Sequence record: OR525703.1 | Direction: 5' to 3' (one strand) | Source of the DNA: Escherichia phage vB-Eco-KMB36 | Length of the DNA stretch: 44,710 nucleotides | Part shown: positions 1-44,710 of the stretch, in pieces | Layout of the letters: every line of letters begins with the position of its first letter | Position numbering within the stretch: the stretch's first letter is position 1 | Notes under the pieces: generated by a model | Told to the model about the DNA's origin: nothing | Seen by the model: only the letters and a program-made list of their open reading frames with translations | Databases searched by the model: none | Made by a program: the position numbers and the translations under genes

Positions 1-2
1 GA

Positions 3-1253
3 ATGAGTATTCAGCTATCCGCGCCACAGGCGCTGTTCCTTAATTGCGATAACAAATACAAGGCCTACGTAGGCGGCTTCGGTAGTGGCAAGACGTTTGT
101 CGGCTGCCTTGACCTGCTTACGTTTATGCTCAAGCACCCCGGCACGCGCCTGGGCTACTTCGGCCCGACCTATCCCGCCATCCGTGACATCTTCTACCCA
201 ACATTCGAGGAAGCGGCTAACCTGCTCGGCCTTGATGTGCTGGTTAAATCCGGAGACAAAGAGGTTGTGGTTACTCGCGGTAAGACGGTGCTCGGAACGG
301 TTATCTGCCGCTCTATGGATAACCCCGGCTCGATTGTGGGTTTCAAAATCGCCGCAGCATGCGTGGATGAGCTCGATGTATTGAGCCGAGAAAAAGCTGA
401 ACTGGCATGGAACAAAATCGTCGCCCGTATGCGTCTGGTTATCCCTGGTGTAACCAACCACATCTCCGTCACCACGACGCCGGAAGGGTTCAAGTTCGTC
501 TACGCCAAGTTCAAAGAGAACCCGACACCGAGTTACTCAATGGTGCAGGCTTCCACCCACGAGAACGCGCGATTCCTGCCGCCTGACTACATTAGCTCGC
601 TGACCGAGACTTACCCAGCGCAACTGATTAACGCGTACCTGAATGGGGAGTTCGTTAACCTGACATCCGGCAGCGTGTATTACGCCTACGACCGACGTAA
701 GCATCGCAGCAAAGAGACAATCCAACCGGGCGACACGCTGTACATCGGGCAGGACTTCAACGTTACGAAGAACGCCAGCGCCGTGTATGTGCAACGTAAA
801 GACGGCTGGCACGCGGTAGCAGAACTGAAGGGCCTGTTCGATACGCCAGATACCGTGCGTGTGATTACCGAGAAGTGGAAGTCGCAAGGCCACCGCATCG
901 TCGTTTACCCGGACGCCAGCGGCAAGAACCGCAAAACCAACTCGGCGTCAATCTCCGATATCGCCTTACTACAGCAGGCCGGTTTTGATGTTCGCGCTAA
1001 ATCCGCCAACCCACCGGTTAAAGACCGTGTTTTAGCCGTGAATACCGCGCTGGAAAAAGGTAAGCTGTGGGTTAACGACCACTTATGCCCTGAGATAGCG
1101 AAGACGCTGGAGCAGCAGGCATATGATGATAACGGAGAGCCTGCTAAAGACGGCGTCATTGACCATATGGCGGATGCTCTCGGCTATCCTGTAGTTTATG
1201 AGATGCCGGTGGTTAAACCAGTAATCAACATCCCGGTGACTTTCGCACTTTAA
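3..1253 (+). CDS. terminase large subunit
   Basis: 416-aa ORF with N-terminal P-loop GGFGSGKT; lies directly upstream of the portal gene; begins at window edge so true start uncertain. Confidence 0.75.
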   Translation: MSIQLSAPQALFLNCDNKYKAYVGGFGSGKTFVGCLDLLTFMLKHPGTRLGYFGPTYPAIRDIFYPTFEEAANLLGLDVLVKSGDKEVVVTRGKTVLGTVICRSMDNPGSIVGFKIAAACVDELDVLSREKAELAWNKIVARMRLVIPGVTNHISVTTTPEGFKFVYAKFKENPTPSYSMVQASTHENARFLPPDYISSLTETYPAQLINAYLNGEFVNLTSGSVYYAYDRRKHRSKETIQPGDTLYIGQDFNVTKNASAVYVQRKDGWHAVAELKGLFDTPDTVRVITEKWKSQGHRIVVYPDASGKNRKTNSASISDIALLQQAGFDVRAKSANPPVKDRVLAVNTALEKGKLWVNDHLCPEIAKTLEQQAYDDNGEPAKDGVIDHMADALGYPVVYEMPVVKPVINIPVTFAL

Positions 1254-1265
1254 GAGGATTATTCA

Positions 1266-2747
1266 ATGTTAACTATGAACGGTCAGAATCAGGGTGTTAA
1301 GACAAAACACCGGGAATGGCTGCATCACTTCAATAAATGGCAGAAGGTGCGCCACGCGCTGGAAGGCGACCTCATCCGTTACCTGCGCAATGTCGGGAAG
1401 AACGAGCCTGACCTGACCTATGCGGCACAGCGCCAGGAAGAATACGAGAACGGCGCTATCTGTTACAACTTCACTAAACGTACCCTGGCGGGGATGGTCG
1501 GCAGTGTCATGCGCAAAGACCCTGAACAGATTATCCCGCCTGAGCTTGAGTATCTGTTACGTAACGCCGACGGTTCCGGTGTCGGTCTGTGGCAGCACGC
1601 GCAGGATACGCTGATGGAGATTGACTCGGTGGGGCGTGGCGGGTTGCTGGTGGACGCCCCAGAGACAGCCGCGGCGACGGCAGCCGAACAGAACGCTGGA
1701 TTATTAAATCCGGTCATCGCATTCTATACCGCAGAGAACATCATCAACTGGCGACTGACTCGCGTCGGTTCAGTGAACCGCGTAACGATGGTCGTGCTGC
1801 GTGAGGTATGGGAATACTCTGAACCGGGAGCAGAGTTCGAAACAAAGTTCGGTGAGCAGTACCGTGTTCTCGATTTGATTGACGGGCGCTACCGCCAGCG
1901 CATTTACCGCTTCGATTCCGAAGGTGGCGCTCAGGGTGACGTAATCGAAATCTTCCCGGAACTCGGCGAACAGTTACGCGGCAAAATCCCGTTCACGTTC
2001 ATCGGGGCAAGCAACAACGACGCGACCATAGATGACGCGCCTTTGCTGCCGTTAGCCGAGCTTAATATCGGGCATTTCCGTAACAGCGCGGACAATGAGG
2101 AATCCAGCTTCGTTGTAGGGCAGCCTACTCTGTTCATTGCACCTGGTGAGAACATGAGCATGGAGCAGTGGAAGGAAGCCAACCCTCACGGCGTGCACAT
2201 GGGGTCACGTTCAGGTCATAACATTGGTTACGGTGGCAATGCATTTCTTGTTCAGGCAGGAGAGAACAACCTCGCCAAACAGAATATGCTGGATAAAGAG
2301 AATCAGGCCATTCAGATTGGCGCGCAGCTTATCACCCCGACGCAGCAAATCACCGCCGAATCCGCCCGCCTGCAACGTGGCGCGGATACGTCTGTTATGG
2401 CGACAATAGCACGTAACGTAAGTATGGCGTATACCGATGCATTGCGCTGGGTAGCCACGATGCTCGGGCTTAGTGACGGTACTGAGATTGAGTTCAAGTT
2501 GAATATGGAGTTCTTCCTGCAACCGATGACCGCTCAGGACCGCGCTCAGTGGATGGCGGACATTAACGCAGGCCTGTTACCGGCTACAGCTTACTACGCC
2601 GCGTTGCGTAAAGCAGGGGTGACTGACTGGACCGACGAGGATATTCAGAACGCTATTGAGGACGCACCTCTGCCGTTAGGTGCTGTTACTCAGGTGGCAG
2701 GAGAGATTCCGCAGTCGGCGCAGCAACAAGATGTCACTCAGCAGTAA
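1266..2747 (+). CDS. portal protein
   Basis: 493-aa ORF between terminase and head morphogenesis gene; size and position typical of portal. Confidence 0.65.
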   Translation: MLTMNGQNQGVKTKHREWLHHFNKWQKVRHALEGDLIRYLRNVGKNEPDLTYAAQRQEEYENGAICYNFTKRTLAGMVGSVMRKDPEQIIPPELEYLLRNADGSGVGLWQHAQDTLMEIDSVGRGGLLVDAPETAAATAAEQNAGLLNPVIAFYTAENIINWRLTRVGSVNRVTMVVLREVWEYSEPGAEFETKFGEQYRVLDLIDGRYRQRIYRFDSEGGAQGDVIEIFPELGEQLRGKIPFTFIGASNNDATIDDAPLLPLAELNIGHFRNSADNEESSFVVGQPTLFIAPGENMSMEQWKEANPHGVHMGSRSGHNIGYGGNAFLVQAGENNLAKQNMLDKENQAIQIGAQLITPTQQITAESARLQRGADTSVMATIARNVSMAYTDALRWVATMLGLSDGTEIEFKLNMEFFLQPMTAQDRAQWMADINAGLLPATAYYAALRKAGVTDWTDEDIQNAIEDAPLPLGAVTQVAGEIPQSAQQQDVTQQ

Positions 2748-2783
2748 GTTCACATATAGCCCCGAAAGGGGCTTTCTTATAGT

Positions 2784-4754
2784 ATGCTATTAACTTTAGC
2801 GCCACAGGGTTCATCTATGAGCTTACTTACATCTCTAATCAGCCACCAGATATGGCTGCAACGCACTGCATCCGGTGAGGTGAAAGACCTCGCGCCGTTC
2901 ATTAAGGAGATGCGGGACGAAATAAAACGGCAGGTGCTGTTATTCGGCGACGACGGGCGAAGCACCGCGCGACTGAATAAACTGTTACGCGACCTTGAAG
3001 AAGCACTTACCGCGCTTACCGGTGACTGGCGGACAAAGCTGACGGAAGACCTTAAGGAGCTTGCAGCGTATGAGGCTGAGTGGAATGTGAAGACACTCAC
3101 GGCTAACGTTAATGCGGAATTTGTTACCCCGACCGCTGAACAGGTGTGGTCCGCCGCCGAGTTTCAGCCATTATCATTAAGCGACAAGCCAGTTGACTTC
3201 ACTAAGCTGATGTCGGGCTGGGGGGAAACAGAAGTCGCGCGCCTTGTAACAGGCGTTAAGATGGGCTTTGTACAAGGCCAGACAACACGGCAGATTGTTA
3301 AGAATGTTGTTGGTGCTGGTGGTTTGGCGGACATTTCAGAACGTAACGCGGCTACTGTAATCCGCACCGCGCTGTCTCATGTATCCAACGAGGCCCGTAA
3401 CGAGACGTACCGCCAGAACGACGACATCATCGAGAAGTACGAGTGGGTGTCGACGCTGGACAGCCGTACCAGTACAACGTGTTTCACGGCTGAAACAGAA
3501 TTAGCGCCCATCGCGGGGATGGACGCGGTAATGCGCGGACTCTATTCAGGAAAAATCCTTACCATCGAACTTTCCAACGGCGAGAAGTTCAGTGGCACCC
3601 CGAAACACCCTGTACTCACGCAATACGGATGGACTCCGCTTGATGAACTCGACCCAACTAAGCATGTCTTGTATACCACTGTTGACAAAGTGACTGTGCT
3701 CGAAACAGTGAAGAACATAAACATGCCAGCCAGAGCGGATTATATTTTTAATACGCTCGCTGATTTCCCCATCAGGAAAATGGTAAGCACGAGTCCCGCG
3801 GCAACAGATTTCTATGGCGATGGAGTGGGACTCAATGGCAAAATCGACATTGTACGGGCCGATTGCAAACTGCGGAACTACGTCCACGCCAGCGGAATTA
3901 AACAATTCAAAAGCGAGGGTTTCAGTCTTATTCATAGCGCCGCTTTGCTGTCGGACGATAGCTCTGGCGATTTTCTCCTCCGGGGTGAATGTCCTGTGAG
4001 TGTGCCCGCGCTTAGCGAGGCCAAGTGTTTTGACCATAGAATAGAAAACTGTTTTGCTTACTTGGGTCCTTCTTATGCACTCAATAGGCGGGACGCCGGA
4101 CTCGAACAATTCTATAGCCCTTTTTTGATTCAAAATGGTGTCGTTAGAAACCCAACCACGGGGTCGATCATGCATGAGTCCGAGCTTCTTGAGAAATGTT
4201 GTTACCGTGGTGGTAGTGACGCCGTAATTCTTGGCTATGATGCTGGCGGGAGTGCCATCTCGGTACAAAGAACAAATATCATCCGCATAAGCGTCGAGTT
4301 TAGAACGTGCCATGTTTATACCCTCTCTAGTAGTCAAGGATATTATACAGCAGGTAGTGCGATAGTCAAGAATTGCAGGGCCAGAGACGGAATGACGTGG
4401 GAAATCGGTAAAGGACCGATGCCCCCGGCCCATTTTGGGTGCAGAAGTACTACCGCACCAGTAATCAGTTCCGAGTTCGACTTCCTCGATAAAGGCGCGA
4501 AACGCGCAGCTAAGGGCGCAGAAGGTGGTACCCAGGTAAGCGCAGACACCACCTATTACGAGTTCCTTAAACAACAACCGGCATGGTTTCAGGATGAAGC
4601 ATTAGGGCCGGTTCGCGGTAAGATTTTCCGTAACAGCGGTATATCGCCGGAAGAGTTTCGCGTAATATCTGTAGATGGTTTCGGGAATCCGCTGACGCTT
4701 AAGCAGATGGCGGAACTCGATAAACGTGTTGCTGATTATCTGAAAGAGGATTAA
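2784..4754 (+). CDS. head morphogenesis protein (SPP1 gp7 / Mu F-like) containing an in-frame intein
   Basis: Extein motifs DSRTSTT...CRARDGMTWEIGKGPMPPAHFGCRS match the Mu F/gp7 signature once residues 233-530 are removed; alternative start ATG 2817. Confidence 0.7.
   Translation: MLLTLAPQGSSMSLLTSLISHQIWLQRTASGEVKDLAPFIKEMRDEIKRQVLLFGDDGRSTARLNKLLRDLEEALTALTGDWRTKLTEDLKELAAYEAEWNVKTLTANVNAEFVTPTAEQVWSAAEFQPLSLSDKPVDFTKLMSGWGETEVARLVTGVKMGFVQGQTTRQIVKNVVGAGGLADISERNAATVIRTALSHVSNEARNETYRQNDDIIEKYEWVSTLDSRTSTTCFTAETELAPIAGMDAVMRGLYSGKILTIELSNGEKFSGTPKHPVLTQYGWTPLDELDPTKHVLYTTVDKVTVLETVKNINMPARADYIFNTLADFPIRKMVSTSPAATDFYGDGVGLNGKIDIVRADCKLRNYVHASGIKQFKSEGFSLIHSAALLSDDSSGDFLLRGECPVSVPALSEAKCFDHRIENCFAYLGPSYALNRRDAGLEQFYSPFLIQNGVVRNPTTGSIMHESELLEKCCYRGGSDAVILGYDAGGSAISVQRTNIIRISVEFRTCHVYTLSSSQGYYTAGSAIVKNCRARDGMTWEIGKGPMPPAHFGCRSTTAPVISSEFDFLDKGAKRAAKGAEGGTQVSADTTYYEFLKQQPAWFQDEALGPVRGKIFRNSGISPEEFRVISVDGFGNPLTLKQMAELDKRVADYLKED
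3480..4373 (+). mobile_element. intein (Hint domain, about 298 aa) in head morphogenesis protein
   Basis: Starts CFTAETEL, block B GTPKHPVLTQYGW, C-terminal VYTLSSSQGYYTAGSAIVKN followed by Cys+1; penultimate Lys instead of His. Confidence 0.6.
3546..4313 (-). CDS. putative homing endonuclease (tandem HTH + Vsr/DUF559-like nuclease) encoded antisense inside the intein
   Basis: 256-aa ORF from ATG at 4313 with upstream GAGAGGG; HTH-like TPASIIAKNYGVTTTTVTTFLKK and VSKTVFYSMVKTLGL; nuclease-like PYNVDFAIESHSIAIEI and ERIKNIIRSGWHVYVL; lies entirely within intein 3480..4373. Confidence 0.45.
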   Translation of the reverse strand: MARSKLDAYADDICSLYRDGTPASIIAKNYGVTTTTVTTFLKKLGLMHDRPRGWVSNDTILNQKRAIELFESGVPPIECIRRTQVSKTVFYSMVKTLGLAKRGHTHRTFTPEEKIARAIVRQQSGAMNKTETLAFELFNSAGVDVVPQFAIGPYNVDFAIESHSIAIEICCRGTRAYHFPDGEISERIKNIIRSGWHVYVLHCFEHSHFVNSGIQDMLSWVEFIKRSPSVLREYRVFRGATELLAVGKFDGKDFS

Positions 4755-4756
4755 CG

Positions 4757-5215
4757 ATGGGCTTTTTCAAAGTAACTGATGTTCCGTCACGTCGCGTTGT
4801 CCAGTTTGCTCGCGTGTCTGGCTCCGGCGAGAACGTGGTGTCTATTGGGGACGAAAGTGTACTAGGTACACCGGTAGACGACATGCCGTTTGCTGACAAG
4901 ACTGGTATTGCGCAGCCCGCGGCGGGTATGCTTTATGTGATTCCGTATCTGGCTGACGCAGGCGACGTGTACTTCTCGGCGCAACCGCAGGACGCTGAAC
5001 TGGCAGACGGCAGTGCAACTATCACTGTCGAAGTTAAGGCGGGCAAAGCGCCGTATACGCTTACCTGGTACAAAGACGGAAAGGAAGTGGTAAACGCCCC
5101 TGAAGAGGCTTTGTCTCTGACGGTTAACGCGGTCGGTGAATACTTCGTTAAAGTCACCGATGCCGGTGGAGTGGAGGCTGTGAGTAAAGCGGCGAAGGTC
5201 ACTAAGCCAGAATGA
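4757..5215 (+). CDS. Ig-like domain protein (possible capsid decoration)
   Basis: 152-aa ORF; C-terminal Ig-like strand pattern TLTWYKDGKEV...YFVKVTD. Confidence 0.5.
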   Translation: MGFFKVTDVPSRRVVQFARVSGSGENVVSIGDESVLGTPVDDMPFADKTGIAQPAAGMLYVIPYLADAGDVYFSAQPQDAELADGSATITVEVKAGKAPYTLTWYKDGKEVVNAPEEALSLTVNAVGEYFVKVTDAGGVEAVSKAAKVTKPE

Positions 5216-5218
5216 TAA

Positions 5219-5241
5219 GAGGCCCCGAAAGGGGCTTTTTT
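5219..5241 (+). terminator. rho-independent terminator
   Basis: GGCCCCGAAAGGGGC hairpin followed by TTTTTT. Confidence 0.7.
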
Positions 5242-5305
5242 AATGTCTGTGATTATTCCAGTTATTCCGCTCAATTGTAAATGTTGGAATAAACTATTCG
5301 AATAG

Positions 5306-5334
5306 TTGACTTTTCACTAAAAATGTGCTAAGCT
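5306..5334 (+). promoter_or_regulatory. sigma70-like promoter (copy 1 of repeated element)
   Basis: TTGACT, 17-nt spacer, TGcTAAGCT extended -10; CTATTCGAATAG palindrome abuts the -35. Confidence 0.5.
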
Positions 5335-5340
5335 CCACCT

Positions 5341-5541
5341 GAGCTTGTGAAGTATGAACAAGCGACCGCGGCGCGGGCAGGTAACGGAGCGGGACGTAAG
5401 TCCTGAGTGTAGTTACGCTGACGCGTTCGGAAGGGCCATACTCTATTGCTTGTGTAAAAAGTAACTGGTTTACTGAGATTACGCCGTTTCTATGTTTAAA
5501 TGATAAGGACTAGCGCCCCGCTTTATGGCGGGGCTTTACTT
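5341..5541 (+). ncRNA. candidate small RNA of about 200 nt, paralog A
   Basis: No ORF; bounded by the promoter and a GCCCCG/CGGGGC hairpin plus U-tract at 5513..5541; conserved 5-prime hairpin GCTTGT..ACAAGC and box TTCGGAAGGGCCATA shared with the copy at 36997..37210. Confidence 0.35.
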
Positions 5542-5558
5542 ATCGAGAAAGGAGAAAC

Positions 5559-5945
5559 ATGAATCTTAAAGCAACTGTCGTAGCGGGCGCATGTTTCATA
5601 ATCCTGGCTTACGCACACGGCATCTACCAGTATCGCATCGGCTGGAACGAAGGCCGGGCGAATCTCGTTTCGCAGCAACAGCAGAAAGCACAGGCTGAGT
5701 TAGCGAAGAAAACACAACGGCAGCAGCAGGATGAATCAAAGGCCGCGGCAGCTGACAACGAAGGCAAGACGAAATCAGAGGTGATTACCCGTGAAGTCGT
5801 TAAGTACATTAAAACGCCTGGTCGCAGCGTGTGCACTTTCGACGATGCTCGCGTCCTGCTCAAGTCCCGCGCCGTCGCAAACGCCAATTCCATCCCCGGA
5901 TACGACGATGATGCAGCCTCCGTGCAAACTGGCGCCGCCAAGTAG
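5559..5945 (+). CDS. Rz-like i-spanin
   Basis: N-terminal transmembrane segment VVAGACFIILAYA then Q/A/K-rich coiled-coil region; Rz1-like ORF embedded in +1 frame. Confidence 0.55.
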   Translation: MNLKATVVAGACFIILAYAHGIYQYRIGWNEGRANLVSQQQQKAQAELAKKTQRQQQDESKAAAADNEGKTKSEVITREVVKYIKTPGRSVCTFDDARVLLKSRAVANANSIPGYDDDAASVQTGAAK

Positions 5946-6054
5946 CGACGCGGACGAGGATTTAGCTATCGACGTCCAGAACGCCGAATGTGTGCGGCAA
6001 CTGAGACTGAAAGTGTTCATGTTGCAGGATTACGTGAGGAATATTCTGGAATAG
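5791..6054 (+). CDS. Rz1-like o-spanin lipoprotein
   Basis: Signal peptide with lipobox LASC, then proline-rich mature region; +1 frame relative to the Rz-like gene and extending past its stop. Confidence 0.6.
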   Translation: MKSLSTLKRLVAACALSTMLASCSSPAPSQTPIPSPDTTMMQPPCKLAPPSSDADEDLAIDVQNAECVRQLRLKVFMLQDYVRNILE

Positions 6055-6136
6055 TTGCCTTGTATGTTGGAATAATTTATTCTTGACATGTAAATCCGGG
6101 AGGCCCGGATTCCAACGTCCAGGGGACATACTGACT

Positions 6137-6838
6137 ATGAATCGTTTTTTACGCTATCCGTTCCAGGAAGAAGCTGGGGCTGAAGATAAATCTGGTGGCG
6201 GTGACGCGCCGAAAATGTTCACAGCCGAAGAAGTTCAGGCGCTGATTGAGAAAGAAGTTGCCGGACTTAAGGCTAACCAGGAAGCATTGCTGGCAGAGAA
6301 GAAAGAAGCCGCTCGCAAAGCAAAAGAGGCTGAAGAAGAACGGCAGCGCGCACACCAGGAGGCGTTAAAAGCCGCCGGTAAGATGGACGAGTTCGAAAAG
6401 ACTATTCGTAGCCAGTATGACCCGGTGTTAGCCGAGAAAGATGGTCGCATCTCCAAAATGGCGGAGCGCATCCTCGGCAGCGAACGTAAGGCAGTGTTAG
6501 GCTCTTTCGCGGGTGACTTTATTACCCCGGAAGCAGTAGACATTCTTGCACCGTTCGTTAAGACTGAGTTCGAAGGCGATGACGTGGTTACTAAGTTTGT
6601 CGGTGCAGATGGCAACGTAATCACGACTGACCCGGAACAGTTCCGCAAATACCTGCGCGAACACAAAGCGTTTTCGCATTTGATTAAAGCAAATGCAGCT
6701 TCCGGCGGCGGGGCTTCCGGTGGCAAAGGCGGCGGGGCCGCACCAGCGTTTAAAGACATGAGTGAAGCGGAGCGTTTAGCTCTGTATAAATCGAACCCTG
6801 CCGAATTTGAACGGCAACTTAAAGCCCTGAGGAAATAA
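6137..6838 (+). CDS. scaffolding protein
   Basis: Charged coiled-coil-rich ORF immediately upstream of major capsid gene; ATG 6137 preferred over TTG 6083. Confidence 0.55.
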   Translation: MNRFLRYPFQEEAGAEDKSGGGDAPKMFTAEEVQALIEKEVAGLKANQEALLAEKKEAARKAKEAEEERQRAHQEALKAAGKMDEFEKTIRSQYDPVLAEKDGRISKMAERILGSERKAVLGSFAGDFITPEAVDILAPFVKTEFEGDDVVTKFVGADGNVITTDPEQFRKYLREHKAFSHLIKANAASGGGASGGKGGGAAPAFKDMSEAERLALYKSNPAEFERQLKALRK

Positions 6839-6840
6839 TA

Positions 6841-7890
6841 ATGGCAATTACCACTATCGGCGATATCGTAACTGGCAACATCCCGGTCCTGGCGTCTTAT
6901 ATGACAGAGGACCCGGTAGAAAAAACCGCGTTCTTCCAGTCCGGTATTCTGACCCCGACTCCGTACGCCGCAGAGATTGCTCGCGGTTCGTCCAACGTCG
7001 CCAACATTCCTTTCTGGAAAGCGATCGATACCTCTATCGAGCCGAACTACTCGAACGATGTGTATCAGGACATCGCTACCCCGCGTAATGTGCAGACTGG
7101 TGAGATGATGGCGCGCGTTGCGTACCTGAACGAAGGTTTCGGTCAGGCGGACCTGACCGTTGAACTCACCAGCCAGAATCCGCTGCAATCCGTAGCATCC
7201 CGTCTTGATAACTTCTGGCAGCGCCAGGCGCAACGCCGTCTGATCGCCACCGCGCTCGGCCTGTACAACGACAACGTAGCCGCTACCGATGCTTACCACG
7301 AGCGGAATGACATGGTAATCGACGTGTCCGCTACTCTGGGCTTCGACGCAGGTGCGTTCATCGACGCTACCCAGACTATGGGCGATGCTCTGATGGGCAA
7401 CGGTGGCGAGGTGCTGGGTGCTATCGCGATGCACAGCTTCGTTTATGCGCAGGCACGTAAGCAGCAGCTTATTGACCTCATCAAAGATGCTGACAACGAC
7501 ACCCTGTTCGCCACCTACCAGGGTTACCGCGTGATTGTTGACGACAGCATGACTGTAGTCGGTACCGGCACGAGCCGTAAGTTCATCTCCATCATCTTCG
7601 GCAACGGCGCTATCGGTTACGGAGAAGGTAACCCGACCAATCCGCTGGCATATGAGCGCGAAGAGTCTCGCGGTAACGGTGGCGGTGTAGAAACCCTGTG
7701 GACCCGTAAGACCTGGTTGCTGCACCCGCTGGGCTACAGCTTCACCAGCGCGGTAATCACTGGCAACGGTACCGAGACGGTCGCACGCTCCGCTTCCTGG
7801 CAGGACCTGGCGAACGCTTCCAACTGGAACCGTGTGGTTGACCGTAAGCATGTACCGATTGCCTTCCTGGTAACTGGTGTCGGTGCTTAA
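6841..7890 (+). CDS. major capsid protein
   Basis: 349-aa ORF downstream of scaffold and followed by strong terminator; size and position typical. Confidence 0.75.
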   Translation: MAITTIGDIVTGNIPVLASYMTEDPVEKTAFFQSGILTPTPYAAEIARGSSNVANIPFWKAIDTSIEPNYSNDVYQDIATPRNVQTGEMMARVAYLNEGFGQADLTVELTSQNPLQSVASRLDNFWQRQAQRRLIATALGLYNDNVAATDAYHERNDMVIDVSATLGFDAGAFIDATQTMGDALMGNGGEVLGAIAMHSFVYAQARKQQLIDLIKDADNDTLFATYQGYRVIVDDSMTVVGTGTSRKFISIIFGNGAIGYGEGNPTNPLAYEREESRGNGGGVETLWTRKTWLLHPLGYSFTSAVITGNGTETVARSASWQDLANASNWNRVVDRKHVPIAFLVTGVGA

Positions 7891-7905
7891 GGTTAAGATA
7901 TAATC

Positions 7906-7930
7906 GAGAGGGACTTCGGTCCCTCTTTTC
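7906..7930 (+). terminator. rho-independent terminator
   Basis: GAGAGGGAC-TTCG-GTCCCTCT hairpin followed by TTTC. Confidence 0.65.
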
Positions 7931-7949
7931 ATTTACTAAGAGGTAAATT

Positions 7950-8248
7950 ATGGCCAAGACCGGAAAAGGCTTGCCGCGCAGCCTTCAGAATGTCGATTTC
8001 GGCGACTTTGATATCCCTGTCGCACTGCTACTACCAGCGTAGTTGGTGGGGTTAAAAAGTCAGCTACTGTGGATGCACCTGCGGCCGTTACCGCAGCCGC
8101 AGGGGAGCAGTCCGCTGCTGAACCGACTAAAGCCGAGTTCAACGCGCTTGTAGCGGAGTACAACAAACTCCTAACCGATGTTACCGCGCTGCGCACTACC
8201 GTAGCGAACCTGTTAACCGCGCTTAAAAACGCAGGAACTGTAAGCTAA
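7950..8248 (+). pseudogene. small Ala-rich coiled-coil protein gene split between two frames
   Basis: ATG 7950 with AAGAGG RBS stops after 30 codons at TAG 8040..8042; protein-like coding continues in the -1 frame from 8012 to 8248 without a start codon. Confidence 0.3.
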
Positions 8249-8260
8249 AGGAGATTAAAA

Positions 8261-8608
8261 ATGGTTGATGTAATTAAACGTCGTATTACCGGTGTTTCTG
8301 ATGAAGACTCTGACGGTCAGGTTGAAATCGACATGGCAAACATCTCTCCAGCGTCTTTTTCTACCGCACTGAGCGCCACCACAGCAGTTACAGCCGGGCA
8401 GACTATGACACTGACCGTAGTTGTTACTGGTGGTCTGGAGCCGTATTCCTACCAGTGGTACAAGAACAACAACGCTATCGCCGGGGCAAACGCGGCTTCC
8501 TATGCGAAGGCGTCCACCACTACCGCCGATTCAGGTACGTATAAAGTGGTTGTTCACGACGTGTATGGTAATATTATCTCCAGCAGCACTAAAGTAACCG
8601 TGTCTTAA
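8261..8608 (+). CDS. Ig-like domain protein (possible decoration or fibre)
   Basis: 115-aa ORF with Ig-like pattern YSYQWYKNN...SGTYKVVV. Confidence 0.5.
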   Translation: MVDVIKRRITGVSDEDSDGQVEIDMANISPASFSTALSATTAVTAGQTMTLTVVVTGGLEPYSYQWYKNNNAIAGANAASYAKASTTTADSGTYKVVVHDVYGNIISSSTKVTVS

Positions 8609-8644
8609 TACAATGGCCCTTCGGGGCCGTAATAAGGAAAGGTC

Positions 8645-8824
8645 ATGACAGATAATTATGTAATCCGTGAAAAGTACACCCACGTCGATATTGTCGATGG
8701 CCAGGTAATGCCCGTCCGCGGTGTTGTGGAAGCGGATGCGCTGGTTGCAGCACAACCGGACAACGAAGAAGCGCACAACAACGGCGGTGGCACTAAGCGT
8801 CGTCGCCGTAAGTCAGAGGAATAA
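8645..8824 (+). CDS. hypothetical small protein
   Basis: 59-codon ORF with AAGGAAAGG RBS; basic C-terminus; below ORF-track cutoff. Confidence 0.35.
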   Translation: MTDNYVIREKYTHVDIVDGQVMPVRGVVEADALVAAQPDNEEAHNNGGGTKRRRRKSEE

Positions 8825-8827
8825 TTT

Positions 8828-9340
8828 ATGCCGCTAATCGTGGAAACTGGGGCAATCGTCCCGAATGCCGACAGTTACATTAGTCTGGCTGACGCCCGCG
8901 CGTTAGCGGCTAATTATGGTCTTGAGTTACCCGCTGACGATACTGCCGCCGAAGTAGCCTTGCGCAACGGCGCTACTTATGTCGGGCTTGCAGAACCGCA
9001 GATGTGCGGTAGACGTGTATCCGCTGAACAGTCGCTGGCGTACCCGCGTACAGGAACAACACTAAACGGCTTCACCGTAGCTGATAATGTTATTCCGTCG
9101 CAGTTAATCCGTGCGCAAGTAATCGCCGCGGTTACATATGGCGCAGGCACTGATGTTCGGGCTAACTCCGATGGACGTTCCGTGCAGACTGAGCGTGTAG
9201 AGGGTGCGGTAACAGTGACCTACTTCAACAACGGCAGCAGTGGTGCTACGACCGCGATTACCGCTGCGGACGACGCCTTACGCCCGTTACTGTGCGGTGG
9301 TCTTAACAATGGCTTCTCGTTTAATGTGTACCGGGGTTAA
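8828..9340 (+). CDS. structural protein, head-tail connector region
   Basis: ORF in head-tail joining block; no motif recognised. Confidence 0.45.
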   Translation: MPLIVETGAIVPNADSYISLADARALAANYGLELPADDTAAEVALRNGATYVGLAEPQMCGRRVSAEQSLAYPRTGTTLNGFTVADNVIPSQLIRAQVIAAVTYGAGTDVRANSDGRSVQTERVEGAVTVTYFNNGSSGATTAITAADDALRPLLCGGLNNGFSFNVYRG

Positions 9341-9342
9341 AA

Positions 9343-9957
9343 ATGGCGAAGACTAAATCTGAGATATTTATCCTTATAGGGCAGGAGTTACCCGACAACA
9401 CGACGGGGCTTATCACTCCGGCCAAGCTGCGCGGTGTTCTTACGCAGATGGCTAACTCACCTATTTACGCCACTCCTGGCGTTAAAGAGGTTGAAGTTCT
9501 CCGTGCCGTATCTACCGTAACACAAGCGCCTACCGCGGTAGATACGGCATTGCAGTTAGCTTTCGGTCCCGCGCAGGGTAGCGCATCTGACCCGGTAATG
9601 ATTAATGCAGCGGGTCTGGTTACGTTCAACACCGCAGGTAACTATGCCGTTCGTATCAAGTTACAGGCTGGGCGCACGGGCGCTAGCGGAACATCTATCC
9701 TGCTATCGCGTATTCTTCTGGGCGGCGCTCAGTACGGCTCGCCGGCAGCTACTAAACTGGTAAGTGCTGATACTACAATCCCGATTGAATCTCGCGTCGT
9801 TATTAACACAACCGCAGGCCAGACGTTTGCCGTTCAGATTATGCGGGATAGTGCCGGGACCAACTTCGGCGGCGTATATCCGCAAGTTGCTACCGTAACC
9901 GCATGGGGTACAGCACCATCCGCATTACTGGTTATTTCGAGACTGGAGGCTGCCTGA
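9343..9957 (+). CDS. hypothetical structural protein
   Basis: 204-aa ORF, translationally coupled to neighbours. Confidence 0.45.
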   Translation: MAKTKSEIFILIGQELPDNTTGLITPAKLRGVLTQMANSPIYATPGVKEVEVLRAVSTVTQAPTAVDTALQLAFGPAQGSASDPVMINAAGLVTFNTAGNYAVRIKLQAGRTGASGTSILLSRILLGGAQYGSPAATKLVSADTTIPIESRVVINTTAGQTFAVQIMRDSAGTNFGGVYPQVATVTAWGTAPSALLVISRLEAA

Positions 9958-10051
9958 TGAATAAGTTCACATGTGGTGTAGTTTTTGGTTTTCTTACCGC
10001 GGTAGTCTTGCACAGTTACGGTGTTCTTTTGACGCTGCAAGAGGTGCTAAA

Positions 10052-10411
10052 ATGAGCACCGCTTTCAGTAAACGTATGCAAGGCGTCGGTACACGCCTGC
10101 TAACCAAATTCGGTAGCACGGTATCTCTTGTTCGCGCTGGCTCGAAAGTGTGGGATGAAGTTCTCGGTGAGTATGTCTGGTCCGCGGATGAAGTGCTGCC
10201 GTTGAAAGCTGTTCCGGTTCCGGTAAACGCAGGACTGGTGAACGGTACGACGATTCAGGCGGGCGACATGATTGTTAAAGCCGATTGCAGCGTCGTTCCG
10301 AAGATGGAAGACAAGGTACAATTCGGCGGCGAGCAATGGTCTGTCGTAGGTATCGAGAAGAAGATGGTTAACGACGATGTCGTGGCGTATTTTATTCAGG
10401 TTAGAAAATGA
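10052..10411 (+). CDS. head-tail adaptor-like protein
   Basis: ATG 10052 with AAGAGG RBS preferred over ATG 9971, which lacks an RBS. Confidence 0.45.
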   Translation: MSTAFSKRMQGVGTRLLTKFGSTVSLVRAGSKVWDEVLGEYVWSADEVLPLKAVPVPVNAGLVNGTTIQAGDMIVKADCSVVPKMEDKVQFGGEQWSVVGIEKKMVNDDVVAYFIQVRK

Positions 10412-10803
10412 GTTTCGCGCTTGATGTCTCTAAGTTCGTGGAAAAGGCGAAGAAGAATCCTGAGAAGGTGATGCGTCAGGTGTCTATTAAGCTGTTTTCC
10501 GCTATCATAAAGGCGAGTCCGGTAGATACAGGCCGCTTTCGTATGAACTGGATGGCATCTGGCGGTACTCCTGCTTCCGGGGTTACAGATGCTACGGATA
10601 AATCAGGAAACACGGCAACCGGAAACGCTACGAGTTTCATACTGAAAGCCGCCGACTGGCGCGAGTTCACGCTGACAAATAACCTGCCGTATGCACAACG
10701 GCTGGAGTATGGCTGGTCACAACAGGCTCCCGCCGGGATGGTCAGGACTAACGTGTCTCGCTTCCAGCAACTAATTAACGAAGAAGCCAACAAGGTGAAA
10801 TGA
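10408..10803 (+). CDS. neck / tail completion protein (HK97 gp10-like)
   Basis: Motif SPVDTGRFRMNW resembles the gp10-like family signature. Confidence 0.5.
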   Translation: MSFALDVSKFVEKAKKNPEKVMRQVSIKLFSAIIKASPVDTGRFRMNWMASGGTPASGVTDATDKSGNTATGNATSFILKAADWREFTLTNNLPYAQRLEYGWSQQAPAGMVRTNVSRFQQLINEEANKVK

Positions 10804-11216
10804 TGGGCTACTTTGAGGACTTAACAAAAGCGTTCGACGTGCCGCTGGTAGCCTTCGGAACCGCCAACGGCATCAAGGTTGCGCTTGAAAACATCGACGC
10901 GCCGACGTCAACCGATACGCCGTATCTGGCAAGTTACATGTTACTTGCGGATACAGAACAGGCGGATTTGTTCTTCACAGAACAACGCTCAGGTGTTTAT
11001 CAGGTCGACATTAACTACGCATCGGTGAAAGGTAGCGCGCCAATCAATAAAATGGCAGACTTACTTAACACGGCGTTTAAAGCAGGTAAGTCATTTTCGC
11101 GTAACGACATCTGCGCCGAGGTTCAATCGGTTAGCCTGGGGCCGCTGATTGTAGAAAACGGATGGGCCAAACGACCATTGTCAATTAACTTTATTGCATT
11201 CACCAAGAGGCTGTGA
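10800..11216 (+). CDS. tail terminator-like protein
   Basis: Position immediately upstream of major tail gene. Confidence 0.4.
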   Translation: MMGYFEDLTKAFDVPLVAFGTANGIKVALENIDAPTSTDTPYLASYMLLADTEQADLFFTEQRSGVYQVDINYASVKGSAPINKMADLLNTAFKAGKSFSRNDICAEVQSVSLGPLIVENGWAKRPLSINFIAFTKRL

Positions 11217-11218
11217 AT

Positions 11219-12385
11219 ATGGCTACAACTCCTTTTAAGGGCGCGAATACCGCGCAATTCTATGTGGCGGAAGTGACCCCTGGCGTAACACCGACTAACC
11301 CGGTCTGGTCGCCGTTGCGTAACACTGGCGGTGTTCCTGCGGTAACCCGCGATGCGCTGACTTCCAACGAACTCGACGGCAGCAGAGAAACCACATCCAT
11401 CCGCACCGGTAACAAACAGGTTAGCGGGGAGTACGCCATCGAACTTAGCTCACGTAGCCAGGATGATTTCCTTGCGGGTGCTATGACTTCTACGTGGCAG
11501 GACGGGGTAGAGATTACGGGTGCTGAAATTACGGTCGCTCCAGCGGGTAAAACATTCACCCGCGCTGCCGGTAGCTTCATTACTGACGGTGTAGAGGTTG
11601 GCGACCTGATTGCATTCACCGACTTAACCGGCGACAACGCAAAACCGTTTATCGTGACCGCGGTTTCTGCTCTTGTAGTTACGGGTGCGGGTATCCAGCA
11701 CACGCTGACAGCAGAGACTGTAACCACCGACGCTAAAACAGGCGATAAATTGGAAACCGGTAACGCATGTAAGACGTTCTCCATCCTGACATGGTTCAAA
11801 GGACAGTGCGGGAACCCTGACGCGTACATGCTGACCAAAGGCGTGGAAATCTCCGGTTTCACCATTGAACAGGCCGTAAACGCGATGGTGACAGGCAGCT
11901 TCCCGTTCATCGGCCTGAGCCAGGAGATTCTTTCCGGGCCGCCGGAAGGTTCCGACTTCTCTCAGGTCACATTCACTGACGAGCCGTTCTCTTCTGTAGA
12001 TGTGTCTGTGTTCGACGGTTCTACGCCGTTGCGTTGCGATACTCTTACCATAACCAACGACAACGGTGCGTCCGCACAGTTCGAACTAGGAAACAGTAGC
12101 GTTGCGTTCGTAGAACGTGGCCGCGCGGCTAACACATTCTCCATCTCCGGCAAGCTGTACGACATGGCGATGATTCAGAAGTTTATCAACGAGCAGCAGG
12201 TAGAGATTAACTCTATTCTGGCGGGGGTAAACGGGGCTATGTCTTTCAGTTTGAAACGTGCAGAGCTTACGGCGGTTACACCAGAAATATCAGGCCCAGA
12301 GTCAATCACTCAGAGCATAGAAGGACAGTCCACAGGCAATCAATATCAATCTTCTATTGTAATACAGCGTATTAGCTACGCGTAA
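11219..12385 (+). CDS. major tail (tube) protein
   Basis: About 390-aa ORF with AAGAGG RBS, followed by strong terminator; position upstream of chaperone and tape measure. Confidence 0.6.
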   Translation: MATTPFKGANTAQFYVAEVTPGVTPTNPVWSPLRNTGGVPAVTRDALTSNELDGSRETTSIRTGNKQVSGEYAIELSSRSQDDFLAGAMTSTWQDGVEITGAEITVAPAGKTFTRAAGSFITDGVEVGDLIAFTDLTGDNAKPFIVTAVSALVVTGAGIQHTLTAETVTTDAKTGDKLETGNACKTFSILTWFKGQCGNPDAYMLTKGVEISGFTIEQAVNAMVTGSFPFIGLSQEILSGPPEGSDFSQVTFTDEPFSSVDVSVFDGSTPLRCDTLTITNDNGASAQFELGNSSVAFVERGRAANTFSISGKLYDMAMIQKFINEQQVEINSILAGVNGAMSFSLKRAELTAVTPEISGPESITQSIEGQSTGNQYQSSIVIQRISYA

Positions 12386-12390
12386 GGAAA

Positions 12391-12416
12391 AGGCCCCGAA
12401 AGGGGCCTTACTATTT
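12391..12416. terminator. terminator hairpin shared by convergent genes
   Basis: AGGCCCCGAAAGGGGCCT hairpin between the major tail gene end and the minus-strand HNH gene end. Confidence 0.6.
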
Positions 12417-12899
12417 ACCGTGGTTCTCGTGGAACCCTAAATCTCTTTCAGCAACTCTCCTCGCGGCAACTGCATCTAGTAGCGTTTTAAAGCATCCGAT
12501 GTGTGTTTTTACGTTATTGTTGAATATCTGTGCGTACCACAACCTTTCTTTCGCGTTCCAGTAAACCCCGGTTACTCCTGATTTATTATTACGCTGTTTT
12601 GACATATTTTTATGGTTTTCCGCATTGGACTTTTTAGCTAAGTTAAGCGGTCTATTGTTTATTCGGTTATGGTCTAGATGGTCTATTTGATCTGACGAGG
12701 TTAGCTTATCGTTAGGATTGTTTAAGTCCCAAGCTATACGGTGCGCCGCGTGCCATTTACCTCTGAAAAATATCCTTCTATATCCGTCTCGCTGTACAGT
12801 ACCTGCCTCCTCTCCAGCCTTAGCCCTCCCGGAACGTGTTACTCTGTTAAATATCCTTCCTGAAATTAAGTCGTATATGAAAAATTCATTCCAGTCCAT
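12411..12899 (-). CDS. HNH homing endonuclease with AP2 DNA-binding domain
   Basis: IDHLDHNRINNRPLNL HNH core and AP2-like SGVTGVYWNAKERLWYAQI; start taken at the ATG 6 nt after AGGAG. Confidence 0.75.
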   Translation of the reverse strand: MDWNEFFIYDLISGRIFNRVTRSGRAKAGEEAGTVQRDGYRRIFFRGKWHAAHRIAWDLNNPNDKLTSSDQIDHLDHNRINNRPLNLAKKSNAENHKNMSKQRNNKSGVTGVYWNAKERLWYAQIFNNNVKTHIGCFKTLLDAVAARRVAERDLGFHENHGK

Positions 12900-12918
12900 A
12901 ATCATCTCCTGTTGCGAT

Positions 12919-12943
12919 AAGGCCCCGAAAGGGGCCTTTTTCT
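12919..12943 (+). terminator. terminator-like hairpin
   Basis: AAGGCCCCGAAAGGGGCC followed by TTTTTCT on the plus strand. Confidence 0.5.
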
Positions 12944-13173
12944 CACTCATCAATATTACTCCTGTACTCCCGTAACTTCTCCAGACTTTCAATTGCTTCA
13001 GCTAAGTCTGTTCCGGTGTCCTTGTGGCCACGCAAGCCCATACACAACAGCTTCTTCAATGCGTGTTGCAACGCCGGGTCGCGGATGTCGAAGGCACGCA
13101 GCACATCGTAAACGTCTACCGTCATAGTGCTGCCGTGGGTATTTGTCATTGTGCGGTTGTATTTATTTGTCAC
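12943..13173 (-). CDS. hypothetical protein
   Basis: 76-aa ORF, coupled to neighbours. Confidence 0.4.
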   Translation of the reverse strand: MTNKYNRTMTNTHGSTMTVDVYDVLRAFDIRDPALQHALKKLLCMGLRGHKDTGTDLAEAIESLEKLREYRSNIDE

Positions 13174-13363
13174 TGTTAACTCTCTTAAATCGGGCTATGC
13201 CTGACTCGTTAATGTTGCCTATTTCAAAGAAGCTGCGATATTTAGGCGAATACATTCTTACGTCGCCATTCTCTAGGGTGACCCCTTCATATACAGCGCC
13301 TACTTCGAATCCATTTTTCTCCGCGTACGGACTCACATCGGTGCATTCATACATATCTTTCAT
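13163..13363 (-). CDS. hypothetical protein
   Basis: 66-aa ORF. Confidence 0.4.
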   Translation of the reverse strand: MKDMYECTDVSPYAEKNGFEVGAVYEGVTLENGDVRMYSPKYRSFFEIGNINESGIARFKRVNSDK

Positions 13364-14490
13364 CCCAGCATCTCCGGTGAAATAGTTAAACGTGCGACCT
13401 CGCCATATTCGGCACTATAGGTAATTACATTTGCACTACGACCTGACATCCACCCGCCGCGGGAGGCGTAGGCGTCTTTAGCTGCTAAGGTGCGGTGTTG
13501 CTCAACAATCATGTTACGGCTTTCTACAATCTTCTGGTGGTGTAGGTGGCCTACGTGGGCGTAGCTGTAAACGCTCTCTCCGAACGCTTTGCGGAACTTG
13601 GCAATCATAACTGGCTCGATAGCGTCGAATCGTGCTTTATGCCCGTGGTGGAAGAACAGCGTCGTTTTGCCGTGTTGAACCATCTTGTAAACATCCGGCG
13701 ACGTATCGACGAACACACGCGGCTCATTGTCGTACAGCGTACTGAACATCTCAGCCAGCCAAATCATCCCGCTTTCGTCGTGGTTCCCTTGCACGATAAG
13801 CAAGCGAACAGTTTTATGCTTAACCAGTGCCATATCGACAACACGGCGTACCATACGAATCATGTAGCGGACCAGTTTCTGATAACGAGTGTCCGCATCA
13901 AGAACATGACCACTCGCTGGCGTAACCGCATCCAGACTATCGAAGTGCGCGAAGTCACCCAGCAGGTTAATAACCCCAGTTCCTGCATCTGGTGCTTTTT
14001 GAAATGCAGCATCAAACCAGCGGGAGAACAGGTCTTCCGCAATCTTCATGTCCCAGTCGTCGCCGCTCTCGTCGGCCCAGGCCAGCATACCGAGATGGAA
14101 ATCAGACACGGTGTAAAGATTGAGCAGCTTGTCGTCGCGTTTGGCACGGGCCGCTTTAACCGGTGCAACGGGAGTAATCTCTGACTTCATGCCTTCGATT
14201 ATGGCTTTCATCAATTCAACCTGACGTTCGGCGTCAGTATCTGTCTTAACCCATTGCAGTTTAGTGTTGCCGAACTCGTCCACAAGCGACGACGTTCCTT
14301 TAATCTTGTAGCCGTCCGGGACAAGATGGCTAACGTCACGACCGTGACCTACGCCTTTCTTCGCCAGCTTCGCTTTACGGATACGAATAACTCGGTCTGA
14401 GATGCCGTATTTACGGGATATGTCGATAATCTTTGTTCCGGCGTTCAATTCTTCCTGTAACTGTTCGTCGGTTATTTTAATCTGGGCCAT
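13360..14490 (-). CDS. calcineurin-like metallophosphoesterase with N-terminal HTH
   Basis: Motifs VSDFHLG, GDFAHFD, GNHDE, HHGH, GHLHH; N-terminal IDISRKYGISDRVIRIRK HTH-like segment. Confidence 0.7.
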   Translation of the reverse strand: MAQIKITDEQLQEELNAGTKIIDISRKYGISDRVIRIRKAKLAKKGVGHGRDVSHLVPDGYKIKGTSSLVDEFGNTKLQWVKTDTDAERQVELMKAIIEGMKSEITPVAPVKAARAKRDDKLLNLYTVSDFHLGMLAWADESGDDWDMKIAEDLFSRWFDAAFQKAPDAGTGVINLLGDFAHFDSLDAVTPASGHVLDADTRYQKLVRYMIRMVRRVVDMALVKHKTVRLLIVQGNHDESGMIWLAEMFSTLYDNEPRVFVDTSPDVYKMVQHGKTTLFFHHGHKARFDAIEPVMIAKFRKAFGESVYSYAHVGHLHHQKIVESRNMIVEQHRTLAAKDAYASRGGWMSGRSANVITYSAEYGEVARLTISPEMLG

Positions 14491-14529
14491 GCTTTACTTC
14501 CTCGTGTTTAGGATTTGTCCTATACTAGC

Positions 14530-14721
14530 TCACTTCTCTTTGACATTCGAGTTGCAAGCCCAGATTAAAATAAATACCCACGGCAGCAGAACCCAGCCAA
14601 GAAACAGATTGGCCATGAATATCGCTAATTTCGCTTTATGACCCCGCATATGGGCCACTAAAAACGGGATAAAATAAACTAAAACGATAATGATTAAGAA
14701 GAACATAGTAATACCTGTCAT
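14530..14721 (-). CDS. small membrane protein
   Basis: 63 aa with two hydrophobic helices. Confidence 0.45.
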   Translation of the reverse strand: MTGITMFFLIIIVLVYFIPFLVAHMRGHKAKLAIFMANLFLGWVLLPWVFILIWACNSNVKEK

Positions 14722-14762
14722 GGTGTAGCTCCTGTTTGAGTTAACATTGTTGGTGTAAGTGA

Positions 14763-14791
14763 ATAGTATCCTATTATGTTGGGGTGTGCAA
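14763..14791 (-). promoter_or_regulatory. sigma70-like promoter with AATAG-N4-CTATT palindrome
   Basis: Minus strand reads TTGCAC, 17 nt, TACTAT; near-identical to the plus-strand promoter at 37252..37280. Confidence 0.5.
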
Positions 14792-14898
14792 GTAATGTGT
14801 TAGAATTATTTTGCGCCTAGTGTCGCACACGAAAAGCGGGTGGTTCCCGTCTGGCGCATTTTCCTTAACCTGTAACCTCTTAACCAAAGGATTAAAGA

Positions 14899-15315
14899 AT
14901 GAAACTTTCTGATTTTTATTACGAAGCTGAGGCAGAAAAAGGCGCCCGTATGCCAATACCACTGAAAGACGGCACCGATTCAGGGGAGTGGCTGAACGTT
15001 GTTTCACCGGAGGCAGACGTTGCCGTTAAAGCTATGAGGGCGTTTACACTTGCGTACCGCGCGGCATTAGGTAAATTGAAACCGCTTCGTGATAAATGTG
15101 AGGAACTGAAAGATTTCTCGGAATACAATATTAAGATGGAAGACGCCGCGACGGACCTTAACCGCCAGTTAGCACTTGAACTGGTTAACGGTTGGAGTCT
15201 CGACGATGAATTTAATAAAGAGAACCTGAACACTCTTTTCTCACAATATAAACGCCTCGCTGAACACGTTGTTGTTTTCCACAACGAACAGCTTCACCAA
15301 TTGCAGGAAAAGTAG
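14899..15315 (+). CDS. tail assembly chaperone (G-like)
   Basis: 138-aa ORF immediately upstream of tape measure; ends GAA AAG TAG. Confidence 0.6.
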   Translation: MKLSDFYYEAEAEKGARMPIPLKDGTDSGEWLNVVSPEADVAVKAMRAFTLAYRAALGKLKPLRDKCEELKDFSEYNIKMEDAATDLNRQLALELVNGWSLDDEFNKENLNTLFSQYKRLAEHVVVFHNEQLHQLQEK

Positions 15316-15320
15316 ACGCG

Positions 15321-15680
15321 TTGCTCCAGTTTGCCCGTTGGAACTTCATAACCCGCCACAAACGGCGGGAGTTTGACAGTATTGCCGACGGGCATAAAGC
15401 TGCGCTAATTGCTATGGGGGTTATGCAAGATGCGCCGGAAGCAACGCAGGATACCGGGCCAGAATGCCCCCCTGAACTACTAACCACCTTCGAGAAGTAC
15501 AGGGAAATCAAATTCACACGCCGAGTGGATGACGACGGCATCAAGATGTACCCGCGCGAACAGTTACGATGGTCGGATTTAGTGGCGTACAGCACCGTTT
15601 CAGGCCAGAATATAGGCATGTTTGAATCCGACATCATCATGAGCTTAGACGCTATTTTCGAGGGTAGAAACGATGGCTGA
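15321..15680 (+). CDS. tail assembly chaperone GT extension (likely -1 frameshift product)
   Basis: -1 frame is open from 15264 to 15680 and overlaps tape measure start; putative slip site at GGAAAAG 15306..15312. Confidence 0.5.
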   Translation: MLQFARWNFITRHKRREFDSIADGHKAALIAMGVMQDAPEATQDTGPECPPELLTTFEKYREIKFTRRVDDDGIKMYPREQLRWSDLVAYSTVSGQNIGMFESDIIMSLDAIFEGRNDG

Positions 15681-18012
15681 TGTAGCTAGTTTGGTTGTAA
15701 AAGTATCAGAGCAAGGCGCGAAAGCTACATCAGACCGTCTTGACAACCTTTCCAAATCCGCAAAAGTGGCAGGGGCTGCCGTAGCGGGCCTCGCTTCCAT
15801 CGTCGCCGCTACCGCGTACAAGGCCGCGCAGGAACTGGTAGACTCCCAACGGCAACTGGACAAGATGTCCGCCAGCCTGAAAACATTAACCGGTAGCACG
15901 CAGGGCGCGAGACAAGCACTAAGCATACTGCAAGACTTCGCGCGCGACACTCCGTATGGTCTTGAACAGGCGGTAGAGGGATTCCGTAAACTGGTGGCAC
16001 TCGGCCTTACCCCCTCAGAAGAAGCGTTGCGCTCCTACGGAAACACCGCTGCGGCTATGGGTAAAGACCTTAATCAGATGATTGAGGCCGTTGCGGACGC
16101 CAGTACATTTGAATTTGAGCGCCTTAAAGAATTCGGCATCAAGGCCAAGCAGAACAAAGACGATGTTGAATTTACATTCCAGGGCACTACTACGGTGGTT
16201 AAGAAGAGCGCTGCCGATATCGAGCAATACCTGCTCAACATTGGTAACGTAAACTTTGCGGGGGCTATGGCGGACCAGGCTAACACGCTTAATGGGGCTA
16301 TCGCCAGTGCCAGCGATTCCTGGTCGCAGTTAAAAATGACACTGGCTACCAGCCTTGATGTTGGTGCTCTTGCGGAACCTATCCGGTACATCGATGATTT
16401 AATCCAGGAACTTAACGCACAGGTAGCATCCGGCGAACTCGCCGCTGAGATGCGTATGTGGGGTGACATCGCGTCAGAAGTGGGCCGCGCGATAGAGATG
16501 TCCTTCGACGCGGCATTTGGTTTCGTAGGCGACGCGATAAACGGGCTGAATGAACTCTGGGATTTTAGCAGTAAAAGTATCACCGATAGCGGTGAACAAA
16601 CGGCGACAACCATCGCAGAATCAGCCGCCGATGCGCTAGATTTCATCGCGGAAGAATTTACCGCGATGGAGCGTTTCTTTGAAGATATGGTTAAAGGGGC
16701 GCAGGATGCTGGCCGGTTGGTGAAAGCAGCCTTCACACCAGGTGAATCGGTAGACGTAGCAAAAAACATTAACTTCCAGCTGGGTATGGCACTGGATACT
16801 CAGCGTGATGTTGCGGACCTGACCCGTAAAAGTTTCCGCGAACAGGTGGAGGCTCAGCAAAATATCGTCGCGCTTAAACGCGCGGCATATGACATCGACA
16901 AAGAAGCCGCTAAGGCAGAAGGGCTTAGTAAATTTAAGGTAACCGGTACTGGTGGCGGGTCCGAGGATGATAGCGCGGGGGCAAAAGCCGCTAAGAAAGC
17001 CGCAGATGCGTTCGAGCGCCAGAAGAAAGCCGCTGAGGATTTCTACTACCAGTCTATTCATCTCAATGATGATGTATTCCAGAAAATAGAAGCTAATCAG
17101 GAGCAACAGTTAACCAAGCTACAAGAGTTTTACGGCAACCAGCTTCTTAGCGACCAGCAATACGAGAACGCCAAAACTCAAATTATGCTGGAAGCTGACA
17201 CCGCACGACAGGAAGAACTCGCCAAGCGAGAGAAAGAACGGCAGGAAAAGAACCAGAAAGGTGAAGACTTCATGGCCCAGATTATGGGTCAGAATGCCAC
17301 CGAGCTTGAGCTTCTCGACATCCAGGAACAGCAGAAACTGGCGGTAGCGGATAAGTACCGCGAGCAGGGTTTGATTAGCGAGAAGCAGTATCAGGCCGCG
17401 CTTAACGCCATCAACGAGCAATACGCCACCAAGCGTGCCGATGCGACGGCAACGGCCTTTGGTAACATGGCGTCAAACATCGGGTCTGCGTTGGGGGAGG
17501 CTTCCAGCGCGTACAAGGCATTCGCTATCGTACAGGCCACTATAGCCACGTACACCGCAGCTATTGAAGCGTACAAGTCAACGGCCGCTATCCCTGTTGT
17601 TGGCCCGTTCCTGGCCCCTGTAGCCGCTGCTGCTGCCGTTGGGGCGGGTATGGCGCAGGTTTCCGCTATCAGGTCCGCGCGCGAACAGGGTGGTCAGTTA
17701 TCCGCAGGGCAGGCTTCCACCATCGCTGAACGTGGTAAACCAGAAGTTATCATGCCCGCTGGCGCGTCACGTGTGCGCACAGCACAGCAAATGAAAGAAA
17801 TTATGGGGCAAAATGGGTCTTCTTCTGGCCCATCTAATGTTACCATTGTAAATAACACATCGAGTCAGATTGGCAACGTATCTACCGAGCAGGATGACGA
17901 AGGCCGTTTGCGCATCATCATAGAAGAGCAGGTGGCTGCCTCTTTGCAGAACAGCAACAGTAAGATTAGCAAGGCCCGCAAGGCCACAAGAAACGCGCCG
18001 GGGTTCAAGTAA
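15673..18012 (+). CDS. tail tape measure protein
   Basis: 779-aa Ala/Gln/Glu-rich helical protein after G/GT. Confidence 0.8.
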   Translation: MADVASLVVKVSEQGAKATSDRLDNLSKSAKVAGAAVAGLASIVAATAYKAAQELVDSQRQLDKMSASLKTLTGSTQGARQALSILQDFARDTPYGLEQAVEGFRKLVALGLTPSEEALRSYGNTAAAMGKDLNQMIEAVADASTFEFERLKEFGIKAKQNKDDVEFTFQGTTTVVKKSAADIEQYLLNIGNVNFAGAMADQANTLNGAIASASDSWSQLKMTLATSLDVGALAEPIRYIDDLIQELNAQVASGELAAEMRMWGDIASEVGRAIEMSFDAAFGFVGDAINGLNELWDFSSKSITDSGEQTATTIAESAADALDFIAEEFTAMERFFEDMVKGAQDAGRLVKAAFTPGESVDVAKNINFQLGMALDTQRDVADLTRKSFREQVEAQQNIVALKRAAYDIDKEAAKAEGLSKFKVTGTGGGSEDDSAGAKAAKKAADAFERQKKAAEDFYYQSIHLNDDVFQKIEANQEQQLTKLQEFYGNQLLSDQQYENAKTQIMLEADTARQEELAKREKERQEKNQKGEDFMAQIMGQNATELELLDIQEQQKLAVADKYREQGLISEKQYQAALNAINEQYATKRADATATAFGNMASNIGSALGEASSAYKAFAIVQATIATYTAAIEAYKSTAAIPVVGPFLAPVAAAAAVGAGMAQVSAIRSAREQGGQLSAGQASTIAERGKPEVIMPAGASRVRTAQQMKEIMGQNGSSSGPSNVTIVNNTSSQIGNVSTEQDDEGRLRIIIEEQVAASLQNSNSKISKARKATRNAPGFK

Positions 18013-18512
18013 TGAGCGACTTATATTTCCCACGTAGCCTCCGCCCTATAGTGTCGAAAGGCTACTCAATGACCAGACGCAACAACGTATGGAGTGTCGA
18101 TTTAGCCGGTGGCGGGGTGCGTCAGGGACGCGACACGTATCACGACGTGTTCCCGATAAGCGTAACCCTGATTACATCGGCGCTAGGGCGGCAGGCGTTC
18201 CTGTCGTTCCTTGAGAAAGTCGACGGCGGTGCGTCAAGTTTCTGGATGGCGCACGACTTCGGCATGGGCATTGAGGATTACCAGGTAACAATTACATCCA
18301 CCATCGCGGAGTCCACCGAAGACGGCATTAACTGGACGATTACCTTCACGGCAACCGCCGAGAAATCGCCGTTCCAGGACCAAGAGAACCAGTGTCTGAT
18401 TAACAATCTTCCAGATTTGTACGGTTGTTACGGGGATTGTCTGGGTAGTTTCCTGAAAATATACGCGAACTACGAAACTACGTTTCCACGAATTTGGGGC
18501 CCGATGCAATGA
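18012..18512 (+). CDS. minor tail protein (distal tail, M-like)
   Basis: Position after tape measure. Confidence 0.5.
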   Translation: MSDLYFPRSLRPIVSKGYSMTRRNNVWSVDLAGGGVRQGRDTYHDVFPISVTLITSALGRQAFLSFLEKVDGGASSFWMAHDFGMGIEDYQVTITSTIAESTEDGINWTITFTATAEKSPFQDQENQCLINNLPDLYGCYGDCLGSFLKIYANYETTFPRIWGPMQ

Positions 18513-19024
18513 GCCAGGAATCAGTAGAAGCAGCCTATCGCCGTAAACTGGCCTCTAACCCCGACGGCGAGATGGATTACATCACGTTGCAAATCAGCCA
18601 CCCGTTGCTGTCAAAGACGTATTACCTCGTGCGCGGGTTACAGGAGCTAACGGCAACGCTGGAGACGGGCGAAACAATCACGTTTGAACCCACCCCGATG
18701 GAAGCGTCGGGGGCCGCTAATAACAGTGATATGGACCAGACGACAACGTTTACTCTGCCAGATATCCTCAATCAACTGGACGATGAGATGGATAAAATCC
18801 CGATGAGCAATACTGAGTTGCCTAAGTTCGTCTTCCGCCGTTACGTCAGCACCGACCTTTCTTATCCAGCTGACGGTCCTGTTGTGTACGAGTTGCAGGC
18901 TATAAACCAGGAGAAAGGCGAGTTCTCTGCGGATGTCGGTACACCTATGCTGAACCAACGAAGCACTGGTATACTGATGACACCTAAAGAGATACCACTA
19001 CTTCGCGGTCTTCTGACAACATGA
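18494..19024 (+). CDS. minor tail protein (L-like)
   Basis: Position in tail tip block. Confidence 0.5.
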   Translation: MGPDAMSQESVEAAYRRKLASNPDGEMDYITLQISHPLLSKTYYLVRGLQELTATLETGETITFEPTPMEASGAANNSDMDQTTTFTLPDILNQLDDEMDKIPMSNTELPKFVFRRYVSTDLSYPADGPVVYELQAINQEKGEFSADVGTPMLNQRSTGILMTPKEIPLLRGLLTT

Positions 19025-19386
19025 ATATTAACGACTACACGGGCATACCTTACGACTTTCGCAAGCGCAATTGCTGGCATCATGTGCGCATTGTACGCGC
19101 TGACGCCGGGCTAGAAACCCCGGCGTTCGACGTTACAAGCCCAACGGCGATTAACGAAGCGTTTGACGAAGGCCACCGGGACACGAAGGGGCTTACGAAA
19201 ATCGATAAGCCTGAAAACTTCTGTGCGGTGCTTATGGGATATCGACGCGGCGGTCGTATCGTGTGGCATGCAGGAGTTTACTTCGACGGGATGGTGAGCC
19301 ATTGCGAGCTTGCTTCACGTCAGGTGCGGCTTGACAGGCTGGCGGACCTCAGAGACACGTACACGGAGATTGAATTTTGGCGATAA
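19021..19386 (+). CDS. tail assembly protein (K-like)
   Basis: 121-aa ORF with Cys/His-containing segment; position. Confidence 0.4.
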   Translation: MNINDYTGIPYDFRKRNCWHHVRIVRADAGLETPAFDVTSPTAINEAFDEGHRDTKGLTKIDKPENFCAVLMGYRRGGRIVWHAGVYFDGMVSHCELASRQVRLDRLADLRDTYTEIEFWR

Positions 19387-21932
19387 TCCTGCACTACACG
19401 CGAAACGCTGATGGCGCTTTCGACCGTACAAAACACGTCGGGATGCCGATGGAGTTTGTCATTAACCGTATCCCGGACGGCGTGCCGGTGCGCGTCTACC
19501 TCGGCGAGATTGGCGATGATACTGATGTTACAGACGACTTCGACGCGCTTAAAGACGAAGACGCTGTGTACCACATTATAGAGGGTGCGGGTAGCGGGGC
19601 ACTTGGTGCCGTTAGTAAGGTGTTCGGTTTTATCCTTAAGCCAATTGCCAAGTTGTTTGGTCTGAACATGTCCGCAAACGCCAACTACACGGCGACTAAC
19701 AACCAGACAACGTCACCGAATAACAGCCTTACCGACCGCTCAAACAAACCACGCCCTTACGAGCGCTCCTATGACATCTGCGGGACTGTGCAGACAATCC
19801 CTAATGACCTGATGCAGACGTATAAGGCGTTCAACTCCACTGGTGCTTTGCTGGAGTATTCGTACTATGACGCAGGGCGCGGACATCTGCATATTGAGGC
19901 TGATGGTGTCACAGAGGGCGACACCCTGATAAGCGACATCACAGGTTCCTCTGTTGCCATATATGCACCGTATACGTCACCGAACAACACCACATCGCCG
20001 CAACTACAAATCGGCGACGTCATTGACCAGAAACTCTATGTGACATACTCCAACGACGACGTTGACGGTATTGTACTGAAAGCGCCGAACGACATCGGGG
20101 CCAACCCAAGCGCCGGTGGCACAGCTAAACGTATTTCAACCACAGGCTACATCTACGACCCGTCGGGCGACTCTGCTTTTTCTGAGTTTCTTAGCGTCGG
20201 TGATGTCGCGGTGCTTAGCAACTTCGATGTTGCTGACGTCACTAACCTGAACGGCTCGTTTGAGGTTTTATACGTTGACGACTTTGAGGTTCGGTTGTAC
20301 GTCGGGGATATAGGTAACTGGGGCAACCTTAATAGCGGAGAGACTTACGCACTTACAGAGCGTTCTGACACGTTTATCGGCCCGAGCAACACCTATGACG
20401 TATCTCTTACGGACTGGTATTACATGGTGCGCGGAGAGGTTGACCGGGTACTTGCTAACGTTGCCGGGCAGAACGGCCTCTACAAATACGACGGCGGCTA
20501 TAACCGCACCAGTGTAACCGTAGAACTCCAGTACCAGATGATTGATTCCCAACGCAACCCGTTGAGCGACATTTACACGGTACAGGCTACAATTACGGGC
20601 AACAATACTGATTACGTCGGTACGTCTATCTACGGGCAATTGCCTACTGCGTCGCGTTTCCGCGCCCGCATGCGCCGTATAACTAATTTCGACAAGGACT
20701 ACAACGGTACAGTAAGCGACGAGATAACGTTCATCAACCTGTACGGTCAGTCACTGGACACTACCCCGCATTACGGCAACCGAACTACAGTACATTGCGC
20801 CCGTAAACAGACACCACGCGCCGCCAGTATCGATAACCCTGAACTGCGCATGATTGCTACAGAGATGTGCTACAAATACCTCGGCAATGGGGTATTCAAC
20901 ACCGTAATGACACCTAACACTCAGGCGGTGCAATCACTAATTCGACTGGCCCGCGACCCGGCGGTAGGTAACTTAGAACTGACAACCGCAAACATGGACA
21001 AGTTACTTGCCGTGCAGGAAGAGATTGAATCCTATTTTGGCAGCGAATTAGCGGGACAATTCTGCTACACGTTCGACGACTACGACACCACGATGCAGGA
21101 CATCGTTCAGACTATAGCCGAAGCCGTATTCTGTACTGCGTACCGCAAAGGTGCAGATATTATGCTGCGATTCGACCGTCCGGTTGCGGGGCCTGAAATG
21201 GTGTTCACCCACCGCAGTAAGACGACCGGTACGGAGAAATGGACACGCACGTTCAATGATTCGACAACCTACGATAGCCTGTCGTTCTCGTACATCGACC
21301 CGGATACTAACGTACAGGAAACGATTTATATCCCGGAAGAACTCGGCGCAAACACCGAGGAATACGAATCGAAGGGCGTGCGCAACTATCAGCAGGCGTA
21401 CTGGCTGGCGTGGCGTCGCTATCAGCGCAACGCGTTAAGTAAAGTTGTCGTAGAGTTCGAAGCTACGGAAGAGGGTGCGCTCGCTACGCCCGGCGGCGTA
21501 ATCAGCGTGGTTAAAGGCTCCCGCATCGCGCCGCAGGATGGTTATGTTGTCGCCGTTAATGGGCTTACGCTTACGCTGTCGCAGCCGGTTACGTTTACTC
21601 CGGGGGATGACCACTCCATCATTCTTAAGAAGCGAGACGGTTCGGTGCAGAGTATCTCTGTTATCAAAGGAAGCCATGACCGCGAGGTGATTATGCTCTC
21701 TGCGCCGGAGGAAGCCATCTACACAGGGAATAGTGCGCTAAAAACTGAGTTTTCATTCGGCAACGAAGCAAGGCATAATGCACAGAAGATAGTTGTTTCT
21801 TCAATCGACCCGGGCGACGACCGCACGGTCAAGATTACAGGCTACAACTATGACGACGGATTCTATAAATACGACGGCGTCGCTCCATACGGTAGCGGTT
21901 TCTCCGACGGATTCAGCAATGGTTTTAATTAA
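19377..21932 (+). CDS. tail tip / host specificity protein (J-like)
   Basis: 851-aa ORF in tail tip block. Confidence 0.55.
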   Translation: MAIILHYTRNADGAFDRTKHVGMPMEFVINRIPDGVPVRVYLGEIGDDTDVTDDFDALKDEDAVYHIIEGAGSGALGAVSKVFGFILKPIAKLFGLNMSANANYTATNNQTTSPNNSLTDRSNKPRPYERSYDICGTVQTIPNDLMQTYKAFNSTGALLEYSYYDAGRGHLHIEADGVTEGDTLISDITGSSVAIYAPYTSPNNTTSPQLQIGDVIDQKLYVTYSNDDVDGIVLKAPNDIGANPSAGGTAKRISTTGYIYDPSGDSAFSEFLSVGDVAVLSNFDVADVTNLNGSFEVLYVDDFEVRLYVGDIGNWGNLNSGETYALTERSDTFIGPSNTYDVSLTDWYYMVRGEVDRVLANVAGQNGLYKYDGGYNRTSVTVELQYQMIDSQRNPLSDIYTVQATITGNNTDYVGTSIYGQLPTASRFRARMRRITNFDKDYNGTVSDEITFINLYGQSLDTTPHYGNRTTVHCARKQTPRAASIDNPELRMIATEMCYKYLGNGVFNTVMTPNTQAVQSLIRLARDPAVGNLELTTANMDKLLAVQEEIESYFGSELAGQFCYTFDDYDTTMQDIVQTIAEAVFCTAYRKGADIMLRFDRPVAGPEMVFTHRSKTTGTEKWTRTFNDSTTYDSLSFSYIDPDTNVQETIYIPEELGANTEEYESKGVRNYQQAYWLAWRRYQRNALSKVVVEFEATEEGALATPGGVISVVKGSRIAPQDGYVVAVNGLTLTLSQPVTFTPGDDHSIILKKRDGSVQSISVIKGSHDREVIMLSAPEEAIYTGNSALKTEFSFGNEARHNAQKIVVSSIDPGDDRTVKITGYNYDDGFYKYDGVAPYGSGFSDGFSNGFN

Positions 21933-21944
21933 AGAGGATTCTAT

Positions 21945-24281
21945 ATGTCAAGCGGATGCGGTGACGTTTTAAGCCTGGCGGATTTACAAACCGCCAAAAA
22001 ACACCAGATTTTCGAAGCCGAGGTTATCACTGGTAAATCCGGCGGTGTTGCTGGGGGTGCGGATATTGATTACGCGACCAATGCTGTTACGGGCCAGACA
22101 CAGAAAACGCTACCCGCTGTGTTGCGCGACGCTGGTTTTTCTCCGGTGTCATGGGACTTTTCCACTGGTGGTACGTTAACCGCTAATGACCGCGACAAAG
22201 TGGTGTATGACCCTGTAAGCAAGACGTGGTACTCGTATACCGGGACTCTGCCGGTTGTTGTCCCCGCATCGTTTAACCCGGTTGGTAACGCTAACTGGAA
22301 GCCGCAGACTGACCCTGATTTACGGAATGATTTATCCAGCACAGACAATGCGACATTAGGTGATGCCATGGTCGGCGTCCGACAACCATTTACCGACGCT
22401 GTCGGCAGGACGCAACACGATAAAAATAGAGAAGTAGTTTCCGTTCTGGACTTCTATTTAGGTACTGACCCTGATTACACAAACGCCCTTAACCGAGCGC
22501 TTACAGCTAGTAACGGGGTGCTTGTACCGCAAGGGGAGTATAGTACGTCGCTACTCTCCCACCCGACATGCTCTCTATTCGGAACAGGGGGTGGGGTTTT
22601 AAAACAATCAAACGATTCTGGAAACCACTTAATCTTTGATAAACCTGCAGGAGGGCTACTTAGCACCCTGAGTATTGTAGGAAATAAGGCAACGGACTTC
22701 ACACAGGGTCAGCAGGTTTCCTTCGCCGGTGGGCGGGACGTTACTATTAAAGGTATTGATTTTAAAAATGCAAAGGGAACTGGATTTAGTTTAATAGCAT
22801 ACCCTAGTGATGGGGGTCCGTCTGGATACATTGTAAGCGGCATACGGGGCGACTACTCCGGGTATGCTACAAATAAAACAGCGGGGTGCGTGCTGTTTGA
22901 GTCCGCAAGTAATACTATAATCAACGATGTTATCGCCCGAAACTACCCCCAATTCGGGGCGGTTGAGTTGAAAACAGATGCTAAATGTAATGTTGTTAGT
23001 GGCGTCATTGGGCAAAGCTGTCAGCACGTTGTTTATAATGGCACCGAGACGACCAATGCCCCTAGCAGTAATATTATCAGTAATGTTGTTGCTAATAACG
23101 CTAAGTATGCCGCTGTGGTCACCGGCAAGGGTTCAGGTAATCTGGTGACAAATATTGTAGCTGATTACTCCTCCTCCGAGGCCACGCAAGCACACGGCGT
23201 TACATTACAAGGCAACTATAATGCCGCTGATAATATTCTAATGGTTGGGTGCAGCGAAACTAATAGTTTAGGGCAAACGCAAACCGCGACTTCTATTAGG
23301 TTTTTAGACGGAGCTAGTAATAACTACGCATCGGTTTTCCCTATGTATAGTGCTTCCGGGGTTGTTACACTAGAGACAGGGACTACCCGTAACTTTGTGG
23401 AAGTAAAGCACCCTGGACCCAAGAACAGTCTTCTTAGTTCACTATCTACTATAACCGGGGTCTCTAGCATTGATGGTACTACCACCAGTAACGTGGTACA
23501 CGCCCCCGCTATAGGACAATACATAGGGTCCATGTCCGGTAGGTTCGAGTGGTTCACTAAGTATATAGATACTTCTGCATTGCATTTTGTGTCAGCTGAT
23601 AAATTCAGACTAATTTCCGATGGGGCTACATCTTTGGCTATTGGTGGAGGTACGACCTCTCAGATAAAATTACTCACATCTGATGGTACTTCTCGAACTA
23701 TTTCTCTGGTTAGTGGTAATTTACGCTTAGCCTCTGACGCATCGGCGTATATTCAAATAGCCCCGACGGCTATTACACCATCCAGCGCAAACACCGTCGC
23801 TATCGGGTCGGCAAGTAGAGCTTTGTCCGGCGGATTCACTCAAACAGCGTTTACGGTTACGTCTGACGAGAGAGCCAAGACACTACCCCTGGAATTAACT
23901 GACGCTATGTTAGACGCTTGGGCTGAGGTTAATTTAGTTCAATATAAGTACCTGGATAGGGTTGCAGAGAAGGGGGAGGATGCGGCTAGGTGGCACTTTG
24001 GAGTAGTAGCCCAACGGGCAATTGAGGCGTTTACCCGGCACGGGTTGGACGCGACTAAGTACGGTTTCCTGTGCTACGATAAGTGGGAAGCGTCTCCGGA
24101 AATTATTGATGAGGAATCTGGGGAAGTATTAACAAAAGCTACGGCGGCAGGGGAGCGGTATGGTATTCGTTATGATGAGGTATTGATATTAGAGGCTGCG
24201 TTACAGCGACGTAAAGCAGCTCAGTTAGAGAAAAGGATTATAGCGCTTGAGACATTAGTGGCTACCCTGACAAACAGTTAA
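21945..24281 (+). CDS. tail fibre/spike with beta-helix region and C-terminal intramolecular chaperone (peptidase S74-like)
   Basis: C-terminal FTVTSDERAKTLPLELTDAMLDAWAEVNLVQYKY chaperone motif; Gly/Asn/Val-rich repetitive central region. Confidence 0.7.
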   Translation: MSSGCGDVLSLADLQTAKKHQIFEAEVITGKSGGVAGGADIDYATNAVTGQTQKTLPAVLRDAGFSPVSWDFSTGGTLTANDRDKVVYDPVSKTWYSYTGTLPVVVPASFNPVGNANWKPQTDPDLRNDLSSTDNATLGDAMVGVRQPFTDAVGRTQHDKNREVVSVLDFYLGTDPDYTNALNRALTASNGVLVPQGEYSTSLLSHPTCSLFGTGGGVLKQSNDSGNHLIFDKPAGGLLSTLSIVGNKATDFTQGQQVSFAGGRDVTIKGIDFKNAKGTGFSLIAYPSDGGPSGYIVSGIRGDYSGYATNKTAGCVLFESASNTIINDVIARNYPQFGAVELKTDAKCNVVSGVIGQSCQHVVYNGTETTNAPSSNIISNVVANNAKYAAVVTGKGSGNLVTNIVADYSSSEATQAHGVTLQGNYNAADNILMVGCSETNSLGQTQTATSIRFLDGASNNYASVFPMYSASGVVTLETGTTRNFVEVKHPGPKNSLLSSLSTITGVSSIDGTTTSNVVHAPAIGQYIGSMSGRFEWFTKYIDTSALHFVSADKFRLISDGATSLAIGGGTTSQIKLLTSDGTSRTISLVSGNLRLASDASAYIQIAPTAITPSSANTVAIGSASRALSGGFTQTAFTVTSDERAKTLPLELTDAMLDAWAEVNLVQYKYLDRVAEKGEDAARWHFGVVAQRAIEAFTRHGLDATKYGFLCYDKWEASPEIIDEESGEVLTKATAAGERYGIRYDEVLILEAALQRRKAAQLEKRIIALETLVATLTNS

Positions 24282-24288
24282 ATAAACA

Positions 24289-24312
24289 AGGCCCCTAACG
24301 GGGCCTTTTTCT
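24289..24312 (+). terminator. rho-independent terminator
   Basis: AGGCCCCTAACGGGGCCT followed by TTTTCT. Confidence 0.7.
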
Positions 24313-24449
24313 TACTCTTCTGATAACTTCTCCAGTACAAACGCCAGTTGCGCATTAGCGGCATCTCTTTGCTGGCGTAGTCGCAGAACCTCTTCTTCCA
24401 GTTCCTTGATACGTTTTTGCAATGCCGGAATCGGGGCTATGATGTTCAT
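24312..24449 (-). CDS. hypothetical small coiled-coil protein
   Basis: 45-codon ORF MNIIAPIPALQKRIKELEEEVLRLRQQ...; last gene of the minus-strand block. Confidence 0.3.
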   Translation of the reverse strand: MNIIAPIPALQKRIKELEEEVLRLRQQRDAANAQLAFVLEKLSEE

Positions 24450-24634
24450 TACTCGAACTCCACCAAACCGTCGTTAAAGAACTCTGCGATTATGTAGCCA
24501 GAATCCTCGTCGTAATCGGCGACTATCTCGCCCGCGAATCCGCAAATTACGCGATACTCAATGCCGTTGTAATAGGCCTTGATATTCTTCACCTTCTTCG
24601 AACTCAGGTACGTTTGAGCTAACACAAAACAATT

Positions 24635-26065
24635 TCATTTCTTACCTCGTCTCTTCATGTAATTAAGCAACTCTTCCTGTACTGATTTTTTCTCGTCGGT
24701 GCGCGCGGCAACAACCTCGTCCAGCGTGTCTTTAGCGACTATGTGATATAGGAACACTGGTCGCTCGTGGCCTGCCTGCTTCTGGCGTGTTGGACCTATG
24801 CGCTCGACAACCTGCAAATAGTGTTCAAGGTTCCAGCCTTGTGAGATAAACGCCAGATGATGCCCGCCATCCTGTAAATTTAAACCATGCCCGGCTGACG
24901 CAGGGTGAACGCATAAGATTTCGATTTCACCACGGTTCCACGCGTCCATCTGCTTATTGCCCTTCTCACCTTTGGCAAATGCCTGTGCTTGTGGGAATCG
25001 CTTAAGAATACGCTCCAGTTCGTGCTTGAACTGATAAGCCACCAGTAACGGCGCGCCCTGTAACTCCTCAACAATCGACTCAAGAGCATCAAGTTTCGTG
25101 TCGTGCACTTTCTCCCAGTCTTTGGTCGCTTCGCCATCCGTCCCTGACACATACACGGCACCAGATGCAATCTGCAAACACTTCGACGTCTTCGCCGCTG
25201 CGTTAGCTGCTTCAACTTCTCCGCTCTCCAGTTCTGCAAATAGCTTCTCCTCCATATCTATGTACGCCTGACGCGCTTTCTTCGGCAGGTCGATTTCAAC
25301 CGGTACGATAATCGGCGCTTCACACCCGAACCACTCGGCAGGGTCGATGGTCAGGCTGATGTCTTTCATCTTCTGATGAATTTCATTATCTGCACCCGGT
25401 CGCGCATGATATTCACGCGCCATAGCCGACTTACCTTTCTGTACCGAGTTAAACCAGCGGTCTGTGAATGCCGTATACGAAGAGCCGAGGCGCTCGCCAG
25501 CGTCGATAAACCAGTTCTGGCCCCACAGGTCTTTGAGGCCGTTAGGCGACGGTGTGCCCGTCAGATTGATGAAACGCTTAACTTTACCGAACGCCACTTT
25601 GCTGAGCGCCTTTGCCCGCTTGCTACCACCTGAACGGCTGCGGAATGATTTTAGTTTCGTGCTTTCATCGGCGACAATAACCGTAAAAGGCCAGTCGTCT
25701 TTGCCGTAGTAGTCAATCAGCCACTCAATAACTTCGTAGTTAGTGCACACCACGTTAGCGTCTGACTCCAGCGCCGCGATGCGGCGCTTCTCCGAACCAG
25801 TTGCATCTACGACACGCAGACAAGGGAATTGCCATTTCTCTTGTTCAGCGGGCCACGTACCGGACGCAACACGTAACGGGGCAAGGATTAACACGCGGTC
25901 CTCTTCCGTAAGCTGCCCGTTGCGGAACAGGCGGTTGAGCACCCACATAGTGGAGGAGGTTTTACCTCCCCCCATTCCGCACCAGATATTACAGCGCGGG
26001 TGTTGCAGCATGAACGAAGTCATGAGCTTCTGGTACTCTCGACGGATAAATTTAGACATGTTCAA
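24635..26065 (-). CDS. DNA helicase (superfamily 2-like)
   Basis: Walker A GMGGGKT and DExx-like VIVADESTK. Confidence 0.7.
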   Translation of the reverse strand: MNMSKFIRREYQKLMTSFMLQHPRCNIWCGMGGGKTSSTMWVLNRLFRNGQLTEEDRVLILAPLRVASGTWPAEQEKWQFPCLRVVDATGSEKRRIAALESDANVVCTNYEVIEWLIDYYGKDDWPFTVIVADESTKLKSFRSRSGGSKRAKALSKVAFGKVKRFINLTGTPSPNGLKDLWGQNWFIDAGERLGSSYTAFTDRWFNSVQKGKSAMAREYHARPGADNEIHQKMKDISLTIDPAEWFGCEAPIIVPVEIDLPKKARQAYIDMEEKLFAELESGEVEAANAAAKTSKCLQIASGAVYVSGTDGEATKDWEKVHDTKLDALESIVEELQGAPLLVAYQFKHELERILKRFPQAQAFAKGEKGNKQMDAWNRGEIEILCVHPASAGHGLNLQDGGHHLAFISQGWNLEHYLQVVERIGPTRQKQAGHERPVFLYHIVAKDTLDEVVAARTDEKKSVQEELLNYMKRRGKK

Positions 26066-26256
26066 TCCTTAACGTAGAGTACCAGCTCTTTACGCCCGAA
26101 CGCCGTAACGTTACCCGTTACATCTTCGATAACCAGTTTACCGTTCGACTCGACGAACACCGTATCAACGGCAACAGGACGACGGGTCTTAACGCTGAAA
26201 ATCATGTCGCCTGGTACGATGTCACGTGCTGGCTTGCGGTCATATTCGTGTTTCAT
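26062..26256 (-). CDS. hypothetical protein
   Basis: 64-aa ORF downstream of a minus-strand promoter. Confidence 0.4.
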   Translation of the reverse strand: MKHEYDRKPARDIVPGDMIFSVKTRRPVAVDTVFVESNGKLVIEDVTGNVTAFGRKELVLYVKD

Positions 26257-26286
26257 TTCTCAATTCCTTATATTGTTGGTGTGTGA

Positions 26287-26574
26287 TTAACTATAATAGC
26301 TCGCTATTAGGTCGTCAACCTGTTTAAACGAACCAACGACAAAAACATTTGCACCACGTTTACGCATCCGCTCGTGCTCTCGTAACTGGTGCGGGTCCGG
26401 CTTCGTGTTTTCGTCTTTCTTAACCTCGACGAACCAGATGATGCCACCAGGGAGAATTACCAGCAGGTCAGGAGCTCCCACTCTATTTTCGTACGACAAT
26501 TTGCGTACAAGGCCCCCCATGGCCTCGAATCGCTCTTTTGCGTATTTCTGTACGCGGCCCTCTTTAGTCGCCAT
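26287..26574 (-). CDS. VRR-NUC-like nuclease
   Basis: PDLLVILPGG...WFVEVK pattern. Confidence 0.55.
   Translation of the reverse strand: MATKEGRVQKYAKERFEAMGGLVRKLSYENRVGAPDLLVILPGGIIWFVEVKKDENTKPDPHQLREHERMRKRGANVFVVGSFKQVDDLIASYYS
26290..26318 (-). promoter_or_regulatory. sigma70-like promoter with AATAG-N4-CTATT palindrome
   Basis: Minus strand reads TTGACG, 17 nt, TATAGT; palindrome at 26295..26308. Confidence 0.5.
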
Positions 26575-27070
26575 GGTTGCAAAACTCTCCGTGCAGTTTT
26601 GCCCTAAATTCTCTCAGCGATTCCTCTGCTTCATTTAGGTTCTGGAAATACCCAATCTGGTAGCGTGTACCTTTAAAAGCAACTCGAGCGCACCAAGCAT
26701 TATGAGGCTTACTCCAGTTAACCCCTTTCACGCCGCTGGTGTTCGTAACTGGGGTCTTGCGGTTATGGTTCTGTTGAAATTCATCCGCAAGCCGTAGGTT
26801 ACAAATCCGGTTATCGTCCCGTATGCCGTTAATATGGTCTATTTGCTTAGTTGGCATTTCTCCGTATACCCACCACCACGCCAGCCTGTGTGCGCGGTAA
26901 TACACCCTATTCCATCCTAACAATATGTACCCTTTACGGTCCTTGTAGGTAACAACATCTCCGGGTTTCGCGGTCTGGCATCTGTGCTTGACCCATTCAA
27001 ATATCCCGGTATCCGGGTCGTATGACAGAAAATTTTTTATGTCGTCACTTGGTGCTTTCATAATACGCAC
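26564..27070 (-). CDS. HNH homing endonuclease with AP2 domain
   Basis: QIDHINGIRDDNRICNL HNH core, AP2-like SGVKGVNWSKPHNAWCARV. Confidence 0.7.
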   Translation of the reverse strand: MRIMKAPSDDIKNFLSYDPDTGIFEWVKHRCQTAKPGDVVTYKDRKGYILLGWNRVYYRAHRLAWWWVYGEMPTKQIDHINGIRDDNRICNLRLADEFQQNHNRKTPVTNTSGVKGVNWSKPHNAWCARVAFKGTRYQIGYFQNLNEAEESLREFRAKLHGEFCNHGD

Positions 27071-27143
27071 CCCTCACGTTTCGTATGCTCAATCCCGCAG
27101 CGCGGGCAGATTCGGCAGTCTTCTTCGTAGAACCCGTAAATTT

Positions 27144-27275
27144 TCATTCCAGCACCCACAGATAAATTGCGATGAACATACCTAATACGGCTACCATCAT
27201 GCCGTATTGACCCTCATGACAGTAGACACCGGCGGCGAATCCCGCCAGTACCGCGATAATCAGTTTACTTAGCAT
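27144..27275 (-). CDS. hypothetical small membrane protein
   Basis: 43-codon hydrophobic ORF whose ATG overlaps the polymerase stop. Confidence 0.3.
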   Translation of the reverse strand: MLSKLIIAVLAGFAAGVYCHEGQYGMMVAVLGMFIAIYLWVLE

Positions 27276-30200
27276 AGCGTTTTAACTCCGCACCTTCCGC
27301 TACAAGAGGGAAACCCTCCGCCCACTCAGGCAGCGAACACATTAATTTTTCCAGTTCAGCCACCGTGTACTCTGGGGCATCTGGAGTTTCGCACACCAAT
27401 TCATCGTGTACCGAAAGCACGATGGGGTACCCGCCGCCTTCAACGTTAATCATCGCATACGCAAGTAAATCACGGCACAGCGCCTGAACAATGTTTTCGC
27501 AGGCTTTACCGCCGTGGGTGTACAGGGTAGTCCATTGGCGGGTTAACTGGTTTTCCCCCTGATACTTGATTCGCACATTCGTGTTTACCCGTCCGTCTTC
27601 GTCCGTTTCCTTTGTTACACTAACGCCGATTCCCGGATACGAGAGGATGCGACCTGACGGCAACTCCATGCATAACCACCAACCAGGAACCTCCCTGCCG
27701 GATGAATCAAATTCTACAGTACGCCATATGCGGATAGCCCTTTCCCCATTCCTTCGCAAGTGTGCTCCCGCCCAAAATTCACGACCAGGATTACGCACAG
27801 CGGCTAAAATTCCTTCTTTAAGGTCACGCCAGAACGCTACTGTTTCCGGGTGTGACTCGCGCCACATACGCTTGATTGCGTCGCATGTGCGCCACACTTT
27901 CTTGTCCAGAATATACGATGGTCGGTCATCCTTCTCACCTGGATGCGGGGGGCGCTTGGCTTCCTGGATGCGCGCCCATTCATATCCTCTCGCGGTGGCC
28001 GACCAGATGTGGTCCGGGAATGTACCGTCCATTGTTTTTGCCATCTCAATAAGGTCAAGACCTAAGTTTTTAGCAAACTGAACGAACGCCCCGACGCCAC
28101 CCTCGTAGCCTAGTCCAAGCTCGCAGTTATGCGCCACAAGAAAGCCAGAGCCTGAGGCTATAAGAAAACGGTTGCCGTCTTCCACATCAATCAGGTCGTA
28201 CACCGGCTCGCAGTAGGTTAATTTCCCGCTCAAGTTCAGCAATGCGGGCAACGGCTGCATCATACTTTCGTTGAAGCTCGGGTATTTGCCGTCTGTTTCG
28301 GCAGTTTTCAGAACGGCTGACAAACCGAATGTTTCCAGGTTCGTAGTTACCGTCTGTGTCGATTCTATCCATTTCGAGGTTCGGGTCATCCCAGCCTTCC
28401 AGAGTTTGAACATATCTAAGAAAAGACCTTTTATCAGTCCTCCACTGGTCGAATACCGTGATGCCTCTTGCCCCATAGTTTTTATAACCCTTATCCCTGG
28501 GGCTTGTTGTTCGCGTGATCGCCGCGGACAGCCGGTTGAGTAATCGCGTTCTGTGCGCATCATCCGGCATTGCGTCTTCGTAGCAGAAATACTGTTTACG
28601 ATATTTTTTTGTTGCTTCAAGGGCGCAGCGGTTGCATTGAGTGGTTTTACCCGCTCTGACGTTGTCATAATAGACCCGCCCCGGCATCTCTCCGCAATCA
28701 CATTGGACGAGTAGTTGTCTTTGGCCTTGTCGTTTTGGTAACTCGCGCAGGATAACCAAGCGTCCATACCTCTCTCCAGGGCGAGGCCCATCATATATCT
28801 GTTTGAAGCGAGTTGCTTTGCCTGCTTCCAGGAATGCGCCAAGATTTTGTGGTCTTCGGTCATTAGCACCCCGTCCACATTTATTACCGGTTTCCACCCC
28901 ATAAGGTGCGCGCCTTTTGTATTCACCCATTTTTCACCGCTCCATACTTTATCTGTTGATGTAACCGCCATAATATCCTTAAATCCGCCATCGGTCAAAA
29001 CTTGGGTATGACGGTGAAGGCACGCTTTACCAATCTGGCGCAAGTCTTTACGTTCTTTCTTAATATAGTCGGGGTCCATGCCAAACATCTTACCTGCGGT
29101 TACGCAATAAATATCCAACCCGGCGCGGAAAGTATCAAGCGCGGTTTCTTCGCCTGCCAACCACGCAAGCCCACGACCCTCAACGTTAGAGTAATCGGCA
29201 ACAACAAACTTATGCCCCACTTCCGGTATGATGCAGCTACGTACCGTCGATGCCGTTAGCTTGGCTACATCAAAACGGCGGTGTGCCCGGCCTTTAAGTA
29301 ACGCTGAAATGCCTTTATCCAGTTCATCATCGTGATAGTACCCGCGCGCCAGGTTCTGCGGCTGGAAGCCTTTACCCGCCCATCGCAGGGTACGTTTTGC
29401 CCCGCCATACTGTAAGCACCCGCGACGACGATCGTCAGACGAGCGGCCTAACAGCAGTGGGTTATATTTCGTTGACGCAGTGGATGCCGCCCCGAGGCGC
29501 ATTTCTATAATCGCGCGGGCATCGTCCGGTAAATCATCGTCTGCCAGCAGGTCGTTAAGCGTCGACTTCTGCGCGTTATGGATTCGGTGTGCTGGTGCGA
29601 GTTCACGCAGAATAGGCAGAAAGTCCTTACCGGTAAGCGAGCCGCCGTATTTGCGTTGGGCTTCTTCCTGTAACTGCGCTTTGTGTTTTTCCACGGCTTC
29701 GATTGCGGCTTCCGCCAGTGCAACGTCGACCTTAAACCCGCGGTCATTGATTAATTGGTCCAGCTCCAGTACACGGTCCTCGAACTCGGAGTTACCCCAA
29801 CGCGGCAGCTTATGGAAGACTTCGCGCATCGCAGTGATGTCGCTCACGGCGTACTTAATGAACAGCGCCCACTCGTCCGGGTGTGTTTCTGCGGTGTAGC
29901 GGCGGATTTTGTAATTCTTCGGTGTCGGTTTAGAGAAACGCTGAATCAGCGCCTTGCCGCGTTTATCTTTCGCGTTGTCCGCAGACACGCCCAACACTTC
30001 GCACAGTGCATCAAGTGACCCCGGCAGCGCGTGGCGAAACGCCCAAATCATCGTATCAATGGTGTTGCTTACCGGAATATCAAAGCCCCAGCAGTGCTTC
30101 ATGATGAGCCTGTCGAACATTAAAAAGTTATGGCCCACGATTTTCATACGTCCACGCATAACATTACGGAGAGCAACGCGGAGGCTTATTGGCATTACTG

Positions 30201-30360
30201 GTTCGGAAGTGCAATCCCATACTTCTACAGGACCGTCATCAACGGCATATGTACAAATTATAACCTCGGTCGTTGGATGCTCCGCGTACGCGTACGACCC
30301 AACTTTCTTTAAGTCCGCTCCAGAGAATGTCTCAGTATCTAGGTACAATAAACTAGTCAT
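27265..30360 (-). CDS. DNA polymerase I (family A) interrupted by an intein
   Basis: Exo motif YLDTETFS, polymerase motif A VADYSNVEGRG, C-terminal VHDELV; 299-aa insertion between RQIGKA and CELGLGYEGG. Confidence 0.8.
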   Translation of the reverse strand: MTSLLYLDTETFSGADLKKVGSYAYAEHPTTEVIICTYAVDDGPVEVWDCTSEPVMPISLRVALRNVMRGRMKIVGHNFLMFDRLIMKHCWGFDIPVSNTIDTMIWAFRHALPGSLDALCEVLGVSADNAKDKRGKALIQRFSKPTPKNYKIRRYTAETHPDEWALFIKYAVSDITAMREVFHKLPRWGNSEFEDRVLELDQLINDRGFKVDVALAEAAIEAVEKHKAQLQEEAQRKYGGSLTGKDFLPILRELAPAHRIHNAQKSTLNDLLADDDLPDDARAIIEMRLGAASTASTKYNPLLLGRSSDDRRRGCLQYGGAKRTLRWAGKGFQPQNLARGYYHDDELDKGISALLKGRAHRRFDVAKLTASTVRSCIIPEVGHKFVVADYSNVEGRGLAWLAGEETALDTFRAGLDIYCVTAGKMFGMDPDYIKKERKDLRQIGKACLHRHTQVLTDGGFKDIMAVTSTDKVWSGEKWVNTKGAHLMGWKPVINVDGVLMTEDHKILAHSWKQAKQLASNRYMMGLALERGMDAWLSCASYQNDKAKDNYSSNVIAERCRGGSIMTTSERVKPLNATAAPLKQQKNIVNSISATKTQCRMMRTERDYSTGCPRRSREQQAPGIRVIKTMGQEASRYSTSGGLIKGLFLDMFKLWKAGMTRTSKWIESTQTVTTNLETFGLSAVLKTAETDGKYPSFNESMMQPLPALLNLSGKLTYCEPVYDLIDVEDGNRFLIASGSGFLVAHNCELGLGYEGGVGAFVQFAKNLGLDLIEMAKTMDGTFPDHIWSATARGYEWARIQEAKRPPHPGEKDDRPSYILDKKVWRTCDAIKRMWRESHPETVAFWRDLKEGILAAVRNPGREFWAGAHLRRNGERAIRIWRTVEFDSSGREVPGWWLCMELPSGRILSYPGIGVSVTKETDEDGRVNTNVRIKYQGENQLTRQWTTLYTHGGKACENIVQALCRDLLAYAMINVEGGGYPIVLSVHDELVCETPDAPEYTVAELEKLMCSLPEWAEGFPLVAEGAELKRYAK
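28126..29022 (-). mobile_element. intein (Hint domain, 299 aa) in DNA polymerase
   Basis: CLHRHTQVLTDGGFKDI, TEDHKILAHS, VYDLIDVEDGNRFLIASGSGFLVAHN then Cys+1; boundaries checked on nucleotides. Confidence 0.65.
28187..28930 (-). CDS. HNH endonuclease gene overlapping the intein in the +1 frame
   Basis: Zinc ribbon CDCG...CNRC and HNH core DRIDTDGNYEPGNIRFVSRSENCRNRR; own GGAG RBS and ATG; frame offset from polymerase verified on nucleotides. Confidence 0.55.
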   Translation of the reverse strand: MGEYKRRAPYGVETGNKCGRGANDRRPQNLGAFLEAGKATRFKQIYDGPRPGERYGRLVILRELPKRQGQRQLLVQCDCGEMPGRVYYDNVRAGKTTQCNRCALEATKKYRKQYFCYEDAMPDDAHRTRLLNRLSAAITRTTSPRDKGYKNYGARGITVFDQWRTDKRSFLRYVQTLEGWDDPNLEMDRIDTDGNYEPGNIRFVSRSENCRNRRQIPELQRKYDAAVARIAELEREINLLRAGVRPD

Positions 30361-30826
30361 GGCAATAAAATTCCTTGTGCAGTTTTTCTCTTAATTTCTT
30401 TACGGCGCTTTCTGCTTCTTCAAGAGTTCCGTAGCTACCAGCGTTATAACTTTTGTAGTTAAAATGTACACGCCCGTAAAATCGGTTGCCGTTTTTAACT
30501 ACTCCCTTAACTCCGGTTCTAGCTCCCTTATTTTTAGCGTTTCGCACATTATCAGCGGTTGTTGCTTTCCTTAGGTTAGAAATCCTATTGTCTAACCTGT
30601 CACGGTTTATATGGTCAAGAGGCCCCTCGGGCCATTCACCGTACTCGAAAAACCAAGCAAGCCTGTGGGCCATGTAATATCTACCCATATAAGGTATGCG
30701 CCAGTATCCACTACTATTGATGCACCCAGCGATGTCTCCGGGTTTTCCTCGTCTGTACGTAGGTTGTATCCATGTGAATATTCCGGTTTCTCGGTTATAA
30801 CTAAGAAAATCTTTTATATGTTCCAT
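30353..30826 (-). CDS. HNH homing endonuclease with AP2 domain
   Basis: LDHINRDRLDNRISNL HNH core, AP2-like TGVKGVVKNGNRFYGRV; start at ATG 30826 after GGAG; stop overlaps polymerase start. Confidence 0.7.
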   Translation of the reverse strand: MEHIKDFLSYNRETGIFTWIQPTYRRGKPGDIAGCINSSGYWRIPYMGRYYMAHRLAWFFEYGEWPEGPLDHINRDRLDNRISNLRKATTADNVRNAKNKGARTGVKGVVKNGNRFYGRVHFNYKSYNAGSYGTLEEAESAVKKLREKLHKEFYCHD

Positions 30827-30834
30827 TCTGACTC

Positions 30835-30859
30835 CGGTAAAAAGGCCCAATGAAGGGCC
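30835..30859 (-). terminator. rho-independent terminator
   Basis: On minus strand GGCCCTTCATTGGGCC followed by TTTTT, immediately upstream of the HNH RBS. Confidence 0.6.
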
Positions 30860-30880
30860 TTAGTTAAATTGATTCAGATA

Positions 30881-31507
30881 TTAGCGACGGCGACGTTCGC
30901 GGCGTGGTGCTTCATCTTCTTCGTCATCCTCAAGGTCATTGACGCTTGCAGCGACTTTAGAACCACCGAACGCTTTACCTTCGCCTACGTATTTAATCGC
31001 CAGCAGGTTAACCCCGAGAACTTTATATTTCTGGCTGAACCAGATTTCGACGCTTACGTTAGCGACGCAGCCGCTGTAAACTTGTTCACCTTCAATCTGT
31101 TCGCCGTCTACATTGAAGTCCTGCTCTACCTGAGTCTCACCTTTTTTAGAGGTAACAATCAGCGGCTGTTTCTGTGCCTTCGCTTTGAAGTAGAAGCCCT
31201 CCGGGAAGTCTTCAAACGGATTGTCACGCTCAGCAATGTCTTTAATCGCACATTTATCCATGTGCTTACCTTCGCCGTAGTTAGACTTCATCCACTTCTC
31301 AGCGGCGGCTGCACCTAACGCTTCTTCAACTACAGCGTAAACGGTGTCGTAGAGCGCGTCGATTTGCGCGTGGTCGGACGGCAGGATAATAGTCGCGCTG
31401 TACTGACCTTTAGTGATTGAACCATCATCATTTTCACGGTCTTTTTCGCGTTCGAATACGTTAACCCAAGCAGTGTTTACTTTACGCAGATTTAATTTCA
31501 GCCCCAT
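30881..31507 (-). CDS. ssDNA-binding protein-like (acidic C-terminal tail)
   Basis: 208 aa with C-terminal DLEDDEEDE tail; adjacent to exonuclease gene. Confidence 0.4.
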   Translation of the reverse strand: MGLKLNLRKVNTAWVNVFEREKDRENDDGSITKGQYSATIILPSDHAQIDALYDTVYAVVEEALGAAAAEKWMKSNYGEGKHMDKCAIKDIAERDNPFEDFPEGFYFKAKAQKQPLIVTSKKGETQVEQDFNVDGEQIEGEQVYSGCVANVSVEIWFSQKYKVLGVNLLAIKYVGEGKAFGGSKVAASVNDLEDDEEDEAPRRERRRR

Positions 31508-31562
31508 TTCTCGATTCCTCAGTTTTCAGTTTACTCCGGGAGCTGCCCGGCCAGTGATTAGA

Positions 31563-31591
31563 ACTATAATAGCTAACTATTCAGGTGTCAA
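31563..31591 (-). promoter_or_regulatory. sigma70-like promoter with AATAG-N4-CTATT palindrome
   Basis: Minus strand reads TTGACA, 17 nt, TATAGT; palindrome at 31568..31581. Confidence 0.55.
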
Positions 31592-31595
31592 CACT

Positions 31596-32852
31596 TTATT
31601 CCAAATCTTCTTCACTAACCTGATTCCACTCAGGCCGTTTGTCGTCTGCCGTTGTGATGCATGGGGCACCTGGCTTACGTGTGATGAAGTCTTTCAGTTC
31701 TTCTTCCGGTATCACTTTAACAGCTTCGGTTGGCGTCATGAGCACTTCTTTAGTCAGCTTGTCGCCGTAGAGTTCTGTTACTTTCTCCGCGTCTTTCCAC
31801 GCACGATTGCCCATCTTACCTTCAACCAGCTTGTACCCAGGAACTTTCTTACCGGAATGCAACGCGGCAGCCATAGCTTTCTCAACCTTATCGATGTGCT
31901 GGCGCAACAGCGGCAGCTTCTCATACTCAGCTACGAGTTGCTCCGGCGTAAGTTCCAGTGCAAAGTCGTCTTCCAGTTCTTCCACCAGTACGGAATTAAC
32001 CGTCTTTGTACGCGCGGCGCATTGTTCTGAGAACCGGCACCACTGGCAACCATCGACCGACGGCCTGAAGTCCGACGCTTTCAGGTTCTTCTTACCGCGG
32101 AAATATGCATCTAACGCTAACAGGGCACGTTTCTGTGCGAACTTAGCGAACAGTTCCAGACCTTCGACCGAGATGTCCCACTCTGCCGCATCTCCCGCGT
32201 ACGGCTGGAAGATGACCAGGCGCACTACTGTGATGTTATACCGTCTCTTGAGTCGGCGATAAACACCGAGAGCGTAAAGCATAAGCTGCTTGTTTTCTTT
32301 CGCTTCGACACGATGTCGCCCGGTTTTAAGGTCACCGATAATTAGCATGTGCTCGTCGGTGTTAGCCAGTTCCTGAACGGCAACAAGGTCAGCGGTTCCG
32401 AACGTCTCGACACCTTCGTAACCCGGATGCAATACCTCAGTAAGATTGACACGCATTTCCAGCTTGGCGTAAGTCGCTACATCGATAACAGCTTTGCAGT
32501 AGTCGGTGTACTTGCGCACCTGCTCAATCATGTCAGCCGTAATCAGGACAGCGCCTTTCATCGGGCTAATTAGTGCCTTAATCTGGCCTTTGCCTTCATC
32601 CAGCACATAAGCGCCAACTTCGCGCTCTAACGGCAGCGCAGTGCCTCTGATGTACTGATTTAAATGGACCTCTGCTATGGTGTGCATGGCTGTACCTAAT
32701 ACCGCGGCTTTACCGGACGTGTTAGGGATATCTTTTTCACAGGCCAGCGATGCGGCGCAGGTTAACCACTTTTTAGCACCTGACGGCGACAGTAAGGCGT
32801 GCACATCGTTATTGCCGCCGCGTTCCTTTAAAATCATACTCTGTTCTCCCAC
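31596..32852 (-). CDS. PD-(D/E)XK exonuclease (Cas4/RecB-like, Cys cluster)
   Basis: IIGDLKTGR nuclease motif and C-terminal CQWCRFSEQC cluster. Confidence 0.6.
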   Translation of the reverse strand: MGEQSMILKERGGNNDVHALLSPSGAKKWLTCAASLACEKDIPNTSGKAAVLGTAMHTIAEVHLNQYIRGTALPLEREVGAYVLDEGKGQIKALISPMKGAVLITADMIEQVRKYTDYCKAVIDVATYAKLEMRVNLTEVLHPGYEGVETFGTADLVAVQELANTDEHMLIIGDLKTGRHRVEAKENKQLMLYALGVYRRLKRRYNITVVRLVIFQPYAGDAAEWDISVEGLELFAKFAQKRALLALDAYFRGKKNLKASDFRPSVDGCQWCRFSEQCAARTKTVNSVLVEELEDDFALELTPEQLVAEYEKLPLLRQHIDKVEKAMAAALHSGKKVPGYKLVEGKMGNRAWKDAEKVTELYGDKLTKEVLMTPTEAVKVIPEEELKDFITRKPGAPCITTADDKRPEWNQVSEEDLE

Positions 32853-33106
32853 TGGTCAATTAAATGCCTGGTCTGGTGCTGGCAGCGCATGGCCCACCCA
32901 TACATCGACTCGAAGACATAAAAGTCAGGCTTGGCGAAAGTCGCGCGTTTAATCTGCGACACGTGACGGCCTATATATTTAGGCCGCGGTACTTTGCCTA
33001 AGTACGCCATCTCTTCCATCTGGTGCGCACCGGACGGCGCACGCAACAGCCACAACGCCTCTGTGCCATCCCGCCTGTCAACGGCGCGGTAGAGTTGGTA
33101 AATCAT
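32834..33106 (-). CDS. hypothetical protein
   Basis: 90-aa ORF. Confidence 0.4.
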   Translation of the reverse strand: MIYQLYRAVDRRDGTEALWLLRAPSGAHQMEEMAYLGKVPRPKYIGRHVSQIKRATFAKPDFYVFESMYGWAMRCQHQTRHLIDQWENRV

Positions 33107-33149
33107 AATTCCGACCCTCAGTTAAAGCGGCCCTCGGGCCGCAGGATAG

Positions 33150-33650
33150 TTATTCTTCTTCGAAATACTTGTTCTTGATTGCTGTCAGTCGTTCCAGGTA
33201 TTCAGCCAGGTCTTCGTCTTTAATCGCGGCAATCTTCATCTTCTTACCGGTGAACTCTTCAAGCAGTTCATCGGAATCATCACACGCGGCGTCGCTCGGA
33301 CCTTCGTTAATCGCATCGTCGATAGCCTGAATCTGGTCACGCAGAGACTGGTAATCGACTTCTTCTTTCTCTTCTTCCGGTTCTGGCGTTGGTTCCTCTA
33401 CTTTAGCTTTACGCGGCTTGCGTTTAGGCTTCTCTTCTTCTGCTGGTTTAGTGTCAACGACGTCTTCACCTTCGACCGGGATTTCTTTTGTTTCTTCTTT
33501 AATACTTTCAGAGAACTGCTCAATTTTATGAGCGGCTACTGCGGCAGCCTCTTTGGCAGTAGTTGGCGCGAACTGTTTCGCGCTGTTCGCAGCAATCAGT
33601 TCATGTGCAACTACGAAACGTTCCAGTAATTTTAAGAATTGTTCTAACAT
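33150..33650 (-). CDS. acidic early protein
   Basis: 166 aa, strongly acidic with one basic patch KPKRKPRKAK; first gene downstream of the early promoter at 33682..33710. Confidence 0.45.
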   Translation of the reverse strand: MLEQFLKLLERFVVAHELIAANSAKQFAPTTAKEAAAVAAHKIEQFSESIKEETKEIPVEGEDVVDTKPAEEEKPKRKPRKAKVEEPTPEPEEEKEEVDYQSLRDQIQAIDDAINEGPSDAACDDSDELLEEFTGKKMKIAAIKDEDLAEYLERLTAIKNKYFEEE

Positions 33651-33681
33651 TTGTTTCTCTCCTCTCGTTTGGTATGGGCTA

Positions 33682-33710
33682 ACTATAATAGCGAACTATT
33701 CACATGTCAA
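33682..33710 (-). promoter_or_regulatory. sigma70-like promoter with AATAG-N4-CTATT palindrome
   Basis: Minus strand reads TTGACA, 17 nt, TATAGT; palindrome at 33687..33700. Confidence 0.55.
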
Positions 33711-33744
33711 TGGGCTTTTCTAAAATAATTAATATGGTACTATT
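33699..33744 (+). promoter_or_regulatory. candidate divergent promoter and second operator-like site for the XRE-family gene
   Basis: TTCACA, 16 nt, TAAAAT; degenerate palindrome AATAT-GGTA-CTATT at 33731..33744. Confidence 0.35.
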
Positions 33745-33774
33745 CACATATCAACTGACTAAGGAGTAATTGAC

Positions 33775-33990
33775 ATGCAACCATCTGAACTAGGAATCCG
33801 TGTAGAACAGCGCCGTAAAGAGCTCGGTATTTCCCAGCGCCGTCTGGCTGTCCTGACCGGCGTTTCCCAGGGTGCAATTAACCAGCTTGCGCTTGGAGTA
33901 ACTCAGGACGTCCGCCCGGCGACGCTGTTTAAACTGGCGGAAGTGCTACAAGTAGACGCTAAGTGGCTGGCGTTCGGTGAAGGGGCTTAA
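33775..33990 (+). CDS. XRE-family HTH transcriptional regulator (Cro/CI-like)
   Basis: ELGISQRRLAVLTGVSQGAINQL helix-turn-helix; divergent from the early operon. Confidence 0.65.
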   Translation: MQPSELGIRVEQRRKELGISQRRLAVLTGVSQGAINQLALGVTQDVRPATLFKLAEVLQVDAKWLAFGEGA

Positions 33991-34005
33991 AGCCCCTTTC
34001 TTTTT
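33981..34005 (+). terminator. rho-independent terminator
   Basis: AGGGGCTTAAAGCCCCT followed by TTCTTTTT. Confidence 0.6.
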
Positions 34006-34007
34006 AC

Positions 34008-36269
34008 CTATTCCAAATCCTCCTCTGTCACTATCAGCATTTCATTCGGTTCGTATATTGTCTTCGGAATCTTGTTATCGTTTATGCCCCACGGCAACCG
34101 GTATTGCTTAGGGATCGGCCTGTTGTTGTTATCCAGCCCCGAGACTATAACCCCAGCCTCGTGCATCTCTTCCAGTTTCTTTCGAAGGTCGTTATTAGCG
34201 TTAATTGGTACGCCGTAACTATCCTCTTTCGCGGCTTTGACGATAGCGGACATAGAAAACCCCCGCTTGTCGTCGCCCTGCTCCTGCAATTTACCCAATG
34301 CGTAAATAACCGTAGCCTCTTTGGTGTCCAGTTTCTCGAACTGGCCCACCTTTTCTTTAACGGCTTCCTTCTGTTCGTCGGTCATACCTTCTACTTTCTT
34401 CACGAAGACAGAGAAGGAGTTAAAGTTAACAAAGACATCGATGTGCGGATTTCCTGCGTCAAAATCGCGGACATCATCACTACTGTACCCTTCCGGTAGT
34501 CCCATGAAATTGTGAGTTGGTTCTTTCTTTTCAGGTGGTTCCGCTATCTGAATCTTCTGTATTACGAACCCTCTCGCTTTCTGCCGTTCTCCGTTTCGAT
34601 TCTTTATGTGATACAGGTTTATCTCTAAGTTATTGTCGTTGTCCGGCTTATGCAGGAACATCCCGTTATCAATGGAGTTGTGAAAGTCACTTCCACCCTT
34701 CGGCATCATGCCGTTTTCGGATGGCACAGTTTCGTCGATGTTTTTAGTTGGGTGCACCATAGCGCCTACTGCGGCGTTCAGCGTCGACGCTATTTCGTTA
34801 AGTGCCTGTGCTGCTTCTTTCATCGACCTGTTGTCGTTCTCGTCGAAGCCCGGTATGCAAGTTTGCAGAGTATCAAACGTAACCTTTACAATTTTCTCTT
34901 CACCGGCGACACGGCGCATCATTCTCACCGCCTGGCGGCGCCACGTCTCATCGAGTAAGTTACACCCATCCGCAACACAATCGATAATGTGCAAGCGGTC
35001 AAGGCTGTCACCGAGGGCGATTTGCAAAGACTTTTTATGCCGCTCGAATGACTGCGCACCTTCACCCGCGAAAATAAATGCATGCCCTTCTGCGACCTCT
35101 GCCCCGCCGAACGCATATCTTTTTTCAGCGGCTATAGCGGCGTCAATCGCCATACTAAATGTTGACTTACCGGTATGCGATTTTGCGCAAATGTAGAATG
35201 ATTCGTTAGTCTGCATAAGGCCATCTACGACGGAGTAAGCAGGTTCTTTTTCAACTTCCGGCTCGTCTTCAAGGTCTTCCAGCGTGCAAGTTACAGGCTC
35301 TTCGTTCTCTGTGCGGTGCAATTCCTCAATCTCTTCGTCCGGTAAATCAGGCAAAGCCGCACGGATGCTGTTAATACTGATAGGTTGCTTGTCTACGTTA
35401 AGCTCGTCTGGGAGGCCACACATACGCAGGGCCAAATGTTGCCGGCGGTTAAGCTCGGTGCAAGCGCCGTTGTTTGTGTGCTGACACACGAAGCGCACTT
35501 CTTTACCGTCAAGCATGATGCTGGTGGAGCCTTTTCCGGTGTGCAGGTGTTCGTTAGGGCAAGGCACTTCGTACCCGCGACCGGAAGATAGAGCGTCAAG
35601 GCCAAGCTCCGCTTCGCAGAAATGAGCTATATCTGCGTTAAGCCCGTGCTCATCGGCAGCAAGCGTCTTAGCTTCACGTTTACGCAACCCCATCTCTTCG
35701 GCTTTCTTGATGTACCGCTCGGCACGGATAACACGCCCTTCTGTAACCGTTATCTTCGACTCTTTATGCGGCAGGTAGATAAGGCGGTTGCCGTCTTCTG
35801 TGCAGTGGTCGCGCAATGCTTCGTCTATTTCTAACTCCGCACAAATAGCCCGTTGCACCATCCACGCGTCGTTAGAGTTGAACGGAGTGCGAGCCGGAAC
35901 CAGAACGCGGAAAGCGTAGTCACCGTTTTTACACGCGTGCTGGTGCGACGCCGTTGTGTGCAGAATATTGAAGAACGGCGCGTTCTTGAATTTGCGGGTG
36001 AGGTCGCGGTACTGGGTACGGTTTAGATGGTCGAAATCGAACTTAACCACACTGTCTTCCAGAATCGCGTTTTTACGACGACCGCCAACAGGCGCAATAG
36101 CTTTCTGCTTAATCTTGGCAGCGTCGTACTCTTCCTTAGTCCAAGACGGGTCCACGGACAAACGCTTCGATGTATCGCAGACATACTCGACAAACTGCTC
36201 CAGCGGCATTTCACGCGCTACAGGGTTTTTATCGAATGTGTTACGCAGTGTTGCAAAAACAATATTCAT
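34008..36269 (-). CDS. replication protein, primase/helicase-like P-loop NTPase
   Basis: 753 aa; Cys/His zinc-binding segment CPNEHLHTGK...CQHTNNGAC; Walker A-like AKSHTGKST. Confidence 0.55.
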   Translation of the reverse strand: MNIVFATLRNTFDKNPVAREMPLEQFVEYVCDTSKRLSVDPSWTKEEYDAAKIKQKAIAPVGGRRKNAILEDSVVKFDFDHLNRTQYRDLTRKFKNAPFFNILHTTASHQHACKNGDYAFRVLVPARTPFNSNDAWMVQRAICAELEIDEALRDHCTEDGNRLIYLPHKESKITVTEGRVIRAERYIKKAEEMGLRKREAKTLAADEHGLNADIAHFCEAELGLDALSSGRGYEVPCPNEHLHTGKGSTSIMLDGKEVRFVCQHTNNGACTELNRRQHLALRMCGLPDELNVDKQPISINSIRAALPDLPDEEIEELHRTENEEPVTCTLEDLEDEPEVEKEPAYSVVDGLMQTNESFYICAKSHTGKSTFSMAIDAAIAAEKRYAFGGAEVAEGHAFIFAGEGAQSFERHKKSLQIALGDSLDRLHIIDCVADGCNLLDETWRRQAVRMMRRVAGEEKIVKVTFDTLQTCIPGFDENDNRSMKEAAQALNEIASTLNAAVGAMVHPTKNIDETVPSENGMMPKGGSDFHNSIDNGMFLHKPDNDNNLEINLYHIKNRNGERQKARGFVIQKIQIAEPPEKKEPTHNFMGLPEGYSSDDVRDFDAGNPHIDVFVNFNSFSVFVKKVEGMTDEQKEAVKEKVGQFEKLDTKEATVIYALGKLQEQGDDKRGFSMSAIVKAAKEDSYGVPINANNDLRKKLEEMHEAGVIVSGLDNNNRPIPKQYRLPWGINDNKIPKTIYEPNEMLIVTEEDLE

Positions 36270-36394
36270 TTCTTTTTCTCCGCACGTTCTAAGGCTTCCT
36301 GCATACGGCGCATTGCGCGGTTCATCTTTACCGGTGCGAAGAAATCAGCGCCGTGTTTCTGGCGGCGTAGCTGTGGAACTATTAACTTTGTCAT
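36266..36394 (-). CDS. hypothetical small protein
   Basis: 42-codon ORF with AGGA RBS, overlapping primase start. Confidence 0.3.
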   Translation of the reverse strand: MTKLIVPQLRRQKHGADFFAPVKMNRAMRRMQEALERAEKKK

Positions 36395-36462
36395 TGTATA
36401 ATCCTTGTGCTTACTTTGATGATTTGTACTTTAGCCCCGACGTTCTGGCGTTGGGGTTTCTT

Positions 36463-36675
36463 TTATTTACAACCAGAAAACCACGTGTGCTCGGAATCAT
36501 AGAAGCGGCATTTACTTAACACGTCTACCGGCATCTTAATAATTCGCGTCGGTTCCGACAAATGATTAGGTTTACATATTTCTGCATAGAATCCGCTGTC
36601 GGTAATTTCTGACGCAAACTTAAACCAGTATTTAACTTTACCGTTTTCAAAGTAACAACCCATACGCCCAATCAT
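36463..36675 (-). CDS. hypothetical protein
   Basis: 70-aa ORF. Confidence 0.4.
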   Translation of the reverse strand: MIGRMGCYFENGKVKYWFKFASEITDSGFYAEICKPNHLSEPTRIIKMPVDVLSKCRFYDSEHTWFSGCK

Positions 36676-36854
36676 TTCACATTCTCCTTAATCCACGCTT
36701 CAACTTTATTACGGTCGAATGTACCAGGTAAACGGCGACCCATAACTTTAATACAACAGTCGGGGAATTTGCCGCTGCGTAACCAGTTATTAATTGTCTG
36801 ACGTGTCACCCCAATACGCTCGGCTACTTCATTCTGTGTCATGTACTGTTGCAT
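36672..36854 (-). CDS. AlpA-like HTH DNA-binding protein
   Basis: MTQNEVAERIGVTRQTINNWLRSGKFP; ATG 36854 with AGGAG RBS. Confidence 0.55.
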   Translation of the reverse strand: MQQYMTQNEVAERIGVTRQTINNWLRSGKFPDCCIKVMGRRLPGTFDRNKVEAWIKENVK

Positions 36855-36885
36855 TTTTATATCTCCTGTTTGTTTGGTGAAACCG

Positions 36886-36914
36886 AGTATAGGATAGCGG
36901 GGATGTAAAAGCAA
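36886..36914 (-). promoter_or_regulatory. candidate sigma70-like promoter of the early operon
   Basis: Minus strand reads TTGCTT, 17 nt, TATACT. Confidence 0.4.
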
Positions 36915-36961
36915 CCAAAACTGAACGCAAAGTTACCAAAATACAAAAGATGCTACTGGTA

Positions 36962-36990
36962 TTGACTTTTCACTAAAAATGTGCTAAGCT
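36962..36990 (+). promoter_or_regulatory. sigma70-like promoter (copy 2 of repeated element)
   Basis: TTGACT, 17 nt, TGcTAAGCT; identical to the promoter at 5306..5334. Confidence 0.5.
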
Positions 36991-36996
36991 CGTCCT

Positions 36997-37210
36997 GAGC
37001 TTGTGAAGTATGAACAAGCGACCGCGGTGCGCGGCAGGCGAAACGAGCACGTCTAGACGTGTGGAGTGAGGCTCGCTGGCGCATTCGGAAGGGCCATAGT
37101 CTATTGTAATTCCCGCCTAGGTATCTAAGTTACTGATTTGCCGTAGGTTAGAACCGCAAGCTCACTCACTCACTCTTGGTGCCTTCGGCACCACGTTCGT
37201 TTCGTTTCGC
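36997..37210 (+). ncRNA. candidate small RNA of about 210 nt, paralog B
   Basis: No ORF; shares promoter, 5-prime hairpin and TTCGGAAGGGCCATA box with 5341..5541; ends at GGTGCC-TTC-GGCACC hairpin plus U-rich tract. Confidence 0.35.
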
Positions 37211-37251
37211 TCGCTAAACAAAAGAATCACAACGGCAACGTAACTATTCTC

Positions 37252-37280
37252 TTGCACACCCCAATATAATAGGATACTAT
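37252..37280 (+). promoter_or_regulatory. sigma70-like promoter with AATAG-N4-CTATT palindrome
   Basis: TTGCAC, 17 nt, TACTAT; palindrome at 37268..37281. Confidence 0.5.
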
Positions 37281-37305
37281 TCACTTATCGAAACGAGACA
37301 GAGGA

Positions 37306-37506
37306 ATGATGGTTATGTTTAAGAAGGGCCAGTTGGTTAAATGCGCCGACGGTGAACACGGCATAATTGAATTAAAATCTAATGTATTTCCCGGTGAGTA
37401 CGTAGTGACCGTGCAAAAGGTGAGAGGGGTAAATTCACAAATATACGTAGAAGAGGAGAACTTAAAACTCATTGGCAACAATTTTAAATTCAAAGGGGCG
37501 AAGTGA
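37306..37506 (+). CDS. hypothetical protein
   Basis: 66-aa ORF downstream of promoter; start may be ATG 37309 or 37315. Confidence 0.45.
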   Translation: MMVMFKKGQLVKCADGEHGIIELKSNVFPGEYVVTVQKVRGVNSQIYVEEENLKLIGNNFKFKGAK

Positions 37507-37709
37507 TGGAAGAATTATTTGAAGAACTGAAACATCATAGACTGGAGAAAGTGCATTTCCAGGTAAACAGATACGAAGTTGTTTTATTAGACGGCCCAAC
37601 TATTTCTTCCGGGGTATGCGAAGACTTGCTAAAAGTTTTACGTGCGCTACGAACGGCATCGAATCATGATGCTCGTGCCGAAGACTCTGAGGGAGGTTGC
37701 CGTGAATGA
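37503..37709 (+). CDS. hypothetical protein
   Basis: 68-aa ORF, coupled. Confidence 0.45.
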   Translation: MMEELFEELKHHRLEKVHFQVNRYEVVLLDGPTISSGVCEDLLKVLRALRTASNHDARAEDSEGGCRE

Positions 37710-37927
37710 ATAACACTGAGCTGAAAACAGTAGCGGAATATAACCATAAAATACGGGTCATGCGTCGGGGTGCCGGGCTGGAGCGGTTTTATAACATGTG
37801 GCGCACTGCGACGCGCGACCACGAGTTTCTTAGTACCGGGTATTATTTCAATAAAGGCATTATCCCGATTCGTGCCTGCAAGGATTACGGTTGGGTGCGG
37901 AGTTGCAAAGGCTTGGAGATTTTATAG
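37706..37927 (+). CDS. hypothetical protein
   Basis: 73-aa ORF, coupled. Confidence 0.45.
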   Translation: MNNTELKTVAEYNHKIRVMRRGAGLERFYNMWRTATRDHEFLSTGYYFNKGIIPIRACKDYGWVRSCKGLEIL

Positions 37928-37962
37928 TGTACCCCGACTTAGAAGATGATGAGGATTAAGGT

Positions 37963-38118
37963 ATGAGAGAAGCATTCGAACGTTGGGCCGTCGTCGAAGG
38001 TCTGCCGGTTAACAAGGGTTCAAAGAAAGAGTATCTGAACGTTAAGACACGTCTCGCGTGGCGGGCGTGGAAAGCTGGTGTGCAATCCTTGATTGAAAGA
38101 GGGGTGAGATATGGGTGA
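37963..38118 (+). CDS. hypothetical small protein
   Basis: 51-codon ORF with GAGGA RBS. Confidence 0.35.
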   Translation: MREAFERWAVVEGLPVNKGSKKEYLNVKTRLAWRAWKAGVQSLIERGVRYG

Positions 38119-38314
38119 GTGGATTAAGTGTAGTGAGCGGATGCCTGAAGGAACTAGTGACATCATTGTCGCCTGTTCGGATGGAATCGTAATGTCAGGT
38201 ATTTCTTATTCCCGCCGTAAAGGATTCTACATAGCTGCATTGGAGTACGATGACGATGAGCCTGTTACAGATGTTACCCACTGGATGCCATTACCTGAGC
38301 CGCCGGAAGTGTGA
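38111..38314 (+). CDS. hypothetical protein
   Basis: 67-aa ORF. Confidence 0.45.
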   Translation: MGEWIKCSERMPEGTSDIIVACSDGIVMSGISYSRRKGFYIAALEYDDDEPVTDVTHWMPLPEPPEV

Positions 38315-38438
38315 TGTTCAATAGTTTGGGATTTTACCGAGTGACTTACGCTGCTACACAGCAGCGTATCATTTTTCTCATTTTTGTTCTATTTCACCAA
38401 ACGCAACAATCGAAGCAACTATTGCAGGAGATGCAACA

Positions 38439-38609
38439 ATGAAACTGAATGACATCGTTACCTGGACCGGTAGAAACGGAGAAAAGCGATTCGGACTTAT
38501 TGTTGCGTCAGACGGCAACAAGTACCGTGTTATGCGATGGTGTCAGTGGGCACGACGCCCGAGGTACTACTGGATTCGTGGCGAACGATTATCTTTAAAA
38601 CACCAATAA
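38439..38609 (+). CDS. hypothetical small protein
   Basis: 56-codon ORF with AGGAG RBS. Confidence 0.35.
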   Translation: MKLNDIVTWTGRNGEKRFGLIVASDGNKYRVMRWCQWARRPRYYWIRGERLSLKHQ

Positions 38610-38616
38610 AATTTAC

Positions 38617-38645
38617 TTGCACACTGGGATAGAATAGGCTACTAT
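38617..38645 (+). promoter_or_regulatory. sigma70-like promoter with AATAG-N4-CTATT palindrome
   Basis: TTGCAC, 17 nt, TACTAT; palindrome at 38633..38646. Confidence 0.5.
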
Positions 38646-38675
38646 TCATTTACACAAACGAGAGGAGAGACAGAG

Positions 38676-38843
38676 ATGAAAGCAGTAACTAAAGATGAGT
38701 TTTTCAGCACAGTAGAAGGTCTTATGTATCACATGGTTATTAATGCGGGTACGCCAGAGTCTATCTACATAGATAGCGGTAATAATCTTGTCGCTAAAGC
38801 AACATGGAGTTACCCGGAAACCGTGTATGAGGTTGCGCAATGA
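38676..38843 (+). CDS. hypothetical small protein
   Basis: 55-codon ORF with GAGAGGAG RBS. Confidence 0.35.
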   Translation: MKAVTKDEFFSTVEGLMYHMVINAGTPESIYIDSGNNLVAKATWSYPETVYEVAQ

Positions 38844-39067
38844 CCCCCGCAAAAGCACGTGCGCTGTTACGCCGCAATGGGATTCTTGATGAGGTGGACA
38901 TCCTTGTAGAGAAATACGGCATACACATGATAGGTCGCCAGCCGAAAGGCGATATGCGTTGGATGGCGGGGGTCCCCGGTACGCCTGGCGTGTCATACGG
39001 CGACACATTAACCCATGCGGTCCATACTTACATTATTGAGTCGGTACTAGGAGAAACCAATGAGTAA
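38840..39067 (+). CDS. hypothetical protein
   Basis: 75-aa ORF. Confidence 0.45.
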   Translation: MTPAKARALLRRNGILDEVDILVEKYGIHMIGRQPKGDMRWMAGVPGTPGVSYGDTLTHAVHTYIIESVLGETNE

Positions 39068-39506
39068 CAAAAACGAAGTATTCGAGTACCTGATTGGCCA
39101 GTTACGGCAGCAGGTAAATGGCAACCAGTGTGAAGACCTGGCGCACGAGGTGCAGTCACTTAAGAATCAGTTACGTGATATGTCGGAGCTGGTGGATGAG
39201 CTACTGGGGACAATAACGTTAATGAACGGGAAATCTAGTCGCCGTAAGGAAGATACTCAGTACAACGCCTGGAGGCCGCATTATGGTGCACGACAACCTG
39301 TGCCGGATGGGACTATGGTATTTATCCGGTATCGCAACGGGGAGGAGCCGAAACACAGTGTAGCAGCAGAAAAGCGGTCGTGGATTTGGGATGGAACATA
39401 CGCAGACATAGTGGAATACAAGATTGACACACACAGGAATGTGAACATGACTATCGTTTGGTTCTGTGGTGTAGCGACTTACAGCAGTGCTCTAAATGCG
39501 GGGTGA
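39060..39506 (+). CDS. hypothetical protein
   Basis: 148-aa ORF. Confidence 0.45.
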   Translation: MSNKNEVFEYLIGQLRQQVNGNQCEDLAHEVQSLKNQLRDMSELVDELLGTITLMNGKSSRRKEDTQYNAWRPHYGARQPVPDGTMVFIRYRNGEEPKHSVAAEKRSWIWDGTYADIVEYKIDTHRNVNMTIVWFCGVATYSSALNAG

Positions 39507-39714
39507 TCAAATGACCAGCATCTTATTTATCTGGGTATTGTCCGCAGGCCAGATGCAACTAGCGGCATCAGAAACGTTTTATTCGATGGAGGCGTGCCAG
39601 TCAGCGGCACGCGCCGCAGAGAACGCGCACTTTCTGTTTCAGGGTGACAAGCCCAACGACTCAGAGGTACGCGCTATCTGCTCACCTAAGCGACTTGGTA
39701 AACAGGAGAAGTGA
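39496..39714 (+). CDS. hypothetical protein with N-terminal hydrophobic segment
   Basis: 72-aa ORF; possible signal peptide MTSILFIWVLSAGQMQLAAS. Confidence 0.4.
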   Translation: MRGDQMTSILFIWVLSAGQMQLAASETFYSMEACQSAARAAENAHFLFQGDKPNDSEVRAICSPKRLGKQEK

Positions 39715-39911
39715 TTATGGTACAAAGATATGAGGTAGAAAAATGGGGCTTGCCAGAACCTGAGGTGGTTGAGTACGCATACGGTGGTTATGTAAGCTAC
39801 GAAGACTACGCGAAACTAGAAGCCGAGTTACAGAAATACAAAGACCAGTTTCCGGATTACGTCGAGTGCGCGAACTGCGGGTCAATTACACATGTGGAAG
39901 GGGTGGAGTGA
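39711..39911 (+). CDS. hypothetical protein
   Basis: 66-aa ORF with CANCGS motif. Confidence 0.45.
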   Translation: MIMVQRYEVEKWGLPEPEVVEYAYGGYVSYEDYAKLEAELQKYKDQFPDYVECANCGSITHVEGVE

Positions 39912-39975
39912 TGATTGACGCGTATATCTATTGGAGTGGGGGTAGCTTTTAATTTTACCCTTATACCTGTGATTC

Positions 39976-40012
39976 TTTGGGCACTTTGGTGTTTGGGCAC
40001 TTTGGTGTTTGG
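39976..40012. repeat. tandem direct repeats of a 16-bp unit
   Basis: TTTGGGCACTTTGGTG x2 plus a partial third copy. Confidence 0.6.
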
Positions 40013-40216
40013 TACTGTTCCCCGCCGTAGAAGCTGCTAGCATGGCGCGGTACTACCGAAGAATCGGAAAAGTTCACGGGATTAAAGTGCACAGCTGGTT
40101 CAGGCTTTTCCGCGCTAACTACGAATTGTTTGGGCGCACGTTCACAGCACAGCGGTGCTCTTACGGCTATTGGGAAGGAGTAGGGCGATGGGAAGTATTT
40201 CCTGCGGAGGCCGAAA

Positions 40217-40510
40217 ATGAGCCTCGCAACTGATATCCTGAAACGAAGCGGCCTTGCGCCGCTGTCACCGAGAGCTAAAACACAGATATACAAGCGTCGC
40301 CGTAACGCGCTGTACCCGGAGATTCAGGCCAGACGTAAAGCTGTCCGCGCCTGCGGGTTCCAGAACGGGAAGGCCTTGAACCTCGGTGAGTTTAAAACGC
40401 AGGAACGTGCGGCTATAGCTAATCGGCTATTTAATTACTGGAAATCGCTGGGATACGATGATATTCCGACGAAACCACAGAGACGACAATACATCTGGAG
40501 ACATAAATGA
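40217..40510 (+). CDS. hypothetical basic protein
   Basis: 97-aa ORF. Confidence 0.45.
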   Translation: MSLATDILKRSGLAPLSPRAKTQIYKRRRNALYPEIQARRKAVRACGFQNGKALNLGEFKTQERAAIANRLFNYWKSLGYDDIPTKPQRRQYIWRHK

Positions 40511-40947
40511 CTACTATCGCGTTTGATGGAAAGACAATGGCCTGTGATACCCGTGTTGTGTGCGGGAGTAACTGTTACAACACAGACACTAAGATTTATG
40601 AGAATGATTTTGTGGTTGTCGGGGTGGCTGGTGACGCGGGGGTTGGAATCCTTTTAGTGAAGGACAATAGTATTTTAGTGCCTAAGCACTACGACTTCGA
40701 TTTCGAAGCCCTGGTGTTCGTGAAAGACACAGAAAAGGTGTACAAAGTCGCGTTTTATAAATCATGGGATTGCGCACTAAGTTCGGTTATTCCGGTTGTT
40801 GATAGCTTTGCCGCTGTTGGCTCCGGCGCGCCTTATGCCCTAGCGGCTATGGAATGTGAGTATTCGGCACATGGTGGCGTAGCCGTCGCTTCAAAGTTCG
40901 ATACCAACACAGGCGGCAAGATTATTACCAAACAACTATTAAGATAA
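40507..40947 (+). CDS. HslV/proteasome beta-like Ntn-hydrolase
   Basis: MTTIAFDG N-terminus, VVVGVAGDAG and AAVGSGAPYALAAM align with HslV TTIVSV, VIAGFAGG and AIGSGGPYAQAA. Confidence 0.6.
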   Translation: MTTIAFDGKTMACDTRVVCGSNCYNTDTKIYENDFVVVGVAGDAGVGILLVKDNSILVPKHYDFDFEALVFVKDTEKVYKVAFYKSWDCALSSVIPVVDSFAAVGSGAPYALAAMECEYSAHGGVAVASKFDTNTGGKIITKQLLR

Positions 40948-41006
40948 TTCCTACCCGTGGTATCCTCCAGTTACTGCATACTTAATACGCACCTGGAGGA
41001 TTCATC

Positions 41007-41258
41007 TTGGATAAATTTACTGAAACAGTGACGGGGTGGCTTCTCGCTGCCGCGCTAGCCGGAGGGGTTATCGGACTACGGCAACATAAGTCTGTTATTT
41101 CTGGCCCCATCGACGGCTTCTGCTTTATCGCAACTGGCTTCACCTGCGCCGTATTCGGCGCACCTCTAGCGGCTCAATGGTTCGGCATTACCGGGGAGCG
41201 TGAAATCGCTCGGCGCACCTCTAGCGGCTCAATGGTTCGGCATTACCGGGGAGCGTGA
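41007..41258 (+). CDS. holin-like membrane protein, truncated by a 55-bp tandem duplication
   Basis: Two hydrophobic helices then frameshifted tail RRTSSGSMVRHYRGA; removing one repeat copy restores a 102-aa three-helix protein ending at 41370. Confidence 0.5.
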   Translation: MDKFTETVTGWLLAAALAGGVIGLRQHKSVISGPIDGFCFIATGFTCAVFGAPLAAQWFGITGEREIARRTSSGSMVRHYRGA

Positions 41259-41265
41259 AATCGCT
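41156..41265. repeat. perfect 55-bp tandem duplication
   Basis: CGGCGCACCTCTAGCGGCTCAATGGTTCGGCATTACCGGGGAGCGTGAAATCGCT occurs twice back to back. Confidence 0.85.
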
Positions 41266-41362
41266 GGTCTGGGTTTCATCATCGCTATTCTCTGGATGCC
41301 TATCTATTCTCGCCTTTCTGGCATCGTCGCCGGAGAATACATCACACGTCGAGGAGGCCCGG

Positions 41363-41635
41363 ATGAATGAGCTATTCTGGCTCGGCGGTATGCTGGCAAT
41401 CGGAGGCACATCGCTGTTTAATGTGTATCATCCCGGCGTTGACGACGGATTATTTGGCCGTGTGCTCTATATCCTGACTGCTATCGTCTGCGCCGCCGGG
41501 TGTATCCACCTGTTACAGGGCAGCATGTCGCCAACGCTGCCCGAGACGTTAATCACATTAGTTGCGCTGCGCCAGATTCGTCAGGCGTGGCTGTCGTATG
41601 GAGGACATAAGCGTGTCTCGAAACATTTCAGATAA
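41363..41635 (+). CDS. holin/antiholin-like two-helix membrane protein
   Basis: MNELFWLGGMLAIGGTSLF and ILTAIVCAAGCIHLL hydrophobic helices; upstream of endolysin. Confidence 0.5.
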   Translation: MNELFWLGGMLAIGGTSLFNVYHPGVDDGLFGRVLYILTAIVCAAGCIHLLQGSMSPTLPETLITLVALRQIRQAWLSYGGHKRVSKHFR

Positions 41636-42101
41636 TGGACTGCATTTCACCGCCGCGTTCGAGGGGTTCCGTGGTACTGCGTATCGTGCTACGCCGAATG
41701 AGAAATACCTGACTATTGGGTACGGAAGCTATGGCCCTCATGTGTATGAAGGACAGAAGATTACGAAGGGGCAAGGCCTCCTGTTACTGAATCGCGATAT
41801 GGCTAAGGCCGTAGCTGCGGTTGATGCCGCCGCGCACCATTCACTGACACAGGCACAGTTCGACGCTGTGTGTGACCTGGTCTATAACGCTGGCGCTGGC
41901 GTGATCGCCGCTACTACTGGCACGGGCAAGGCGCTGCGTTCCGGGGATATTGCGACGCTGCGGGCTAAGCTGGCGATGTTCATCAACCAGAACGGCAAAC
42001 CGCTACTTGGCCTGCGTCGCCGTACTGCGGGCCGTCTGGCGCTGTTCGACGGTAAACCGTGGCAGGAGGCTGAGGCTATTGGGCGCGCGGTGAAAGGTTG
42101 A
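41598..42101 (+). CDS. endolysin (T4 lysozyme-like, GH24)
   Basis: FEGFRGTAYRATPNEKYLTIGYG signature; alternative GTG start 41613 has a GGAGG RBS. Confidence 0.75.
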   Translation: MEDISVSRNISDNGLHFTAAFEGFRGTAYRATPNEKYLTIGYGSYGPHVYEGQKITKGQGLLLLNRDMAKAVAAVDAAAHHSLTQAQFDAVCDLVYNAGAGVIAATTGTGKALRSGDIATLRAKLAMFINQNGKPLLGLRRRTAGRLALFDGKPWQEAEAIGRAVKG

Positions 42102-42166
42102 CACCTGAGATTAATCCGACGATACTTAAATCACCTCCTGTTCCATCCCTCTGCTCTCCAGTTTTA

Positions 42167-42199
42167 TCCCGGCCCTGACCCAGCCGGGATTTTTTTTTA
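42167..42199 (+). terminator. rho-independent terminator
   Basis: CCCGGC...GCCGGG hairpin followed by T9. Confidence 0.75.
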
Positions 42200-42220
42200 T
42201 CTATTTTCTGCAATGACTAG

Positions 42221-42249
42221 TTGACTATTAACTACGACCCTATTATATT
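42221..42249 (+). promoter_or_regulatory. sigma70-like promoter
   Basis: TTGACT, 17 nt, TATATT. Confidence 0.45.
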
Positions 42250-42282
42250 TACTTCATCGACAACGAGAACGGAGTAGAGAAG

Positions 42283-42432
42283 ATGAAAATCACAGATATC
42301 GAAGCATTCAAAGACGCACAACTGATGGCACGTATCGCCGTTAGTAACCTGAGCAACAGCATTCCGGCGGATGCGTTCTGGGCTGCAGCGATGAAGGCAC
42401 TGAAAGCAGCTTATGCAGGAGAGAAGAAATGA
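42283..42432 (+). CDS. hypothetical small protein
   Basis: 49-codon ORF with GGAG RBS. Confidence 0.35.
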   Translation: MKITDIEAFKDAQLMARIAVSNLSNSIPADAFWAAAMKALKAAYAGEKK

Positions 42433-42587
42433 GCGAACAAGGTCAAGTAAGCCAACCATTACGAGTAGGCCGTAAAGTCAGTCACGCCCCGTTCCCGACA
42501 CGTGAGGAACTTATGGAACGTAACAGTTTCCCGGGGCCGGACAAGAACAAGTATCTTAATCGCATGTGGGGAGAGCGTAAAGAATGA
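42429..42587 (+). CDS. hypothetical small protein
   Basis: 52-codon ORF, coupled. Confidence 0.35.
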   Translation: MSEQGQVSQPLRVGRKVSHAPFPTREELMERNSFPGPDKNKYLNRMWGERKE

Positions 42588-42772
42588 CTGACCGCGACTA
42601 CGAAAAGATGATGGTAGAGGCCGCAAACGGCAAAACAAACGAAGCCAGAAACGAAATAGCGGTCCTCGATGCCAGGATTAAACATCACGCACAATGGGTA
42701 GATATCCTTATGGAACGCCGCCGTGAACTGATTAACCGCTTCAAACTGAACAAAGGTGATACCAATGCCTAA
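42584..42772 (+). CDS. hypothetical protein
   Basis: 62-aa ORF. Confidence 0.4.
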   Translation: MTDRDYEKMMVEAANGKTNEARNEIAVLDARIKHHAQWVDILMERRRELINRFKLNKGDTNA

Positions 42773-43004
42773 AATCACAATCGCATCGCTCGAGCGCCGT
42801 ATTATGGTGCTTGAGTCAGAGAAACAGACGCTAGGCGGGCAACTGTCAATTAACGGTGAGTTTCAACTGGAGGCATTTAAGTTGTTGCTTGATAAGTTGA
42901 AAGAGGGTGAAAAGCCTTGTGCGCATGACTACTACTTACATGTGGTTGGCGGGTTACATCGAGCCACGTGCATTAAATGTGGTGAAGCGTATGGAGTCGC
43001 CTAA
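42765..43004 (+). CDS. hypothetical protein with C-terminal Cys/His motif
   Basis: ATG 42765 preferred over GTG 42756; CAHDYYLHVVGGLHRATCIKCG. Confidence 0.4.
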   Translation: MPKITIASLERRIMVLESEKQTLGGQLSINGEFQLEAFKLLLDKLKEGEKPCAHDYYLHVVGGLHRATCIKCGEAYGVA

Positions 43005-43173
43005 GCCAGTAGTAATTGATGGCGTCCTGTGGAAACCCTACTCGGTTAACCACATCGACGCCGACGGGAAGAAGTTTAGCTTCTACATTTTTGCAATTAG
43101 CCGTGAGCACGCCGCTTGTGTGGTCGATGATATACGAGAAACGGCGTGGCTTGGCGATGAGGTAGTGGGGTGA
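42991..43173 (+). CDS. hypothetical protein
   Basis: ATG 42991 within track ORF 42907..43173. Confidence 0.4.
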   Translation: MESPKPVVIDGVLWKPYSVNHIDADGKKFSFYIFAISREHAACVVDDIRETAWLGDEVVG

Positions 43174-43175
43174 TT

Positions 43176-43346
43176 ATGTTCAGTGACATCAACGCAGCAA
43201 TCGAAGAAGCAATATGGCGGCGCTATAACGGCGAGCAACAGCGGCACTTTTGCCTCGTGCAACGCGGTAACATGATTGCCGTAGTGCAGGACCGGGATAA
43301 CAAATATCCGAATGCGATGTGGTCAACGAGGAATTTCTTAGGATGA
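43176..43346 (+). CDS. hypothetical small protein
   Basis: 56-codon ORF. Confidence 0.35.
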   Translation: MFSDINAAIEEAIWRRYNGEQQRHFCLVQRGNMIAVVQDRDNKYPNAMWSTRNFLG

Positions 43347-43579
43347 TTACCAGCATTCCTAACCTGATTAAAGAATTCGGCACGATGGCGGAGACATGCC
43401 GACAAACTGGCCTCAACGAAATGACGATTGCTAAGTACAGCAAAGACGTGAAATGTGAGCGCCACGTAATCTATAACAACCGTCTAATGACGCACGTTAA
43501 GACAAGCCCGGTATTATTCACGCGCCGCGGTATCACTAAAACCGAGCAACGTATTGCTAAAGAGGAGAGCGGGGAATGA
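43343..43579 (+). CDS. hypothetical protein
   Basis: ATG 43343 within track ORF 43319..43579. Confidence 0.4.
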   Translation: MITSIPNLIKEFGTMAETCRQTGLNEMTIAKYSKDVKCERHVIYNNRLMTHVKTSPVLFTRRGITKTEQRIAKEESGE

Positions 43580-43776
43580 GCGAAAAACTATTGTTACTTA
43601 TGCTGCATACGCTTATTGATGACAACGGGCAGGTGGTATTCCAGTTTACCGGGCGCGATGACCTCCTAATCGACGTCTATGGTGGGACATTTGCTATTGG
43701 CGACGAGTTTGTAGAAAGAGGGGCTGCATTCCAGTATCTAAGCGATAATTACGACGTACTGGTAGATATTTGCTGA
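43576..43776 (+). CDS. hypothetical protein
   Basis: 66-aa ORF. Confidence 0.4.
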   Translation: MSEKLLLLMLHTLIDDNGQVVFQFTGRDDLLIDVYGGTFAIGDEFVERGAAFQYLSDNYDVLVDIC

Positions 43777-43891
43777 TGAGACTACTAATCATCCCTAACG
43801 CCTGGGCCATCGCTGCGGCTAACGACCATTACGGCGGCGATGGTAAAAGAGCCTCACGACACGGCCTGTATAACTGATTGGAGAGCGAGAG

Positions 43892-44032
43892 ATGAAAAAT
43901 ATTCTGGATAAACTAAGCGACTGGATTACGGCTAAACCATATCGATATTGGATCATTCAATGGCTGCTGAACTGCGTTACGTTCTTCGCCGCGTGTGTTA
44001 CGGTAGCCTTCGTATTTAAGGCTATCTCCTGA
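43892..44032 (+). CDS. hypothetical small membrane protein
   Basis: 46-codon ORF with one hydrophobic helix; RBS GGAGAG; followed by terminator. Confidence 0.35.
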   Translation: MKNILDKLSDWITAKPYRYWIIQWLLNCVTFFAACVTVAFVFKAIS

Positions 44033-44038
44033 CCAACA

Positions 44039-44062
44039 AGCCCTCTACGGAGGGCTTTTCTG
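44039..44062 (+). terminator. rho-independent terminator
   Basis: AGCCCTC-TACG-GAGGGCT followed by TTTTCT. Confidence 0.65.
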
Positions 44063-44155
44063 TACATCCCGCCCAATCCCCTTATATAATCCCTTTAGAC
44101 GCGTAGGGCGCGTCTGGTGCGCTCTGATGGTCAGACGCATATGCAAGGGGATTCT

Positions 44156-44701
44156 ATGAAGCTGAAACTCAAGCAGCCATCGCCAGAGGTGGTGCAAGCT
44201 GCACATGAAGAAGCTGTTAGCGCAAACCGCCGCCGTAAGCGACCACGCGGCAAACAGAGCCTTTATCAATCATCCCGTAATTCCGCCGCGTTGTGGGACC
44301 CGGACTATTGCGACGCGTTAATCGAGTTCTTCGACCGCACGTCATGGGAACTTGTGCCTACCTCCAAAGGCGACGAACGCCCGCTGATTCAGGACAAACC
44401 GCCGTCACTGGCCCGCTTTGCCTTACGCATCGGCGTCACTATCCCGATTATTAAGCTGTGGCTGCGCGAGATTCCCGCATTCGCAGAAGCATGGGAGACA
44501 GCGCAGGCATTGGAAGAGGCATACTTCACTGAGACAGGGGCCGCAGGTATCTCTGCTACGTTTGCCGCTGCGAAACTTGGCCTTGGCAAAGAGAAACCAG
44601 TTGAATCCGCCGAAGAAACGGCACCGACTGAGATTATTTTCAGTGTTGCGGAGCCTGTAGGTAAAATCGTAACAACGAATATGGGCGAGGTAGAGGAATG
44701 A
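44156..44701 (+). CDS. putative terminase small subunit
   Basis: HTH-like SLARFALRIGVTIPIIKLWLREIPAF; ATG 44156 with AAGGGG RBS; assignment by motif and genome-end position only. Confidence 0.4.
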   Translation: MKLKLKQPSPEVVQAAHEEAVSANRRRKRPRGKQSLYQSSRNSAALWDPDYCDALIEFFDRTSWELVPTSKGDERPLIQDKPPSLARFALRIGVTIPIIKLWLREIPAFAEAWETAQALEEAYFTETGAAGISATFAAAKLGLGKEKPVESAEETAPTEIIFSVAEPVGKIVTTNMGEVEE

Positions 44702-44710
44702 GTAAATCCC

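Follow-up and report, generated by a model that had tools for sequence, protein, structure and literature searches.

Putative Vsr-like homing endonuclease gene antisense to a class-1 intein in the head morphogenesis gene of an Escherichia phage

The window analysed here, a stretch of 44,710 nucleotides from Escherichia phage vB-Eco-KMB36 (OR525703.1), contains a long open reading frame whose product matches Pfam Phage_Mu_F (E 3.3e-8) and PHROG 241 head morphogenesis (E 1.3e-147), and whose counterpart in relatives is annotated as a minor head protein with an inserted intein. A second reading frame lies on the opposite strand, wholly inside the intein. Both had been described in an earlier note, made from the sequence alone, and both are present where that note placed them (Table 1).

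Table 1. Features of the MuF locus and of the two coding strands of its intein.
Feature	Position	Strand	Evidence or remark
MuF / SPP1 gp7-like head morphogenesis gene, intein-containing precursor, 656 aa	2784..4754	+	ORF list, Pfam, PHROG
N-extein, ends ...DSRTSTT	2784..3479	+	Collinear with intein-less allele
Class-1 intein, 298 aa; Cys1, block B TPKH, C-terminal Asn then Cys+1	3480..4373	+	Boundaries, invariant residues, profiles; splicing predicted
N-terminal splicing region, blocks A/B, intein residues 1-74	3480..3701	+	Overlaps 3' end of antisense gene
Intein interior, residues 75-261, domainless sense polypeptide, mirror of nuclease gene	3702..4262	+	No Pfam/PDB match
C-terminal splicing region, blocks F/G: CHVYTLSS...GYYTAGSAIVKN	4263..4373	+	Antisense ATG, ribosome-binding site and promoter-like boxes on complementary strand
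C-extein, begins CRARDG...	4374..4754	+	Collinear with intein-less allele
Alternative intein site b, PPAHFG/CRS, uninterrupted in the window	between 4439 and 4440	+	Inside C-extein
Antisense gene, 255-aa 2xHTH + Vsr-like (EDxHD-related) putative homing endonuclease	3546..4313 (stop included)	-	Inside intein; ATG at 4313, stop 3548-3546
Two helix-turn-helix DNA-binding modules, protein residues about 2-43 and 57-96	4026..4310	-	AlphaFold2 helices, Pfam, PDB profile
Vsr-like nuclease domain, residues about 111-249	3567..3983	-	E131 (3923-3921), D157 (3845-3843), E168 (3812-3810) invariant
Shine-Dalgarno-like GAGAGGG, 7 nt upstream of antisense ATG	4321..4327	-	Reverse complement of block F Leu-Ser codons
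Sigma-70-like promoter candidate: TTGACT, 16 nt spacer, TATAAT, 11/12 matches	4342..4369	-	Consensus scan; within block G codons GYYT...IVKN
Stable hairpin directly 3' of antisense stop; terminator candidate, weak U tract	3490..3550	-	RNA fold

The insert begins at DSRTSTT/CFTAETEL and ends at AIVKN/CRARDG (slashes mark the junctions), directly before the Cys of a conserved MuF motif. Without the insert, the MuF sequence aligns collinearly to that of the intein-less vB_VIPECOTPH05A allele and the junction is free of gaps, so that, compared with this allele, the element is a precise in-frame insertion; most Kagunavirus relatives do not have it, and the N-extein differs from that of its relatives mainly at sense third positions. 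The defining features of a class-1 intein are found together, namely Cys1, a block B Thr-x-x-His, a terminal Asn, Cys+1 and a match to a splicing model, and residues C1, T40, H43 and N298 are invariant across nine homologues, which bears out the 298-residue intein of the earlier note.

The possibility that the insert is instead a tolerated in-frame mobile endonuclease cassette, retained in the mature head protein with no splicing, is extremely improbable. It draws on the penultimate residue, which is Lys and not the usual His (K, R, S or H occur at this position across the intein family), and on the score of the window intein alone against Pfam Intein_splicing, 20.8 bits where the gathering threshold is 35.8. 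That model, however, matches 9/9 members of the intein family at E<=0.01 (best 1.2e-10), the family profile finds the PI-MtuI mini-intein among solved structures (E 2.6e-8), the residues named above are present and do not vary, the insertion falls exactly before the Cys of the conserved motif, and the splicing blocks evolve at a sense ω of 0.05-0.38. The insert is best regarded as an intein that is predicted to splice, an activity to which the purifying selection on its splicing blocks lends indirect support.

Between the splicing regions the sense polypeptide is of a different nature. Pfam, PHROGs and PDB-profile searches match nothing in it beyond the Hint splicing blocks, and neither a LAGLIDADG, an HNH nor any other domain was found there with Pfam or PDB profiles. 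AlphaFold2 gives sense residues 21-70 of the intein a pLDDT of 56-77, while residues 66-261 stay below 50 and the interior is at about 25, with no predicted fold. These roughly 190 residues would be an unstructured linker, placed where a Hint fold usually accommodates its endonuclease.

The antisense ORF is codon-aligned with the intein, such that sense position 3 is antisense codon position 1. Its frame is open for 343 codons (3546..4577), and the probability of meeting no antisense stop in 256 codons, given the window's own codon usage, is about 7.5e-4. The earlier note had pointed out that both strands are stop-free, which is true, and yet openness by itself is weak evidence: the scaffold and major-capsid genes carry an antisense open frame of 565 codons (6238..7932), a chance product, as is shown by substitutions at the third positions of sense codons. 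Since this longer frame evolves as non-coding sequence, openness is dropped here as an argument, and what places the intein antisense ORF above chance is its homology, its frame-specific selection and its confident fold.

Several candidate expression signals surround the antisense ORF. The GAGAGGG reported earlier upstream of the ATG is indeed there, and an equivalent GAGGTTATAAAC-ATG is kept in the Salmonella, Snoke, Aaphi23, Vibrio and metagenome loci; the ATG itself lies exactly 60 nt inside the C-terminal end of the intein in nine of ten loci. Promoter-like boxes occur at equal distance in the L018, L019, Aaphi23, PvVp04 and L014 loci, and their conservation may be a by-product of the conserved splicing residues that they overlap; the site in the window is a candidate promoter. 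Downstream of the stop, the hairpin folds with -22.8 kcal/mol (z -3.6) around a terminator-like site (3526..3504); it has no convincing U tract and is a candidate terminator only. Transcription and translation of the ORF are predicted; the opposing transcription of what is a late structural gene might keep antisense expression from being of use.

The antisense protein is confidently modelled as two HTH modules followed by a Vsr-like nuclease domain. When the single sequence is compared with Pfam, HTH_7 (E 1.6e-4) and MTES_1575 (E 7.2e-4) are returned and every domain remains below its gathering threshold, so the HTH and Vsr/DUF559-like motifs recognised in the earlier note are real and at the same time sub-threshold for one sequence. 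The family is more informative: HTH_7 matches 7/9 of its members, its profile matches both 2lvs and the gamma-delta resolvase HTH in the PDB, and profile searches of the two translations, which the earlier note had suggested, return Hint alone for the sense strand and HTH and Vsr-like domains for the antisense family. A tandem N-terminal HTH/NUMOD module and a Vsr-like catalytic fold are both recognisable, and the latter retains the helix Glu (E131), the Mg-binding Asp (D157, aligned with D196 of I-Bth0305I) and the strand Glu (E168).

The general-base His and its neighbouring Asp (H213 of I-Bth0305I, motif GxxWH) are missing. The window and the L018 and L019 loci have EICCRGT in place of the E(V/I)xGGxWH of I-Bth0305I and many members of the family, and a His at +10 in the window is conserved in neither L018 nor L019. 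The canonical His is also absent from the Salmonella/Snoke and Aaphi23/Vibrio lineages, and it is present in Vivi2, 1N2-2, L016, L017, L021, L022, L024 and L025. A PADLOC defence-system search with the antisense protein gave no match. Nuclease activity and a target site are predicted for this protein; cleavage of the element-free allele finds indirect support in the near-identical inteins of diverged exteins described below.

The two frames can be told apart by the way in which they have evolved. The measurements of ω come from relatives, as the window's own intein varies too little among its four copies (1-3 differences), and L018 and L019, metagenome relatives with 45-52% amino acid identity, are saturated for dN/dS and serve for frame-wise conservation and motifs only. 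In the interior, differences among relatives at antisense codon positions 1/2/3 number 17/8/49, 17/5/46, 7/3/17 and 25/11/39; most substitutions therefore affect the third position of antisense codons (the first of sense codons), and the antisense ω of 0.11-0.31 compares with a sense ω of 0.66-1.30. In these relatives, then, the antisense frame is under purifying selection. At the splicing ends the pattern is reversed, with a sense ω of 0.13-0.38 in blocks A/B and 0.05-0.07 in blocks F/G, and with a mean BLOSUM score in the N-terminal splicing region of 0.9-2.1 for the sense frame versus 0.1-0.8 for the antisense frame. Twelve diverged inteins agree: conservation is higher for the antisense protein over residues 75-261, apart from a tie at 100-124, and for the sense protein over 1-74 and 262-298, whichever of the two proteins guided the alignment. 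The DNA is constrained by the intein at its ends (blocks A/B and F/G) and by the nuclease in its middle.

These observations bear on the weaker alternative offered in the earlier note, in which the plus frame holds a degenerate LAGLIDADG-like domain and the antisense ORF is a chance frame. Resemblance to other loci would then simply mirror the conservation of the sense intein, with an interior that is a degenerate in-frame endonuclease or linker domain. We regard this alternative as very improbable. Chance antisense frames do exist in this genome, as the one over the capsid genes attests, a sense interior motif, DF(Y/H)GDG..G.(I/V)(D/E)(I/V)V, is conserved, and the frames tie over residues 100-124. 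Against this, the interior accepts substitutions mainly on antisense third positions, with a sense ω of about 1, its sense translation has neither a domain match nor a predicted fold, the antisense translation yields HTH and Vsr-like matches and a confident model, and the start codon and ribosome-binding site hold a fixed position in distant phyla. The alternative is thus abandoned in favour of a putative nuclease gene antisense to its host gene. The earlier note also held that such a gene forces dual-strand coding, and both frames are in fact open; the cost, however, was overstated, because the two frames are codon-aligned and the nuclease gene would leave the intein frame open just by avoiding TTA, CTA and TCA.

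The same layout recurs wherever it has been looked for. A tblastn search with the antisense protein matched 75 phage records, with E values of 5e-12 for Vivi2 and 3e-10 for Fosterous and Affeca, and in eight annotated records, plus Snoke, which was read directly, the match is always antisense to a MuF, head-morphogenesis or hypothetical CDS and always in the codon-aligned phase. Nine of nine sampled metagenome contigs likewise carry it antisense in a MuF intein. The homologues belong to phages of Gordonia, Salmonella, Haemophilus, Vibrio and Idiomarinaceae, so that the arrangement, found in every locus examined, spans two bacterial phyla. No free-standing ancestor was identified among nine contigs from two protein searches, a small sample biased to the top matches. 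The antisense gene is unannotated in all complete phage records examined, a fragment being annotated in one Salmonella phage record, and gene callers pick it up only on short contigs in which the host gene is truncated.

The arrangement is already known: homologous inteins of Gordonia phages are described in a 2025 preprint as 'VSR -1 ORF' MuF-like minor capsid inteins of actinobacteriophages (Gosselin, Arsenault and Gogarten, bioRxiv 10.1101/2025.01.02.630785), whose supplementary table lists Vivi2 gp14, Fosterous gp12, Affeca gp15 and Angelicage gp15 under that name. The window shares with them the MuF host family (IPR006528), a contiguous class-1 intein that has an opposite-strand ORF and no in-frame endonuclease domain, a homologous Vsr-like nuclease in the -1 codon-aligned frame, and an antisense ATG 60 nt from the intein end. 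Unlike them, it belongs to E. coli siphoviruses (Kagunavirus, Guernseyvirinae) and not to phages of Actinobacteria, and its nuclease has neither a helical segment of roughly 23 residues nor the GGxWH histidine; in this comparison, both ends of the window ORF overlap splicing blocks. The window intein occupies a site (site a, DSRTSTT/CRARDG) 22 codons upstream of site b (H-x-N/CRC), which is used by Vivi2, Snoke, Jerseyvirus and others. What is new here is the enterobacterial host range, the second MuF insertion site, and the location of the start codon, ribosome-binding site and promoter-like boxes within blocks F/G.

Other systems resemble the locus in part. I-Bth0305I, of the EDxHD / Vsr-like family (Dassa et al., 2009, PMC2677866; Taylor et al., 2011, PMC3239194; PDB 3R3P), has the same two N-terminal HTH/NUMOD-like modules and C-terminal Vsr-like catalytic domain with conserved acidic residues. 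Known EDxHD members belong to group I introns, exist as free-standing genes or are flanked by split-intein halves in the orientation of the host gene, whereas the window nuclease is antisense within a contiguous intein and does not conserve the general-base His. [quoted passage not shown] Anti-sense LAGLIDADG ORFs have been described in the inteins of Synechocystis DnaX and a Chloroflexus SpoVR-like protein (Gorbalenya, 1998; Gogarten, 2002, both as cited in bioRxiv 10.1101/2025.01.02.630785) and also in actinophage minor capsid inteins (bioRxiv 10.1101/2025.01.02.630785); there too a nuclease is encoded opposite a contiguous intein whose interior is open in both frames, but it is a LAGLIDADG enzyme, while that of the window has a Vsr-like fold derived from PD-(D/E)xK.

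Closer to the window, a 'large intein' has been noted in the capsid morphogenesis protein of Snoke and Jerseyvirus (Corban et al., 2019, PMC6776784; Kuzminska-Bajor et al., 2021, PMC8425127) and a 900-bp intein in the Kagunavirus vKMB36 (PMC11162368), that is, in the same phage subfamily and host gene, and in the last case of a size that agrees with the window element. These three papers report the intein alone and leave the antisense gene unmentioned; here, a homologous nuclease ORF, 250 aa long, is found antisense in both the Snoke and the Jerseyvirus intein. Their intein sits at site b, has one HTH and not two, and is only about 25% identical to that of the window.

The comparison of closely related phages suggests that the element moves. 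Four Kagunavirus-type coliphages show 1-3 differences in the 894 nt of the intein and 22-122 in the 1077 nt of the exteins; for the window against Ec1-ASingh, BEU35 and fEg-Eco06 the extein figure is 58-115 of 1077 nt, the intein again differing at 1-3 of 894. With Ec1-ASingh and BEU35, the tract 3453..4414 is identical save for those 1-3 positions, and identity stops sharply about 30-40 bp beyond the element on either side. Such near-identity is more than dual coding by itself would account for, because site-b inteins have diverged by 16%. A near-identical intein within exteins that differ by about 10% is the pattern that homing would be expected to leave, and the intein has apparently been transferred recently and is still mobile.

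Taken as a whole, the locus is probably a composite selfish element in the MuF gene, in which a class-1 intein and an antisense homing nuclease unit occupy the same DNA. The case is made by the anatomy of the locus and its homologues, by the selection that acts on one frame or the other in relatives, by the predicted fold and by the near-identity of the intein in diverged exteins. On the plus strand, the intein would be translated with MuF and splice itself out to yield a functional head protein. On the minus strand, a unit consisting of the promoter-like site, ribosome-binding site, start codon, coding sequence, stop and hairpin would supply a nuclease that recognises and cuts the intein-less MuF allele (...ACC AGT ACx / TGY AGG GCC...) of a co-infecting related phage. 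Repair off the intein-bearing genome would then copy the intein, with about 30-40 bp per flank, into the cut allele, and protein splicing would render the insertion harmless to the recipient.

A different outcome, in which the antisense ORF is a genuine conserved gene that no longer works as a homing nuclease in this lineage, is unlikely. The protein would be a decaying relic, or a DNA-binding protein kept for another role, and the intein would have spread via ordinary homologous recombination or with a nuclease acting in trans. The absence of the EDxHD/Vsr general-base His from the window, L018, L019 and the Salmonella/Snoke and Aaphi23/Vibrio lineages points in this direction, as does the fact that ω is measurable in relatives only, the window's own lineage being nearly identical; the preprint, moreover, sees some VSR-like groups as apparently vertically inherited (bioRxiv 10.1101/2025.01.02.630785). 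Yet an intact ORF is preserved in each of the four coliphages and also in L018 and L019 despite their distance, the three catalytic acids remain invariant, and the Salmonella/Snoke lineage, also devoid of the His, maintains an antisense ω of 0.11-0.13; the sharp-edged identity of the intein within diverged exteins is, in addition, what homing predicts. A composite element with a working nuclease is hence still the preferred reading.

A further, tentative proposal, which we hold to be somewhat less probable than its contrary, is that the intein and the antisense nuclease form an old co-evolved dual-coding unit and not a recent accident, and that the family has moved between the two MuF sites. 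The start codon may be read here as the complement of the block F His codon and the ribosome-binding site as that of the next Leu codon, and the promoter boxes may lie in block G codons, for example in a rare Ile ATA kept in phages of 59% GC. If this proposal is true, splicing motifs and expression signals constrain each other, and the family would be among the most widespread classes of systematically unannotated phage genes, numbering thousands of clusters at 50% identity and occurring in phages whose hosts represent two bacterial phyla or more; the window lineage would represent a retargeted nuclease with altered active-site chemistry.

The locus offers a clean natural case of one DNA segment that codes on both strands and in which the constrained strand changes from one part to the next. 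With it, the anti-sense Vsr-like arrangement is extended past the actinophages and to a second MuF target site. The constant placement of the start codon within block F is relevant to the way in which free-standing endonuclease genes come to be joined to inteins, a question for which E. coli provides a system and for which Gordonia phages are less convenient. For Kagunavirus and Jerseyvirus genomes, many of which are proposed for therapy, it means an unlisted putative site-specific nuclease and, apparently, an actively spreading element inside a structural gene.

The phage is a Kagunavirus-like siphovirus of E. coli belonging to the Guernseyvirinae, with fEg-Eco06, BEU35 and Ec1-ASingh as its nearest records. 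Its head-morphogenesis gene is split within the MuF family motif by an insert that is present in only three of 268 related phage records, while the others align in two pieces that amount to 54-55% of the gene. Once the insert is taken out, the MuF protein lines up collinearly with that of vB_VIPECOTPH05A, which has an intein-less allele, and the junction is gapless; the intein-less site (e.g. in vB_VIPECOTPH05A and K1ind2) reads ...ACCAGTACGATC/TGTAGGGCC..., where the slash marks the insertion point. At position −1 to the intein (3477-3479), every intein-bearing allele has Thr (ACG) and intein-less alleles, such as that of L013, have Ile (ATC); the difference may have been carried along with the intein by co-conversion, or may influence how the target is recognised. 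Within the insert, the sense and antisense frames are codon-aligned: reverse-complementing any sense codon gives an antisense codon, with sense position 1 opposite antisense position 3. Both the insert and the open frame opposite to it lie where the earlier note had placed them.

Features of the MuF intein and its antisense gene (slashes mark intein junctions)
Feature	Position	Strand	Observation
MuF/SPP1-gp7 head-morphogenesis ORF, 656 aa	2784..4754	+	Pfam Phage_Mu_F E 3.3e-8; PHROG 241 E 1.3e-147
Insert splitting the MuF family motif, 298 residues	3480..4373	+	DSRTSTT/CFTAETEL…AIVKN/CRARDG
Antisense ORF, 255 aa	ATG 4313, stop 3548-3546	−	GAGAGGG 7 nt upstream of ATG
EICCRGT motif region, antisense residues 168-178	3810-3779	−	motif comparison with metagenome loci L018 and L019
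Candidate σ70-type promoter: TTGACT, 16 nt, TATAAT	4369-4342	−	11/12 consensus matches; codons for GYYT…IVKN

The two products of this DNA were modeled with AlphaFold2 at the same alignment depth (nine sequences), with very different outcomes. The antisense protein reaches a mean pLDDT of 78.7 (approximately 91 in the C-terminal core) and is predicted to fold as two HTH modules followed by an α/β nuclease domain; the sequence profile of the latter matches 3r3p (E 1.6e-6), that of the N-terminal half matches HTH proteins, and Pfam assigns HTH_7 to 7/9 family members, MTES_1575 to 3/9 and DUF559 to 1/9. Residues E131, D157 and E168 are invariant, and D157 is aligned to D196, the Mg-binding residue of I-Bth0305I. 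The sense intein, with C1, T40, H43 and N298 invariant, has a mean pLDDT of 36.4, exceeding 50 only at residues ~21-70 and 261-280. The weaker alternative of the earlier note, in which the sense frame holds a degenerate LAGLIDADG domain and the antisense frame is fortuitous, was rejected, given that Pfam and PDB searches match nothing outside the splicing regions and residues 66-261 are unfolded in the model. Profile searches of both translations, which that note had proposed, give HTH and Vsr-like matches for the antisense product and matches to intein splicing regions for the sense product.

The openness of the antisense frame is a separate matter. From the codon usage of the window, the probability that 256 codons lack TTA, CTA and TCA is estimated at ~7.5e-4; however, the scaffold (6137-6835) and major capsid (6841-7887) genes are covered by an antisense open frame of 565 codons (6238..7932, minus strand), longer than that of the intein. 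A Pfam search with this frame gave zero matches and, in comparisons with relatives, its changes lie at the third positions of the sense codons (11/9/33, 14/10/60 and 1/0/23 at positions 1/2/3), and therefore it looks fortuitous. Antisense openness by itself is not evidence in this genome, where 6238..7932 serves as a negative control, and the case for the intein antisense ORF is built instead on homology, strand-specific selection and other evidence.

With regard to homology, the antisense protein used as a tblastn query matched 75 phage records, three of them near-identical coliphages and the remainder including the Gordonia phages Vivi2, Fosterous and Affeca (E 5e-12 to 3e-10), the Haemophilus/Aggregatibacter phages Aaphi23 and S1249, Idiomarinaceae phage 1N2-2, Vibrio phage PvVp04 and 48 Salmonella phage records. 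In all eight records read with annotation, the match lies antisense to a CDS annotated as MuF, head-morphogenesis or hypothetical protein, and a direct six-frame reading of Snoke revealed the same arrangement. Ten of ten loci, with genome GC ranging from 42% to 68%, have an intein in the sense gene and an antisense open frame of 272-406 codons in identical codon-aligned phase. Among 5.8 billion proteins, a profile search identified 50 relatives, and an exhaustive search by HMMER, using a profile of the nuclease domain, returned 3423 clusters at E≤1e-3 (166 at E≤1e-30); the nine contigs sampled from the protein searches all carry the antisense ORF within a MuF intein.

The antisense gene reaches public annotation only by accident. 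On the sampled contigs it is called because a short contig truncates the MuF gene, and among the metagenome proteins from such short contigs (P0007, P0012, P0013) it is variously named ‘very-short-patch-repair endonuclease’, ‘DNA-binding protein Fis’ or ‘transposase’. In the Salmonella phage vB_StyS-sam, a partial ‘hypothetical protein’, ORF43, is annotated within the head gene (2185-2586). The number of HTH modules that precede the nuclease domain varies from one (Salmonella phages and Snoke, L007-L009) to approximately five (L025, 446 aa), and the sense-frame intein interior grows in step with it (L025, 165-1505; L024, 313-1467; L007-L009).

Selection was compared between strands in moderately diverged pairs, in which changes within the intein interior cluster at antisense third positions and the splicing ends show the opposite pattern.

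Substitutions and ω by frame in pairs of related inteins
Region and pair	Changes at antisense positions 1/2/3	Antisense ω	Sense ω
Interior, SaI_NFG vs StyS-sam	17/8/49	0.13	1.30
Interior, SaI_NFG vs Snoke	17/5/46	0.11	1.21
Interior, StyS-sam vs Snoke	7/3/17	0.12	0.87
Interior, Vivi2 vs Fosterous	25/11/39	0.31	0.66
First 80 and last 30 intein residues, all pairs	pattern reversed	up to 2.1	0.05-0.38

Mean BLOSUM similarity among 12 non-redundant inteins is higher in the sense frame at residues 1-74 and 262-298 and in the antisense frame at 75-261 (the two are about equal at 100-124), and the choice of sense or antisense protein as guide for the codon alignment does not alter this. Together, the two patterns imply that the DNA is a mosaic of intein-constrained ends and a nuclease-constrained middle. 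The comparison of related phages that had been suggested as a check thus places constraint on the antisense frame in the interior and on the sense frame at the splicing ends, and, on homology, strand selection and predicted folds, the reading of a putative homing nuclease encoded antisense within an intein was right.

The geometry of the two genes is also conserved. In 9/10 loci the antisense ORF starts at an ATG placed exactly 60 nt inward from the C-terminal end of the intein; this ATG is the complement of the block F His codon (CAT) in the motif (C/G)-H-V-Y-(T/N)-L, and the ribosome-binding site, GAGG, that of the Leu codon CTC; the string GAGGTTATAAAC-ATG is common to the Salmonella, Snoke, Aaphi23, Vibrio and metagenome loci. 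The antisense stop is located 3-66 nt from the intein N-terminus, so that the C-terminal tail of the nuclease overlaps blocks A/B. The TTGACT and TATAAT boxes recur at equal distance in L018, L019, L014, Aaphi23 and PvVp04, and other loci with an intein at the second MuF insertion site (site b, 22 codons downstream of that of the window, site a) have (TG)nTATAAT, provided by the Ile-Ile codons ATT-ATA of GII(A/T)HN even in contigs of 59% GC. A stable hairpin (−22.8 kcal/mol, z −3.6) follows the antisense stop. As consensus matches, the putative promoter boxes and ribosome-binding site, together with the hairpin, are consistent with an autonomous antisense cassette.

The catalytic motif sets some lineages apart. 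Many family members carry E(V/I)xGGxWH, in which the His is aligned to H213, the general base of I-Bth0305I. In the window, L018 and L019, which make up the site-a lineage, this motif gives way after the catalytic Glu to EICCRGT, with two adjacent Cys and no conserved residue that obviously substitutes for the missing His. The Salmonella/Snoke (GGGWAC) and Aaphi23/Vibrio lineages likewise lack it. Since the general-base His is absent, the window protein is not filed as a canonical EDxHD enzyme; it resembles these enzymes in architecture and predicted fold, but its chemistry is uncertain.

Compared with Ec1-ASingh, BEU35 and fEg-Eco06, the window has 1, 3 and 2 changed positions in the 894 nt of the intein, against 58, 112 and 115 of 1077 nt in the MuF exteins and 7-25% divergence in neighbouring genes. 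With respect to Ec1-ASingh and BEU35, the tract 3453-4414, which extends past the intein by 27 nt on one side and 41 nt on the other, is identical except for those 1-3 positions. Dual coding was considered as the cause of this near-identity and rejected, as site-b inteins have diverged by 16% and their exteins by 27-35%. Recent homing accompanied by co-conversion over short tracts would be expected to produce just such a near-identical intein with short flanks. Site a (DSRTSxx/C) is occupied in the window lineage, including L018 and L019, and site b (PPxHxN/CR(C/S)) in Snoke, Jerseyvirus, the Gordonia phages, Aaphi23, 1N2-2, PvVp04 and the remaining metagenome loci; in the window, site b is empty, uninterrupted between 4439 and 4440 (PPAHFG/CRS). 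At precisely 4434-4439 the window departs from BEU35 and fEg-Eco06, which have HPN where it has HFG. The site-b intein of other Guernseyvirinae (Snoke, L009; Salmonella phages L007 and L008) is ~25% identical and has its own antisense Vsr-like ORF of 250 aa with a single HTH.

Vsr-like homing endonucleases were defined earlier (Dassa et al., 2009, PMC2677866; Taylor et al., 2011, PMC3239194), and inteins with an ‘anti-sense VSR-like HEN’ have been described in minor capsid proteins of actinobacteriophages (Gosselin, Arsenault and Gogarten, bioRxiv 10.1101/2025.01.02.630785, version of 20 Oct 2025). This preprint cites the same structural matches (1CW0, 3R3P), mentions earlier anti-sense LAGLIDADG cases, and lists Vivi2 gp14, Fosterous gp12, Affeca gp15 and Angelicage gp15 in its supplementary table as ‘minor capsid, MuF-like … VSR −1 ORF’; the first three phages are also tblastn matches of the antisense protein. 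According to the same table, Vivi2 and Fosterous have a second non-canonical intein in their terminase genes, and therefore each genome carries two different ones. Within the searchable library, the preprint is the only work to combine intein, anti-sense and homing endonuclease, and the papers on Snoke, Jerseyvirus and Kagunavirus vKMB36 (PMC6776784, PMC8425127, PMC11162368) mention the intein and not the antisense gene. The observation is real and of a kind already described in homologous phage inteins. What is new is its presence in phages of enterobacterial hosts, the second MuF target site, the quantitative evidence of strand-switching selection, the fixed placement within blocks F/G of the antisense ATG, its ribosome-binding site and the promoter-like boxes, and how abundant the family appears to be in metagenomes.

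Follow-up and report, generated by a model that had tools for sequence, protein, structure and literature searches.

A conserved structured RNA predicted to lead the late transcripts of Guernseyvirinae phages

Several described systems place a structured RNA or a regulatory site at the head of a long phage transcript. The put RNA of phage HK022 acts in cis and renders E. coli RNA polymerase resistant to terminators; its suppression of termination and pausing depends on the beta' zinc-binding domain. In lambdoid phages the late promoter PR' is followed by an untranslated leader of about 200 nt ('6S'), the terminator tR' and then, under Q control, the genes for lysis and morphogenesis. Phage T7 carries a 5' stem-loop on its phi10 message and RNase III sites (R0.3, R1.1) in which the duplex is interrupted by asymmetric internal loops, and a hairpin close to the 5' end is an arrangement that stabilizes E. 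coli mRNAs. Antiterminators of the AlpA and Q types load at a DNA site between the −35 and −10 elements, the P. aeruginosa alpBCDE lysis genes being an example (PMC7969949), and terminator-ended leaders can double as small RNAs, as outlined in PMC7547250 for StxS, which derives from the PR' leader of an Stx phage.

Here we compare with these systems an element in the genome of Escherichia phage vB-Eco-KMB36 (OR525703.1; the whole stretch of 44,710 nt analyzed is referred to as the window). The original prediction, made from the letters alone, had put this element forward as a candidate small RNA running from a promoter to a terminator. Judged by sequence comparison, it is a real, widespread and uncatalogued RNA family supported by covariation, predicted to lead the late (lysis and morphogenesis) transcripts of the Guernseyvirinae. 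A BLAST search with the element region returned about 180 phage records at 90–99% identity, from Kagunavirus and close Salmonella relatives, and identifies the window as the genome of a Kagunavirus (Guernseyvirinae), a K1G-like E. coli siphophage. The gene order, taken from annotated relatives and ORF lists, is as follows.

1–24281, + strand: terminase, portal, Mu F-like head-morphogenesis and Ig-like genes, element A, then spanin, scaffold, capsid, head-tail and tail genes
5221–5243, + strand: intrinsic terminator GGCCCCGAAAGGGGC followed by T6, seen in the sequence; repeat family D1; annotated as a terminator in phage Shashou
5551–5554, + strand: i-spanin RBS, GGAG, seen in the sequence
5559–5945, + strand: i-spanin gene (ORF list; annotation in Shashou and K1G)
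5791–6054, + strand: o-spanin gene, overlapping that of i-spanin (same sources)
6083–6838, + strand: scaffold gene (same sources)
6841–7890, + strand: major capsid protein gene (same sources)
24635–36857, − strand: replication genes, with a small HTH_17 gene at the end
from 37306, + strand: rightward unit of many small ORFs, an HslV-like peptidase, two holins, endolysin and further small ORFs
41007 and 41255, + strand: the two holins of the rightward unit
41562, + strand: the endolysin of the rightward unit

On the circular map the rightward plus-strand run joins the terminase gene. The terminator at 5221–5243, which was called strong, closes the preceding unit of terminase, portal, head-morphogenesis and Ig-like genes, and element A comes right after it. 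Further plus-strand terminators lie within units at 7906–7927 (post-capsid), 38347–38368 and 2758–2773, and the 3 kb past the terminator at 7906–7927 hold no promoter-like site.

Copy A of the element (5306–5541) includes an exact 29-nt extended −10 σ70 promoter, a hairpin (P1), a longer irregular hairpin (P2) and a tail, CGG-AAGGGCCAUAnUCUAUUG, all of which it has in common with a second copy, copy B, described below. The TTGACT-17-TGcTAAGCT promoter and every other feature listed in the original prediction were found where it had placed them.

5251–5305, no strand assigned: region upstream of the promoter, with TTATTCC (5253, 5262) and GGAATAA (5286) repeats and CTATTCGAATAG (5294)
5306–5334, + strand: promoter P_A, with −35 TTGACT (5306–5311), 17-nt spacer, TG (5326–5327) and −10 TAAGCT (5329–5334)
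5343–5363, + strand: P1, 6 bp with a 9-nt loop (GCTTGT 5343–5348, loop 5349–5357, ACAAGC 5358–5363)
5366–5430, + strand: P2, long irregular hairpin on which the minimum-free-energy and centroid folds concur
5391–5404, + strand: apical hairpin of P2, GGGAC-GTAA-GTCCT, seen in the sequence
5426–5440, + strand: box TTCGGAAGGGCCATA, seen in the sequence
5431–5448, + strand: tail AAGGGCCAUAcUCUAUUG, predicted to be unpaired; tail variants have no compensation elsewhere
5449–5514, + strand: A+U-rich 3' half of the leader, conservation 0.97–0.98
5473–5487, + strand: block 2, CUGAGAUUACGCCGU, common to copy B and to the Jerseyvirus and Cornellvirus leaders
5515–5543, + strand: G+C-rich closing hairpin with an interrupted U-tract, TTTACTTAT; GCCCCGC/GCGGGGC stem at 5515–5534; terminator-like in the scan

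Transcription from P_A would start near G5341, so placed from the promoter sequence, and P1, which is part of the minimum-free-energy fold, opens 2 nt past this predicted start. From base to tip P2 is built of CCG:CGG, CGCG:CGCG, CAG:CUG and GUAAC:GUUAC helices, a conserved asymmetric internal loop (GGAGC / GAGUGUA) and the apical GGGAC-GUAA-GUCCU hairpin. The closing hairpin ends 16 nt 5' of the i-spanin GGAG, with the ATG at 5559. Across 36 Kagunavirus-type loci the non-coding stretch 5251–5580 is more conserved (0.95–0.99 mean pairwise identity) than the spanin gene (0.80–0.94), and conservation spans this whole stretch, beyond the folded part alone. In its upstream section (5251–5305; 0.89–0.98 over the same loci) the TTATTCC/GGAATAA repeats and CTATTCGAATAG are candidate regulator-binding sites; the repeats are also present, in more copies, at Cornellvirus-type loci.

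The HTH gene and the first small ORF (ATG at 37306) diverge from a common region, and copy B (36962 to about 37215) lies within it.

36962–36990, + strand: promoter P_B, the same 29 nt as P_A
36999–37019, + strand: P1 of copy B (sequence, fold)
37022–37088, + strand: P2 of copy B, with another interior (CGA:UCG and an apical CACGU-CUAG-ACGUG hairpin)
37089–37106, + strand: tail of copy B, seen in the sequence
37107–37305, + strand: 3' part of leader B, with block 2 (CUGAUUUGCCGU), a (CACU)n run, a hairpin at 37177–37193 and the stretch to the first small ORF
37263–37291, − strand: promoter-like site TCGATA-17-TATATT with an AATAG-N4-CTATT palindrome

The second element that had been claimed at 36962 is present: a repeat finder recovers two blocks common to the copies, one of 70 nt (96% identity) and one of 33 nt (91%), and the window contains exactly two occurrences each of the 29-nt promoter and of a 33-nt transcribed 5' stretch, where shuffles predict 0.00. 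Many substitutions and a 2-nt indel separate the copies in the region between the blocks, and both still fold; the P1-P2-tail of copy B (36999–37106) scores 111.8 bits against the covariance model. Its hairpin at 37177–37193 is poor in U-tract.

Copy A is present in about 180 Kagunavirus-like records, in 115 of which a 115-nt core is at least 99% identical. Only about 40 of these genomes also carry copy B (224 places in 182 records), K1G having copy A only; a minority of Kagunaviruses, this one included, thus carry a duplicate of the promoter and first ~110 nt. To find diverged homologues we fetched loci through the neighboring capsid gene and scanned them with a covariance model, for which the Kagunavirus-type copies had served as input. 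This revealed a Jerseyvirus version at the same position, upstream of the i-spanin gene, in 269 records (SE2, Jersey, wksl3 and others) at 33–40 bits (E-values 1e-7 to 1e-9). A third version occurs in Cornellvirus FSL SP-031, Enterobacter phage phiEap-2, Salmonella phage pink and Hafnia phage TS33. In other Cornellvirus-like phages (Shemara, VSiA, TS6, PSDA-2, Pantoea AH01) the 3' half of this third type of leader is retained and the 5' half has other hairpins, and Klebsiella relatives have a long, unrelated leader. All these phages have an untranslated region of 200–400 nt 5' of the spanin genes. A 14-mer scan for further Cornellvirus-type copies returned mostly chance matches.

The three types share one plan: promoter, P1, P2 starting 0–2 nt after P1, a tail AAGGG(C/U)C directly 3' of P2, an A+U-rich stretch that is likewise conserved and, some 25 nt 5' of the spanin start codon, a hairpin rich in G+C. 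The promoter architecture, T[TAG]GACT-17-TGnTA[AC][GC]CT, is kept in the Jerseyvirus and Cornellvirus versions with a different spacer sequence. P1 stands about 2 nt from the inferred transcript start in all three, and its stem sequence has been replaced outright (GCUUGU/ACAAGC in Kagunavirus, UACGC/GCGUA in Jerseyvirus, CGUUC/GAACG in Cornellvirus) with 100% of cells paired. Three parts keep their sequence across types, namely the P2 base (ACCGCGG ... UUCGG), the tail and, in the internal loop, the 3' strand (GAGUGUA); the tail and P2 base are the part most constrained in sequence across genera. The P2 duplex is about 22 bp long in the Kagunavirus type and 16–18 bp in the other two.

Within the Kagunavirus type we distinguish five P2 subtypes, with apical hairpins of GGGAC/GUCCU, GGUGC/GCACU, CACGU/ACGUG, GUGCC/GGCAC or CACG/CGUG, middle helices of GUAAC/GUUAC, GGAAC/GUUCC or CGA/UCG, and an outer pair of the lower helix that is C:G, U:A or A:U. 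This is the pattern of conserved ends and a variable, still pairable interior from which a structured RNA family had been proposed, and folding and alignment of copies and homologues bear the proposal out, with compensatory changes across some 40 distinct sequences. In the model-derived alignment of 33 sequences 96.0% of cells are paired, as against 84.6 ± 0.7% in column shuffles (none of 500 shuffles reached as high a value) and 29–43% with slid partners, and both sides have changed in 11 of the 25 pairs. A hand-curated structural alignment of 40 distinct sequences, which is biased towards the structure because it was built around it, gave 93% against 69.5%, with compensatory double changes at nine pairs within the Kagunavirus type alone. 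Several invariant G:U pairs indicate that the RNA is on the plus strand. For Kagunavirus-type sequences the model fold is the minimum-free-energy structure, with z-scores of −1.7 to −3.6; for Jerseyvirus- and Cornellvirus-type sequences it is not reached by energy alone. The base of P2 also admits two pairings: CCG:CGG, which leaves the tail free, and GACC:GGYC, which closes a three-part junction. Both the Cornellvirus-type alignment and the pairing at the P2 base are therefore uncertain.

Two further tertiary or motif-level features were considered for this fold and rejected. A pseudoknot that would join the GUAUG loop of P1 to the CAUAn box is unsatisfactory, the variable box position being uncompensated and the P1 loop differing freely between subtypes, and a K-turn or sarcin-ricin reading of the internal loop, judged by eye, does not meet the consensus in some subtypes. 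CsrA-type GGA sites are no more frequent than expected by chance.

The family matches nothing catalogued. The search of RNA family databases that had been proposed, run over the whole window with Rfam 15 at gathering thresholds, produced no match, and in E-value mode the best scores for both copies were 9–16 bits against gathering thresholds of 35–70 and fell on the terminator or the 3' part, never on the fold. ARAGORN finds no tRNA or tmRNA gene in the window. In the literature we found no paper describing the element, and an exact-sequence search gave no relevant match. Nor is there any match on either strand of 5,426 complete E. coli genomes (BLAST), a result by which we ruled out host mimicry or a prophage origin.

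Could the element be something other than RNA, namely a decayed or very small protein gene, or a site acting at the DNA level such as an operator or origin? A CDS is annotated at the element in some GenBank records, and several list the 36-aa ORF at 5354–5464 as a hypothetical protein; the tail of copy B also forms a near-palindrome, ATAGTCTAT. The homologues do not keep this ORF, in agreement with the earlier view that there is no credible ORF and against the degraded gene that had been named as a competing outcome: the 2-nt indel breaks the frame in copy B, and an ATG is missing from P1 in both the Jerseyvirus and the Cornellvirus type. Substitutions track base-pairing and not codons, and the G:U pairs make the constraint strand-specific. 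As for an operator in the tail, the operator-like AATAG-N4-CTATT palindrome that recurs elsewhere in the phage has a different spacing. We consider a non-RNA explanation barely credible.

Because it always stands directly upstream of the i-spanin RBS, leaves no room for a promoter between closing hairpin and RBS, has an unconserved U-tract and belongs to a stretch conserved over its whole length, element A is best read from its sequence context as the 5' leader of the spanin-scaffold-capsid-tail transcript; that it functions as a cis-located, structured leader RNA family we regard as highly probable. The closing hairpin described in the original prediction is indeed there, and its stem keeps pairing through compensatory changes (CCCCG/CGGGG, CCCAG/CUGGG, CCCUG/CAGGG). 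The U-tract said to follow it is interrupted (UUUACUUAU) and is absent from the Jerseyvirus and Cornellvirus leaders, in which a terminator scan found no terminator-like site: the Jerseyvirus hairpin before the RBS has no U-tract (UUAGCGUAUAAAG; UUAGCGUAU after the hairpin), and UGUUACGAGG follows that of Cornellvirus. The hairpin itself is kept in all types, even in those with no termination signal. With the i-spanin RBS 16 nt beyond it, all spanin, scaffold and capsid messages must cross this hairpin. What stands of the candidate small RNA is a non-coding structured RNA; a discrete RNA from promoter to terminator finds no support in the form proposed, given the two types with no terminator-like site. 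In the Kagunavirus type 5515–5543 is probably a partial intrinsic terminator and some termination at 5515–5534 is plausible, so that a terminated RNA of ~200 nt may arise there, in that type only and as a by-product at most.

We propose, tentatively, the following mechanism. Host RNA polymerase would start at P_A, just past the terminator of the preceding unit, and transcribe a non-coding leader of about 215 nt, of which the element would be the folded 5' part, and then the spanin, scaffold, capsid and tail genes. Copy B would head the rightward unit of small ORFs, two holins, endolysin and the packaging genes (terminase, portal). P1 would shield the 5' end of the transcript against degradation, and the base of P2 together with the tail would act on the transcribing polymerase, directly or via a host factor. 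Polymerase from P_A or P_B would then pass the leader hairpins (5515–5534; 37177–37193) and later terminators within the operons, transcripts ending at about 5541 being the ~200-nt by-product.

A cis-acting leader that helps polymerase to read through terminators, in the manner of HK022 put or lambda PR'-tR', is in our analysis the best overall explanation, although one to be held with less than even confidence. It is favored by the likeness to the PR'-leader-tR' layout and to the putL and putR stem-loops, together with the failure to find an antiterminator protein of the Q, N or AlpA family. PHROGs and Pfam scans of some 30 ORFs in 36.4–43.8 kb, many of which are of unknown function, detected nothing Q- or N-like, and the HTH_17 protein has no Phage_AlpA among the best 25 of its 32 Pfam hits. 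Across the six genomes compared no ORF tracks the presence of the module; one candidate, the 62-aa ORF at 42584–42772, was rejected because diverged homologues exist in phages without the module. The lack of a tracking ORF fits action without a dedicated phage protein. Also consistent with read-through, both copies head long units with lysis and morphogenesis genes, a hairpin, terminator-like in the Kagunavirus type, lies between leader and first gene, and the further plus-strand terminators listed above fall inside these units. Against it, most Kagunaviruses (K1G, for example) express the rightward unit, leader hairpin present, without the module, and the Jerseyvirus and Cornellvirus leaders have no terminator-like site, so that the function conserved across types must be something other than read-through of the leader hairpin. 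Partial read-through at post-capsid terminators is, moreover, common without any antiterminator. These points, and the lack of similarity to put, limit our confidence: that terminator read-through is the leader's job is possible and somewhat doubtful, and the narrower proposal, that P1-P2-tail is a protein-independent, put-like processive antiterminator RNA unrelated in sequence to that of HK022 and working in strictly lytic siphophages, appears rather unlikely.

The likeness to put lies in architecture. As in HK022, two adjacent stem-loops stand at the transcript start (putL pairs from nucleotide 3, P1 from +3, with a P1-P2 gap of 0–2 nt), each genome with both copies has two paralogs, each past a σ70 promoter heading a long operon, and no phage antiterminator protein is detectable. 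The present element differs in having no sequence or covariance-model similarity to putL or putR as read from the HK022 sequence (the only match of model R1 in HK022, 13 bits at 36889–36960 with a P1-like hairpin over the PR' promoter, was judged chance), in its longer fold (~90–110 nt versus ~70), in a P1 that is short and unconserved in sequence, and in the conserved single-stranded tail after P2. Its host phage is lytic and not lambdoid, copy B is missing from most relatives, and antitermination is here a prediction only. With the lambdoid late operon the Kagunavirus type shares a layout of σ70 promoter, untranslated leader of ~200 nt, hairpin terminator, lysis genes and then head and tail genes, for which a short terminated RNA would be the expected by-product. 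Unlike that operon, it has no Q homologue among the ~30 ORFs scanned, the constraint falls on RNA structure, the Q site being a DNA element, and the Jerseyvirus and Cornellvirus types do not conserve the terminator. Nor do the types have in common a −10-like pause element early in the transcribed region; a σ70-dependent pause was considered on account of a TACGCT repeated at about +1 in Jerseyvirus and rejected, there being no equivalent in Cornellvirus or Kagunavirus subtype D. The AlpA system resembles the present one in a leader hairpin upstream of lysis genes, in the early HTH_17 (excisionase-like) protein encoded beside copy B and in the identical spacers of P_A and P_B in this window, but the spacers vary in sequence from type to type, and even between copies A and B in other Kagunaviruses.

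Almost as likely as the read-through role is a post-transcriptional one, in which the leader would serve stability, processing or translation and leave polymerase unaffected, and which we likewise regard as possible, with some doubt. P1 would block 5'-end-dependent attack by RNase E, the hairpin before the RBS would stabilize or tune the downstream message, and P2 would be an RNase III-type processing site or the site of a protein setting the yield of spanin, scaffold and capsid. T7 offers counterparts in the 5'-terminal hairpin on a highly expressed late capsid message and in long, irregular, untranslated hairpins with an asymmetric internal loop, cleavage being hypothetical here. A hairpin placed, in each of the three types, 2 nt past the predicted transcript start, a P2 of ~22 bp broken by asymmetric internal loops, a duplex length that fits the roughly two turns of helix of an RNase III site, a pre-RBS hairpin conserved even where non-terminating and the same genes always following the leader all agree with this role. 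The invariant unpaired tail and the linkage to a promoter have no T7 counterpart, however; a pure stabilizer needs no invariant unpaired sequence (CCGCGG, CGGAAGGGYC) across genera, the move of the module with its own peculiar promoter to a second operon is left unexplained, and the ~30 ORFs scanned include no candidate RNA-binding protein.

A stand-alone RNA of ~200 nt acting in trans, on host or phage targets or by sequestering a host protein, would account for what the Kagunavirus type shows, a promoter, a 5' hairpin and, at the 3' end, a G+C hairpin with UUUACUUAU after it, and for the maintained closing stem. We consider it unlikely: the homologues of the other two types have no terminator-like site, the U-tract of copy B is poor, read-through is obligatory for spanin genes with no promoter of their own, and no extended complementarity (antisense match to the conserved box) was found on either strand of the rest of the phage, nor any counterpart in the E. 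coli genomes searched. Very unlikely, in our judgment, is a riboswitch-like sensor in which the junction of P2 base and tail would bind a metabolite, ion or tRNA, or sense temperature, and so time lysis and late expression. Covarying helices around invariant junction nucleotides are the typical aptamer pattern, but no Rfam family rises above noise, no conserved alternative pairing connects the fold to the downstream hairpin or RBS, and it is hard to see why a lytic phage should make capsid gene expression depend on a ligand. A terminator/antiterminator switch between the tail and the pre-RBS hairpin was also rejected: no more than 4 bp could form between the two, and the C-rich and G-rich arms of the hairpin swap order between types, the Cornellvirus type having them reversed.

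Kagunavirus and Jerseyvirus are among the most often isolated phages of E. coli and Salmonella, with more than 450 genome records and many candidates for therapy and biocontrol, and the most conserved non-coding stretch of their genomes is unannotated or mis-annotated as a 36-aa hypothetical protein. The RNA family offers a handle on late-gene control in a phage that encodes neither its own RNA polymerase nor a recognizable Q or N. An action on polymerase, if it exists, would bring a new case to the rare instances of antitermination by RNA alone and supply engineers with a compact promoter-leader part; were that action put-like, the nascent RNAs that reprogram the RNA polymerase of E. coli and Salmonella would include a second class of independent evolutionary origin, carried in a portable cassette with its own promoter. 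Should the RNA only stabilize messages, a new family of Rfam grade and a correction to annotation would still result.

Leader B shows two minor features of its own. Its 3' part persists in phages that have no P1-P2 module at that locus, such as K1G, and the minus-strand promoter-like site within it (37263–37291) faces P_B, so that a transcript starting there would be antisense to leader B.

Immediately 5' of P_A, the promoter of the structured leader that precedes the i-spanin gene (copy A), the window carries a short repeated motif and a promoter-like site on the opposite strand:

5253, 5262 and 5286: TTATTCC/GGAATAA repeats
5281-5252, minus strand: TTTACA-18-AATAAT, promoter-like and with a TG upstream, directed away from P_A

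The three repeats in the window compare with at least five upstream of the promoter in the Cornellvirus-type loci (L100 and L145), where they reach into the promoter spacer. The repeats are candidate sites at which a regulator of P_A could bind. In Klebsiella phages resembling VLCpiS11a (L093, L096 and L108) the spanin gene is preceded by a long, unrelated leader with at least five copies of TTGCGAG, which resemble another set of operators occupying the same regulatory position. The minus-strand promoter-like site is kept in both Kagunavirus and Jerseyvirus types (2465-2436 in L090), and from it predicted transcription would run into the bidirectional-looking terminator of the preceding unit at 5221-5243.

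The palindrome AATAG-N4-CTATT occurs six times in the window against 0.3 copies expected:

14762, 26295, 31568, 33687, 37268 and 38633: copies of AATAG-N4-CTATT

The majority overlap the −10 of a sigma70 promoter close to consensus, of the TTGACA-17-TATAGT class (repeat families D3 and D5), and the palindrome is probably the operator through which a phage regulator controls the early and replication genes. A minus-strand promoter-like site of this class, at 37263-37291, opposes P_B (36962-36990, plus strand), the promoter of the second leader copy, at a distance of about 300 bp. The two form a convergent-promoter arrangement, and leftward transcripts from 37263-37291 would be antisense to all of leader B and would then enter the small HTH gene next to it.

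The B-locus region is one in which regulatory cassettes are shuffled from phage to phage. The B locus of phage K1G (L153) lacks the P1-P2 module, the two hairpins at the 5' end of the leader, and instead holds at 36778-36805, in inverted orientation, an exact 27-nt match to window 5511-5537, the leader hairpin of copy A. Turned this way, the hairpin would terminate the leftward transcript, yielding about 280 nt of antisense RNA. Within leader B itself, a (CACU)n run (window 37161-37176) varies in copy number among phages (L056).

Elsewhere, the holin region contains an exact tandem duplication of 55 nt (41155-41264), and one head gene is enlarged:

2784-4754, plus strand: Mu F-like head-morphogenesis gene, 656 aa
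3546-4577, minus strand: antisense ORF overlapping the insertion in that gene, 343 aa

The K1G protein has 358 aa, the difference being an insertion of about 300 aa with a weak Intein_splicing match (E 8e-4, below threshold), and the antisense ORF gives weak HTH_7 and restriction-endonuclease-like matches. The insertion is possibly an intein or a mobile insertion.

Follow-up and report, generated by a model that had tools for sequence, protein, structure and literature searches.

In the lambda paradigm, the spanins form a complex that spans the periplasm and brings about outer-membrane fusion (PMC5295617, PMC6139136). The spanin census of 2018 includes a 'Jersey' family of i-spanins and o-spanins with 27 members, among them Jersey, SETP3, K1G, K1H and K1ind1-3 (Kongari et al. 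2018, PMC6139136). The genes of this family are overlapped, with an overlap of 155 bp, and the family is described as having two helices, polyQ stretches and, in the o-spanin, cysteines that are constant at positions 45 and 67 (PMC6139136). The T4 spanin genes PseT.3/PseT.2 are unlinked from those for the holin and endolysin, and for the T4 o-spanin a helix is predicted at the C-terminus, alongside two cysteines in the periplasmic part (PMC6139136). Here we describe how a candidate spanin pair in a 44,710-nt stretch of DNA from Escherichia phage vB-Eco-KMB36 (OR525703.1; the whole stretch is referred to as the window) compares with these systems.

The spanin gene pair and its family

An initial annotation of this DNA had proposed a two-component spanin pair at 5559..6054, and this proposal is supported by sequence features, by PHROG families and by near-identity to annotated spanins. 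Both ORFs lie on the plus strand at exactly the coordinates originally given. The i-spanin gene (5559..5945) has an ATG start, is read in frame 0 and codes for 128 aa; the o-spanin gene (5791..6054) has a GTG start, is read in the +1 frame and codes for 87 aa. The two genes share 155 nt. The i-spanin gene stops at 5945, whereas the o-spanin gene continues for a further 109 nt, to 6054, so that the architecture is overlapped (P2 type) and not embedded (lambda type). The arrangement had been described as 'embedded/overlapped', of which only the second term applies.

The i-spanin gene is preceded by a Shine-Dalgarno sequence, AAGGAG (5549..5554, plus strand), that was read from the sequence; 14 relatives conserve it in the form AAGG(A/G)G. 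As first noted, the product carries an N-terminal anchor: its only hydrophobic stretch spans residues ∼5–23 (Kyte-Doolittle 19-residue mean of 1.72). A single-sequence AlphaFold model places helices at residues 3–84 and 94–107, with pLDDT values of 75–90 up to about residue 60 and low confidence thereafter. The i-spanin is thus predicted to have a single transmembrane domain at its N-terminus, followed by a periplasmic domain that is mostly helical; of the coiled coil initially proposed, the model shows the helical character. It contains polyQ runs at residues 39–42 (QQQQ) and 55–57 (QQQ), and over its full length it belongs to phrog_2536, named 'Rz-like spanin' (5e-55).

The Shine-Dalgarno sequence of the o-spanin gene, GAGGT (5778..5782, plus strand), was read from the sequence inside the i-spanin gene; in Jerseyvirus Ent1 the site is identical and the start codon is ATG. 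The o-spanin begins with the n-region MKSLSTLKR, which leads into a hydrophobic core and then the lipobox LAS/C23, with Ser at position +2. Given the lipobox and the lack of Asp at +2, the protein is predicted to be sorted to the outer membrane. An alternative lipobox, VAAC at residues 11–14, was rejected because its hydrophobic core would be almost nil. The mature protein is 65 aa long, and all nine of its prolines fall within the first 30 residues, in agreement with the proline-rich mature part that was initially reported. A single-sequence model of low confidence shows a C-terminal helix at residues 55–86 (pLDDT 76–88). A unimolecular spanin of the T1 gp11 type, which combines a lipobox with a transmembrane domain at the C-terminus, does not fit: apart from the signal peptide the 87-aa protein has no hydrophobic segment, and it ends in an amphipathic, charged helix. 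The o-spanin matches phrog_5672 (4.5e-30) and phrog_1267 (1.6e-18), both named 'Rz-like spanin'.

Both proteins have cysteines in their periplasmic parts that could form homotypic intermolecular disulfides, namely Cys45 and Cys67 in the o-spanin and Cys92 in the i-spanin. The o-spanin cysteines are invariant in all seven sequences compared. Cys92 is present in six of seven; the Shemara i-spanin has no equivalent, so an i-spanin disulfide is not a feature of every family member.

Compared with Shashou and K1ind1, each of the two proteins is 92–95% identical to its counterpart (for K1ind1, 95% in the i-spanin and 93% in the o-spanin). Shashou is annotated with an i-spanin and an o-spanin whose starts are identical to those found here, and the RefSeq entry of K1ind1 names both genes 'Rz-like spanin'. 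Every published feature of the Jersey family was found in the vB-Eco-KMB36 pair, including the same 155-nt overlap, the polyQ runs of the i-spanin and, in the o-spanin, a proline-rich linker, a conserved C-terminal part and Cys45/Cys67. The differences are allelic only, such as a lipobox LASC with Cys23 in vB-Eco-KMB36 versus LSAC with Cys22 in K1ind1. We conclude, with a probability of about 0.9, that the two overlapped genes encode a two-component spanin belonging to the Jersey family. The pair was already known, being annotated in GenBank relatives and classified in the 2018 census, and as a discovery it carries little weight: the assignment is correct but ordinary.

Neither protein matched a Pfam Rz or Rz1 model, even at E-values up to 1, and the sole related Pfam match was to DUF2514, below threshold (E = 0.048; 14 bits versus a cut-off of 26). 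No NCBIfam spanin model was matched by either protein, and a sequence search of the PDB gave no match, and hence no solved structure, for either. Since Pfam, NCBIfam and the PDB yielded no spanin match, we rejected an assignment to either the lambda or the P2 family. Judged by sequence similarity, the pair is to be regarded as analogues of lambda Rz/Rz1 and not as detectable homologues.

Lambda Rz/Rz1 likewise consist of an anchored, helical inner-membrane protein and a proline-rich outer-membrane lipoprotein read in the +1 frame, with periplasmic cysteines. However, Rz1 is embedded, whereas the o-spanin gene of vB-Eco-KMB36 runs past the i-spanin stop; mature Rz1 has 40 aa versus 65 aa here, where a C-terminal helix is predicted and two cysteines are present; and the pair, unlike Rz/Rz1, lies apart from the holin and endolysin genes and lacks a Pfam match to either model. 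P2 LysB/LysC have the same layout, in that the o-spanin gene begins within the i-spanin coding sequence, is read in the +1 frame and continues past the stop, but their sequences show no detectable similarity to those of the vB-Eco-KMB36 pair. The P2 genes also sit in the lysis cassette, unlike the pair described here. With T4 PseT.3/PseT.2 the common traits are unlinked genes, a predicted o-spanin C-terminal helix and two cysteines; the T4 genes are separated and not overlapped, and no sequence similarity was detected.

Conservation of the two reading frames

Searches with tblastn found o-spanin homologues in 666 phage records and i-spanin homologues in 625, down to ∼35% identity. At the amino acid level, the i-spanin is ∼62% and the o-spanin ∼64% identical to the proteins of Jerseyvirus Ent1, and identity to the pairs of Cornellvirus Shemara and Dhillonvirus TheodorHerzl is 33–54%. 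The locus is colinear with that of Ent1 over all 496 nt. Among six relatives the signal peptides diverge, but the lipobox cysteine is always kept (LASC, LSAC, LSGC, LTAC, ITGC). The o-spanin motif D-x-D-x-D-L-x-x-D-V is invariant among the relatives compared.

An overlapping frame of this kind raises the question of whether 5559..5945 is the sole gene, the +1 ORF at 5791..6054 having arisen by chance. The ORF begins with GTG and lies largely inside another gene, and several GenBank records truncate or omit it. However, a six-frame scan gave 1214 start/stop pairs with a minimum length of 40 aa, and only two of these passed a simple filter for a lipoprotein-type signal; 5791..6054 is one of them, and the other, 35311..35484, is antisense within a large gene. 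The +1 ORF also has a Shine-Dalgarno sequence at the right distance and starts with ATG in Ent1. Relative to Ent1, no piece of the locus is better conserved than the C-terminal part of the o-spanin that lies outside the overlap; it is 86% identical in amino acids, as opposed to 61–63% for the i-spanin. In Shemara the two genes overlap by only 8 nt and both are still present, so that the o-spanin gene is nearly separate. The probability of a chance frame is thus close to nil, and this explanation is already refuted in practice. The conserved targeting cysteine, the conserved C-terminal part, the near-separate Shemara genes and the breadth of distribution together indicate that both frames are genuine genes under selection.

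In the GenBank records of many relatives the o-spanin gene is truncated or missing, and what the locus offers for annotation is a correct start for this gene. A pattern scan of viral contigs returned 13 loci, which were used as an outgroup; 12 were of the Jerseyvirus type, the pattern being mis-spaced by one base for Kagunavirus, and the remaining one (L015) had a Kagunavirus-like i-spanin and leader.

Genome position and proposed role in lysis

The region 5200..6140 matches 299 phage records and is ∼95% identical to Kagunavirus genomes (JSSK01, K1ind1-3, K1G, Shashou, Sciku). The window holds a complete genome (∼44.7 kb) of the genus Kagunavirus, that of a K1G/K1ind-like Escherichia coli siphophage of the Guernseyvirinae. 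The TerS gene (44117..44701; phrog_3064) is at its very end and the TerL gene (3..1253) at its very start, hence the window represents a whole genome that was opened at TerL by convention. Relatives of vB-Eco-KMB36 are headful packagers (PMC6763661), and the K1ind1 record was deposited as circular.

Initially, two holin-like genes and an endolysin gene had been located at 41007..42101, and this is borne out by PHROG and Pfam. The first holin-like gene (41007..41258) matches phrog_2359 (holin, 4.3e-19), and the second (41255..41635), which codes for a holin or antiholin, matches phrog_2508 (holin, 2.1e-32). The endolysin (41613..42101) belongs to the lysozyme family (Pfam Phage_lysozyme, 4.2e-26; PHROG endolysin), and its likely start is the GTG at 41613, which follows GGAGG. 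All three genes are on the plus strand.

The spanins had been placed about 35 kb from the holin and endolysin genes. This figure is accurate for the linear window (34953 nt) but does not hold on a circular map, where the distance is 8.2 kb: the endolysin stop is then 8167 nt upstream of the i-spanin start and on the same strand, and all large genes in between have the same orientation. Since the headful-packaged genome was opened between TerS and TerL, the 35 kb are an artefact of linear coordinates. The record of Escherichia phage 26 was opened elsewhere, and in it the two holin genes and the endolysin gene (12542–13599) and the spanin genes (21409–21904) form contiguous blocks, 7.8 kb apart. 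Distances in a linearised, circularly permuted genome are therefore misleading.

As originally reported, the pair does lie among head genes; its slot is between the Hoc-like and scaffold genes. The gene order is head morphogenesis, Hoc-like decoration, a gap, i- and o-spanin, scaffold and major capsid, and it is common to Kagunavirus (Shashou, K1ind1, phage 26), Jerseyvirus Ent1 and Serratia phage Tsm2. Cornellvirus Shemara has the same order with extra reverse-strand genes inserted. In Dhillonvirus TheodorHerzl, the spanin pair directly follows the minor capsid gene and is itself followed by a reverse-strand clamp gene, an unnamed gene in the scaffold position and then the major capsid gene. 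The spanin slot is therefore ancestral to a large lineage, comprising Guernseyvirinae and Dhillonvirus. The position, to which the initial annotation drew attention, is typical for the lineage and already published. Separation of the spanins from the holin and endolysin has been stated in a genome announcement, and in other genomes the spanins are early-numbered ORFs beside the head genes (PMC7203180, PMC9409062).

An exact 11-mer, TGTTGGAATAA, flanks the spanin unit (positions 5282 and 6065) and was considered as the mark of a mobile cassette. This idea was dropped because the 11-mer count, allowing two mismatches, is at chance level and because the 11-mer is lacking in Dhillonvirus, where the spanins nevertheless occupy this slot.

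The analysis bears directly on gene structure, targeting signals, topology features, conserved cysteines, family, position and co-orientation with the late genes. Since the literature searched contained no published lysis-defect or complementation test of any Jersey-family spanin, the assignment of spanin function draws on architecture and analogy, which suggest that the pair would disrupt the outer membrane and be expressed late. The pair would be expressed with the late structural genes. By analogy with lambda, the 128-aa product would be anchored in the inner membrane by its N-terminus and extend its helical domain into the periplasm, and the 87-aa product would be lipidated at Cys23 and, having Ser at +2, sorted to the outer membrane. 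The C-terminal parts of both proteins would bind each other, so that the complex spans the periplasm through the meshwork of the cell wall, and the conserved cysteines may form homotypic disulfides. The wall would restrain the complex until it is itself degraded, after release of the endolysin (41613..42101) by the holins (41007..41635); once freed, the complex would fuse or disrupt the outer membrane as the last step of lysis.

Alternatively, the pair might be an envelope module with another role, such as superinfection exclusion or receptor masking, exerted by the small outer-membrane lipoprotein (cf. T5 Llp and Cor) with the inner-membrane protein as its helper, and lysis would proceed without spanins. 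The lack of a lysis test in the literature on the Jersey family would allow for such a role, as would the location of the genes outside the lysis cassette and among head genes, and the proteins have no sequence link to proven spanins. We nevertheless consider this most unlikely. The pair displays the full spanin signature of an N-in anchor, a helical domain, an overlapped lipoprotein in the +1 frame and conserved cysteines, and the six-frame scan of 1214 start/stop pairs yielded no other plausible lipoprotein or spanin candidate in the genome. Moreover, the pair is universal and fixed in position across a large lytic lineage, whereas exclusion genes are typically patchy. Llp and Cor also act alone and are not known to have an overlapped inner-membrane partner. 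A two-component spanin therefore remains the preferred reading of the pair.

The region upstream of the spanin genes

The conserved promoter-like site and RNA element in front of the spanin genes are the only part of the locus that may hold new biology. The head genes upstream are closed by a strong intrinsic terminator after the Hoc-like gene (5221..5241, plus strand; GGCCCC-GAAA-GGGGC followed by T6), which is annotated as such in Shashou and Ent1. Downstream of it, a promoter-like site was read from the sequence at 5306..5334 (plus strand), with TTGACT and TAAGCT separated by a 17-nt spacer and with an upstream TG. The site is kept in 14 Kagunavirus and Jerseyvirus sequences, the Jerseyvirus form being TAGACT/TACGCT, but it falls below the threshold of a sigma-70 consensus scan.

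The promoter-like site is followed by a structured RNA region of ∼200 nt (5341..5547, plus strand), a leader or sRNA for which covariation was found. The 35 proposed pairs are 99.6% paired and eight of them show compensatory changes, compared with at most 48.6% paired in slide controls; these values refer to a structure derived from the same alignment that was used to score the pairs, and most of the changes represent a single Kagunavirus/Jerseyvirus split. Rfam gave no match in 5150..6200. An ORF of 36 aa is annotated within the region in Shashou; since it loses its ATG in Jerseyvirus, the region is regarded as non-coding.

Near the end of the RNA region, 24 nt upstream of the i-spanin start, a scan detected a GC-rich, terminator-like hairpin (5515..5534, plus strand), and the i-spanin ribosome-binding site follows 15 nt after it. 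Seven pairs of this hairpin are kept in all 14 sequences, two of them with compensatory changes, and the stem is maintained through C-G, A-U and G-C variants. Its U-tract, on the other hand, is poor and not conserved (TTTACTTAT in vB-Eco-KMB36 versus TTAGCGTAT in Jerseyvirus), and the hairpin is probably leaky as a terminator. A helix between 5344–5353 and 5538–5547 was considered as evidence for a read-through leader but was downgraded, because a local 5' hairpin fits the second copy of the RNA (see below) and the Jerseyvirus sequences just as well.

The promoter and RNA recur at 36962, where 30 nt of the promoter-like site are identical. This second copy lies in the gap at which ORF orientation switches from leftward to rightward. 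In Jerseyvirus Ent1, no second RNA copy was found within 30000–42391.

These observations bear on how the spanin genes are expressed. Rather than simply being part of a long late transcript, they could be the first cistrons of a unit transcribed from 5306, in which the ∼200-nt RNA and the hairpin could function in cis as a leaky attenuator or an anti-termination-type leader and so determine the level of spanin transcription or translation. The terminator at 5221..5241 would separate such a unit from the upstream head genes, and the promoter-like site and RNA structure, with its compensatory changes, are common to Kagunavirus and Jerseyvirus. Conservation of the hairpin stem but not of the U-tract, as well as the location of the second copy where rightward transcription is expected to start, would be consistent with this arrangement. 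However, the promoter-like site scores below threshold, the proposed helix between the 5' end of the RNA and the stretch before the ribosome-binding site has a competitor in a local 5' hairpin, and the covariation mostly reflects one split between genera. In addition, Dhillonvirus has its spanins in the same slot without the leader, and the copy at 36962 has no counterpart in the Ent1 interval searched. We therefore regard a separate unit as possible but, on balance, unlikely. A literature search for transcript maps of Guernseyvirinae retrieved nothing relevant. As a working model, we infer that the spanin genes are read through the hairpin, from the 5306 promoter and/or by anti-terminated late transcription.

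That Guernseyvirinae spanins are under dedicated RNA-level control, with the RNA acting in cis and not as a free-standing sRNA, appears improbable at present. If it were true, the RNA would be a processive anti-termination or attenuator element that allows passage of the head-block terminators or meters the expression of spanin, scaffold and capsid genes.

Structured RNA upstream of the spanins and its second copy

The window carries a conserved structured non-coding RNA at 5341..5547, with the Hoc-like gene on one side and the spanin genes on the other, for which a search of Rfam returned no match. Its core, ACCGCGG...TTCGGAAGGGCC, is invariant, and its central hairpin is built from three different stem sequences: one in this spanin-proximal copy (copy A), one in a repeat elsewhere in the genome (copy B) and one in Jerseyvirus.

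The promoter-like site and the start of the structured RNA recur on the plus strand at 36962..37190. Comparison of this region with 5306..5547 showed an identical block of 30 nt, starting at 5306 in copy A and at 36962 in copy B, and a second identical block of 34 nt, starting at 5338 and 36994, respectively. An nhmmer profile built from the spanin-proximal copy matched the copy at 36962 with E = 4e-10. The middle hairpin of copy B differs in sequence from that of copy A but is still formed, and a GGTGCC-TTCG-GGCACC stem-loop marks the end of this copy. Copy B is placed in a gap, with the last leftward ORF (36672..36914) on one side and, from about 37306, the first rightward ORFs on the other. 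When positions 30000-42391 of the Jerseyvirus Ent1 were searched for a second promoter and RNA copy, none was detected.

Repeats and a hairpin around the spanin unit

The sequence TTATTCC and its complement GGAATAA recur in clusters on either side of the spanin unit, at 5253, 5262 and 5286 (within 5253..5292) and at 6038, 6048 and 6069 (within 6038..6075). Among these copies is an inverted repeat (5263-5269/5285-5291) that is kept in all relatives compared (14/14). Exact copies of the 11-mer TGTTGGAATAA are confined to two positions, 5282 and 6065. The TTATTCC/GGAATAA copies may represent sites at which a regulator binds near the promoter-like sites.

A further element, at 6094..6139, consists of a hairpin (CCGGG-nGG-CCCGG) followed by GTCCAGGGGACATAyTGACTATG, and reaches into the start of the scaffold gene. 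Hairpin and downstream sequence are near-invariant across Kagunavirus, Jerseyvirus and Serratia phage Tsm2, while their flanks are divergent. The corresponding hairpin is annotated as a terminator in Ent1, yet no T-run is found 3' of it. We consider that the element may exert translational or transcriptional control over the scaffold and capsid genes.

Cargo genes and an intein-like insertion in the head block

The head block of the relatives Shashou, Shemara, Ent1 and Escherichia phage 26 forms a hotspot for cargo genes on the reverse strand, which are located in the portal/head-morphogenesis interval and in the Hoc-like/spanin interval. The cargo is a DNA polymerase III beta-clamp-like gene in both Shashou and phage 26 and an amidase gene in Ent1; in Shemara, a metallophosphatase gene and a small ORF flank the spanins. 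The window has no cargo gene at either site, but an intein-like insertion instead.

This insertion lies in the head-morphogenesis (Mu F-like) gene (2784..4754, plus strand); it is in frame, adds about 300 aa and accounts for the 656-aa length of the product, which in K1ind1 measures 358 aa. The inserted sequence gave weak matches to intein-splicing domains (Pfam, E = 8e-4; mini-intein structures in the PDB, E about 0.1). The same insert, at 99% identity, was found in only three phage records, one of which is annotated as 'minor head protein with inserted intein'. Opposite the head-morphogenesis gene, a 343-aa ORF (3546..4577, minus strand) has weak matches to HTH_7 and REase_MTES_1575; it could represent a gene for an endonuclease lying antisense inside the intein, or else a chance frame.

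Gene starts and annotation

The o-spanin is frequently mis-annotated in relatives, with many records affected. In some, the start is set too far 3', so that the signal peptide and lipobox are lost; in others, the gene is absent or labelled hypothetical. Mis-annotated examples are Ent1 gp08 (3823..3996 of locus L005) and phage 26 gp43 (10259..10405 of locus L020); the full-length Ent1 o-spanin starts at an ATG at L005 3733, preceded by GGAGG. The Hoc-like gene adjoining the spanins appears as 'tail protein' or 'fibritin' in various relatives' records. For the endolysin, the longest ORF (window 41562..42101) begins with a TTG at 41562 and shares 74 nt with the second holin gene; the GTG at 41613, which follows a GGAGG, is the more likely start and gives a protein of about 162 aa.

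What the first reader, a model, noticed from the sequence alone, without database searches (positions are those of the whole stretch)
7950..8248. Small post-capsid gene split between two frames
Seen in sequence: ATG 7950 (RBS AAGAGG) gives only 30 codons before TAG at 8040..8042, but a convincingly protein-like Ala-rich coiled-coil sequence (VVGGVKKSATVDAPAAVTAAAGEQSAAEPTKAEFNALVAEYNKLLTDVTALRTTVANLLTALKNAGTVS) continues in the -1 frame from 8012 to 8248 with no start codon. No canonical slippery heptamer is visible in the overlap, so a sequencing indel, a recent pseudogenising mutation or an unusual recoding event are all possible.
Basis: seen in the sequence. Interest (0 to 1): 0.4.

Follow-up and report, generated by a model that had tools for sequence, protein, structure and literature searches.

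The report
Frameshifted head-fibre gene in a coliphage
A small, dispensable capsid "head fibre" gene of a K1G-like E. coli phage is broken by the loss of one C, which is an ordinary inactivating mutation or a base-calling error and not an unusual way of decoding the gene.

Summary
ATG 7950 (RBS AAGAGG 7938..7943) runs 30 codons to TAG 8040..8042, and the rest of a conserved protein continues in the -1 frame to TAA 8246..8248.

The cause is a single missing C at 8025. The window reads GCACTGC where all relatives read GCACCTGC. Putting the C back gives a 300-nt, 99-aa ORF that matches PHROG 4366 "head fiber protein" over its full length (E 5e-40).

Every homologue examined has one uninterrupted ORF:
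- 32 GenBank phage records that match the 71 nt around the site;
- 331 records by tblastn;
- 7 metagenome or SRA contigs, one of them 99.5% identical to the window.

The overlap has no slippery heptamer, no homopolymer and no significant RNA structure, so programmed recoding is rejected.

The gene is dispensable. The closest whole-genome relative, fPoEco01, lacks it cleanly. Other public assemblies carry independent 53-nt and about 390-nt deletions, in-frame deletions and other frameshifts in it.

No other single-base frame break was found in about 60 conserved genes of the window. I therefore favour a real, recent loss-of-function mutation (about 0.65) over a consensus error (about 0.3). Only the reads can decide. 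The finding is ordinary and of low interest.

The parts
6841..7890 (+). Major capsid protein gene (349 aa), immediately upstream of the split gene
   Evidence: One search gives the ORF; related to SPP1 coat protein gp13 (PDB 4an5 and 6r3a, E about 1e-41); 96.8% identical to the fPoEco01 major capsid protein. Annotated as major capsid protein in relatives.
7906..7927 (+). Terminator-like GC hairpin followed by a T-rich tail, between the capsid gene and the head-fibre gene
   Evidence: 9-bp stem with a TTCG loop. It is conserved in fPoEco01. Whether it functions as a terminator was not tested.
7938..7943 (+). Shine-Dalgarno AAGAGG of the head-fibre gene, 6 nt before the ATG
   Evidence: invariant in all aligned relatives. 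In fPoEco01, which lacks the gene, the same RBS serves the Ig-like gene directly.
7950..8042 (+). 5' fragment of the head-fibre gene: native codons 1-25 (7950..8024), then 5 out-of-frame codons (LLLPA) and TAG
   Evidence: Residues 1-25 are identical to those of SHAK7693 and Ivi. Residues 1-24 form the module shared with a second head-fibre allele class.
8025..8025 (+). Site of the 1-nt deletion: a single C where all relatives have CC (GCA CCT became GCA C-T), at codon 26 position 1
   Evidence: (alignment A1); all 32 GenBank phage matches span 72 nt for the 71-nt query, and the best two differ from the window only by this gap.
8027..8248 (+). 3' part of the head-fibre gene, native codons 27-99 plus TAA, now in the -1 frame. 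It holds an Ala/Pro-rich linker and the C-terminal coiled-coil helix.
   Evidence: the invariant residues A27 T28 G33 V35 K36 K37 ... K93 G96 are all present. One search shows the heptads, and predicts a helix at 61-95 with pLDDT above 95. There are no further stops or indels. The only other state unique to the window is G-to-A at gene nt 193 (D65N), which is tolerated in the family.
8069..8248 (+). Mechanical GTG ORF (59 aa) inside the 3' part. It is probably not translated, and any product would lack the N-terminal module.
   Evidence: One search gives the ORF. The sequence shows no SD within 5-10 nt of the GTG.
8261..8608 (+). Ig-like (Hoc-like) head decoration gene, intact, with its own RBS AAGGAG at 8249..8254
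   Evidence: phrog_4069, E 4e-56. Ig_3 and Ig_2; the exact protein is present on 12 public contigs.

Best explanation
The window is the genome of a Kagunavirus (K1G-like, Guernseyvirinae) siphophage of E. coli. Positions 7950..8248 are its head-fibre gene.

In relatives this gene is a 99-aa protein with three parts:
- a conserved N-terminal module of about 25 aa, inferred to be the capsid anchor;
- an Ala/Pro-rich linker;
- a C-terminal five-heptad coiled coil, inferred to trimerise into a short fibre on the capsid surface.

In this genome one C of a CC dinucleotide at codon 26 is missing. Ribosomes that start at ATG 7950 therefore make a 30-aa peptide (25 native residues plus LLLPA) and stop at TAG 8040. 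The linker and coiled coil are not made, so the virion should lack head fibres.

I take this to be a real, recent loss-of-function mutation that is tolerated because the gene is dispensable. It is not programmed recoding.

Shown directly: the 1-nt deletion, the family membership, the intact single ORF in all homologues, the absence of recoding signals, and the natural absence or disruption of the gene in other phages. Inferred: the capsid location and trimeric state of the protein, the lack of fibres on this virion, and that the deletion is in the phage DNA rather than only in the consensus sequence.
For: (1) A single-base gap is the only difference needed. Alignment A1 shows it, and the restored 300-nt ORF gives a 99-aa protein.

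(2) Family membership: phrog_4366 'head fiber protein', positions 1-99 against 1-91 of 91, E 5.2e-40. Relatives annotate the gene as a head fiber or virion structural protein.

(3) Homologues have one ORF. 331 of 396 matching GenBank phage records cover at least 80% of the protein in one place. All 32 records matching the 71 nt around the site carry the extra base. Seven contigs with the identical Ig-like neighbour have the intact 99-aa ORF, including L015, which is 99.5% identical to the window with 6 mismatches and 1 gap.

(4) Dispensability. fPoEco01, the closest relative over the left 25 kb (92.7% identity), goes from the capsid gene straight to the Ig-like gene using the same RBS.

(5) Independent disruptions in other assemblies, checked at the DNA level: an approximately 390-nt microhomology deletion that fuses the gene to the Ig-like gene (L017), a 53-nt deletion (L018), A5 to A6 (L019) and C5 to C4 (L020). 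There are also in-frame deletion variants of 55-84 aa.

(6) Base-level quality of the window is good. A tblastn of every fPoEco01 CDS against the window, plus an ORF scan against SHAK7693, found no other single-base frame break in about 60 conserved genes. A random consensus error would have had roughly a 0.7% chance of landing in this 300-nt gene.

(7) An exact 55-nt tandem duplication elsewhere in the window suggests a short-read, k=55 SPAdes-type assembly. For that chemistry a deletion in a CC dinucleotide is not a typical error.

(8) The downstream frame shows no decay, so the event is recent.
Against: The deletion allele was found nowhere else. It is absent from IMG/VR, from 185,579 species genomes, from JGI metagenomes, from GenBank phages and from complete E. 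coli genomes. It therefore rests on this one consensus sequence.

A perfectly preserved downstream frame is equally what a sequencing error would give.

The assembly carries at least one probable uncurated artefact, the 55-nt duplication that breaks the holin-like gene, so it was not polished carefully. No reads are available, and the sequencing platform is only inferred.
Confidence: 0.65

Rival explanations
1. Sequencing or assembly error. The phage really has GCACCTGC and an intact 99-aa head-fibre gene, and the consensus dropped one C.
For: The allele is unique to this sequence. The nearest public sequence, L015, differs in the gene by this gap and two substitutions only. The downstream frame is fully intact. 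The record shows a probable uncurated assembly artefact, the exact 55-nt duplication at 41155..41264 that frameshifts the holin-like gene.
Against: No other single-base frame break was found in about 60 conserved genes, so the base-level indel error rate is very low. The one break sits in a gene covering 0.7% of the genome that is demonstrably dispensable and is truncated in other assemblies by events that cannot be base-calling errors. CC is not a homopolymer context prone to miscalls.
Confidence: 0.3
2. Programmed or otherwise efficient recoding. This would be a -1 ribosomal frameshift, transcriptional slippage, or termination-reinitiation at GTG 8069, so that a functional fibre is still made from the two frames.
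For: Both frames overlap by 31 nt (8012..8042), and the downstream frame is intact. A P-site tRNA-Pro on CCT (8016..8018) could in principle re-pair with CCC (8015..8017); this is read from the sequence. GTG 8069 lies 27 nt after the TAG.
Against: No X_XXY_YYZ heptamer occurs anywhere in 7950..8042, and there is no homopolymer of 4 or more in the overlap. The RNA fold of 8005..8110 is no better than shuffled sequence (z = -0.63). The two-frame layout is not conserved in any homologue, which is the hallmark expected of programmed frameshifts. GTG 8069 lacks an SD, and its product would lack the conserved N-terminal module.
Confidence: 0.03
3. The 30-aa peptide is itself the selected product: a minimal capsid-binding plug that keeps the conserved N-terminal module while discarding the fibre.
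For: The truncation retains residues 1-25, almost exactly the module (residues 1-24) shared between the two head-fibre allele classes. All roughly 25 truncated or fused variants in public data also keep at least 33 N-terminal residues.
Against: fPoEco01 lacks the whole gene, N-terminus included. The retained N-termini are explained more simply by mutational targets (A5 and C5 runs, GC-rich Ala repeats) that lie downstream of codon 33. There is a search bias as well, since fragments with only the C-terminus need a called start. A monomeric 25-aa anchor without the oligomerising helix would probably bind weakly (inference).
Confidence: 0.02

Closest known systems
PHROG 4366 'head fiber protein' of Guernseyvirinae (K1G ORF9 / YP_009168790, SETP3-like 'virion structural protein', Jerseyvirus 94-aa homologues)
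   Same: Same locus, between the major capsid gene and the Ig-like decoration gene, with the same RBS. Identity is 98% to the nearest proteins once the C is restored, and the HMM match is full length.
   Different: Here the ORF is interrupted at codon 26 by a 1-nt deletion. No other member examined has this break.
phi29 head fibre gp8.5 (Pfam PF11133 Phage_head_fibr)
   Same: A dispensable fibre on the capsid surface with an N-terminal capsid-binding part and a helical oligomerising part (my own knowledge of phi29). There is a faint match of residues 75-98 to the C-terminal 24 positions of the Pfam model, and three shortened homologues carry a precomputed PF11133 hit.
   Different: The score of 15.3 bits is below the 24.6-bit cutoff. 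The protein has 99 aa against about 280 and shows no helix-turn-helix supercoil repeat. Membership is not supported; the relation is functional analogy only.
SPP1 gp12, an auxiliary trimeric decoration protein on a gp13 capsid
   Same: The capsid protein here is a clear homologue of SPP1 gp13. Like gp12, this is a small, non-essential, probably trimeric capsid accessory protein (gp12 properties are from my own knowledge).
   Different: No sequence similarity was found in the PDB. There are no collagen-like G-X-Y repeats; a coiled coil is present instead. The gene lies after, not before, the capsid gene.
Programmed -1 frameshifts in phage structural genes (for example the tail assembly chaperone G/GT, annotated in fPoEco01 at 15176..15957)
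   Same: Two overlapping frames within a structural-gene cluster.
   Different: There is no slippery site, no conservation of the two-frame layout and no stimulatory structure. The genuine chaperone frameshift lies elsewhere in these genomes.

Membership tests
PHROG 4366 head fiber protein (Guernseyvirinae small head fibre) | Full-length match to the family profile | tested here: met
   the restored 99-aa sequence matches 1-99 against 1-91 of 91, E 5.2e-40, 136.7 bits. The window needs the missing C put back for this.
PHROG 4366 head fiber protein (Guernseyvirinae small head fibre) | Conserved position between the major capsid gene and the Ig-like decoration gene | tested here: met
   the same order, with a 99-aa ORF, in SHAK7693, Ivi, K1G, Bas72 and 7 metagenome or SRA contigs.
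PHROG 4366 head fiber protein (Guernseyvirinae small head fibre) | One uninterrupted ORF of about 94-99 aa | tested here: not met
   the ORF is split at codon 26 by a 1-nt deletion, so this copy is a frameshifted (pseudo)gene of the family.
PHROG 4366 head fiber protein (Guernseyvirinae small head fibre) | Physical presence as a fibre on the capsid | not testable with these tools
   There are only annotations ('virion structural protein', 'head fiber') and no solved structure. Literature searches found nothing specific.
phi29-type head fibre (Pfam PF11133) | Score above the Pfam gathering threshold | tested here: not met
   15.3 bits against a cutoff of 24.6, and only the last 24 model positions align.
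Programmed -1 ribosomal frameshift site | Slippery heptamer X_XXY_YYZ in the zero frame within the overlap | tested here: not met
   none in 7950..8042.
Programmed -1 ribosomal frameshift site | Downstream stimulatory RNA structure | tested here: not met
   MFE -37.1 against a shuffle mean of -34.9, z = -0.63, with 53 of 200 shuffles folding at least as well.
Programmed -1 ribosomal frameshift site | Two-frame architecture conserved in homologues | tested here: not met
   all homologues examined have a single frame.
Transcriptional slippage site | Homopolymer run (typically 6 or more A or T) at the frame junction | tested here: not met
   the runs of 4 or more in the gene are at 7964, 8048, 8054, 8102 and 8225. 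None lies in 8012..8042.
T4 fibritin / neck whiskers (an annotation used in some relatives) | Match to fibritin family models | tested here: not met
   no fibritin family among the Pfam hits at E up to 0.1. The label in records such as NTEC3 and GZMU_E2010 probably reflects generic coiled-coil similarity.

The most novel reading that the evidence does not exclude
The head-fibre gene of K1G/Jersey-like phages may be a recurrent target of loss. Public assemblies hold many independent truncations, in-frame deletions, fusions to the neighbouring Ig-like gene, whole-gene absence and a second allele class that shares only the 24-aa N-terminal module. This window would be one more case. Such a pattern could reflect positive selection to shed or swap the fibre, for example during laboratory propagation, for adhesion to a different surface, or to escape a host defence that senses this protein. 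The alternative is mere relaxed constraint.
Probability: 0.12. Interest if true: 0.4.

Novelty: already known. Interest (0 to 1): 0.1.

Why it matters
The main value is for annotation. The two fragments should be annotated as one frameshifted head-fibre gene (a pseudogene, or "sequence to be verified"). They should not be annotated as a 30-aa gene plus an orphan ORF, and not as a recoding site.

If the mutation is real, this isolate is a natural head-fibre-null Kagunavirus. It could be compared with fibre-bearing relatives such as Ivi or SHAK7693 to find out what the fibre does (particle stability, adsorption, retention on surfaces).

The broader pattern of repeated loss of this gene is mildly interesting for capsid-decoration biology, but it would not surprise a specialist.

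Tried and rejected
- **Searches for the deletion allele:** exact-pattern searches in IMG/VR, in the GTDB species genomes and in JGI metagenomes found nothing. BLAST of the 71-nt junction against GenBank phages found only the undeleted form, and there was no match at all in complete E. coli genomes.
- **Exact-product look-ups:** neither the 30-aa peptide nor the window's capsid protein is on record, so the source contig and its reads could not be traced.
- **Solved structures:** a PDB sequence search with the restored protein gave no hit at E up to 1.
- **Literature:** searches on head fibres and Kagunavirus, Jerseyvirus or Guernseyvirinae capsids gave nothing specific to this protein.
- **Control for the "hot spot" idea:** I ran the same homologue search with an essential 119-aa neck protein. 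Only the best 120 of 299 clusters are listed; 114 of those are exactly 119 aa. Truncated forms would rank lower and were not shown, so the comparison is inconclusive.
- **Structure prediction input:** The 98%-identical P0001 was used instead.
- **Antisense ORF 7948..8196 (82 aa):** rejected as a gene. The same antisense frame is open in all relatives as a by-product of Ala/Thr/Val-rich coding, and variation follows the sense frame.
- **Apparent internal stops in the Imm-like gene:** these come from an over-extended annotation in fPoEco01. The 63-aa gene is intact.

Full report
**What is in the sequence.** The window is a complete genome of about 44.7 kb. It is colinear with K1G-like coliphages (Kagunavirus, Guernseyvirinae) and starts at the large terminase gene. 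Its best whole-genome matches are about 88-93% identical. The finding lies in the head-gene block, whose order is scaffold (6137..6838), major capsid protein (6841..7890), a terminator-like hairpin (7906..7927), the gene in question, and an Ig-like Hoc-like decoration gene (8261..8608).

AAGAGG (7938..7943) precedes ATG 7950, 30 codons follow, and TAG lies at 8040..8042. The -1 frame is open from 8012 to TAA 8246..8248. A mechanical GTG start exists at 8069 (59 aa) but has no usable Shine-Dalgarno sequence.

**Cause of the split.** In SHAK7693, Ivi, K1G and Bas72 the same position holds a single 300-nt ORF, annotated "virion structural protein" or "head fiber protein". The DNA alignment shows exactly one gap. 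The relatives read GTCGCACCTGCT and the window reads GTCGCA-CTGCT, so one C of a CC dinucleotide is missing at window position 8025, which is codon 26 position 1.

Re-inserting it gives MAKTGKGLPRSLQNVDFGDFDIPVAPATTSVVGGVKK...LKNAGTVS, 99 aa. Native codons 27-99 are read exactly by the -1-frame codons from 8027.

In the 71 nt around the site, all 32 GenBank phage matches span 72 nt, and the best two differ from the window only by the gap. Seven public contigs encode an Ig-like neighbour identical to the window's, and all of them have the intact 99-aa ORF. One of them, L015, is 99.5% identical to the window over 1453 nt, with 6 mismatches and this 1 gap. The deletion allele itself was found in no collection.

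**What the gene is.** The restored protein matches PHROG 4366 "head fiber protein" end to end (E 5e-40). Pfam gives nothing above threshold, only a faint hit to the C-terminal tip of the phi29 head-fibre model (15.3 bits against a cutoff of 24.6). No solved structure is related.

The family alignment is conserved along its whole length. Among 11 intact relatives, 36 of 54 variable sites are at codon position 3, so this is a real, constrained coding gene. AlphaFold2 on the 98%-identical P0001 gives a low-confidence N-terminal 60 residues and one helix at 61-95 with pLDDT of 96-98. That helix has a clean a/d heptad pattern, with F, Y, V, V, L at position a and L, L, L, L, A at position d.

A second allele class at the same locus, about 123 aa in for example vB_SenS-Ent3 and fFiEco02, shares only the first 24 residues or so. 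I therefore infer a modular design: an N-terminal capsid anchor, a flexible Ala/Pro linker and an oligomerising coiled coil.

The capsid protein is a homologue of SPP1 gp13. From my own knowledge, the SPP1 capsid carries a small, dispensable, trimeric accessory protein, gp12. That is an analogy and not homology.

**Is it recoding?** No. There is no X_XXY_YYZ heptamer anywhere in the 5' ORF and no homopolymer of 4 or more in the 8012..8042 overlap. The local RNA fold is no better than shuffled sequence (z = -0.63). Most importantly, none of the homologues has the two-frame layout. The genuine programmed frameshifts of these phages are annotated elsewhere, in the tail assembly chaperone and a tail protein.

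**Real mutation or sequence error?** This cannot be settled without the reads, but several results bear on it.

- **The gene is dispensable.** fPoEco01, the closest relative over the left 25 kb, goes from the capsid-gene hairpin and the same TAAGAGG RBS directly into the Ig-like gene. Only 47 of the 86 Escherichia-phage records that match the capsid region also match this protein.
- **Other assemblies carry independent lesions in the gene.** Of 107 homologue clusters, roughly 25 are truncated, internally deleted or fused forms. Four were checked at the DNA level:
  - an approximately 390-nt deletion between GTAGTTG microhomologies that fuses the N-terminus to the Ig-like protein (L017);
  - a 53-nt deletion (L018);
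  - A5 to A6 (L019);
  - C5 to C4 (L020).

  The large deletions cannot be base-calling errors, so loss of function here is tolerated in nature or in culture.
- **The rest of the window is clean.** Testing every fPoEco01 CDS, and all SHAK7693 ORFs of at least 60 aa, against the window found no other single-base frame break in about 60 conserved genes. The non-multiple-of-3 gaps from blastn are compensating pairs in divergent stretches or lie between genes. A lone random error would have about a 0.7% chance of landing in this gene.
- **The sequencing platform can be guessed.** An exact 55-nt tandem duplication at 41155..41209 | 41210..41264 looks like an untrimmed k=55 contig-end overlap left inside the sequence after the genome was rotated to start at the terminase. 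That implies a short-read, SPAdes-type assembly, for which a CC-to-C miscall is atypical. It also shows the sequence was not carefully curated.

On the other side, the allele is unique, and the downstream frame shows no decay. Its only other unique state is D65N, which occurs elsewhere in the family. An error predicts exactly this pattern.

I put a real, recent loss-of-function mutation at about 0.65, a consensus error at about 0.3, and everything else at about 0.05.

**Consequence.** If the mutation is real, translation yields a 30-aa peptide (25 native residues plus LLLPA) without the linker or coiled coil, so the virion should lack fibres. The Ig-like gene downstream has its own RBS (AAGGAG, 8249..8254) and should be unaffected. 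Reinitiation at GTG 8069 is conceivable, but it would give a coiled coil with no anchor.

**Verdict.** This is a frameshifted copy of a known, dispensable head-fibre gene. It is ordinary and of low interest. The only mildly interesting thread is the repeated loss and modular replacement of this gene across the phage group, which I could not quantify properly because the control search listing was truncated.

Noticed in passing
window 41155..41264 (holin-like gene, TTG 41007): An exact 55-nt tandem duplication (41155..41209 | 41210..41264) that relatives lack. It frameshifts the class II holin-like gene: 41007..41258 is followed by a continuation in another frame to 41370. Since 55 is a default SPAdes k-mer, this is probably an untrimmed circular-contig overlap left inside after the genome was rotated to start at the terminase. 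The junction was not found in IMG/VR.
   Followed up: partly
L017 (SRR34061210), L018 (SRR24751126), L019 (ERR9295296), L020 (DRR174610); proteins P0066-P0107: The head-fibre gene is disrupted independently in many public assemblies. The lesions include an approximately 390-nt microhomology deletion fusing it to the Ig-like gene, a 53-nt deletion, A5-to-A6 and C5-to-C4 frameshifts, and in-frame deletions leaving 55-84 aa. All of these variants keep at least 33 N-terminal residues.
   Followed up: partly
L005 (fPoEco01, NC_073317.1) 8271..8333: The closest relative over the left 25 kb lacks the head-fibre gene cleanly. The hairpin and TAAGAGG RBS that precede the gene elsewhere directly serve the Ig-like decoration gene.
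   Followed up: yes
window 7950..8021; P0100-P0107; fFiEco02 NC_073316.1 8331..8402: The head-fibre locus is modular. A second allele class of about 123 aa shares only the first 24 residues or so (MAKTGKGLPRSLQNVDFGDFDI) and then has an unrelated fibre sequence. This suggests a conserved capsid anchor with exchangeable distal parts.
   Followed up: partly
window 2784..4754 (insert about 3483..4373): The head-morphogenesis (Mu F-like) gene is 656 aa here against 347 aa in fPoEco01, because of an in-frame insert of about 890 nt. There is a weak, sub-threshold Intein_splicing hit, and a relative (fEg-Eco06) is annotated 'minor head protein with inserted intein'.
   Followed up: partly
window 7906..7927: A strong GC hairpin (9-bp stem, TTCG loop) with a T-rich tail lies right after the major capsid gene and is conserved in fPoEco01. 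It may be a leaky terminator that lowers expression of the decoration genes relative to the capsid protein.
   Followed up: no
window 6235..7932, minus strand: A 565-aa antisense ORF spans the scaffold and capsid genes. It is probably a by-product of codon composition and was not examined further.
   Followed up: no
L006 (SHAK7693, OR594180.1) 42419..42953: In this relative the endolysin is annotated as two overlapping CDS (42419..42658 and 42651..42953), which indicates a frameshift in that record. The record's taxonomy line (Autographiviridae; Kayfunavirus) is also inconsistent with its K1G-like gene content.
   Followed up: no
window 14530..14862, minus strand; L005 14806..15135: The superinfection-immunity-like gene is 63 aa in the window. 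The 109-aa annotation in fPoEco01 is an upstream-extended ORF that is closed by stops in the window, so the difference comes from annotation and is not a lesion.
   Followed up: yes

Follow-up and report, generated by a model that had tools for sequence, protein, structure and literature searches.

A fixed antisense accessory locus in the tail module of Guernseyvirinae phages

We analyzed the genome of Escherichia phage vB-Eco-KMB36 (OR525703.1; 44,710 nucleotides, hereafter the window), a Kagunavirus of the subfamily Guernseyvirinae, in which a block of five minus-strand genes lies between two plus-strand tail genes. Comparison among relatives revealed that this antisense block is a fixed feature of the whole subfamily and no recent insertion, and that only its HNH endonuclease gene is new. 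We consider the block best explained, with a probability of roughly 0.6, as a resident accessory operon of Guernseyvirinae that would serve superinfection exclusion and host takeover from a transcription gap within the tail module.

Gene content and conservation of the antisense block

The block is flanked by the tail-tube gene (11213..12385, plus strand; PF18906, 2.6e-36) and the chaperone gene (14899..15315, plus strand; PF08748). An opposite-strand block between the major tail and tail chaperone genes had been noticed in an earlier sequence-only reading, and it proved to be real, with all five genes found on the minus strand: the HNH endonuclease gene (ORF 12411..12992), p76 (12943..13173; phrog_2452, 8.6e-37), p66 (13163..13363; an ORF whose start overlaps the stop codon of the MPP gene), a 376-aa HTH-metallophosphoesterase (MPP; 13360..14490; phrog_704) and a 63-aa Imm-family membrane protein (14530..14721), which is the first gene of the operon. 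The genes for HNH (GC 0.416), p66 (0.423) and Imm (0.391) are AT-rich compared with the genome (0.506), whereas those for MPP (0.51) and p76 (0.49) are genome-typical.

The MPP gene was found in antisense orientation between the chaperone and tail-tube genes in 49 of the 49 Guernseyvirinae-type loci surveyed, which covered Kagunavirus and Jerseyvirus. The 5-kb region was matched by 482 GenBank phage records, and the same gene order is annotated in GenBank relatives; in a literature search, published mentions of the island in Guernseyvirinae were at annotation level only. Across the 49 loci, the MPP gene is the invariant anchor of the island and its flanking slots are hypervariable. The left slot holds either Imm or a signal-peptide protein, while the right slot holds p76, p66, a HAD_PNKP phosphatase with a P-loop kinase, a Rha/KilAC protein or one of three kinds of HNH gene. 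The phosphatase–kinase pair was present in 17 loci, and end-healing or nucleotide-kinase genes share the MPP operon in one third of the loci. The commonest right-slot occupant was p76 (27/49 loci; 773 phage records from many genera), for which no Pfam family was found, whereas p66 was present in 8 of the 49 loci and had no family match in Pfam and PHROG searches. Neither protein resembled the small ORFs adjoining the MPP gene in phages phiKP26 and HK578, and the MPP therefore lacks a conserved small partner. In NCBIfam and PADLOC, a weak homing-endonuclease match was the only family hit to the island proteins.

The sequence-only reading had interpreted the block as a moron or mobile cassette. 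Recent acquisition of the whole 2.4-kb block, limited to the window phage or a few relatives, would account for its opposite orientation between a promoter-like site and hairpins, for the AT-richness of the Imm, p66 and HNH genes, and for the MPP gene sitting elsewhere in other phage groups. However, the identical position of the MPP gene in all 49 loci from two genera, the genome-typical GC of the MPP and p76 genes, and the conservation of the flanking regulatory region between Kagunavirus and Jerseyvirus make such an acquisition highly improbable. Moron-type presence and absence of the whole block among close relatives was not seen, since 49/49 loci carry it; among its parts, only the HNH gene and the other occupants of the slots show that pattern. 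The cassette interpretation is contradicted for the entire block and survives only for these mobile parts. The synteny comparison proposed in the earlier reading placed the block at the same position in all relatives, which argues against insertion, and found no conserved structural function. No sign of a structural role emerged, and the reading of the block as non-structural accessory cargo on the opposite strand is supported.

The Imm product, which had been described beforehand as a small two-helix membrane protein, matched PF14373 (Imm_superinfect) at 51.6 bits against a cut-off of 27.9, in agreement with that description, and phrog_1039 at 1.4e-23. Its translation contains two hydrophobic stretches, at approximately residues 5–23 and 33–55. 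From the Pfam match to this 63-aa protein we predict a T4 Imm-family two-helix inner-membrane protein with a role in superinfection exclusion. Two perfect complementarities involving this gene were considered and rejected as structures. A 16-nt match between the Imm 3′ end (14558–14573) and MPP codons 2–6 (14472–14487), a candidate translational-coupling stem, was perfect only in the window region and one further locus of those examined; most Kagunavirus relatives retain it in interrupted form, as 7+7, and Jerseyvirus lacks it. In a 17-nt match between Imm (14572–14588) and p76 (13128–13144), the two sides vary independently in relatives. Both are treated as probable by-products of coding sequence.

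The HNH insertion, candidate transcription signals and leader RNA

Two hairpins had been read as terminators flanking the block. Both exist, but they flank only the HNH gene and not the entire block. T1 (12391..12410) lies just past the tail-tube stop codon and T2 (12921..12940) separates the stop codon of p76 from the start of the HNH gene; the two hairpins have the identical sequence AAGGCCCCGAAAGGGGCCTT, arranged as AAGGCCCC-GAAA-GGGGCCTT, and form a 23-nt direct repeat, D1, with a spacing of 529 nt, in which T1 is copy 1. Hairpin folding energies ranged from -15 to -18 kcal/mol (z -2.4 to -3.8), with T1 at -15.4 to -17.6 kcal/mol, and a simple terminator scan called neither hairpin. On the minus strand, T1 is followed by UUUUCCUU, so that it probably terminates the accessory operon past the HNH gene. 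On the plus strand T2 is followed by UUUUUCUC; on the minus strand it lacks a U-tract.

In genomes from which the HNH gene is missing, a single hairpin separates the stop codons of the tail-tube gene and p76, whereas HNH-bearing genomes have a hairpin on both sides of the insert; T2 is the counterpart of the single bidirectional terminator in the former. The HNH gene was present at the same site in the window and in loci L009, L027 and L080, and was missing, with the single hairpin intact, in L007, L014, L017, L025 and L034. The allele occurs at ≥95% identity in only four GenBank records, the next relatives being at ≤47%, and two further HNH paralogues are encoded within the window genome. The insertion is AT-rich (41.6% GC versus 50.6% for the genome). 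These findings indicate that the HNH gene is a rare mobile insertion of 529 bp, and that the terminator hairpin separating the tail-tube gene from p76 was duplicated in the process.

The gene had been labeled an HNH-AP2 endonuclease. The HNH domain was confirmed, by a marginal HNH_3 match (25.9 bits versus a cut-off of 24.8) and by phrog_99 (1.5e-51), but AP2 (PF00847) reached only 15.6 bits against a cut-off of 33.3 (E 0.021) and covered only the first 27 model positions; an AP2-like domain at the C terminus is possible. The mechanical 193-aa ORF crosses the upstream hairpin T2; the true start is most likely an ATG at 12905 or 12899, behind GGAG, which would give a gene at 12411..12905 (minus strand). 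A 489-nt HNH version is annotated in GenBank for phage Ro145clw.

The block had also been assigned its own promoter at 14763..14791 (minus strand; TTGCAC-17-TACTAT). This candidate sigma70 site matches only 7–8 of 12 consensus positions, falls below the scan threshold and is equalled by other nearby sites, but its position and spacing are conserved: GCAAG at its -35 is invariant, and with the same spacing it becomes a better promoter, TTGCAT-17-TATTAT, in Jerseyvirus. It is a plausible but putative promoter of the accessory operon. A divergent candidate promoter for the tail genes lies at 14779..14806 (plus strand; TTGGGG-16-TAGAAT) with an extended -10 element, TGnTAGAAT, that is conserved among Kagunavirus loci with n variable, and a second plus-strand candidate lies at 14741–14769. 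The use of these promoters and terminators is predicted from sequence, and the weak promoter match and the uncalled hairpins count against our preferred explanation. So does a Kagunavirus transcriptome in which the Imm gene was classed as "late", in very coarse time classes (PMC12645636), given that host-takeover genes are expected to be early.

The boundary of the island on the chaperone side is marked by an int-alpA-type RNA (Rfam RF02996; 14810..14874, plus strand) at the 5′ end of the chaperone/tape-measure transcript. The match covered the full model length at 33.5 bits (E 1.8e-4), below the gathering threshold of 35.8, and a whole-window Rfam scan at the gathering threshold gave 0 matches. 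The core pattern of this leader was found in 47 loci and in the window region, 48 sequences with nine variants in total, and a relaxed pattern added L072. Among 13 distinct variants, 93.4% of cells were paired, compared with 35–52% in slid controls. Compensatory changes were observed in four pairs, with helix P2 occurring as GUG/CAC, CGG/CCG or CCG/CGG, and the three-helix int-alpA consensus structure is kept through such changes. The chaperone gene is thus directly preceded by an int-alpA-type RNA leader that is conserved and shows covariation. We also considered whether it acts as an attenuator and rejected this, as the U-rich tract that follows P1 in the window is not conserved and reads AACUACC in Jerseyvirus. 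A bacterial genome scan with the exact pattern returned 12 Betaproteobacteria loci with unrelated downstream ORFs, which revealed no function; it also matched one mislabeled Jerseyvirus contig.

The HTH-metallophosphoesterase and its predicted role

The MPP comprises a sigma70-region-4/resolvase-type HTH (approximately residues 8–44), a conserved beta-hairpin linker (approximately 55–85) and a binuclear metallophosphoesterase domain (approximately 119–376). Residues 5–375 aligned with profile positions 3–389 of 390 in phrog_704 (E 5.4e-165), while the Pfam Metallophos models stayed below gathering (PF00149, 18.8 bits versus 21.5; PF12850, 22.3 versus 27). The protein has a calcineurin-like fold with all five phosphoesterase motifs, and these metal-binding motifs are invariant in homologues at 41–81% identity to the window protein, bearing out the earlier description of a 376-aa metallophosphoesterase with an N-terminal HTH. 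The structure model is of moderate confidence (pLDDT 69.7; less than 50 in the linker and two loops), because two of three large homologue searches gave near-identical proteins only and the alignment was consequently shallow, with three clades. The fold predicted in this model resembles Mre11/SbcD, PolD-DP1 and MJ0936 to about the same degree, with nuclease-type metallophosphoesterases as the top neighbours, and the HTH matches that of Tn3 resolvase. Neither the protein nor a 14-member profile found a meaningful match among PDB sequences.

The family is large, with 4,635 cluster representatives at 50% identity and 2,038 phage records; of the best 150 representatives, most measure approximately 370–420 aa, with alignments spanning almost the entire query. 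In evolutionarily distant phages the gene occupies other genome positions, as in Dhillonvirus HK578, Rogunavirus phiKP26 and Bas01 and at a head-module site in L039. In two otherwise near-identical Jerseyviruses, whose flanks are 92–94% identical in nucleotides and whose TAC, Imm and p76 proteins are 100% identical, the MPP proteins share 61% identity. The catalytic domain has been swapped between these two phages, a pattern that fits an arms-race gene.

By sequence comparison, the MPP is an orthologue of Bas01_0050 (45% identity, 376 aa against 376 aa, E 2e-114). [quoted passage not shown] Gp48 of mycobacteriophage A10ZJ24 is an early, toxic phage metallophosphoesterase that is reported to degrade host DNA, thereby blunting defence-gene expression (PMC12287305, EMBO Rep 2025). 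Between the two activities suggested in the sequence-only reading, phosphatase or nuclease, the fold neighbours and Bas01_0050 favour a nucleic-acid target, and the signatures of PPP-type Ser/Thr phosphatases such as calcineurin and lambda PPase (GDxHG, GDxVDRG, GNHE) are not present in the MPP. DNA is the most likely target of the MPP.

Two other roles deserve consideration, and we regard both as unlikely. The enzyme might be a phosphodiesterase of small molecules, degrading immune second messengers (the cyclic nucleotides and oligonucleotides of CBASS, Pycsar, Thoeris and type III CRISPR) or other nucleotides, with the HTH used for autoregulation only; its location in an accessory operon beside an exclusion gene and the arms race suggested by the domain swap would suit such a role. 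Against it, the HTH fusion and the linker, itself strongly conserved, persist across the family, as judged from most of the 150 best of 4,635 cluster representatives, and the orthologue Bas01_0050 is toxic in uninfected E. coli with a DNA-metabolism phenotype parallel to lambda Gam. The MPP is also not known to resemble the anti-signalling enzymes Acb1 (2H fold) and Apyc1 (MBL fold). At similarly low odds, the MPP could be a housekeeping Mre11/SbcD-like recombination or repair nuclease needed for phage replication, as its PHROG and GenBank name, "DNA repair exonuclease", and its conservation throughout the subfamily would imply. Such a requirement is difficult to reconcile with the viability of frameshift mutants of the Bas1 orthologue, the position of the gene outside the replication module, the exchange of the catalytic domain between near-identical phages and the scores below the Pfam Metallophos thresholds. 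Moreover, no Rad50/SbcC ATPase partner is annotated in the close relative vB_VIPECOTH07, and no such gene adjoins the MPP gene in any locus.

A proposed resident accessory operon and its known counterparts

In the resident-operon explanation, the tail-tube gene would end at a bidirectional hairpin terminator, creating a natural transcription break, and the chaperone and tape-measure genes would restart from their own promoter with the structured int-alpA-type leader. The tightly packed accessory genes would occupy this gap, probably read from the weak divergent sigma70 promoter. We infer that the Imm-type protein blocks DNA entry by superinfecting phages, and that the HTH tethers the MPP to DNA while its metal centre cuts or trims DNA, either the host chromosome or ends. 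This activity may serve host takeover, counter-defence and nucleotide salvage and not essential replication. The HNH gene is a recent arrival, a 529-bp unit at the terminator that duplicated the hairpin, and its expression probably depends on read-through of T2, the internal hairpin, where the minus strand lacks a U-tract.

The block itself is ordinary, being present in every genome of a well-sequenced subfamily and annotated in GenBank. The MPP family, however large, is without a Pfam, NCBIfam or PDB assignment and has one recent genetic link to DRT7 and host toxicity. A broader possibility, which we hold only tentatively and consider rather doubtful as a whole, is that the MPP founds a very large class of phage host-takeover or counter-defence nucleases. 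If so, the enzyme and lambda Gam would share a target, the DNA-end/RecBCD axis, DRT7-type reverse-transcriptase defences would sense the resulting activity, and selection of this kind would drive modular exchange of the catalytic domain between phages that are otherwise identical. Guernseyvirinae would then house it with the exclusion gene in a dedicated antisense "conflict locus", insulated by the bidirectional terminator and the int-alpA-type leader, which would also set tail-gene dosage. Phages of Kagunavirus and Jerseyvirus are easily grown and are common phage-therapy candidates, and natural swaps of the MPP catalytic domain provide ready-made isogenic comparisons. The site is a predictable hotspot for exclusion, end-healing, kinase and homing endonuclease genes, and is thus relevant to the screening of therapeutic phages for unwanted cargo. 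The int-alpA RNA motif also gains a defined context, the start of a lytic phage tail operon, in which its function is testable.

The closest counterpart of the MPP is Bas01_0050 of Escherichia phage AugustePiccard (Bas1, Drexlerviridae; PHROG 704, "DNA repair exonuclease"), which has the same order of HTH, linker and metallophosphoesterase domain and the same metal-binding motifs; the toxicity and DRT7 escape phenotypes have been reported only for Bas01_0050 (preprint 10.64898/2026.02.16.706125). In Bas1 and phiKP26, as in the window, an annotated (putative) homing or HNH endonuclease gene follows the MPP gene, but the Bas1 gene has small early-type ORFs on one side and the lysis genes on the other and is co-directional with these neighbours, not antisense within a tail module. 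Gp48 of A10ZJ24 likewise is a phage metallophosphoesterase toxic to its host and provides a working precedent for the role proposed here, although it belongs to another subfamily, with which no direct sequence similarity is expected, and lacks an N-terminal HTH, as its motif I is at residue 10. Compared with Mre11/SbcD and PolD DP1, the MPP is only 10–15% identical and below the Pfam Metallophos thresholds, has no Rad50/SbcC or DP2 partner in the vB_VIPECOTH07 annotation or the MPP neighbourhoods, and, instead of the known accessory domains, has an HTH at its N terminus and, at its C terminus, a motif specific to the family (EQHRTLAAKDAYASRGGW).

The Imm product resembles T4 Imm (PF14373) in its Pfam match, well over the cut-off, and in being a small protein with two hydrophobic helices. 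It has 63 aa, compared with approximately 83 aa in T4 Imm, and other Guernseyvirinae hold unrelated signal-peptide proteins in the same slot. Like free-standing HNH (HNH_3/AP2, I-HmuI-like) homing endonuclease genes, the window HNH gene encodes an HNH_3 domain and is polymorphic in presence and absence at one intergenic site between conserved genes; it differs in that a copy of the resident terminator hairpin forms part of the insertion, and homing here is putative. The block as a whole resembles the morons of lambdoid phages: its cargo is non-structural, it has a putative promoter and terminator of its own, and it lies within a late structural operon. In contrast to these morons, it is fixed across the subfamily and not polymorphic among relatives, comprises several genes and is hosted by strictly lytic phages.

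A conserved antisense gene block in the tail module

A 5-kb query around the block matched 482 GenBank phage records, the best matches being Escherichia Kagunavirus genomes (87-95% identity), with Salmonella Jerseyvirus genomes next, in the hundreds. These matches identify the window as a Kagunavirus-type genome within the Guernseyvirinae subfamily. Its composition profile and the annotated relative vB_VIPECOTH07 place structural genes on the plus strand to ~24.5 kb and replication genes on the minus strand. The anatomy of the block described in the sequence-only reading proved correct, with all five minus-strand ORFs present between the tail-tube gene (11213..12385, +; PF18906) and a chaperone gene (14899..15315, +; PF08748), which is followed by a second chaperone gene (15321..15680, +; PF23812). 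These were the HNH ORF (12411..12992, -), the ORFs p76 (12943..13173, -) and p66 (13163..13363, -), the HTH-metallophosphoesterase gene (MPP; 13360..14490, -), and the gene for the Imm membrane protein (14530..14721, -). The Imm, MPP, p66, and p76 genes follow one another closely, with Shine-Dalgarno sequences and with stop codons that overlap start codons. Family matches concurred with the identities initially assigned to the HNH protein (HNH_3, 25.9 bits; phrog_99, 1.5e-51), the phosphoesterase (phrog_704, 5.4e-165), and the membrane protein (Imm_superinfect, 51.6 bits). Of the HNH-AP2 endonuclease originally named, the HNH domain was recovered, whereas the AP2 match was sub-threshold. The p76 N-terminus (13121-13168, -) carries an imperfect 24-nt tandem duplication (71% identity) that encodes a repeated TMTN... 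motif.

To place the block among relatives, the window proteins were mapped onto 73 IMG/VR loci encoding phosphoesterase relatives, together with GenBank loci. In every locus having both the tail-tube and chaperone genes (49/49), the phosphoesterase gene lay in antisense orientation between the two. Kagunavirus and Jerseyvirus are both represented, as are more distant relatives with a tail-tube protein ~70% identical to that of the window. This constancy marks the block as a fixed trait of the subfamily and not a recent acquisition, contrary to the earlier view that it had been inserted as a whole. We interpret it as a conserved antisense accessory operon, with a probability of about 85%.

Outside the subfamily, the gene occupies other positions. 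In the Dhillonvirus HK578, a phosphoesterase 76% identical is encoded at the genome end, close to the lysis genes, and in the Rogunavirus phiKP26 and in Bas1 the gene lies between small early-type ORFs and lysis genes. At locus L039 (IMGVR_UViG_3300048927_000029, 4986-6119), whose head module draws on the same PHROG families as the Kagunavirus one, an MPP 85% identical to that of the window is antisense between the spanin and Hoc-like head-decoration genes, which gives the gene a second harbour site. These differing positions indicate that the phosphoesterase gene has moved on long time scales, and the mobile-cassette idea holds in that sense, although the block itself is no recent insertion. 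The usual order (tape measure, 80% identity; chaperone, 93%; Imm, phosphoesterase, p76, tail tube) was also seen in L083, a Jerseyvirus fragment on a 13-kb scaffold (NZ_JACVEL010000023.1) of a Bacteroidota assembly labelled Taishania pollutisoli, where it probably reflects contamination or a binning error.

Variable cargo and the HNH insertion

Gene content varied on both sides of the phosphoesterase gene. The slot on the Imm side contained either an Imm-type protein or an unrelated signal-peptide protein of about 108-120 aa. The slot on the opposite side ranged from 185 to 1,277 nt and held p76 in 27 loci and p66 in 8, while in 17 loci a HAD_PNKP phosphatase and a P-loop kinase replaced p76. 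A Rha/KilAC protein occupied this slot in Jerseyvirus. HNH genes of at least three kinds, in either orientation, were other occupants of the slot. The HNH, p66, and Imm genes have a GC content of 39-42%, compared with 49-51% for the phosphoesterase and p76 genes and 50.6% for the genome, a split between cargo and phosphoesterase/p76 that fits a fixed phosphoesterase with variable cargo.

The HNH gene is the member for which the earlier proposal of a mobile insertion was borne out, as its allele is rare and both states occur at the same junction among relatives. Only four GenBank records encode the protein at >=95% identity, and the next relatives (<=47%) are at other loci. In an alignment of the tail-tube/p76 junction, HNH-less genomes show the tail-tube stop, a single hairpin, and the p76 stop, whereas the window, the surveyed relatives L009 and L027, and Ro145clw show a hairpin, the HNH gene, and a second hairpin copy, the insert being 529 bp long. 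The two hairpins, T1 (12391-12410) and T2 (12921-12940), are the same 20-nt palindrome within a 23-nt direct repeat, 529 nt apart. Both are stable, with folding energies of -15 to -18 kcal/mol, but they bracket the HNH gene only, as one duplicated palindrome, and do not flank the block as first described. The long HNH ORF spans a hairpin, and its likelier start codon is an ATG preceded by GGAG, at 12905 or 12899. Two HNH-type paralogues, ~31% identical, are present in the replication-module half of the window (26636-27031, -; 30422-30751, -).

The U-tract of T1 is on the minus strand and that of T2 on the plus strand, a placement that suggests a division of labour between the two hairpins. Minus-strand transcripts would therefore pass T2 into the HNH gene and end at T1, and tail-tube transcripts would end mainly at T2. 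Genomes differ in the hairpin loop, which is either GAAA or TTTC, with a constant stem (window and surveyed relatives L003, L007, L009, L014, L017, L025, L027, and L034). This swap looks like an inversion of the entire hairpin, which may serve as a recombination joint for cassette exchange.

The Imm-chaperone intergenic region

Imm and the chaperone gene are separated by 177 nt that are strongly conserved across genera. The minus-strand promoter proposed at 14763..14791 matches the consensus at 7-8 of 12 positions, which is chance-like in the window alone, but it aligns with a better Jerseyvirus promoter (TTGCAT-17-TATTAT), and the -35 has an invariant GCAAG. A candidate promoter on the plus strand, at 14779-14806, has an extended -10 (TGnTAGAAT, ending at 14806) in which only n varies among Kagunavirus loci, and a second candidate (14741-14769, +) stands back to back with the island promoter. 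From these back-to-back candidates, the tail genes downstream of the island would form a separate transcription unit.

Directly 3' of the extended -10 lies an int-alpA-type RNA (Rfam RF02996; 14810-14874, +), which matched the full model at 33.5 bits (gathering score, 35.8). Matches to its core pattern numbered 48, from 47 loci and the window region, and relaxing the pattern brought in L072. Compensatory changes were found in P1, P2, and P3, with 93% of cells paired among 13 distinct variants versus 35-52% in slid controls. No conserved U-tract follows the element, and we therefore did not take it as a terminator; it reads as a predicted 5' leader of the chaperone/tape-measure transcript. In loci L084-L095 from Betaproteobacteria (Zoogloea, Accumulibacter, and Laribacter), the same core has a longer P3 loop and is located ahead of unrelated variable ORFs; between it and the ORF, some 20-40 nt from the ORF start, is a conserved GAAGG(A)GCGC element.

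Two perfect long-range complementarities involving Imm were also considered as structures: 16 nt between its 3' coding end (14558-14573) and MPP codons 2-6 (14472-14487), and 17 nt between 14572-14588 and p76 codons 10-15 (13128-13144). Neither is intact or covarying in relatives, and both are probably coincidences of coding sequence.

The phosphoesterase family and its possible role

By tblastn, the phosphoesterase family was detected in 2,038 of 50,697 phage records. It comprised 4,635 representatives at 50% clustering, 1,158 of them at E <= 1e-30, and most of the best 150 of the 4,635 were about 370-420 aa with the same architecture. Pfam Metallophos matches were below threshold, NCBIfam and PADLOC searches gave no family for the protein, and a PDB sequence search returned no relative; the family is claimed by no curated family. 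In an alignment of 14 homologues (41-81% identical to the window protein), the metal ligands D130, H132, D179, H182, N236, H237, H282-H284, H315, and H317 were invariant or nearly so, the linker was strongly conserved (VPDGYxVKGxSxLxDxxGxxxxQWVKT), and the C-terminal motif was specific to the family. The N-terminus of several members scored as an HTH of the sigma-70 region 4, GerE, or HTH_23 type.

[quoted passage not shown]" Toxicity of Bas01_0050 to E. coli prevented its co-expression with DRT7, and lambda escapers of DRT7 mapped to gam, the RecBCD inhibitor (10.64898/2026.02.16.706125). Bas01_0050 (in MZ501051) has 376 aa, like the window MPP, and is 45% identical to it over the whole length (E 2e-114). 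Extended across this 45% identity, the preprint data suggest that the window MPP is probably a laboratory-dispensable protein that harms the host and is linked to DNA metabolism.

Other observations point in the same direction. The annotated genome of the close relative vB_VIPECOTH07 contains no Rad50/SbcC partner, and in a third of loci a Pnkp-type phosphatase and a P-loop kinase come next in the operon. Two Jerseyviruses (L006, 3001-4125; L036, 5001-6128) share 92-94% nucleotide identity in the flanks and have 100% identical chaperone, Imm, and p76 proteins, whereas the phosphoesterases are only 61% identical; nucleotide homology ends ~305 nt into the gene, the HTH and linker being kept and the catalytic domain replaced. 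Mycobacteriophage Gp48, a different phage MPP, was shown to be early, toxic, and DNA-degrading (PMC12287305). We tentatively consider the role to be DNA-directed, at somewhat less than even confidence. The nearest folds to the predicted model were Mre11 (11.1), MJ0936 (11.0), PolD DP1 (10.5), SbcD (10.2), and GpdQ (9.7). By comparison, a small-molecule phosphodiesterase appears unlikely, and a housekeeping repair nuclease is improbable to the same degree.

In the overall picture, the tail module would consist of two transcription units parted at the tail-tube/chaperone boundary, with the antisense operon in the gap between them. The HTH-phosphoesterase is the constant member of this operon; its variable members are an envelope protein with a predicted exclusion role, assorted nucleic-acid enzymes, and selfish endonucleases. 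Imm would block the entry of superinfecting DNA, and the HNH gene would be a selfish passenger. The HTH would tether the phosphoesterase to DNA, and the enzyme would hydrolyse the host chromosome or DNA ends, serving takeover, counter-defence, and nucleotide supply.

A literature search found no paper discussing this arrangement. The gene families are known, and hundreds of annotated genomes already show the arrangement; its interest lies mainly in how large the phosphoesterase family is and in the family's newly reported genetic connection to DRT7.

Follow-up and report, generated by a model that had tools for sequence, protein, structure and literature searches.

Upstream of its tape measure gene, the DNA analysed here (the window, 44,710 nucleotides of Escherichia phage vB-Eco-KMB36, OR525703.1) carries two overlapping open reading frames, the second of which lies in the -1 frame relative to the first. 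This arrangement raises the question of whether the second frame is translated as a protein in its own right or as the C-terminal extension of the first and, if the latter, at which codon and by what signal ribosomes would change frame. A sequence-only reading of the window had proposed a programmed -1 frameshift that joins a tail assembly chaperone, G, to its T extension; we examine that proposal here by comparison of the locus with its relatives.

Architecture of the G-T locus

The window derives from a Kagunavirus-like (Guernseyvirinae) E. coli siphophage and is 97% identical in the G-T region to vB_EcoS_XY1 and others. The genes and junction features discussed below lie on the plus strand, apart from a block of minus-strand ORFs mentioned as such. 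G spans 14899-15315 in the zero frame and encodes a protein of 138 aa (15.9 kDa), and both the sequence and the ORF list confirm that it ends, as had been read earlier, in CAG (15304) GAA (15307) AAG (15310) and the stop TAG (15313-15315). Translation likewise bears out the description of the -1 frame, in which a TGA at 15261-15263 is followed by an open frame from 15264 to the TGA at 15678-15680, running into the tape measure start and reading GGA AAA GTA GAC across the junction. Counted from the junction, the T extension (15312-15680) comprises 122 codons from GTA (15312) to GGC and the TGA stop at 15678-15680, and the predicted GT fusion (14899-15312 joined to 15312-15677) would be a protein of 260 aa and 29.9 kDa.

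The identities proposed for the two frames, tail chaperone G and its T extension, are both borne out by profile matches: the G protein matches Pfam PF08748 (Phage_TAC_4, E 2.5e-8) and PHROG 15027/313 'tail assembly chaperone', and the -1 ORF matches Pfam PF23812 (Phage_TAC_18, E 1e-18). Furthermore, G aligns with positions 1-138 and the -1 ORF with positions 143-259 of phrog_15027, a profile that is colinear with the K138-V139 fusion, one half matching G and the other half T. The tail tube gene (11213-12385; Pfam PF18906 Phage_tube_2, E 2.6e-36) and the tape measure gene (15673-18012; phrog_1538, E 4e-207; Pfam TMP_3) complete the lambda-type order of tube, G, T and tape measure, with the tape-measure ATG (15673) and the T stop overlapping by 8 nt. 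Five minus-strand ORFs (12411-14721) separate the tube gene from G, so that G, T and the tape measure gene open a new rightward unit. This minus-strand block includes an HNH_3 endonuclease-like ORF (12411-12992), whose position is taken by other genes in relatives (a polynucleotide kinase in Golestan), a calcineurin-like phosphoesterase (13360-14490) and an Imm-type superinfection immunity protein (14530-14721), and one weak sigma-70-like site is found at 14741-14769, upstream of G.

From base composition, an open frame of 139 codons would arise by chance with a probability of about 0.0014, and the 7-mer AAAGTAR occurs 11 times in the window against 11.8 expected, showing no enrichment. In the absence of such enrichment, the case for a functional junction rests on the Pfam and PHROG homology, on the position before the tape measure gene and, above all, on conservation.

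Conservation of the junction and the predicted slip signal

Homologous loci collected from GenBank phages, IMG/VR and Logan assemblies yielded 71 distinct G-T pairs, corresponding to 67 distinct nucleotide junctions, from Guernseyvirinae-like phages of E. coli, Salmonella, Serratia and similar hosts, with T parts down to about 42% identity. Over this range the proteins diverge while the frame relation and the junction are kept: NNA AAG TAR is invariant in 67 of the 67 distinct junctions, and the same junction recurs in three more distant relatives (L101-L103) whose G proteins are 144-150 aa long. The length of the -1 overlap varies between 6 and 204 nt, with 21 nt in K1G and phiEap-2 and 6 nt in two relatives (L067 and L070), where it confines any shared shift site to the NNA_AAG hexamer; in the window this is GAA_AAG at 15307-15312, with the core tetranucleotide A_AAG at 15309-15312. 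The last sense codon of G is AAG in 27 of 27 lineages, compared with 41.5% of the Lys codons elsewhere in the G and T genes. At the penultimate codon (GAA, GCA, GTA, TCA or GGA) the amino acid changes among E, A, V, S and G while the third base is fixed as A: Glu is encoded by GAA in 17 of 17 cases against a background of 57%, and GCN, GTN and TCN codons end in A in 10 of 10 against 21-27%, the background share of third-base A in all the fourfold families involved being 11-27%. At the protein level, K138, V139, A141 and L142 are invariant across the junction.

Three other observations concern the sample itself. A scan of genome collections for prophage copies of the G-T pair returned none, its yield being one clear match and a weak, 46-residue match to G only. 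The clear match is a G-T pair 93% identical to the window's fusion on a 13-kb scaffold of a Bacteroidota genome (NZ_JACVEL010000023.1, Taishania pollutisoli assembly), most likely phage DNA that contaminates the assembly and not a prophage. For Salmonella phage SS3e (AY730274.2), the IMG/VR copy shows G broken after 37 codons, probably by a sequencing indel in an old record, and tblastn aligns the entire fusion.

The earlier proposal had ribosomes slip at GGAAAAG (15306-15312). Its placement stands, with the correction that GGAAAAG is not a classical X_XXY_YYZ heptamer: the two G's are not conserved, relatives having CGCAAAG, GGTAAAG and GTCAAAG, and tandem slippage on G_GAA_AAG would require a G:U pair at the middle position. 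In relatives with C_GCA_AAG, G_GUA_AAG or G_UCA_AAG, re-pairing in the P site is not possible. L048 (IMGVR_UViG_2974654489_000001) is the sole relative with the canonical lambda heptamer G_GGA_AAG (CAG GGA AAG TAG), a penultimate E to G change there creating a full X_XXY_YYZ site. The conserved signal comprises just A_AAG, the adjacent stop and a downstream GCGYTG, which points to slippage of a single tRNA-Lys; on this comparison the predicted signal is a minimal tetra- or hexanucleotide, NNA_AAG, and not a tandem X_XXY_YYZ site. In E. coli, A_AAG far exceeds all other tetramers in its tendency to shift, yielding 5.6% frameshifting with a strong pseudoknot and near-background levels without one (PMC4066793), and a single tRNA-Lys (mnm5s2UUU) decodes both AAA and AAG (PMC5009743). 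IS1222 makes use of single-tRNA slippage on NNA_AAG, which is also found in B. subtilis cdd (PMC5009743).

Two further elements of the junction are conserved beyond what the proteins ask for. The zero-frame stop UAG (15313-15315) adjoins the slip codon on its 3' side, which makes it a candidate 'shifty stop' stimulator, and this position holds TAG or TAA in all 67 junctions as well as in L101-L103, with no instance of TGA or of a sense codon. Yet a TAG to TGG change would be synonymous in the T frame, and TGA would keep Val139 (as GTG). The second element is the invariant hexamer GCGYTG (GCGTTG in the window, 15318-15323), which lies 5 nt after AAG (+6 to +11), includes the TTG at 15321 and contains two synonymous positions. 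Zero third-base entropy is confined to four of the 39 conserved four- or sixfold-degenerate codons of G and T: T codons 1, 3 and 4, which come right behind the slip site, and the final codon of T, where it overlaps with the tape-measure ATG. The others range from 1.07 to 1.98 bits. No pairing partner for GCGYTG was found in a lineage-by-lineage search (mean z -0.24), and neither RNA pairing, nor a Shine-Dalgarno (SD) function, nor Rfam, whose frameshift elements have no match at the junction, explains its invariance.

From these patterns we consider it very probable that GT is made by a -1 slip at the last codon of G, with peptidyl-tRNA-Lys in the P site, UAG in the A site and modulators on the 3' side. 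A small fraction of the ribosomes on G would shift at this last sense codon, where tRNA-Lys on AAG (15310-15312) would unpair and re-pair with AAA (15309-15311), mainly while it is held as peptidyl-tRNA in the P site and UAG stands undecoded in the A site, a 'shifty stop' configuration. The next codon would then be GUA (15312-15314), and reading of 122 codons, to 15677, would yield the 260-aa fusion (...LQEK-VDALLQFARW...) beside an abundant 138-aa G. We infer the making of the fusion, its ratio to G and the ribosomal site that slips from the sequence comparison, and, by analogy with lambda gpG/gpGT, GT would work alongside the tape measure protein as the second of two tail assembly chaperones. 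Slippage in the P site is favoured because the stop is invariantly adjacent to the slip codon. Stops that adjoin shift sites can indeed stimulate shifting (PMC5009743), and in PEMV the change of a nearby stop to a sense codon sharply lowers -1 shifting (cited in PMC5009743).

Since A_AAG is near background on its own (PMC4066793), a stimulator is expected, and the window offers a structural candidate in a three-tier stem-loop at 15318-15405 that begins 5 nt after AAG and encloses an inner hairpin, CCCGCC/GGCGGG, at 15352-15369 (minimum free energy -42.2 kcal/mol, z -5.08, 0 of 200 shuffles as stable). The stability and spacing of this element lend weight to a serious, if on balance rather unlikely, alternative in which GAA occupies the P site and AAG the A site when the shift occurs: tRNA-Lys would slip by -1 in the A site, perhaps together with tRNA-Glu through a G:U pair on GGA, under stimulation by 3' elements such as the stem-loop, the adjacent stop would be incidental, and the product would be the same. 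This alternative comes closest to the sequence-only reading, and it draws further on the 5-nt spacing shared with an IS3 pseudoknot construct, on the E. coli tetramer rules, which were established for A-site tRNA re-pairing (both PMC4066793), and on the fit of GGAAAA to the empirical 'twofour' XXYYYY motif of PRFect. Against it, its near-tandem form would fail in the C_GCA_AAG and G_UCA_AAG relatives, as noted above, and, if the stop were incidental, its constant adjacency and the lack of TGA or a sense codon in its place would go unexplained. Moreover, the stem-loop is not conserved: in the family, RNAalifold finds no consensus fold downstream of the junction (-0.09 kcal/mol), no covariation is seen in this region across the family, and an explicit long-range two-helix model built from single folds pairs 68.4% of cells compared with 67.5% in shuffles. 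Lineage by lineage, downstream stability averages z -0.97, against -0.50 and +0.32 in control windows, with many lineages near 0.

The stem-loop is thus best seen as a plausible clade-specific enhancer, and under P-site slippage GCGYUG, 5 nt downstream, and, in the window's clade, the stem-loop would act as additional 3' modulators. An upstream SD-like stimulator of the kind found in dnaX or cdd is not conserved among the relatives either; with neither a family-wide RNA structure nor an upstream SD, the efficiency of the shift would rest on the putative roles of the stop and GCGYUG. A bolder version of the proposal, which we advance tentatively and think unlikely to hold in full, treats the invariant 15-nt A_AAG_UAR_NNG_CGY_UG as a self-contained, structure-independent -1 frameshift cassette, in which the slip of tRNA-Lys would be driven by the RF1-read stop together with GCGYUG, a primary-sequence element whose effect would be exerted in the entry channel for mRNA or on how efficiently termination proceeds. 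If true, such a combination would be undescribed for tail chaperone genes and would be missed by the motif-based predictors in use.

Coding status and expression of the T extension

The codons of T that precede the internal ATG at 15414 carry a clear signature of translation. Over T codons 5-34 the synonymous fraction is 0.745 in the -1 frame as opposed to 0.168 and 0.094 in the other two, and third-position entropy is 1.44 bits compared with 0.68 and 0.61 bits at positions 1 and 2; all 34 codons upstream of this ATG are under strong purifying selection in the -1 frame only and free of stops there in every sequence. Start codons, by contrast with this coding signature, are scattered. The window's TTG (15321) is present in its own clade and in Jerseyvirus and is CTG at the homologous codon in most lineages, and the distance from the junction to the first ATG, GTG or TTG of the -1 frame ranges from +9 to +324 nt: +171 in STP-1, +324 of 363 in two lineages (L092 and L096) and +93 to +324 in many. 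No conserved SD precedes T across the relatives, where SD-like pairing is weak (0 to -5 kcal/mol) and is absent in GCAAAG lineages. Taken together, the -1-only coding signature and the missing starts indicate that ribosomes read this segment in the -1 frame and that, in many phages, they can reach it from G alone. Alignment of the relatives establishes the anatomy, the conservation and the coding status of the T extension, and the proposal that G continues into T by a -1 frameshift gains strong support from the invariant junction, the 6-nt overlap, the lack of a conserved start or SD, the -1-only coding signature and the joined CDS in the record of phage K1G.

These data bear directly on the possibility that T is a separate protein, started at TTG 15321 with AGGA (15305-15308) as its ribosome-binding site. 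Such a reading agrees with the two-CDS annotation in nearly all records examined and with the ribosome-binding site marked there by CPT annotators, and some independent initiation may occur in the window's own clade, where the TTG has an AGGA 12 nt upstream. We nevertheless regard it as very improbable, given the CTG at the homologous codon in most lineages, the distant first canonical starts and the weak, unconserved SD-like pairing; it would also leave the fixed third-base A and the AAG codon without a reason, and the three codons before TTG (V-D-A) are conserved as amino acids.

An equally slim chance attaches to termination-reinitiation, in which ribosomes would end G at UAG and restart 5 nt further on at YUG (UUG or CUG), so that small amounts of free T would be made. 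This would account for the invariant spacing between the stop and YTG and for the invariant TG of the YTG codon, and a low yield from CUG would suit a minor product. Against it, CUG is a very poor bacterial start. Reinitiation explains neither the invariant A_AAG and the third-base A maintained over five different penultimate codons nor the amino-acid conservation of V139 and A141, and by the lambda paradigm a free T would be devoid of the G domain that brings T to the tape-measure complex (PMC5009743).

A sensitive search with the T part against 1.84 billion representatives returned 30 clusters, all of 52-165 aa and with scattered N-termini, and no natural in-frame G-T fusion among them; the scatter is what gene callers are expected to output for a frameshifted extension that has no real start. 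A word-indexed protein search with the 260-aa fusion was uninformative, with just 5 matches, none fused. A 165-aa JGI protein combines the N-terminus of a phosphoesterase (homologous to 13360-14490), a T fragment and unrelated sequence, and is likely a chimera from a misassembled short metagenomic contig. Most database ORFs begin at the methionine of ATG 15414 (...IAMGV...), including those of L101 and L102 and 14 of the 30 cluster representatives, and the Pfam TAC_18 domain covers just this part, which would suit an 88-aa T protein, the prediction of many gene callers, started at this ATG downstream of a non-functional open frame. We judge this highly improbable, as the ATG is ATC or ATA in 7 of 27 lineages and the 34 upstream codons are constrained as described above. 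Finally, transcriptional slippage, in which RNA polymerase would drop one A from some transcripts, can be dismissed with near certainty, for although four A's stand in a row in the window (15308-15311), the stretch measures just 3-4 nt across the group (CGCAAAG in many relatives) and such slippage is known on far longer runs.

Annotation of the locus and relation to known frameshift systems

The proposed -1 frameshift at the last codon of G is at variance with how the locus is mostly recorded. RefSeq and GenBank relatives, close and distant, mostly carry two separate CDSs, the second of which starts at the TTG equivalent to 15321, at CTG or from an internal start codon, and in some records is missing altogether; records of the window's near relatives (97% nucleotide identity) show two independent CDSs or miss T. 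In Serratia phage Eta (NC_021563, checked on the sequence) annotation of the second chaperone CDS begins at a CTG, 5 nt beyond the stop of G, and in Bas76 (PQ850632) at the position equivalent to the Eta CTG, such non-standard 'starts' having been chosen because there is no real start codon there. Curators of close relatives noted 'no canonical slippery sequence' (PMC6776780). The frameshift as such is not new for the group, since K1G has a joined CDS and PHROG 15027 has fused members; what is new, within the reach of comparative sequence evidence, is the case for the predicted shift family-wide, together with the exact position of its site, the recognition that this site is non-canonical, and the invariant hexamer on its 3' side.

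Annotation of the locus is inconsistent over hundreds of genomes of Guernseyvirinae (Jerseyvirus, Kagunavirus and others), many of which come from phage-therapy and biocontrol work: it appears as two genes, with CTG 'starts', with T cut to the 88-aa ORF or with T missed. The comparative result provides a junction, K138-V139, for the whole group and an annotation rule, NNA_AAG_TAR. It also describes a natural and deeply conserved minimal A_AAG site on the last sense codon, with an invariant hexamer and without a conserved RNA structure, so that the locus could serve as a small model in which to ask how -1 shifting at low levels is stimulated in enterobacteria.

Among known systems, lambda gpG/gpGT, with its programmed -1 frameshift (Levin 1993; Xu 2004, 2013, 2014; summarised in PMC5009743), sets the paradigm. 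In both phages a pair of overlapping ORFs lies immediately before the tape-measure gene, and the second ORF, which has no start of its own, is in the -1 frame; an abundant short product is accompanied by a rare fusion, which in the window is predicted; and tRNA-Lys slips, or in the window would slip, on A_AAG, the exact lambda heptamer G_GGA_AAG being present in L048. The window differs in that the P-site half of the heptamer is missing, both there (G_GAA_AAG) and in its relatives (C_GCA_AAG, G_UCA_AAG), in that slippage would take place on the final sense codon of G, right next to the stop, and in its Pfam families (TAC_4/TAC_18).

ORF22A/ORF22B of the Kagunavirus K1G (NC_027993), a phage of a different species cluster, are homologous to the window's genes: the two fusions share 55% identity, the junction CAG GAA AAG TAG ACG CG is the same in both, and the K1G record holds a joined two-piece CDS in addition to a short CDS. 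With 'shifty stop' sites, a form of recoding reportedly described by Weiss et al. in 1987, the window has in common that a stop comes right behind the codon where the peptidyl-tRNA re-pairs or, in the window, would re-pair. The best-studied examples, prfB and antizyme, shift by +1, whereas the shift in the window would be -1, with the role of the stop deduced from conservation.

The slip signal itself resembles that of IS1222 (G_CGA_AAG) and B. subtilis cdd (A_CGA_AAG) (Sharma et al. 2014), where likewise the A-AAG re-pairing alone is conserved, the 5' codon ends in A and low-level shifting is expected; the window's family departs from this type in its 5' codons (GAA, GCA, GUA, UCA or GGA instead of CGA), in the stop that follows directly and in that no conserved pseudoknot or SD was found. 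The distantly related Burkholderia phage KL1 has tail proteins related to those of K1G and K1H, predicted G/GT products of 142 and 264 aa (gp18/gp19) and a slip site predicted immediately before the G stop, and differs from the window in the canonical heptamer G_GGA_AAC of that predicted site, in a TGA stop and in an extra gene before the tape measure gene (PMC3483164). Set against these systems, the locus is in all likelihood an ordinary phage G/GT frameshift with a minimal, stop-adjacent signal, a modest mechanistic twist on the lambda theme as judged from its conservation.
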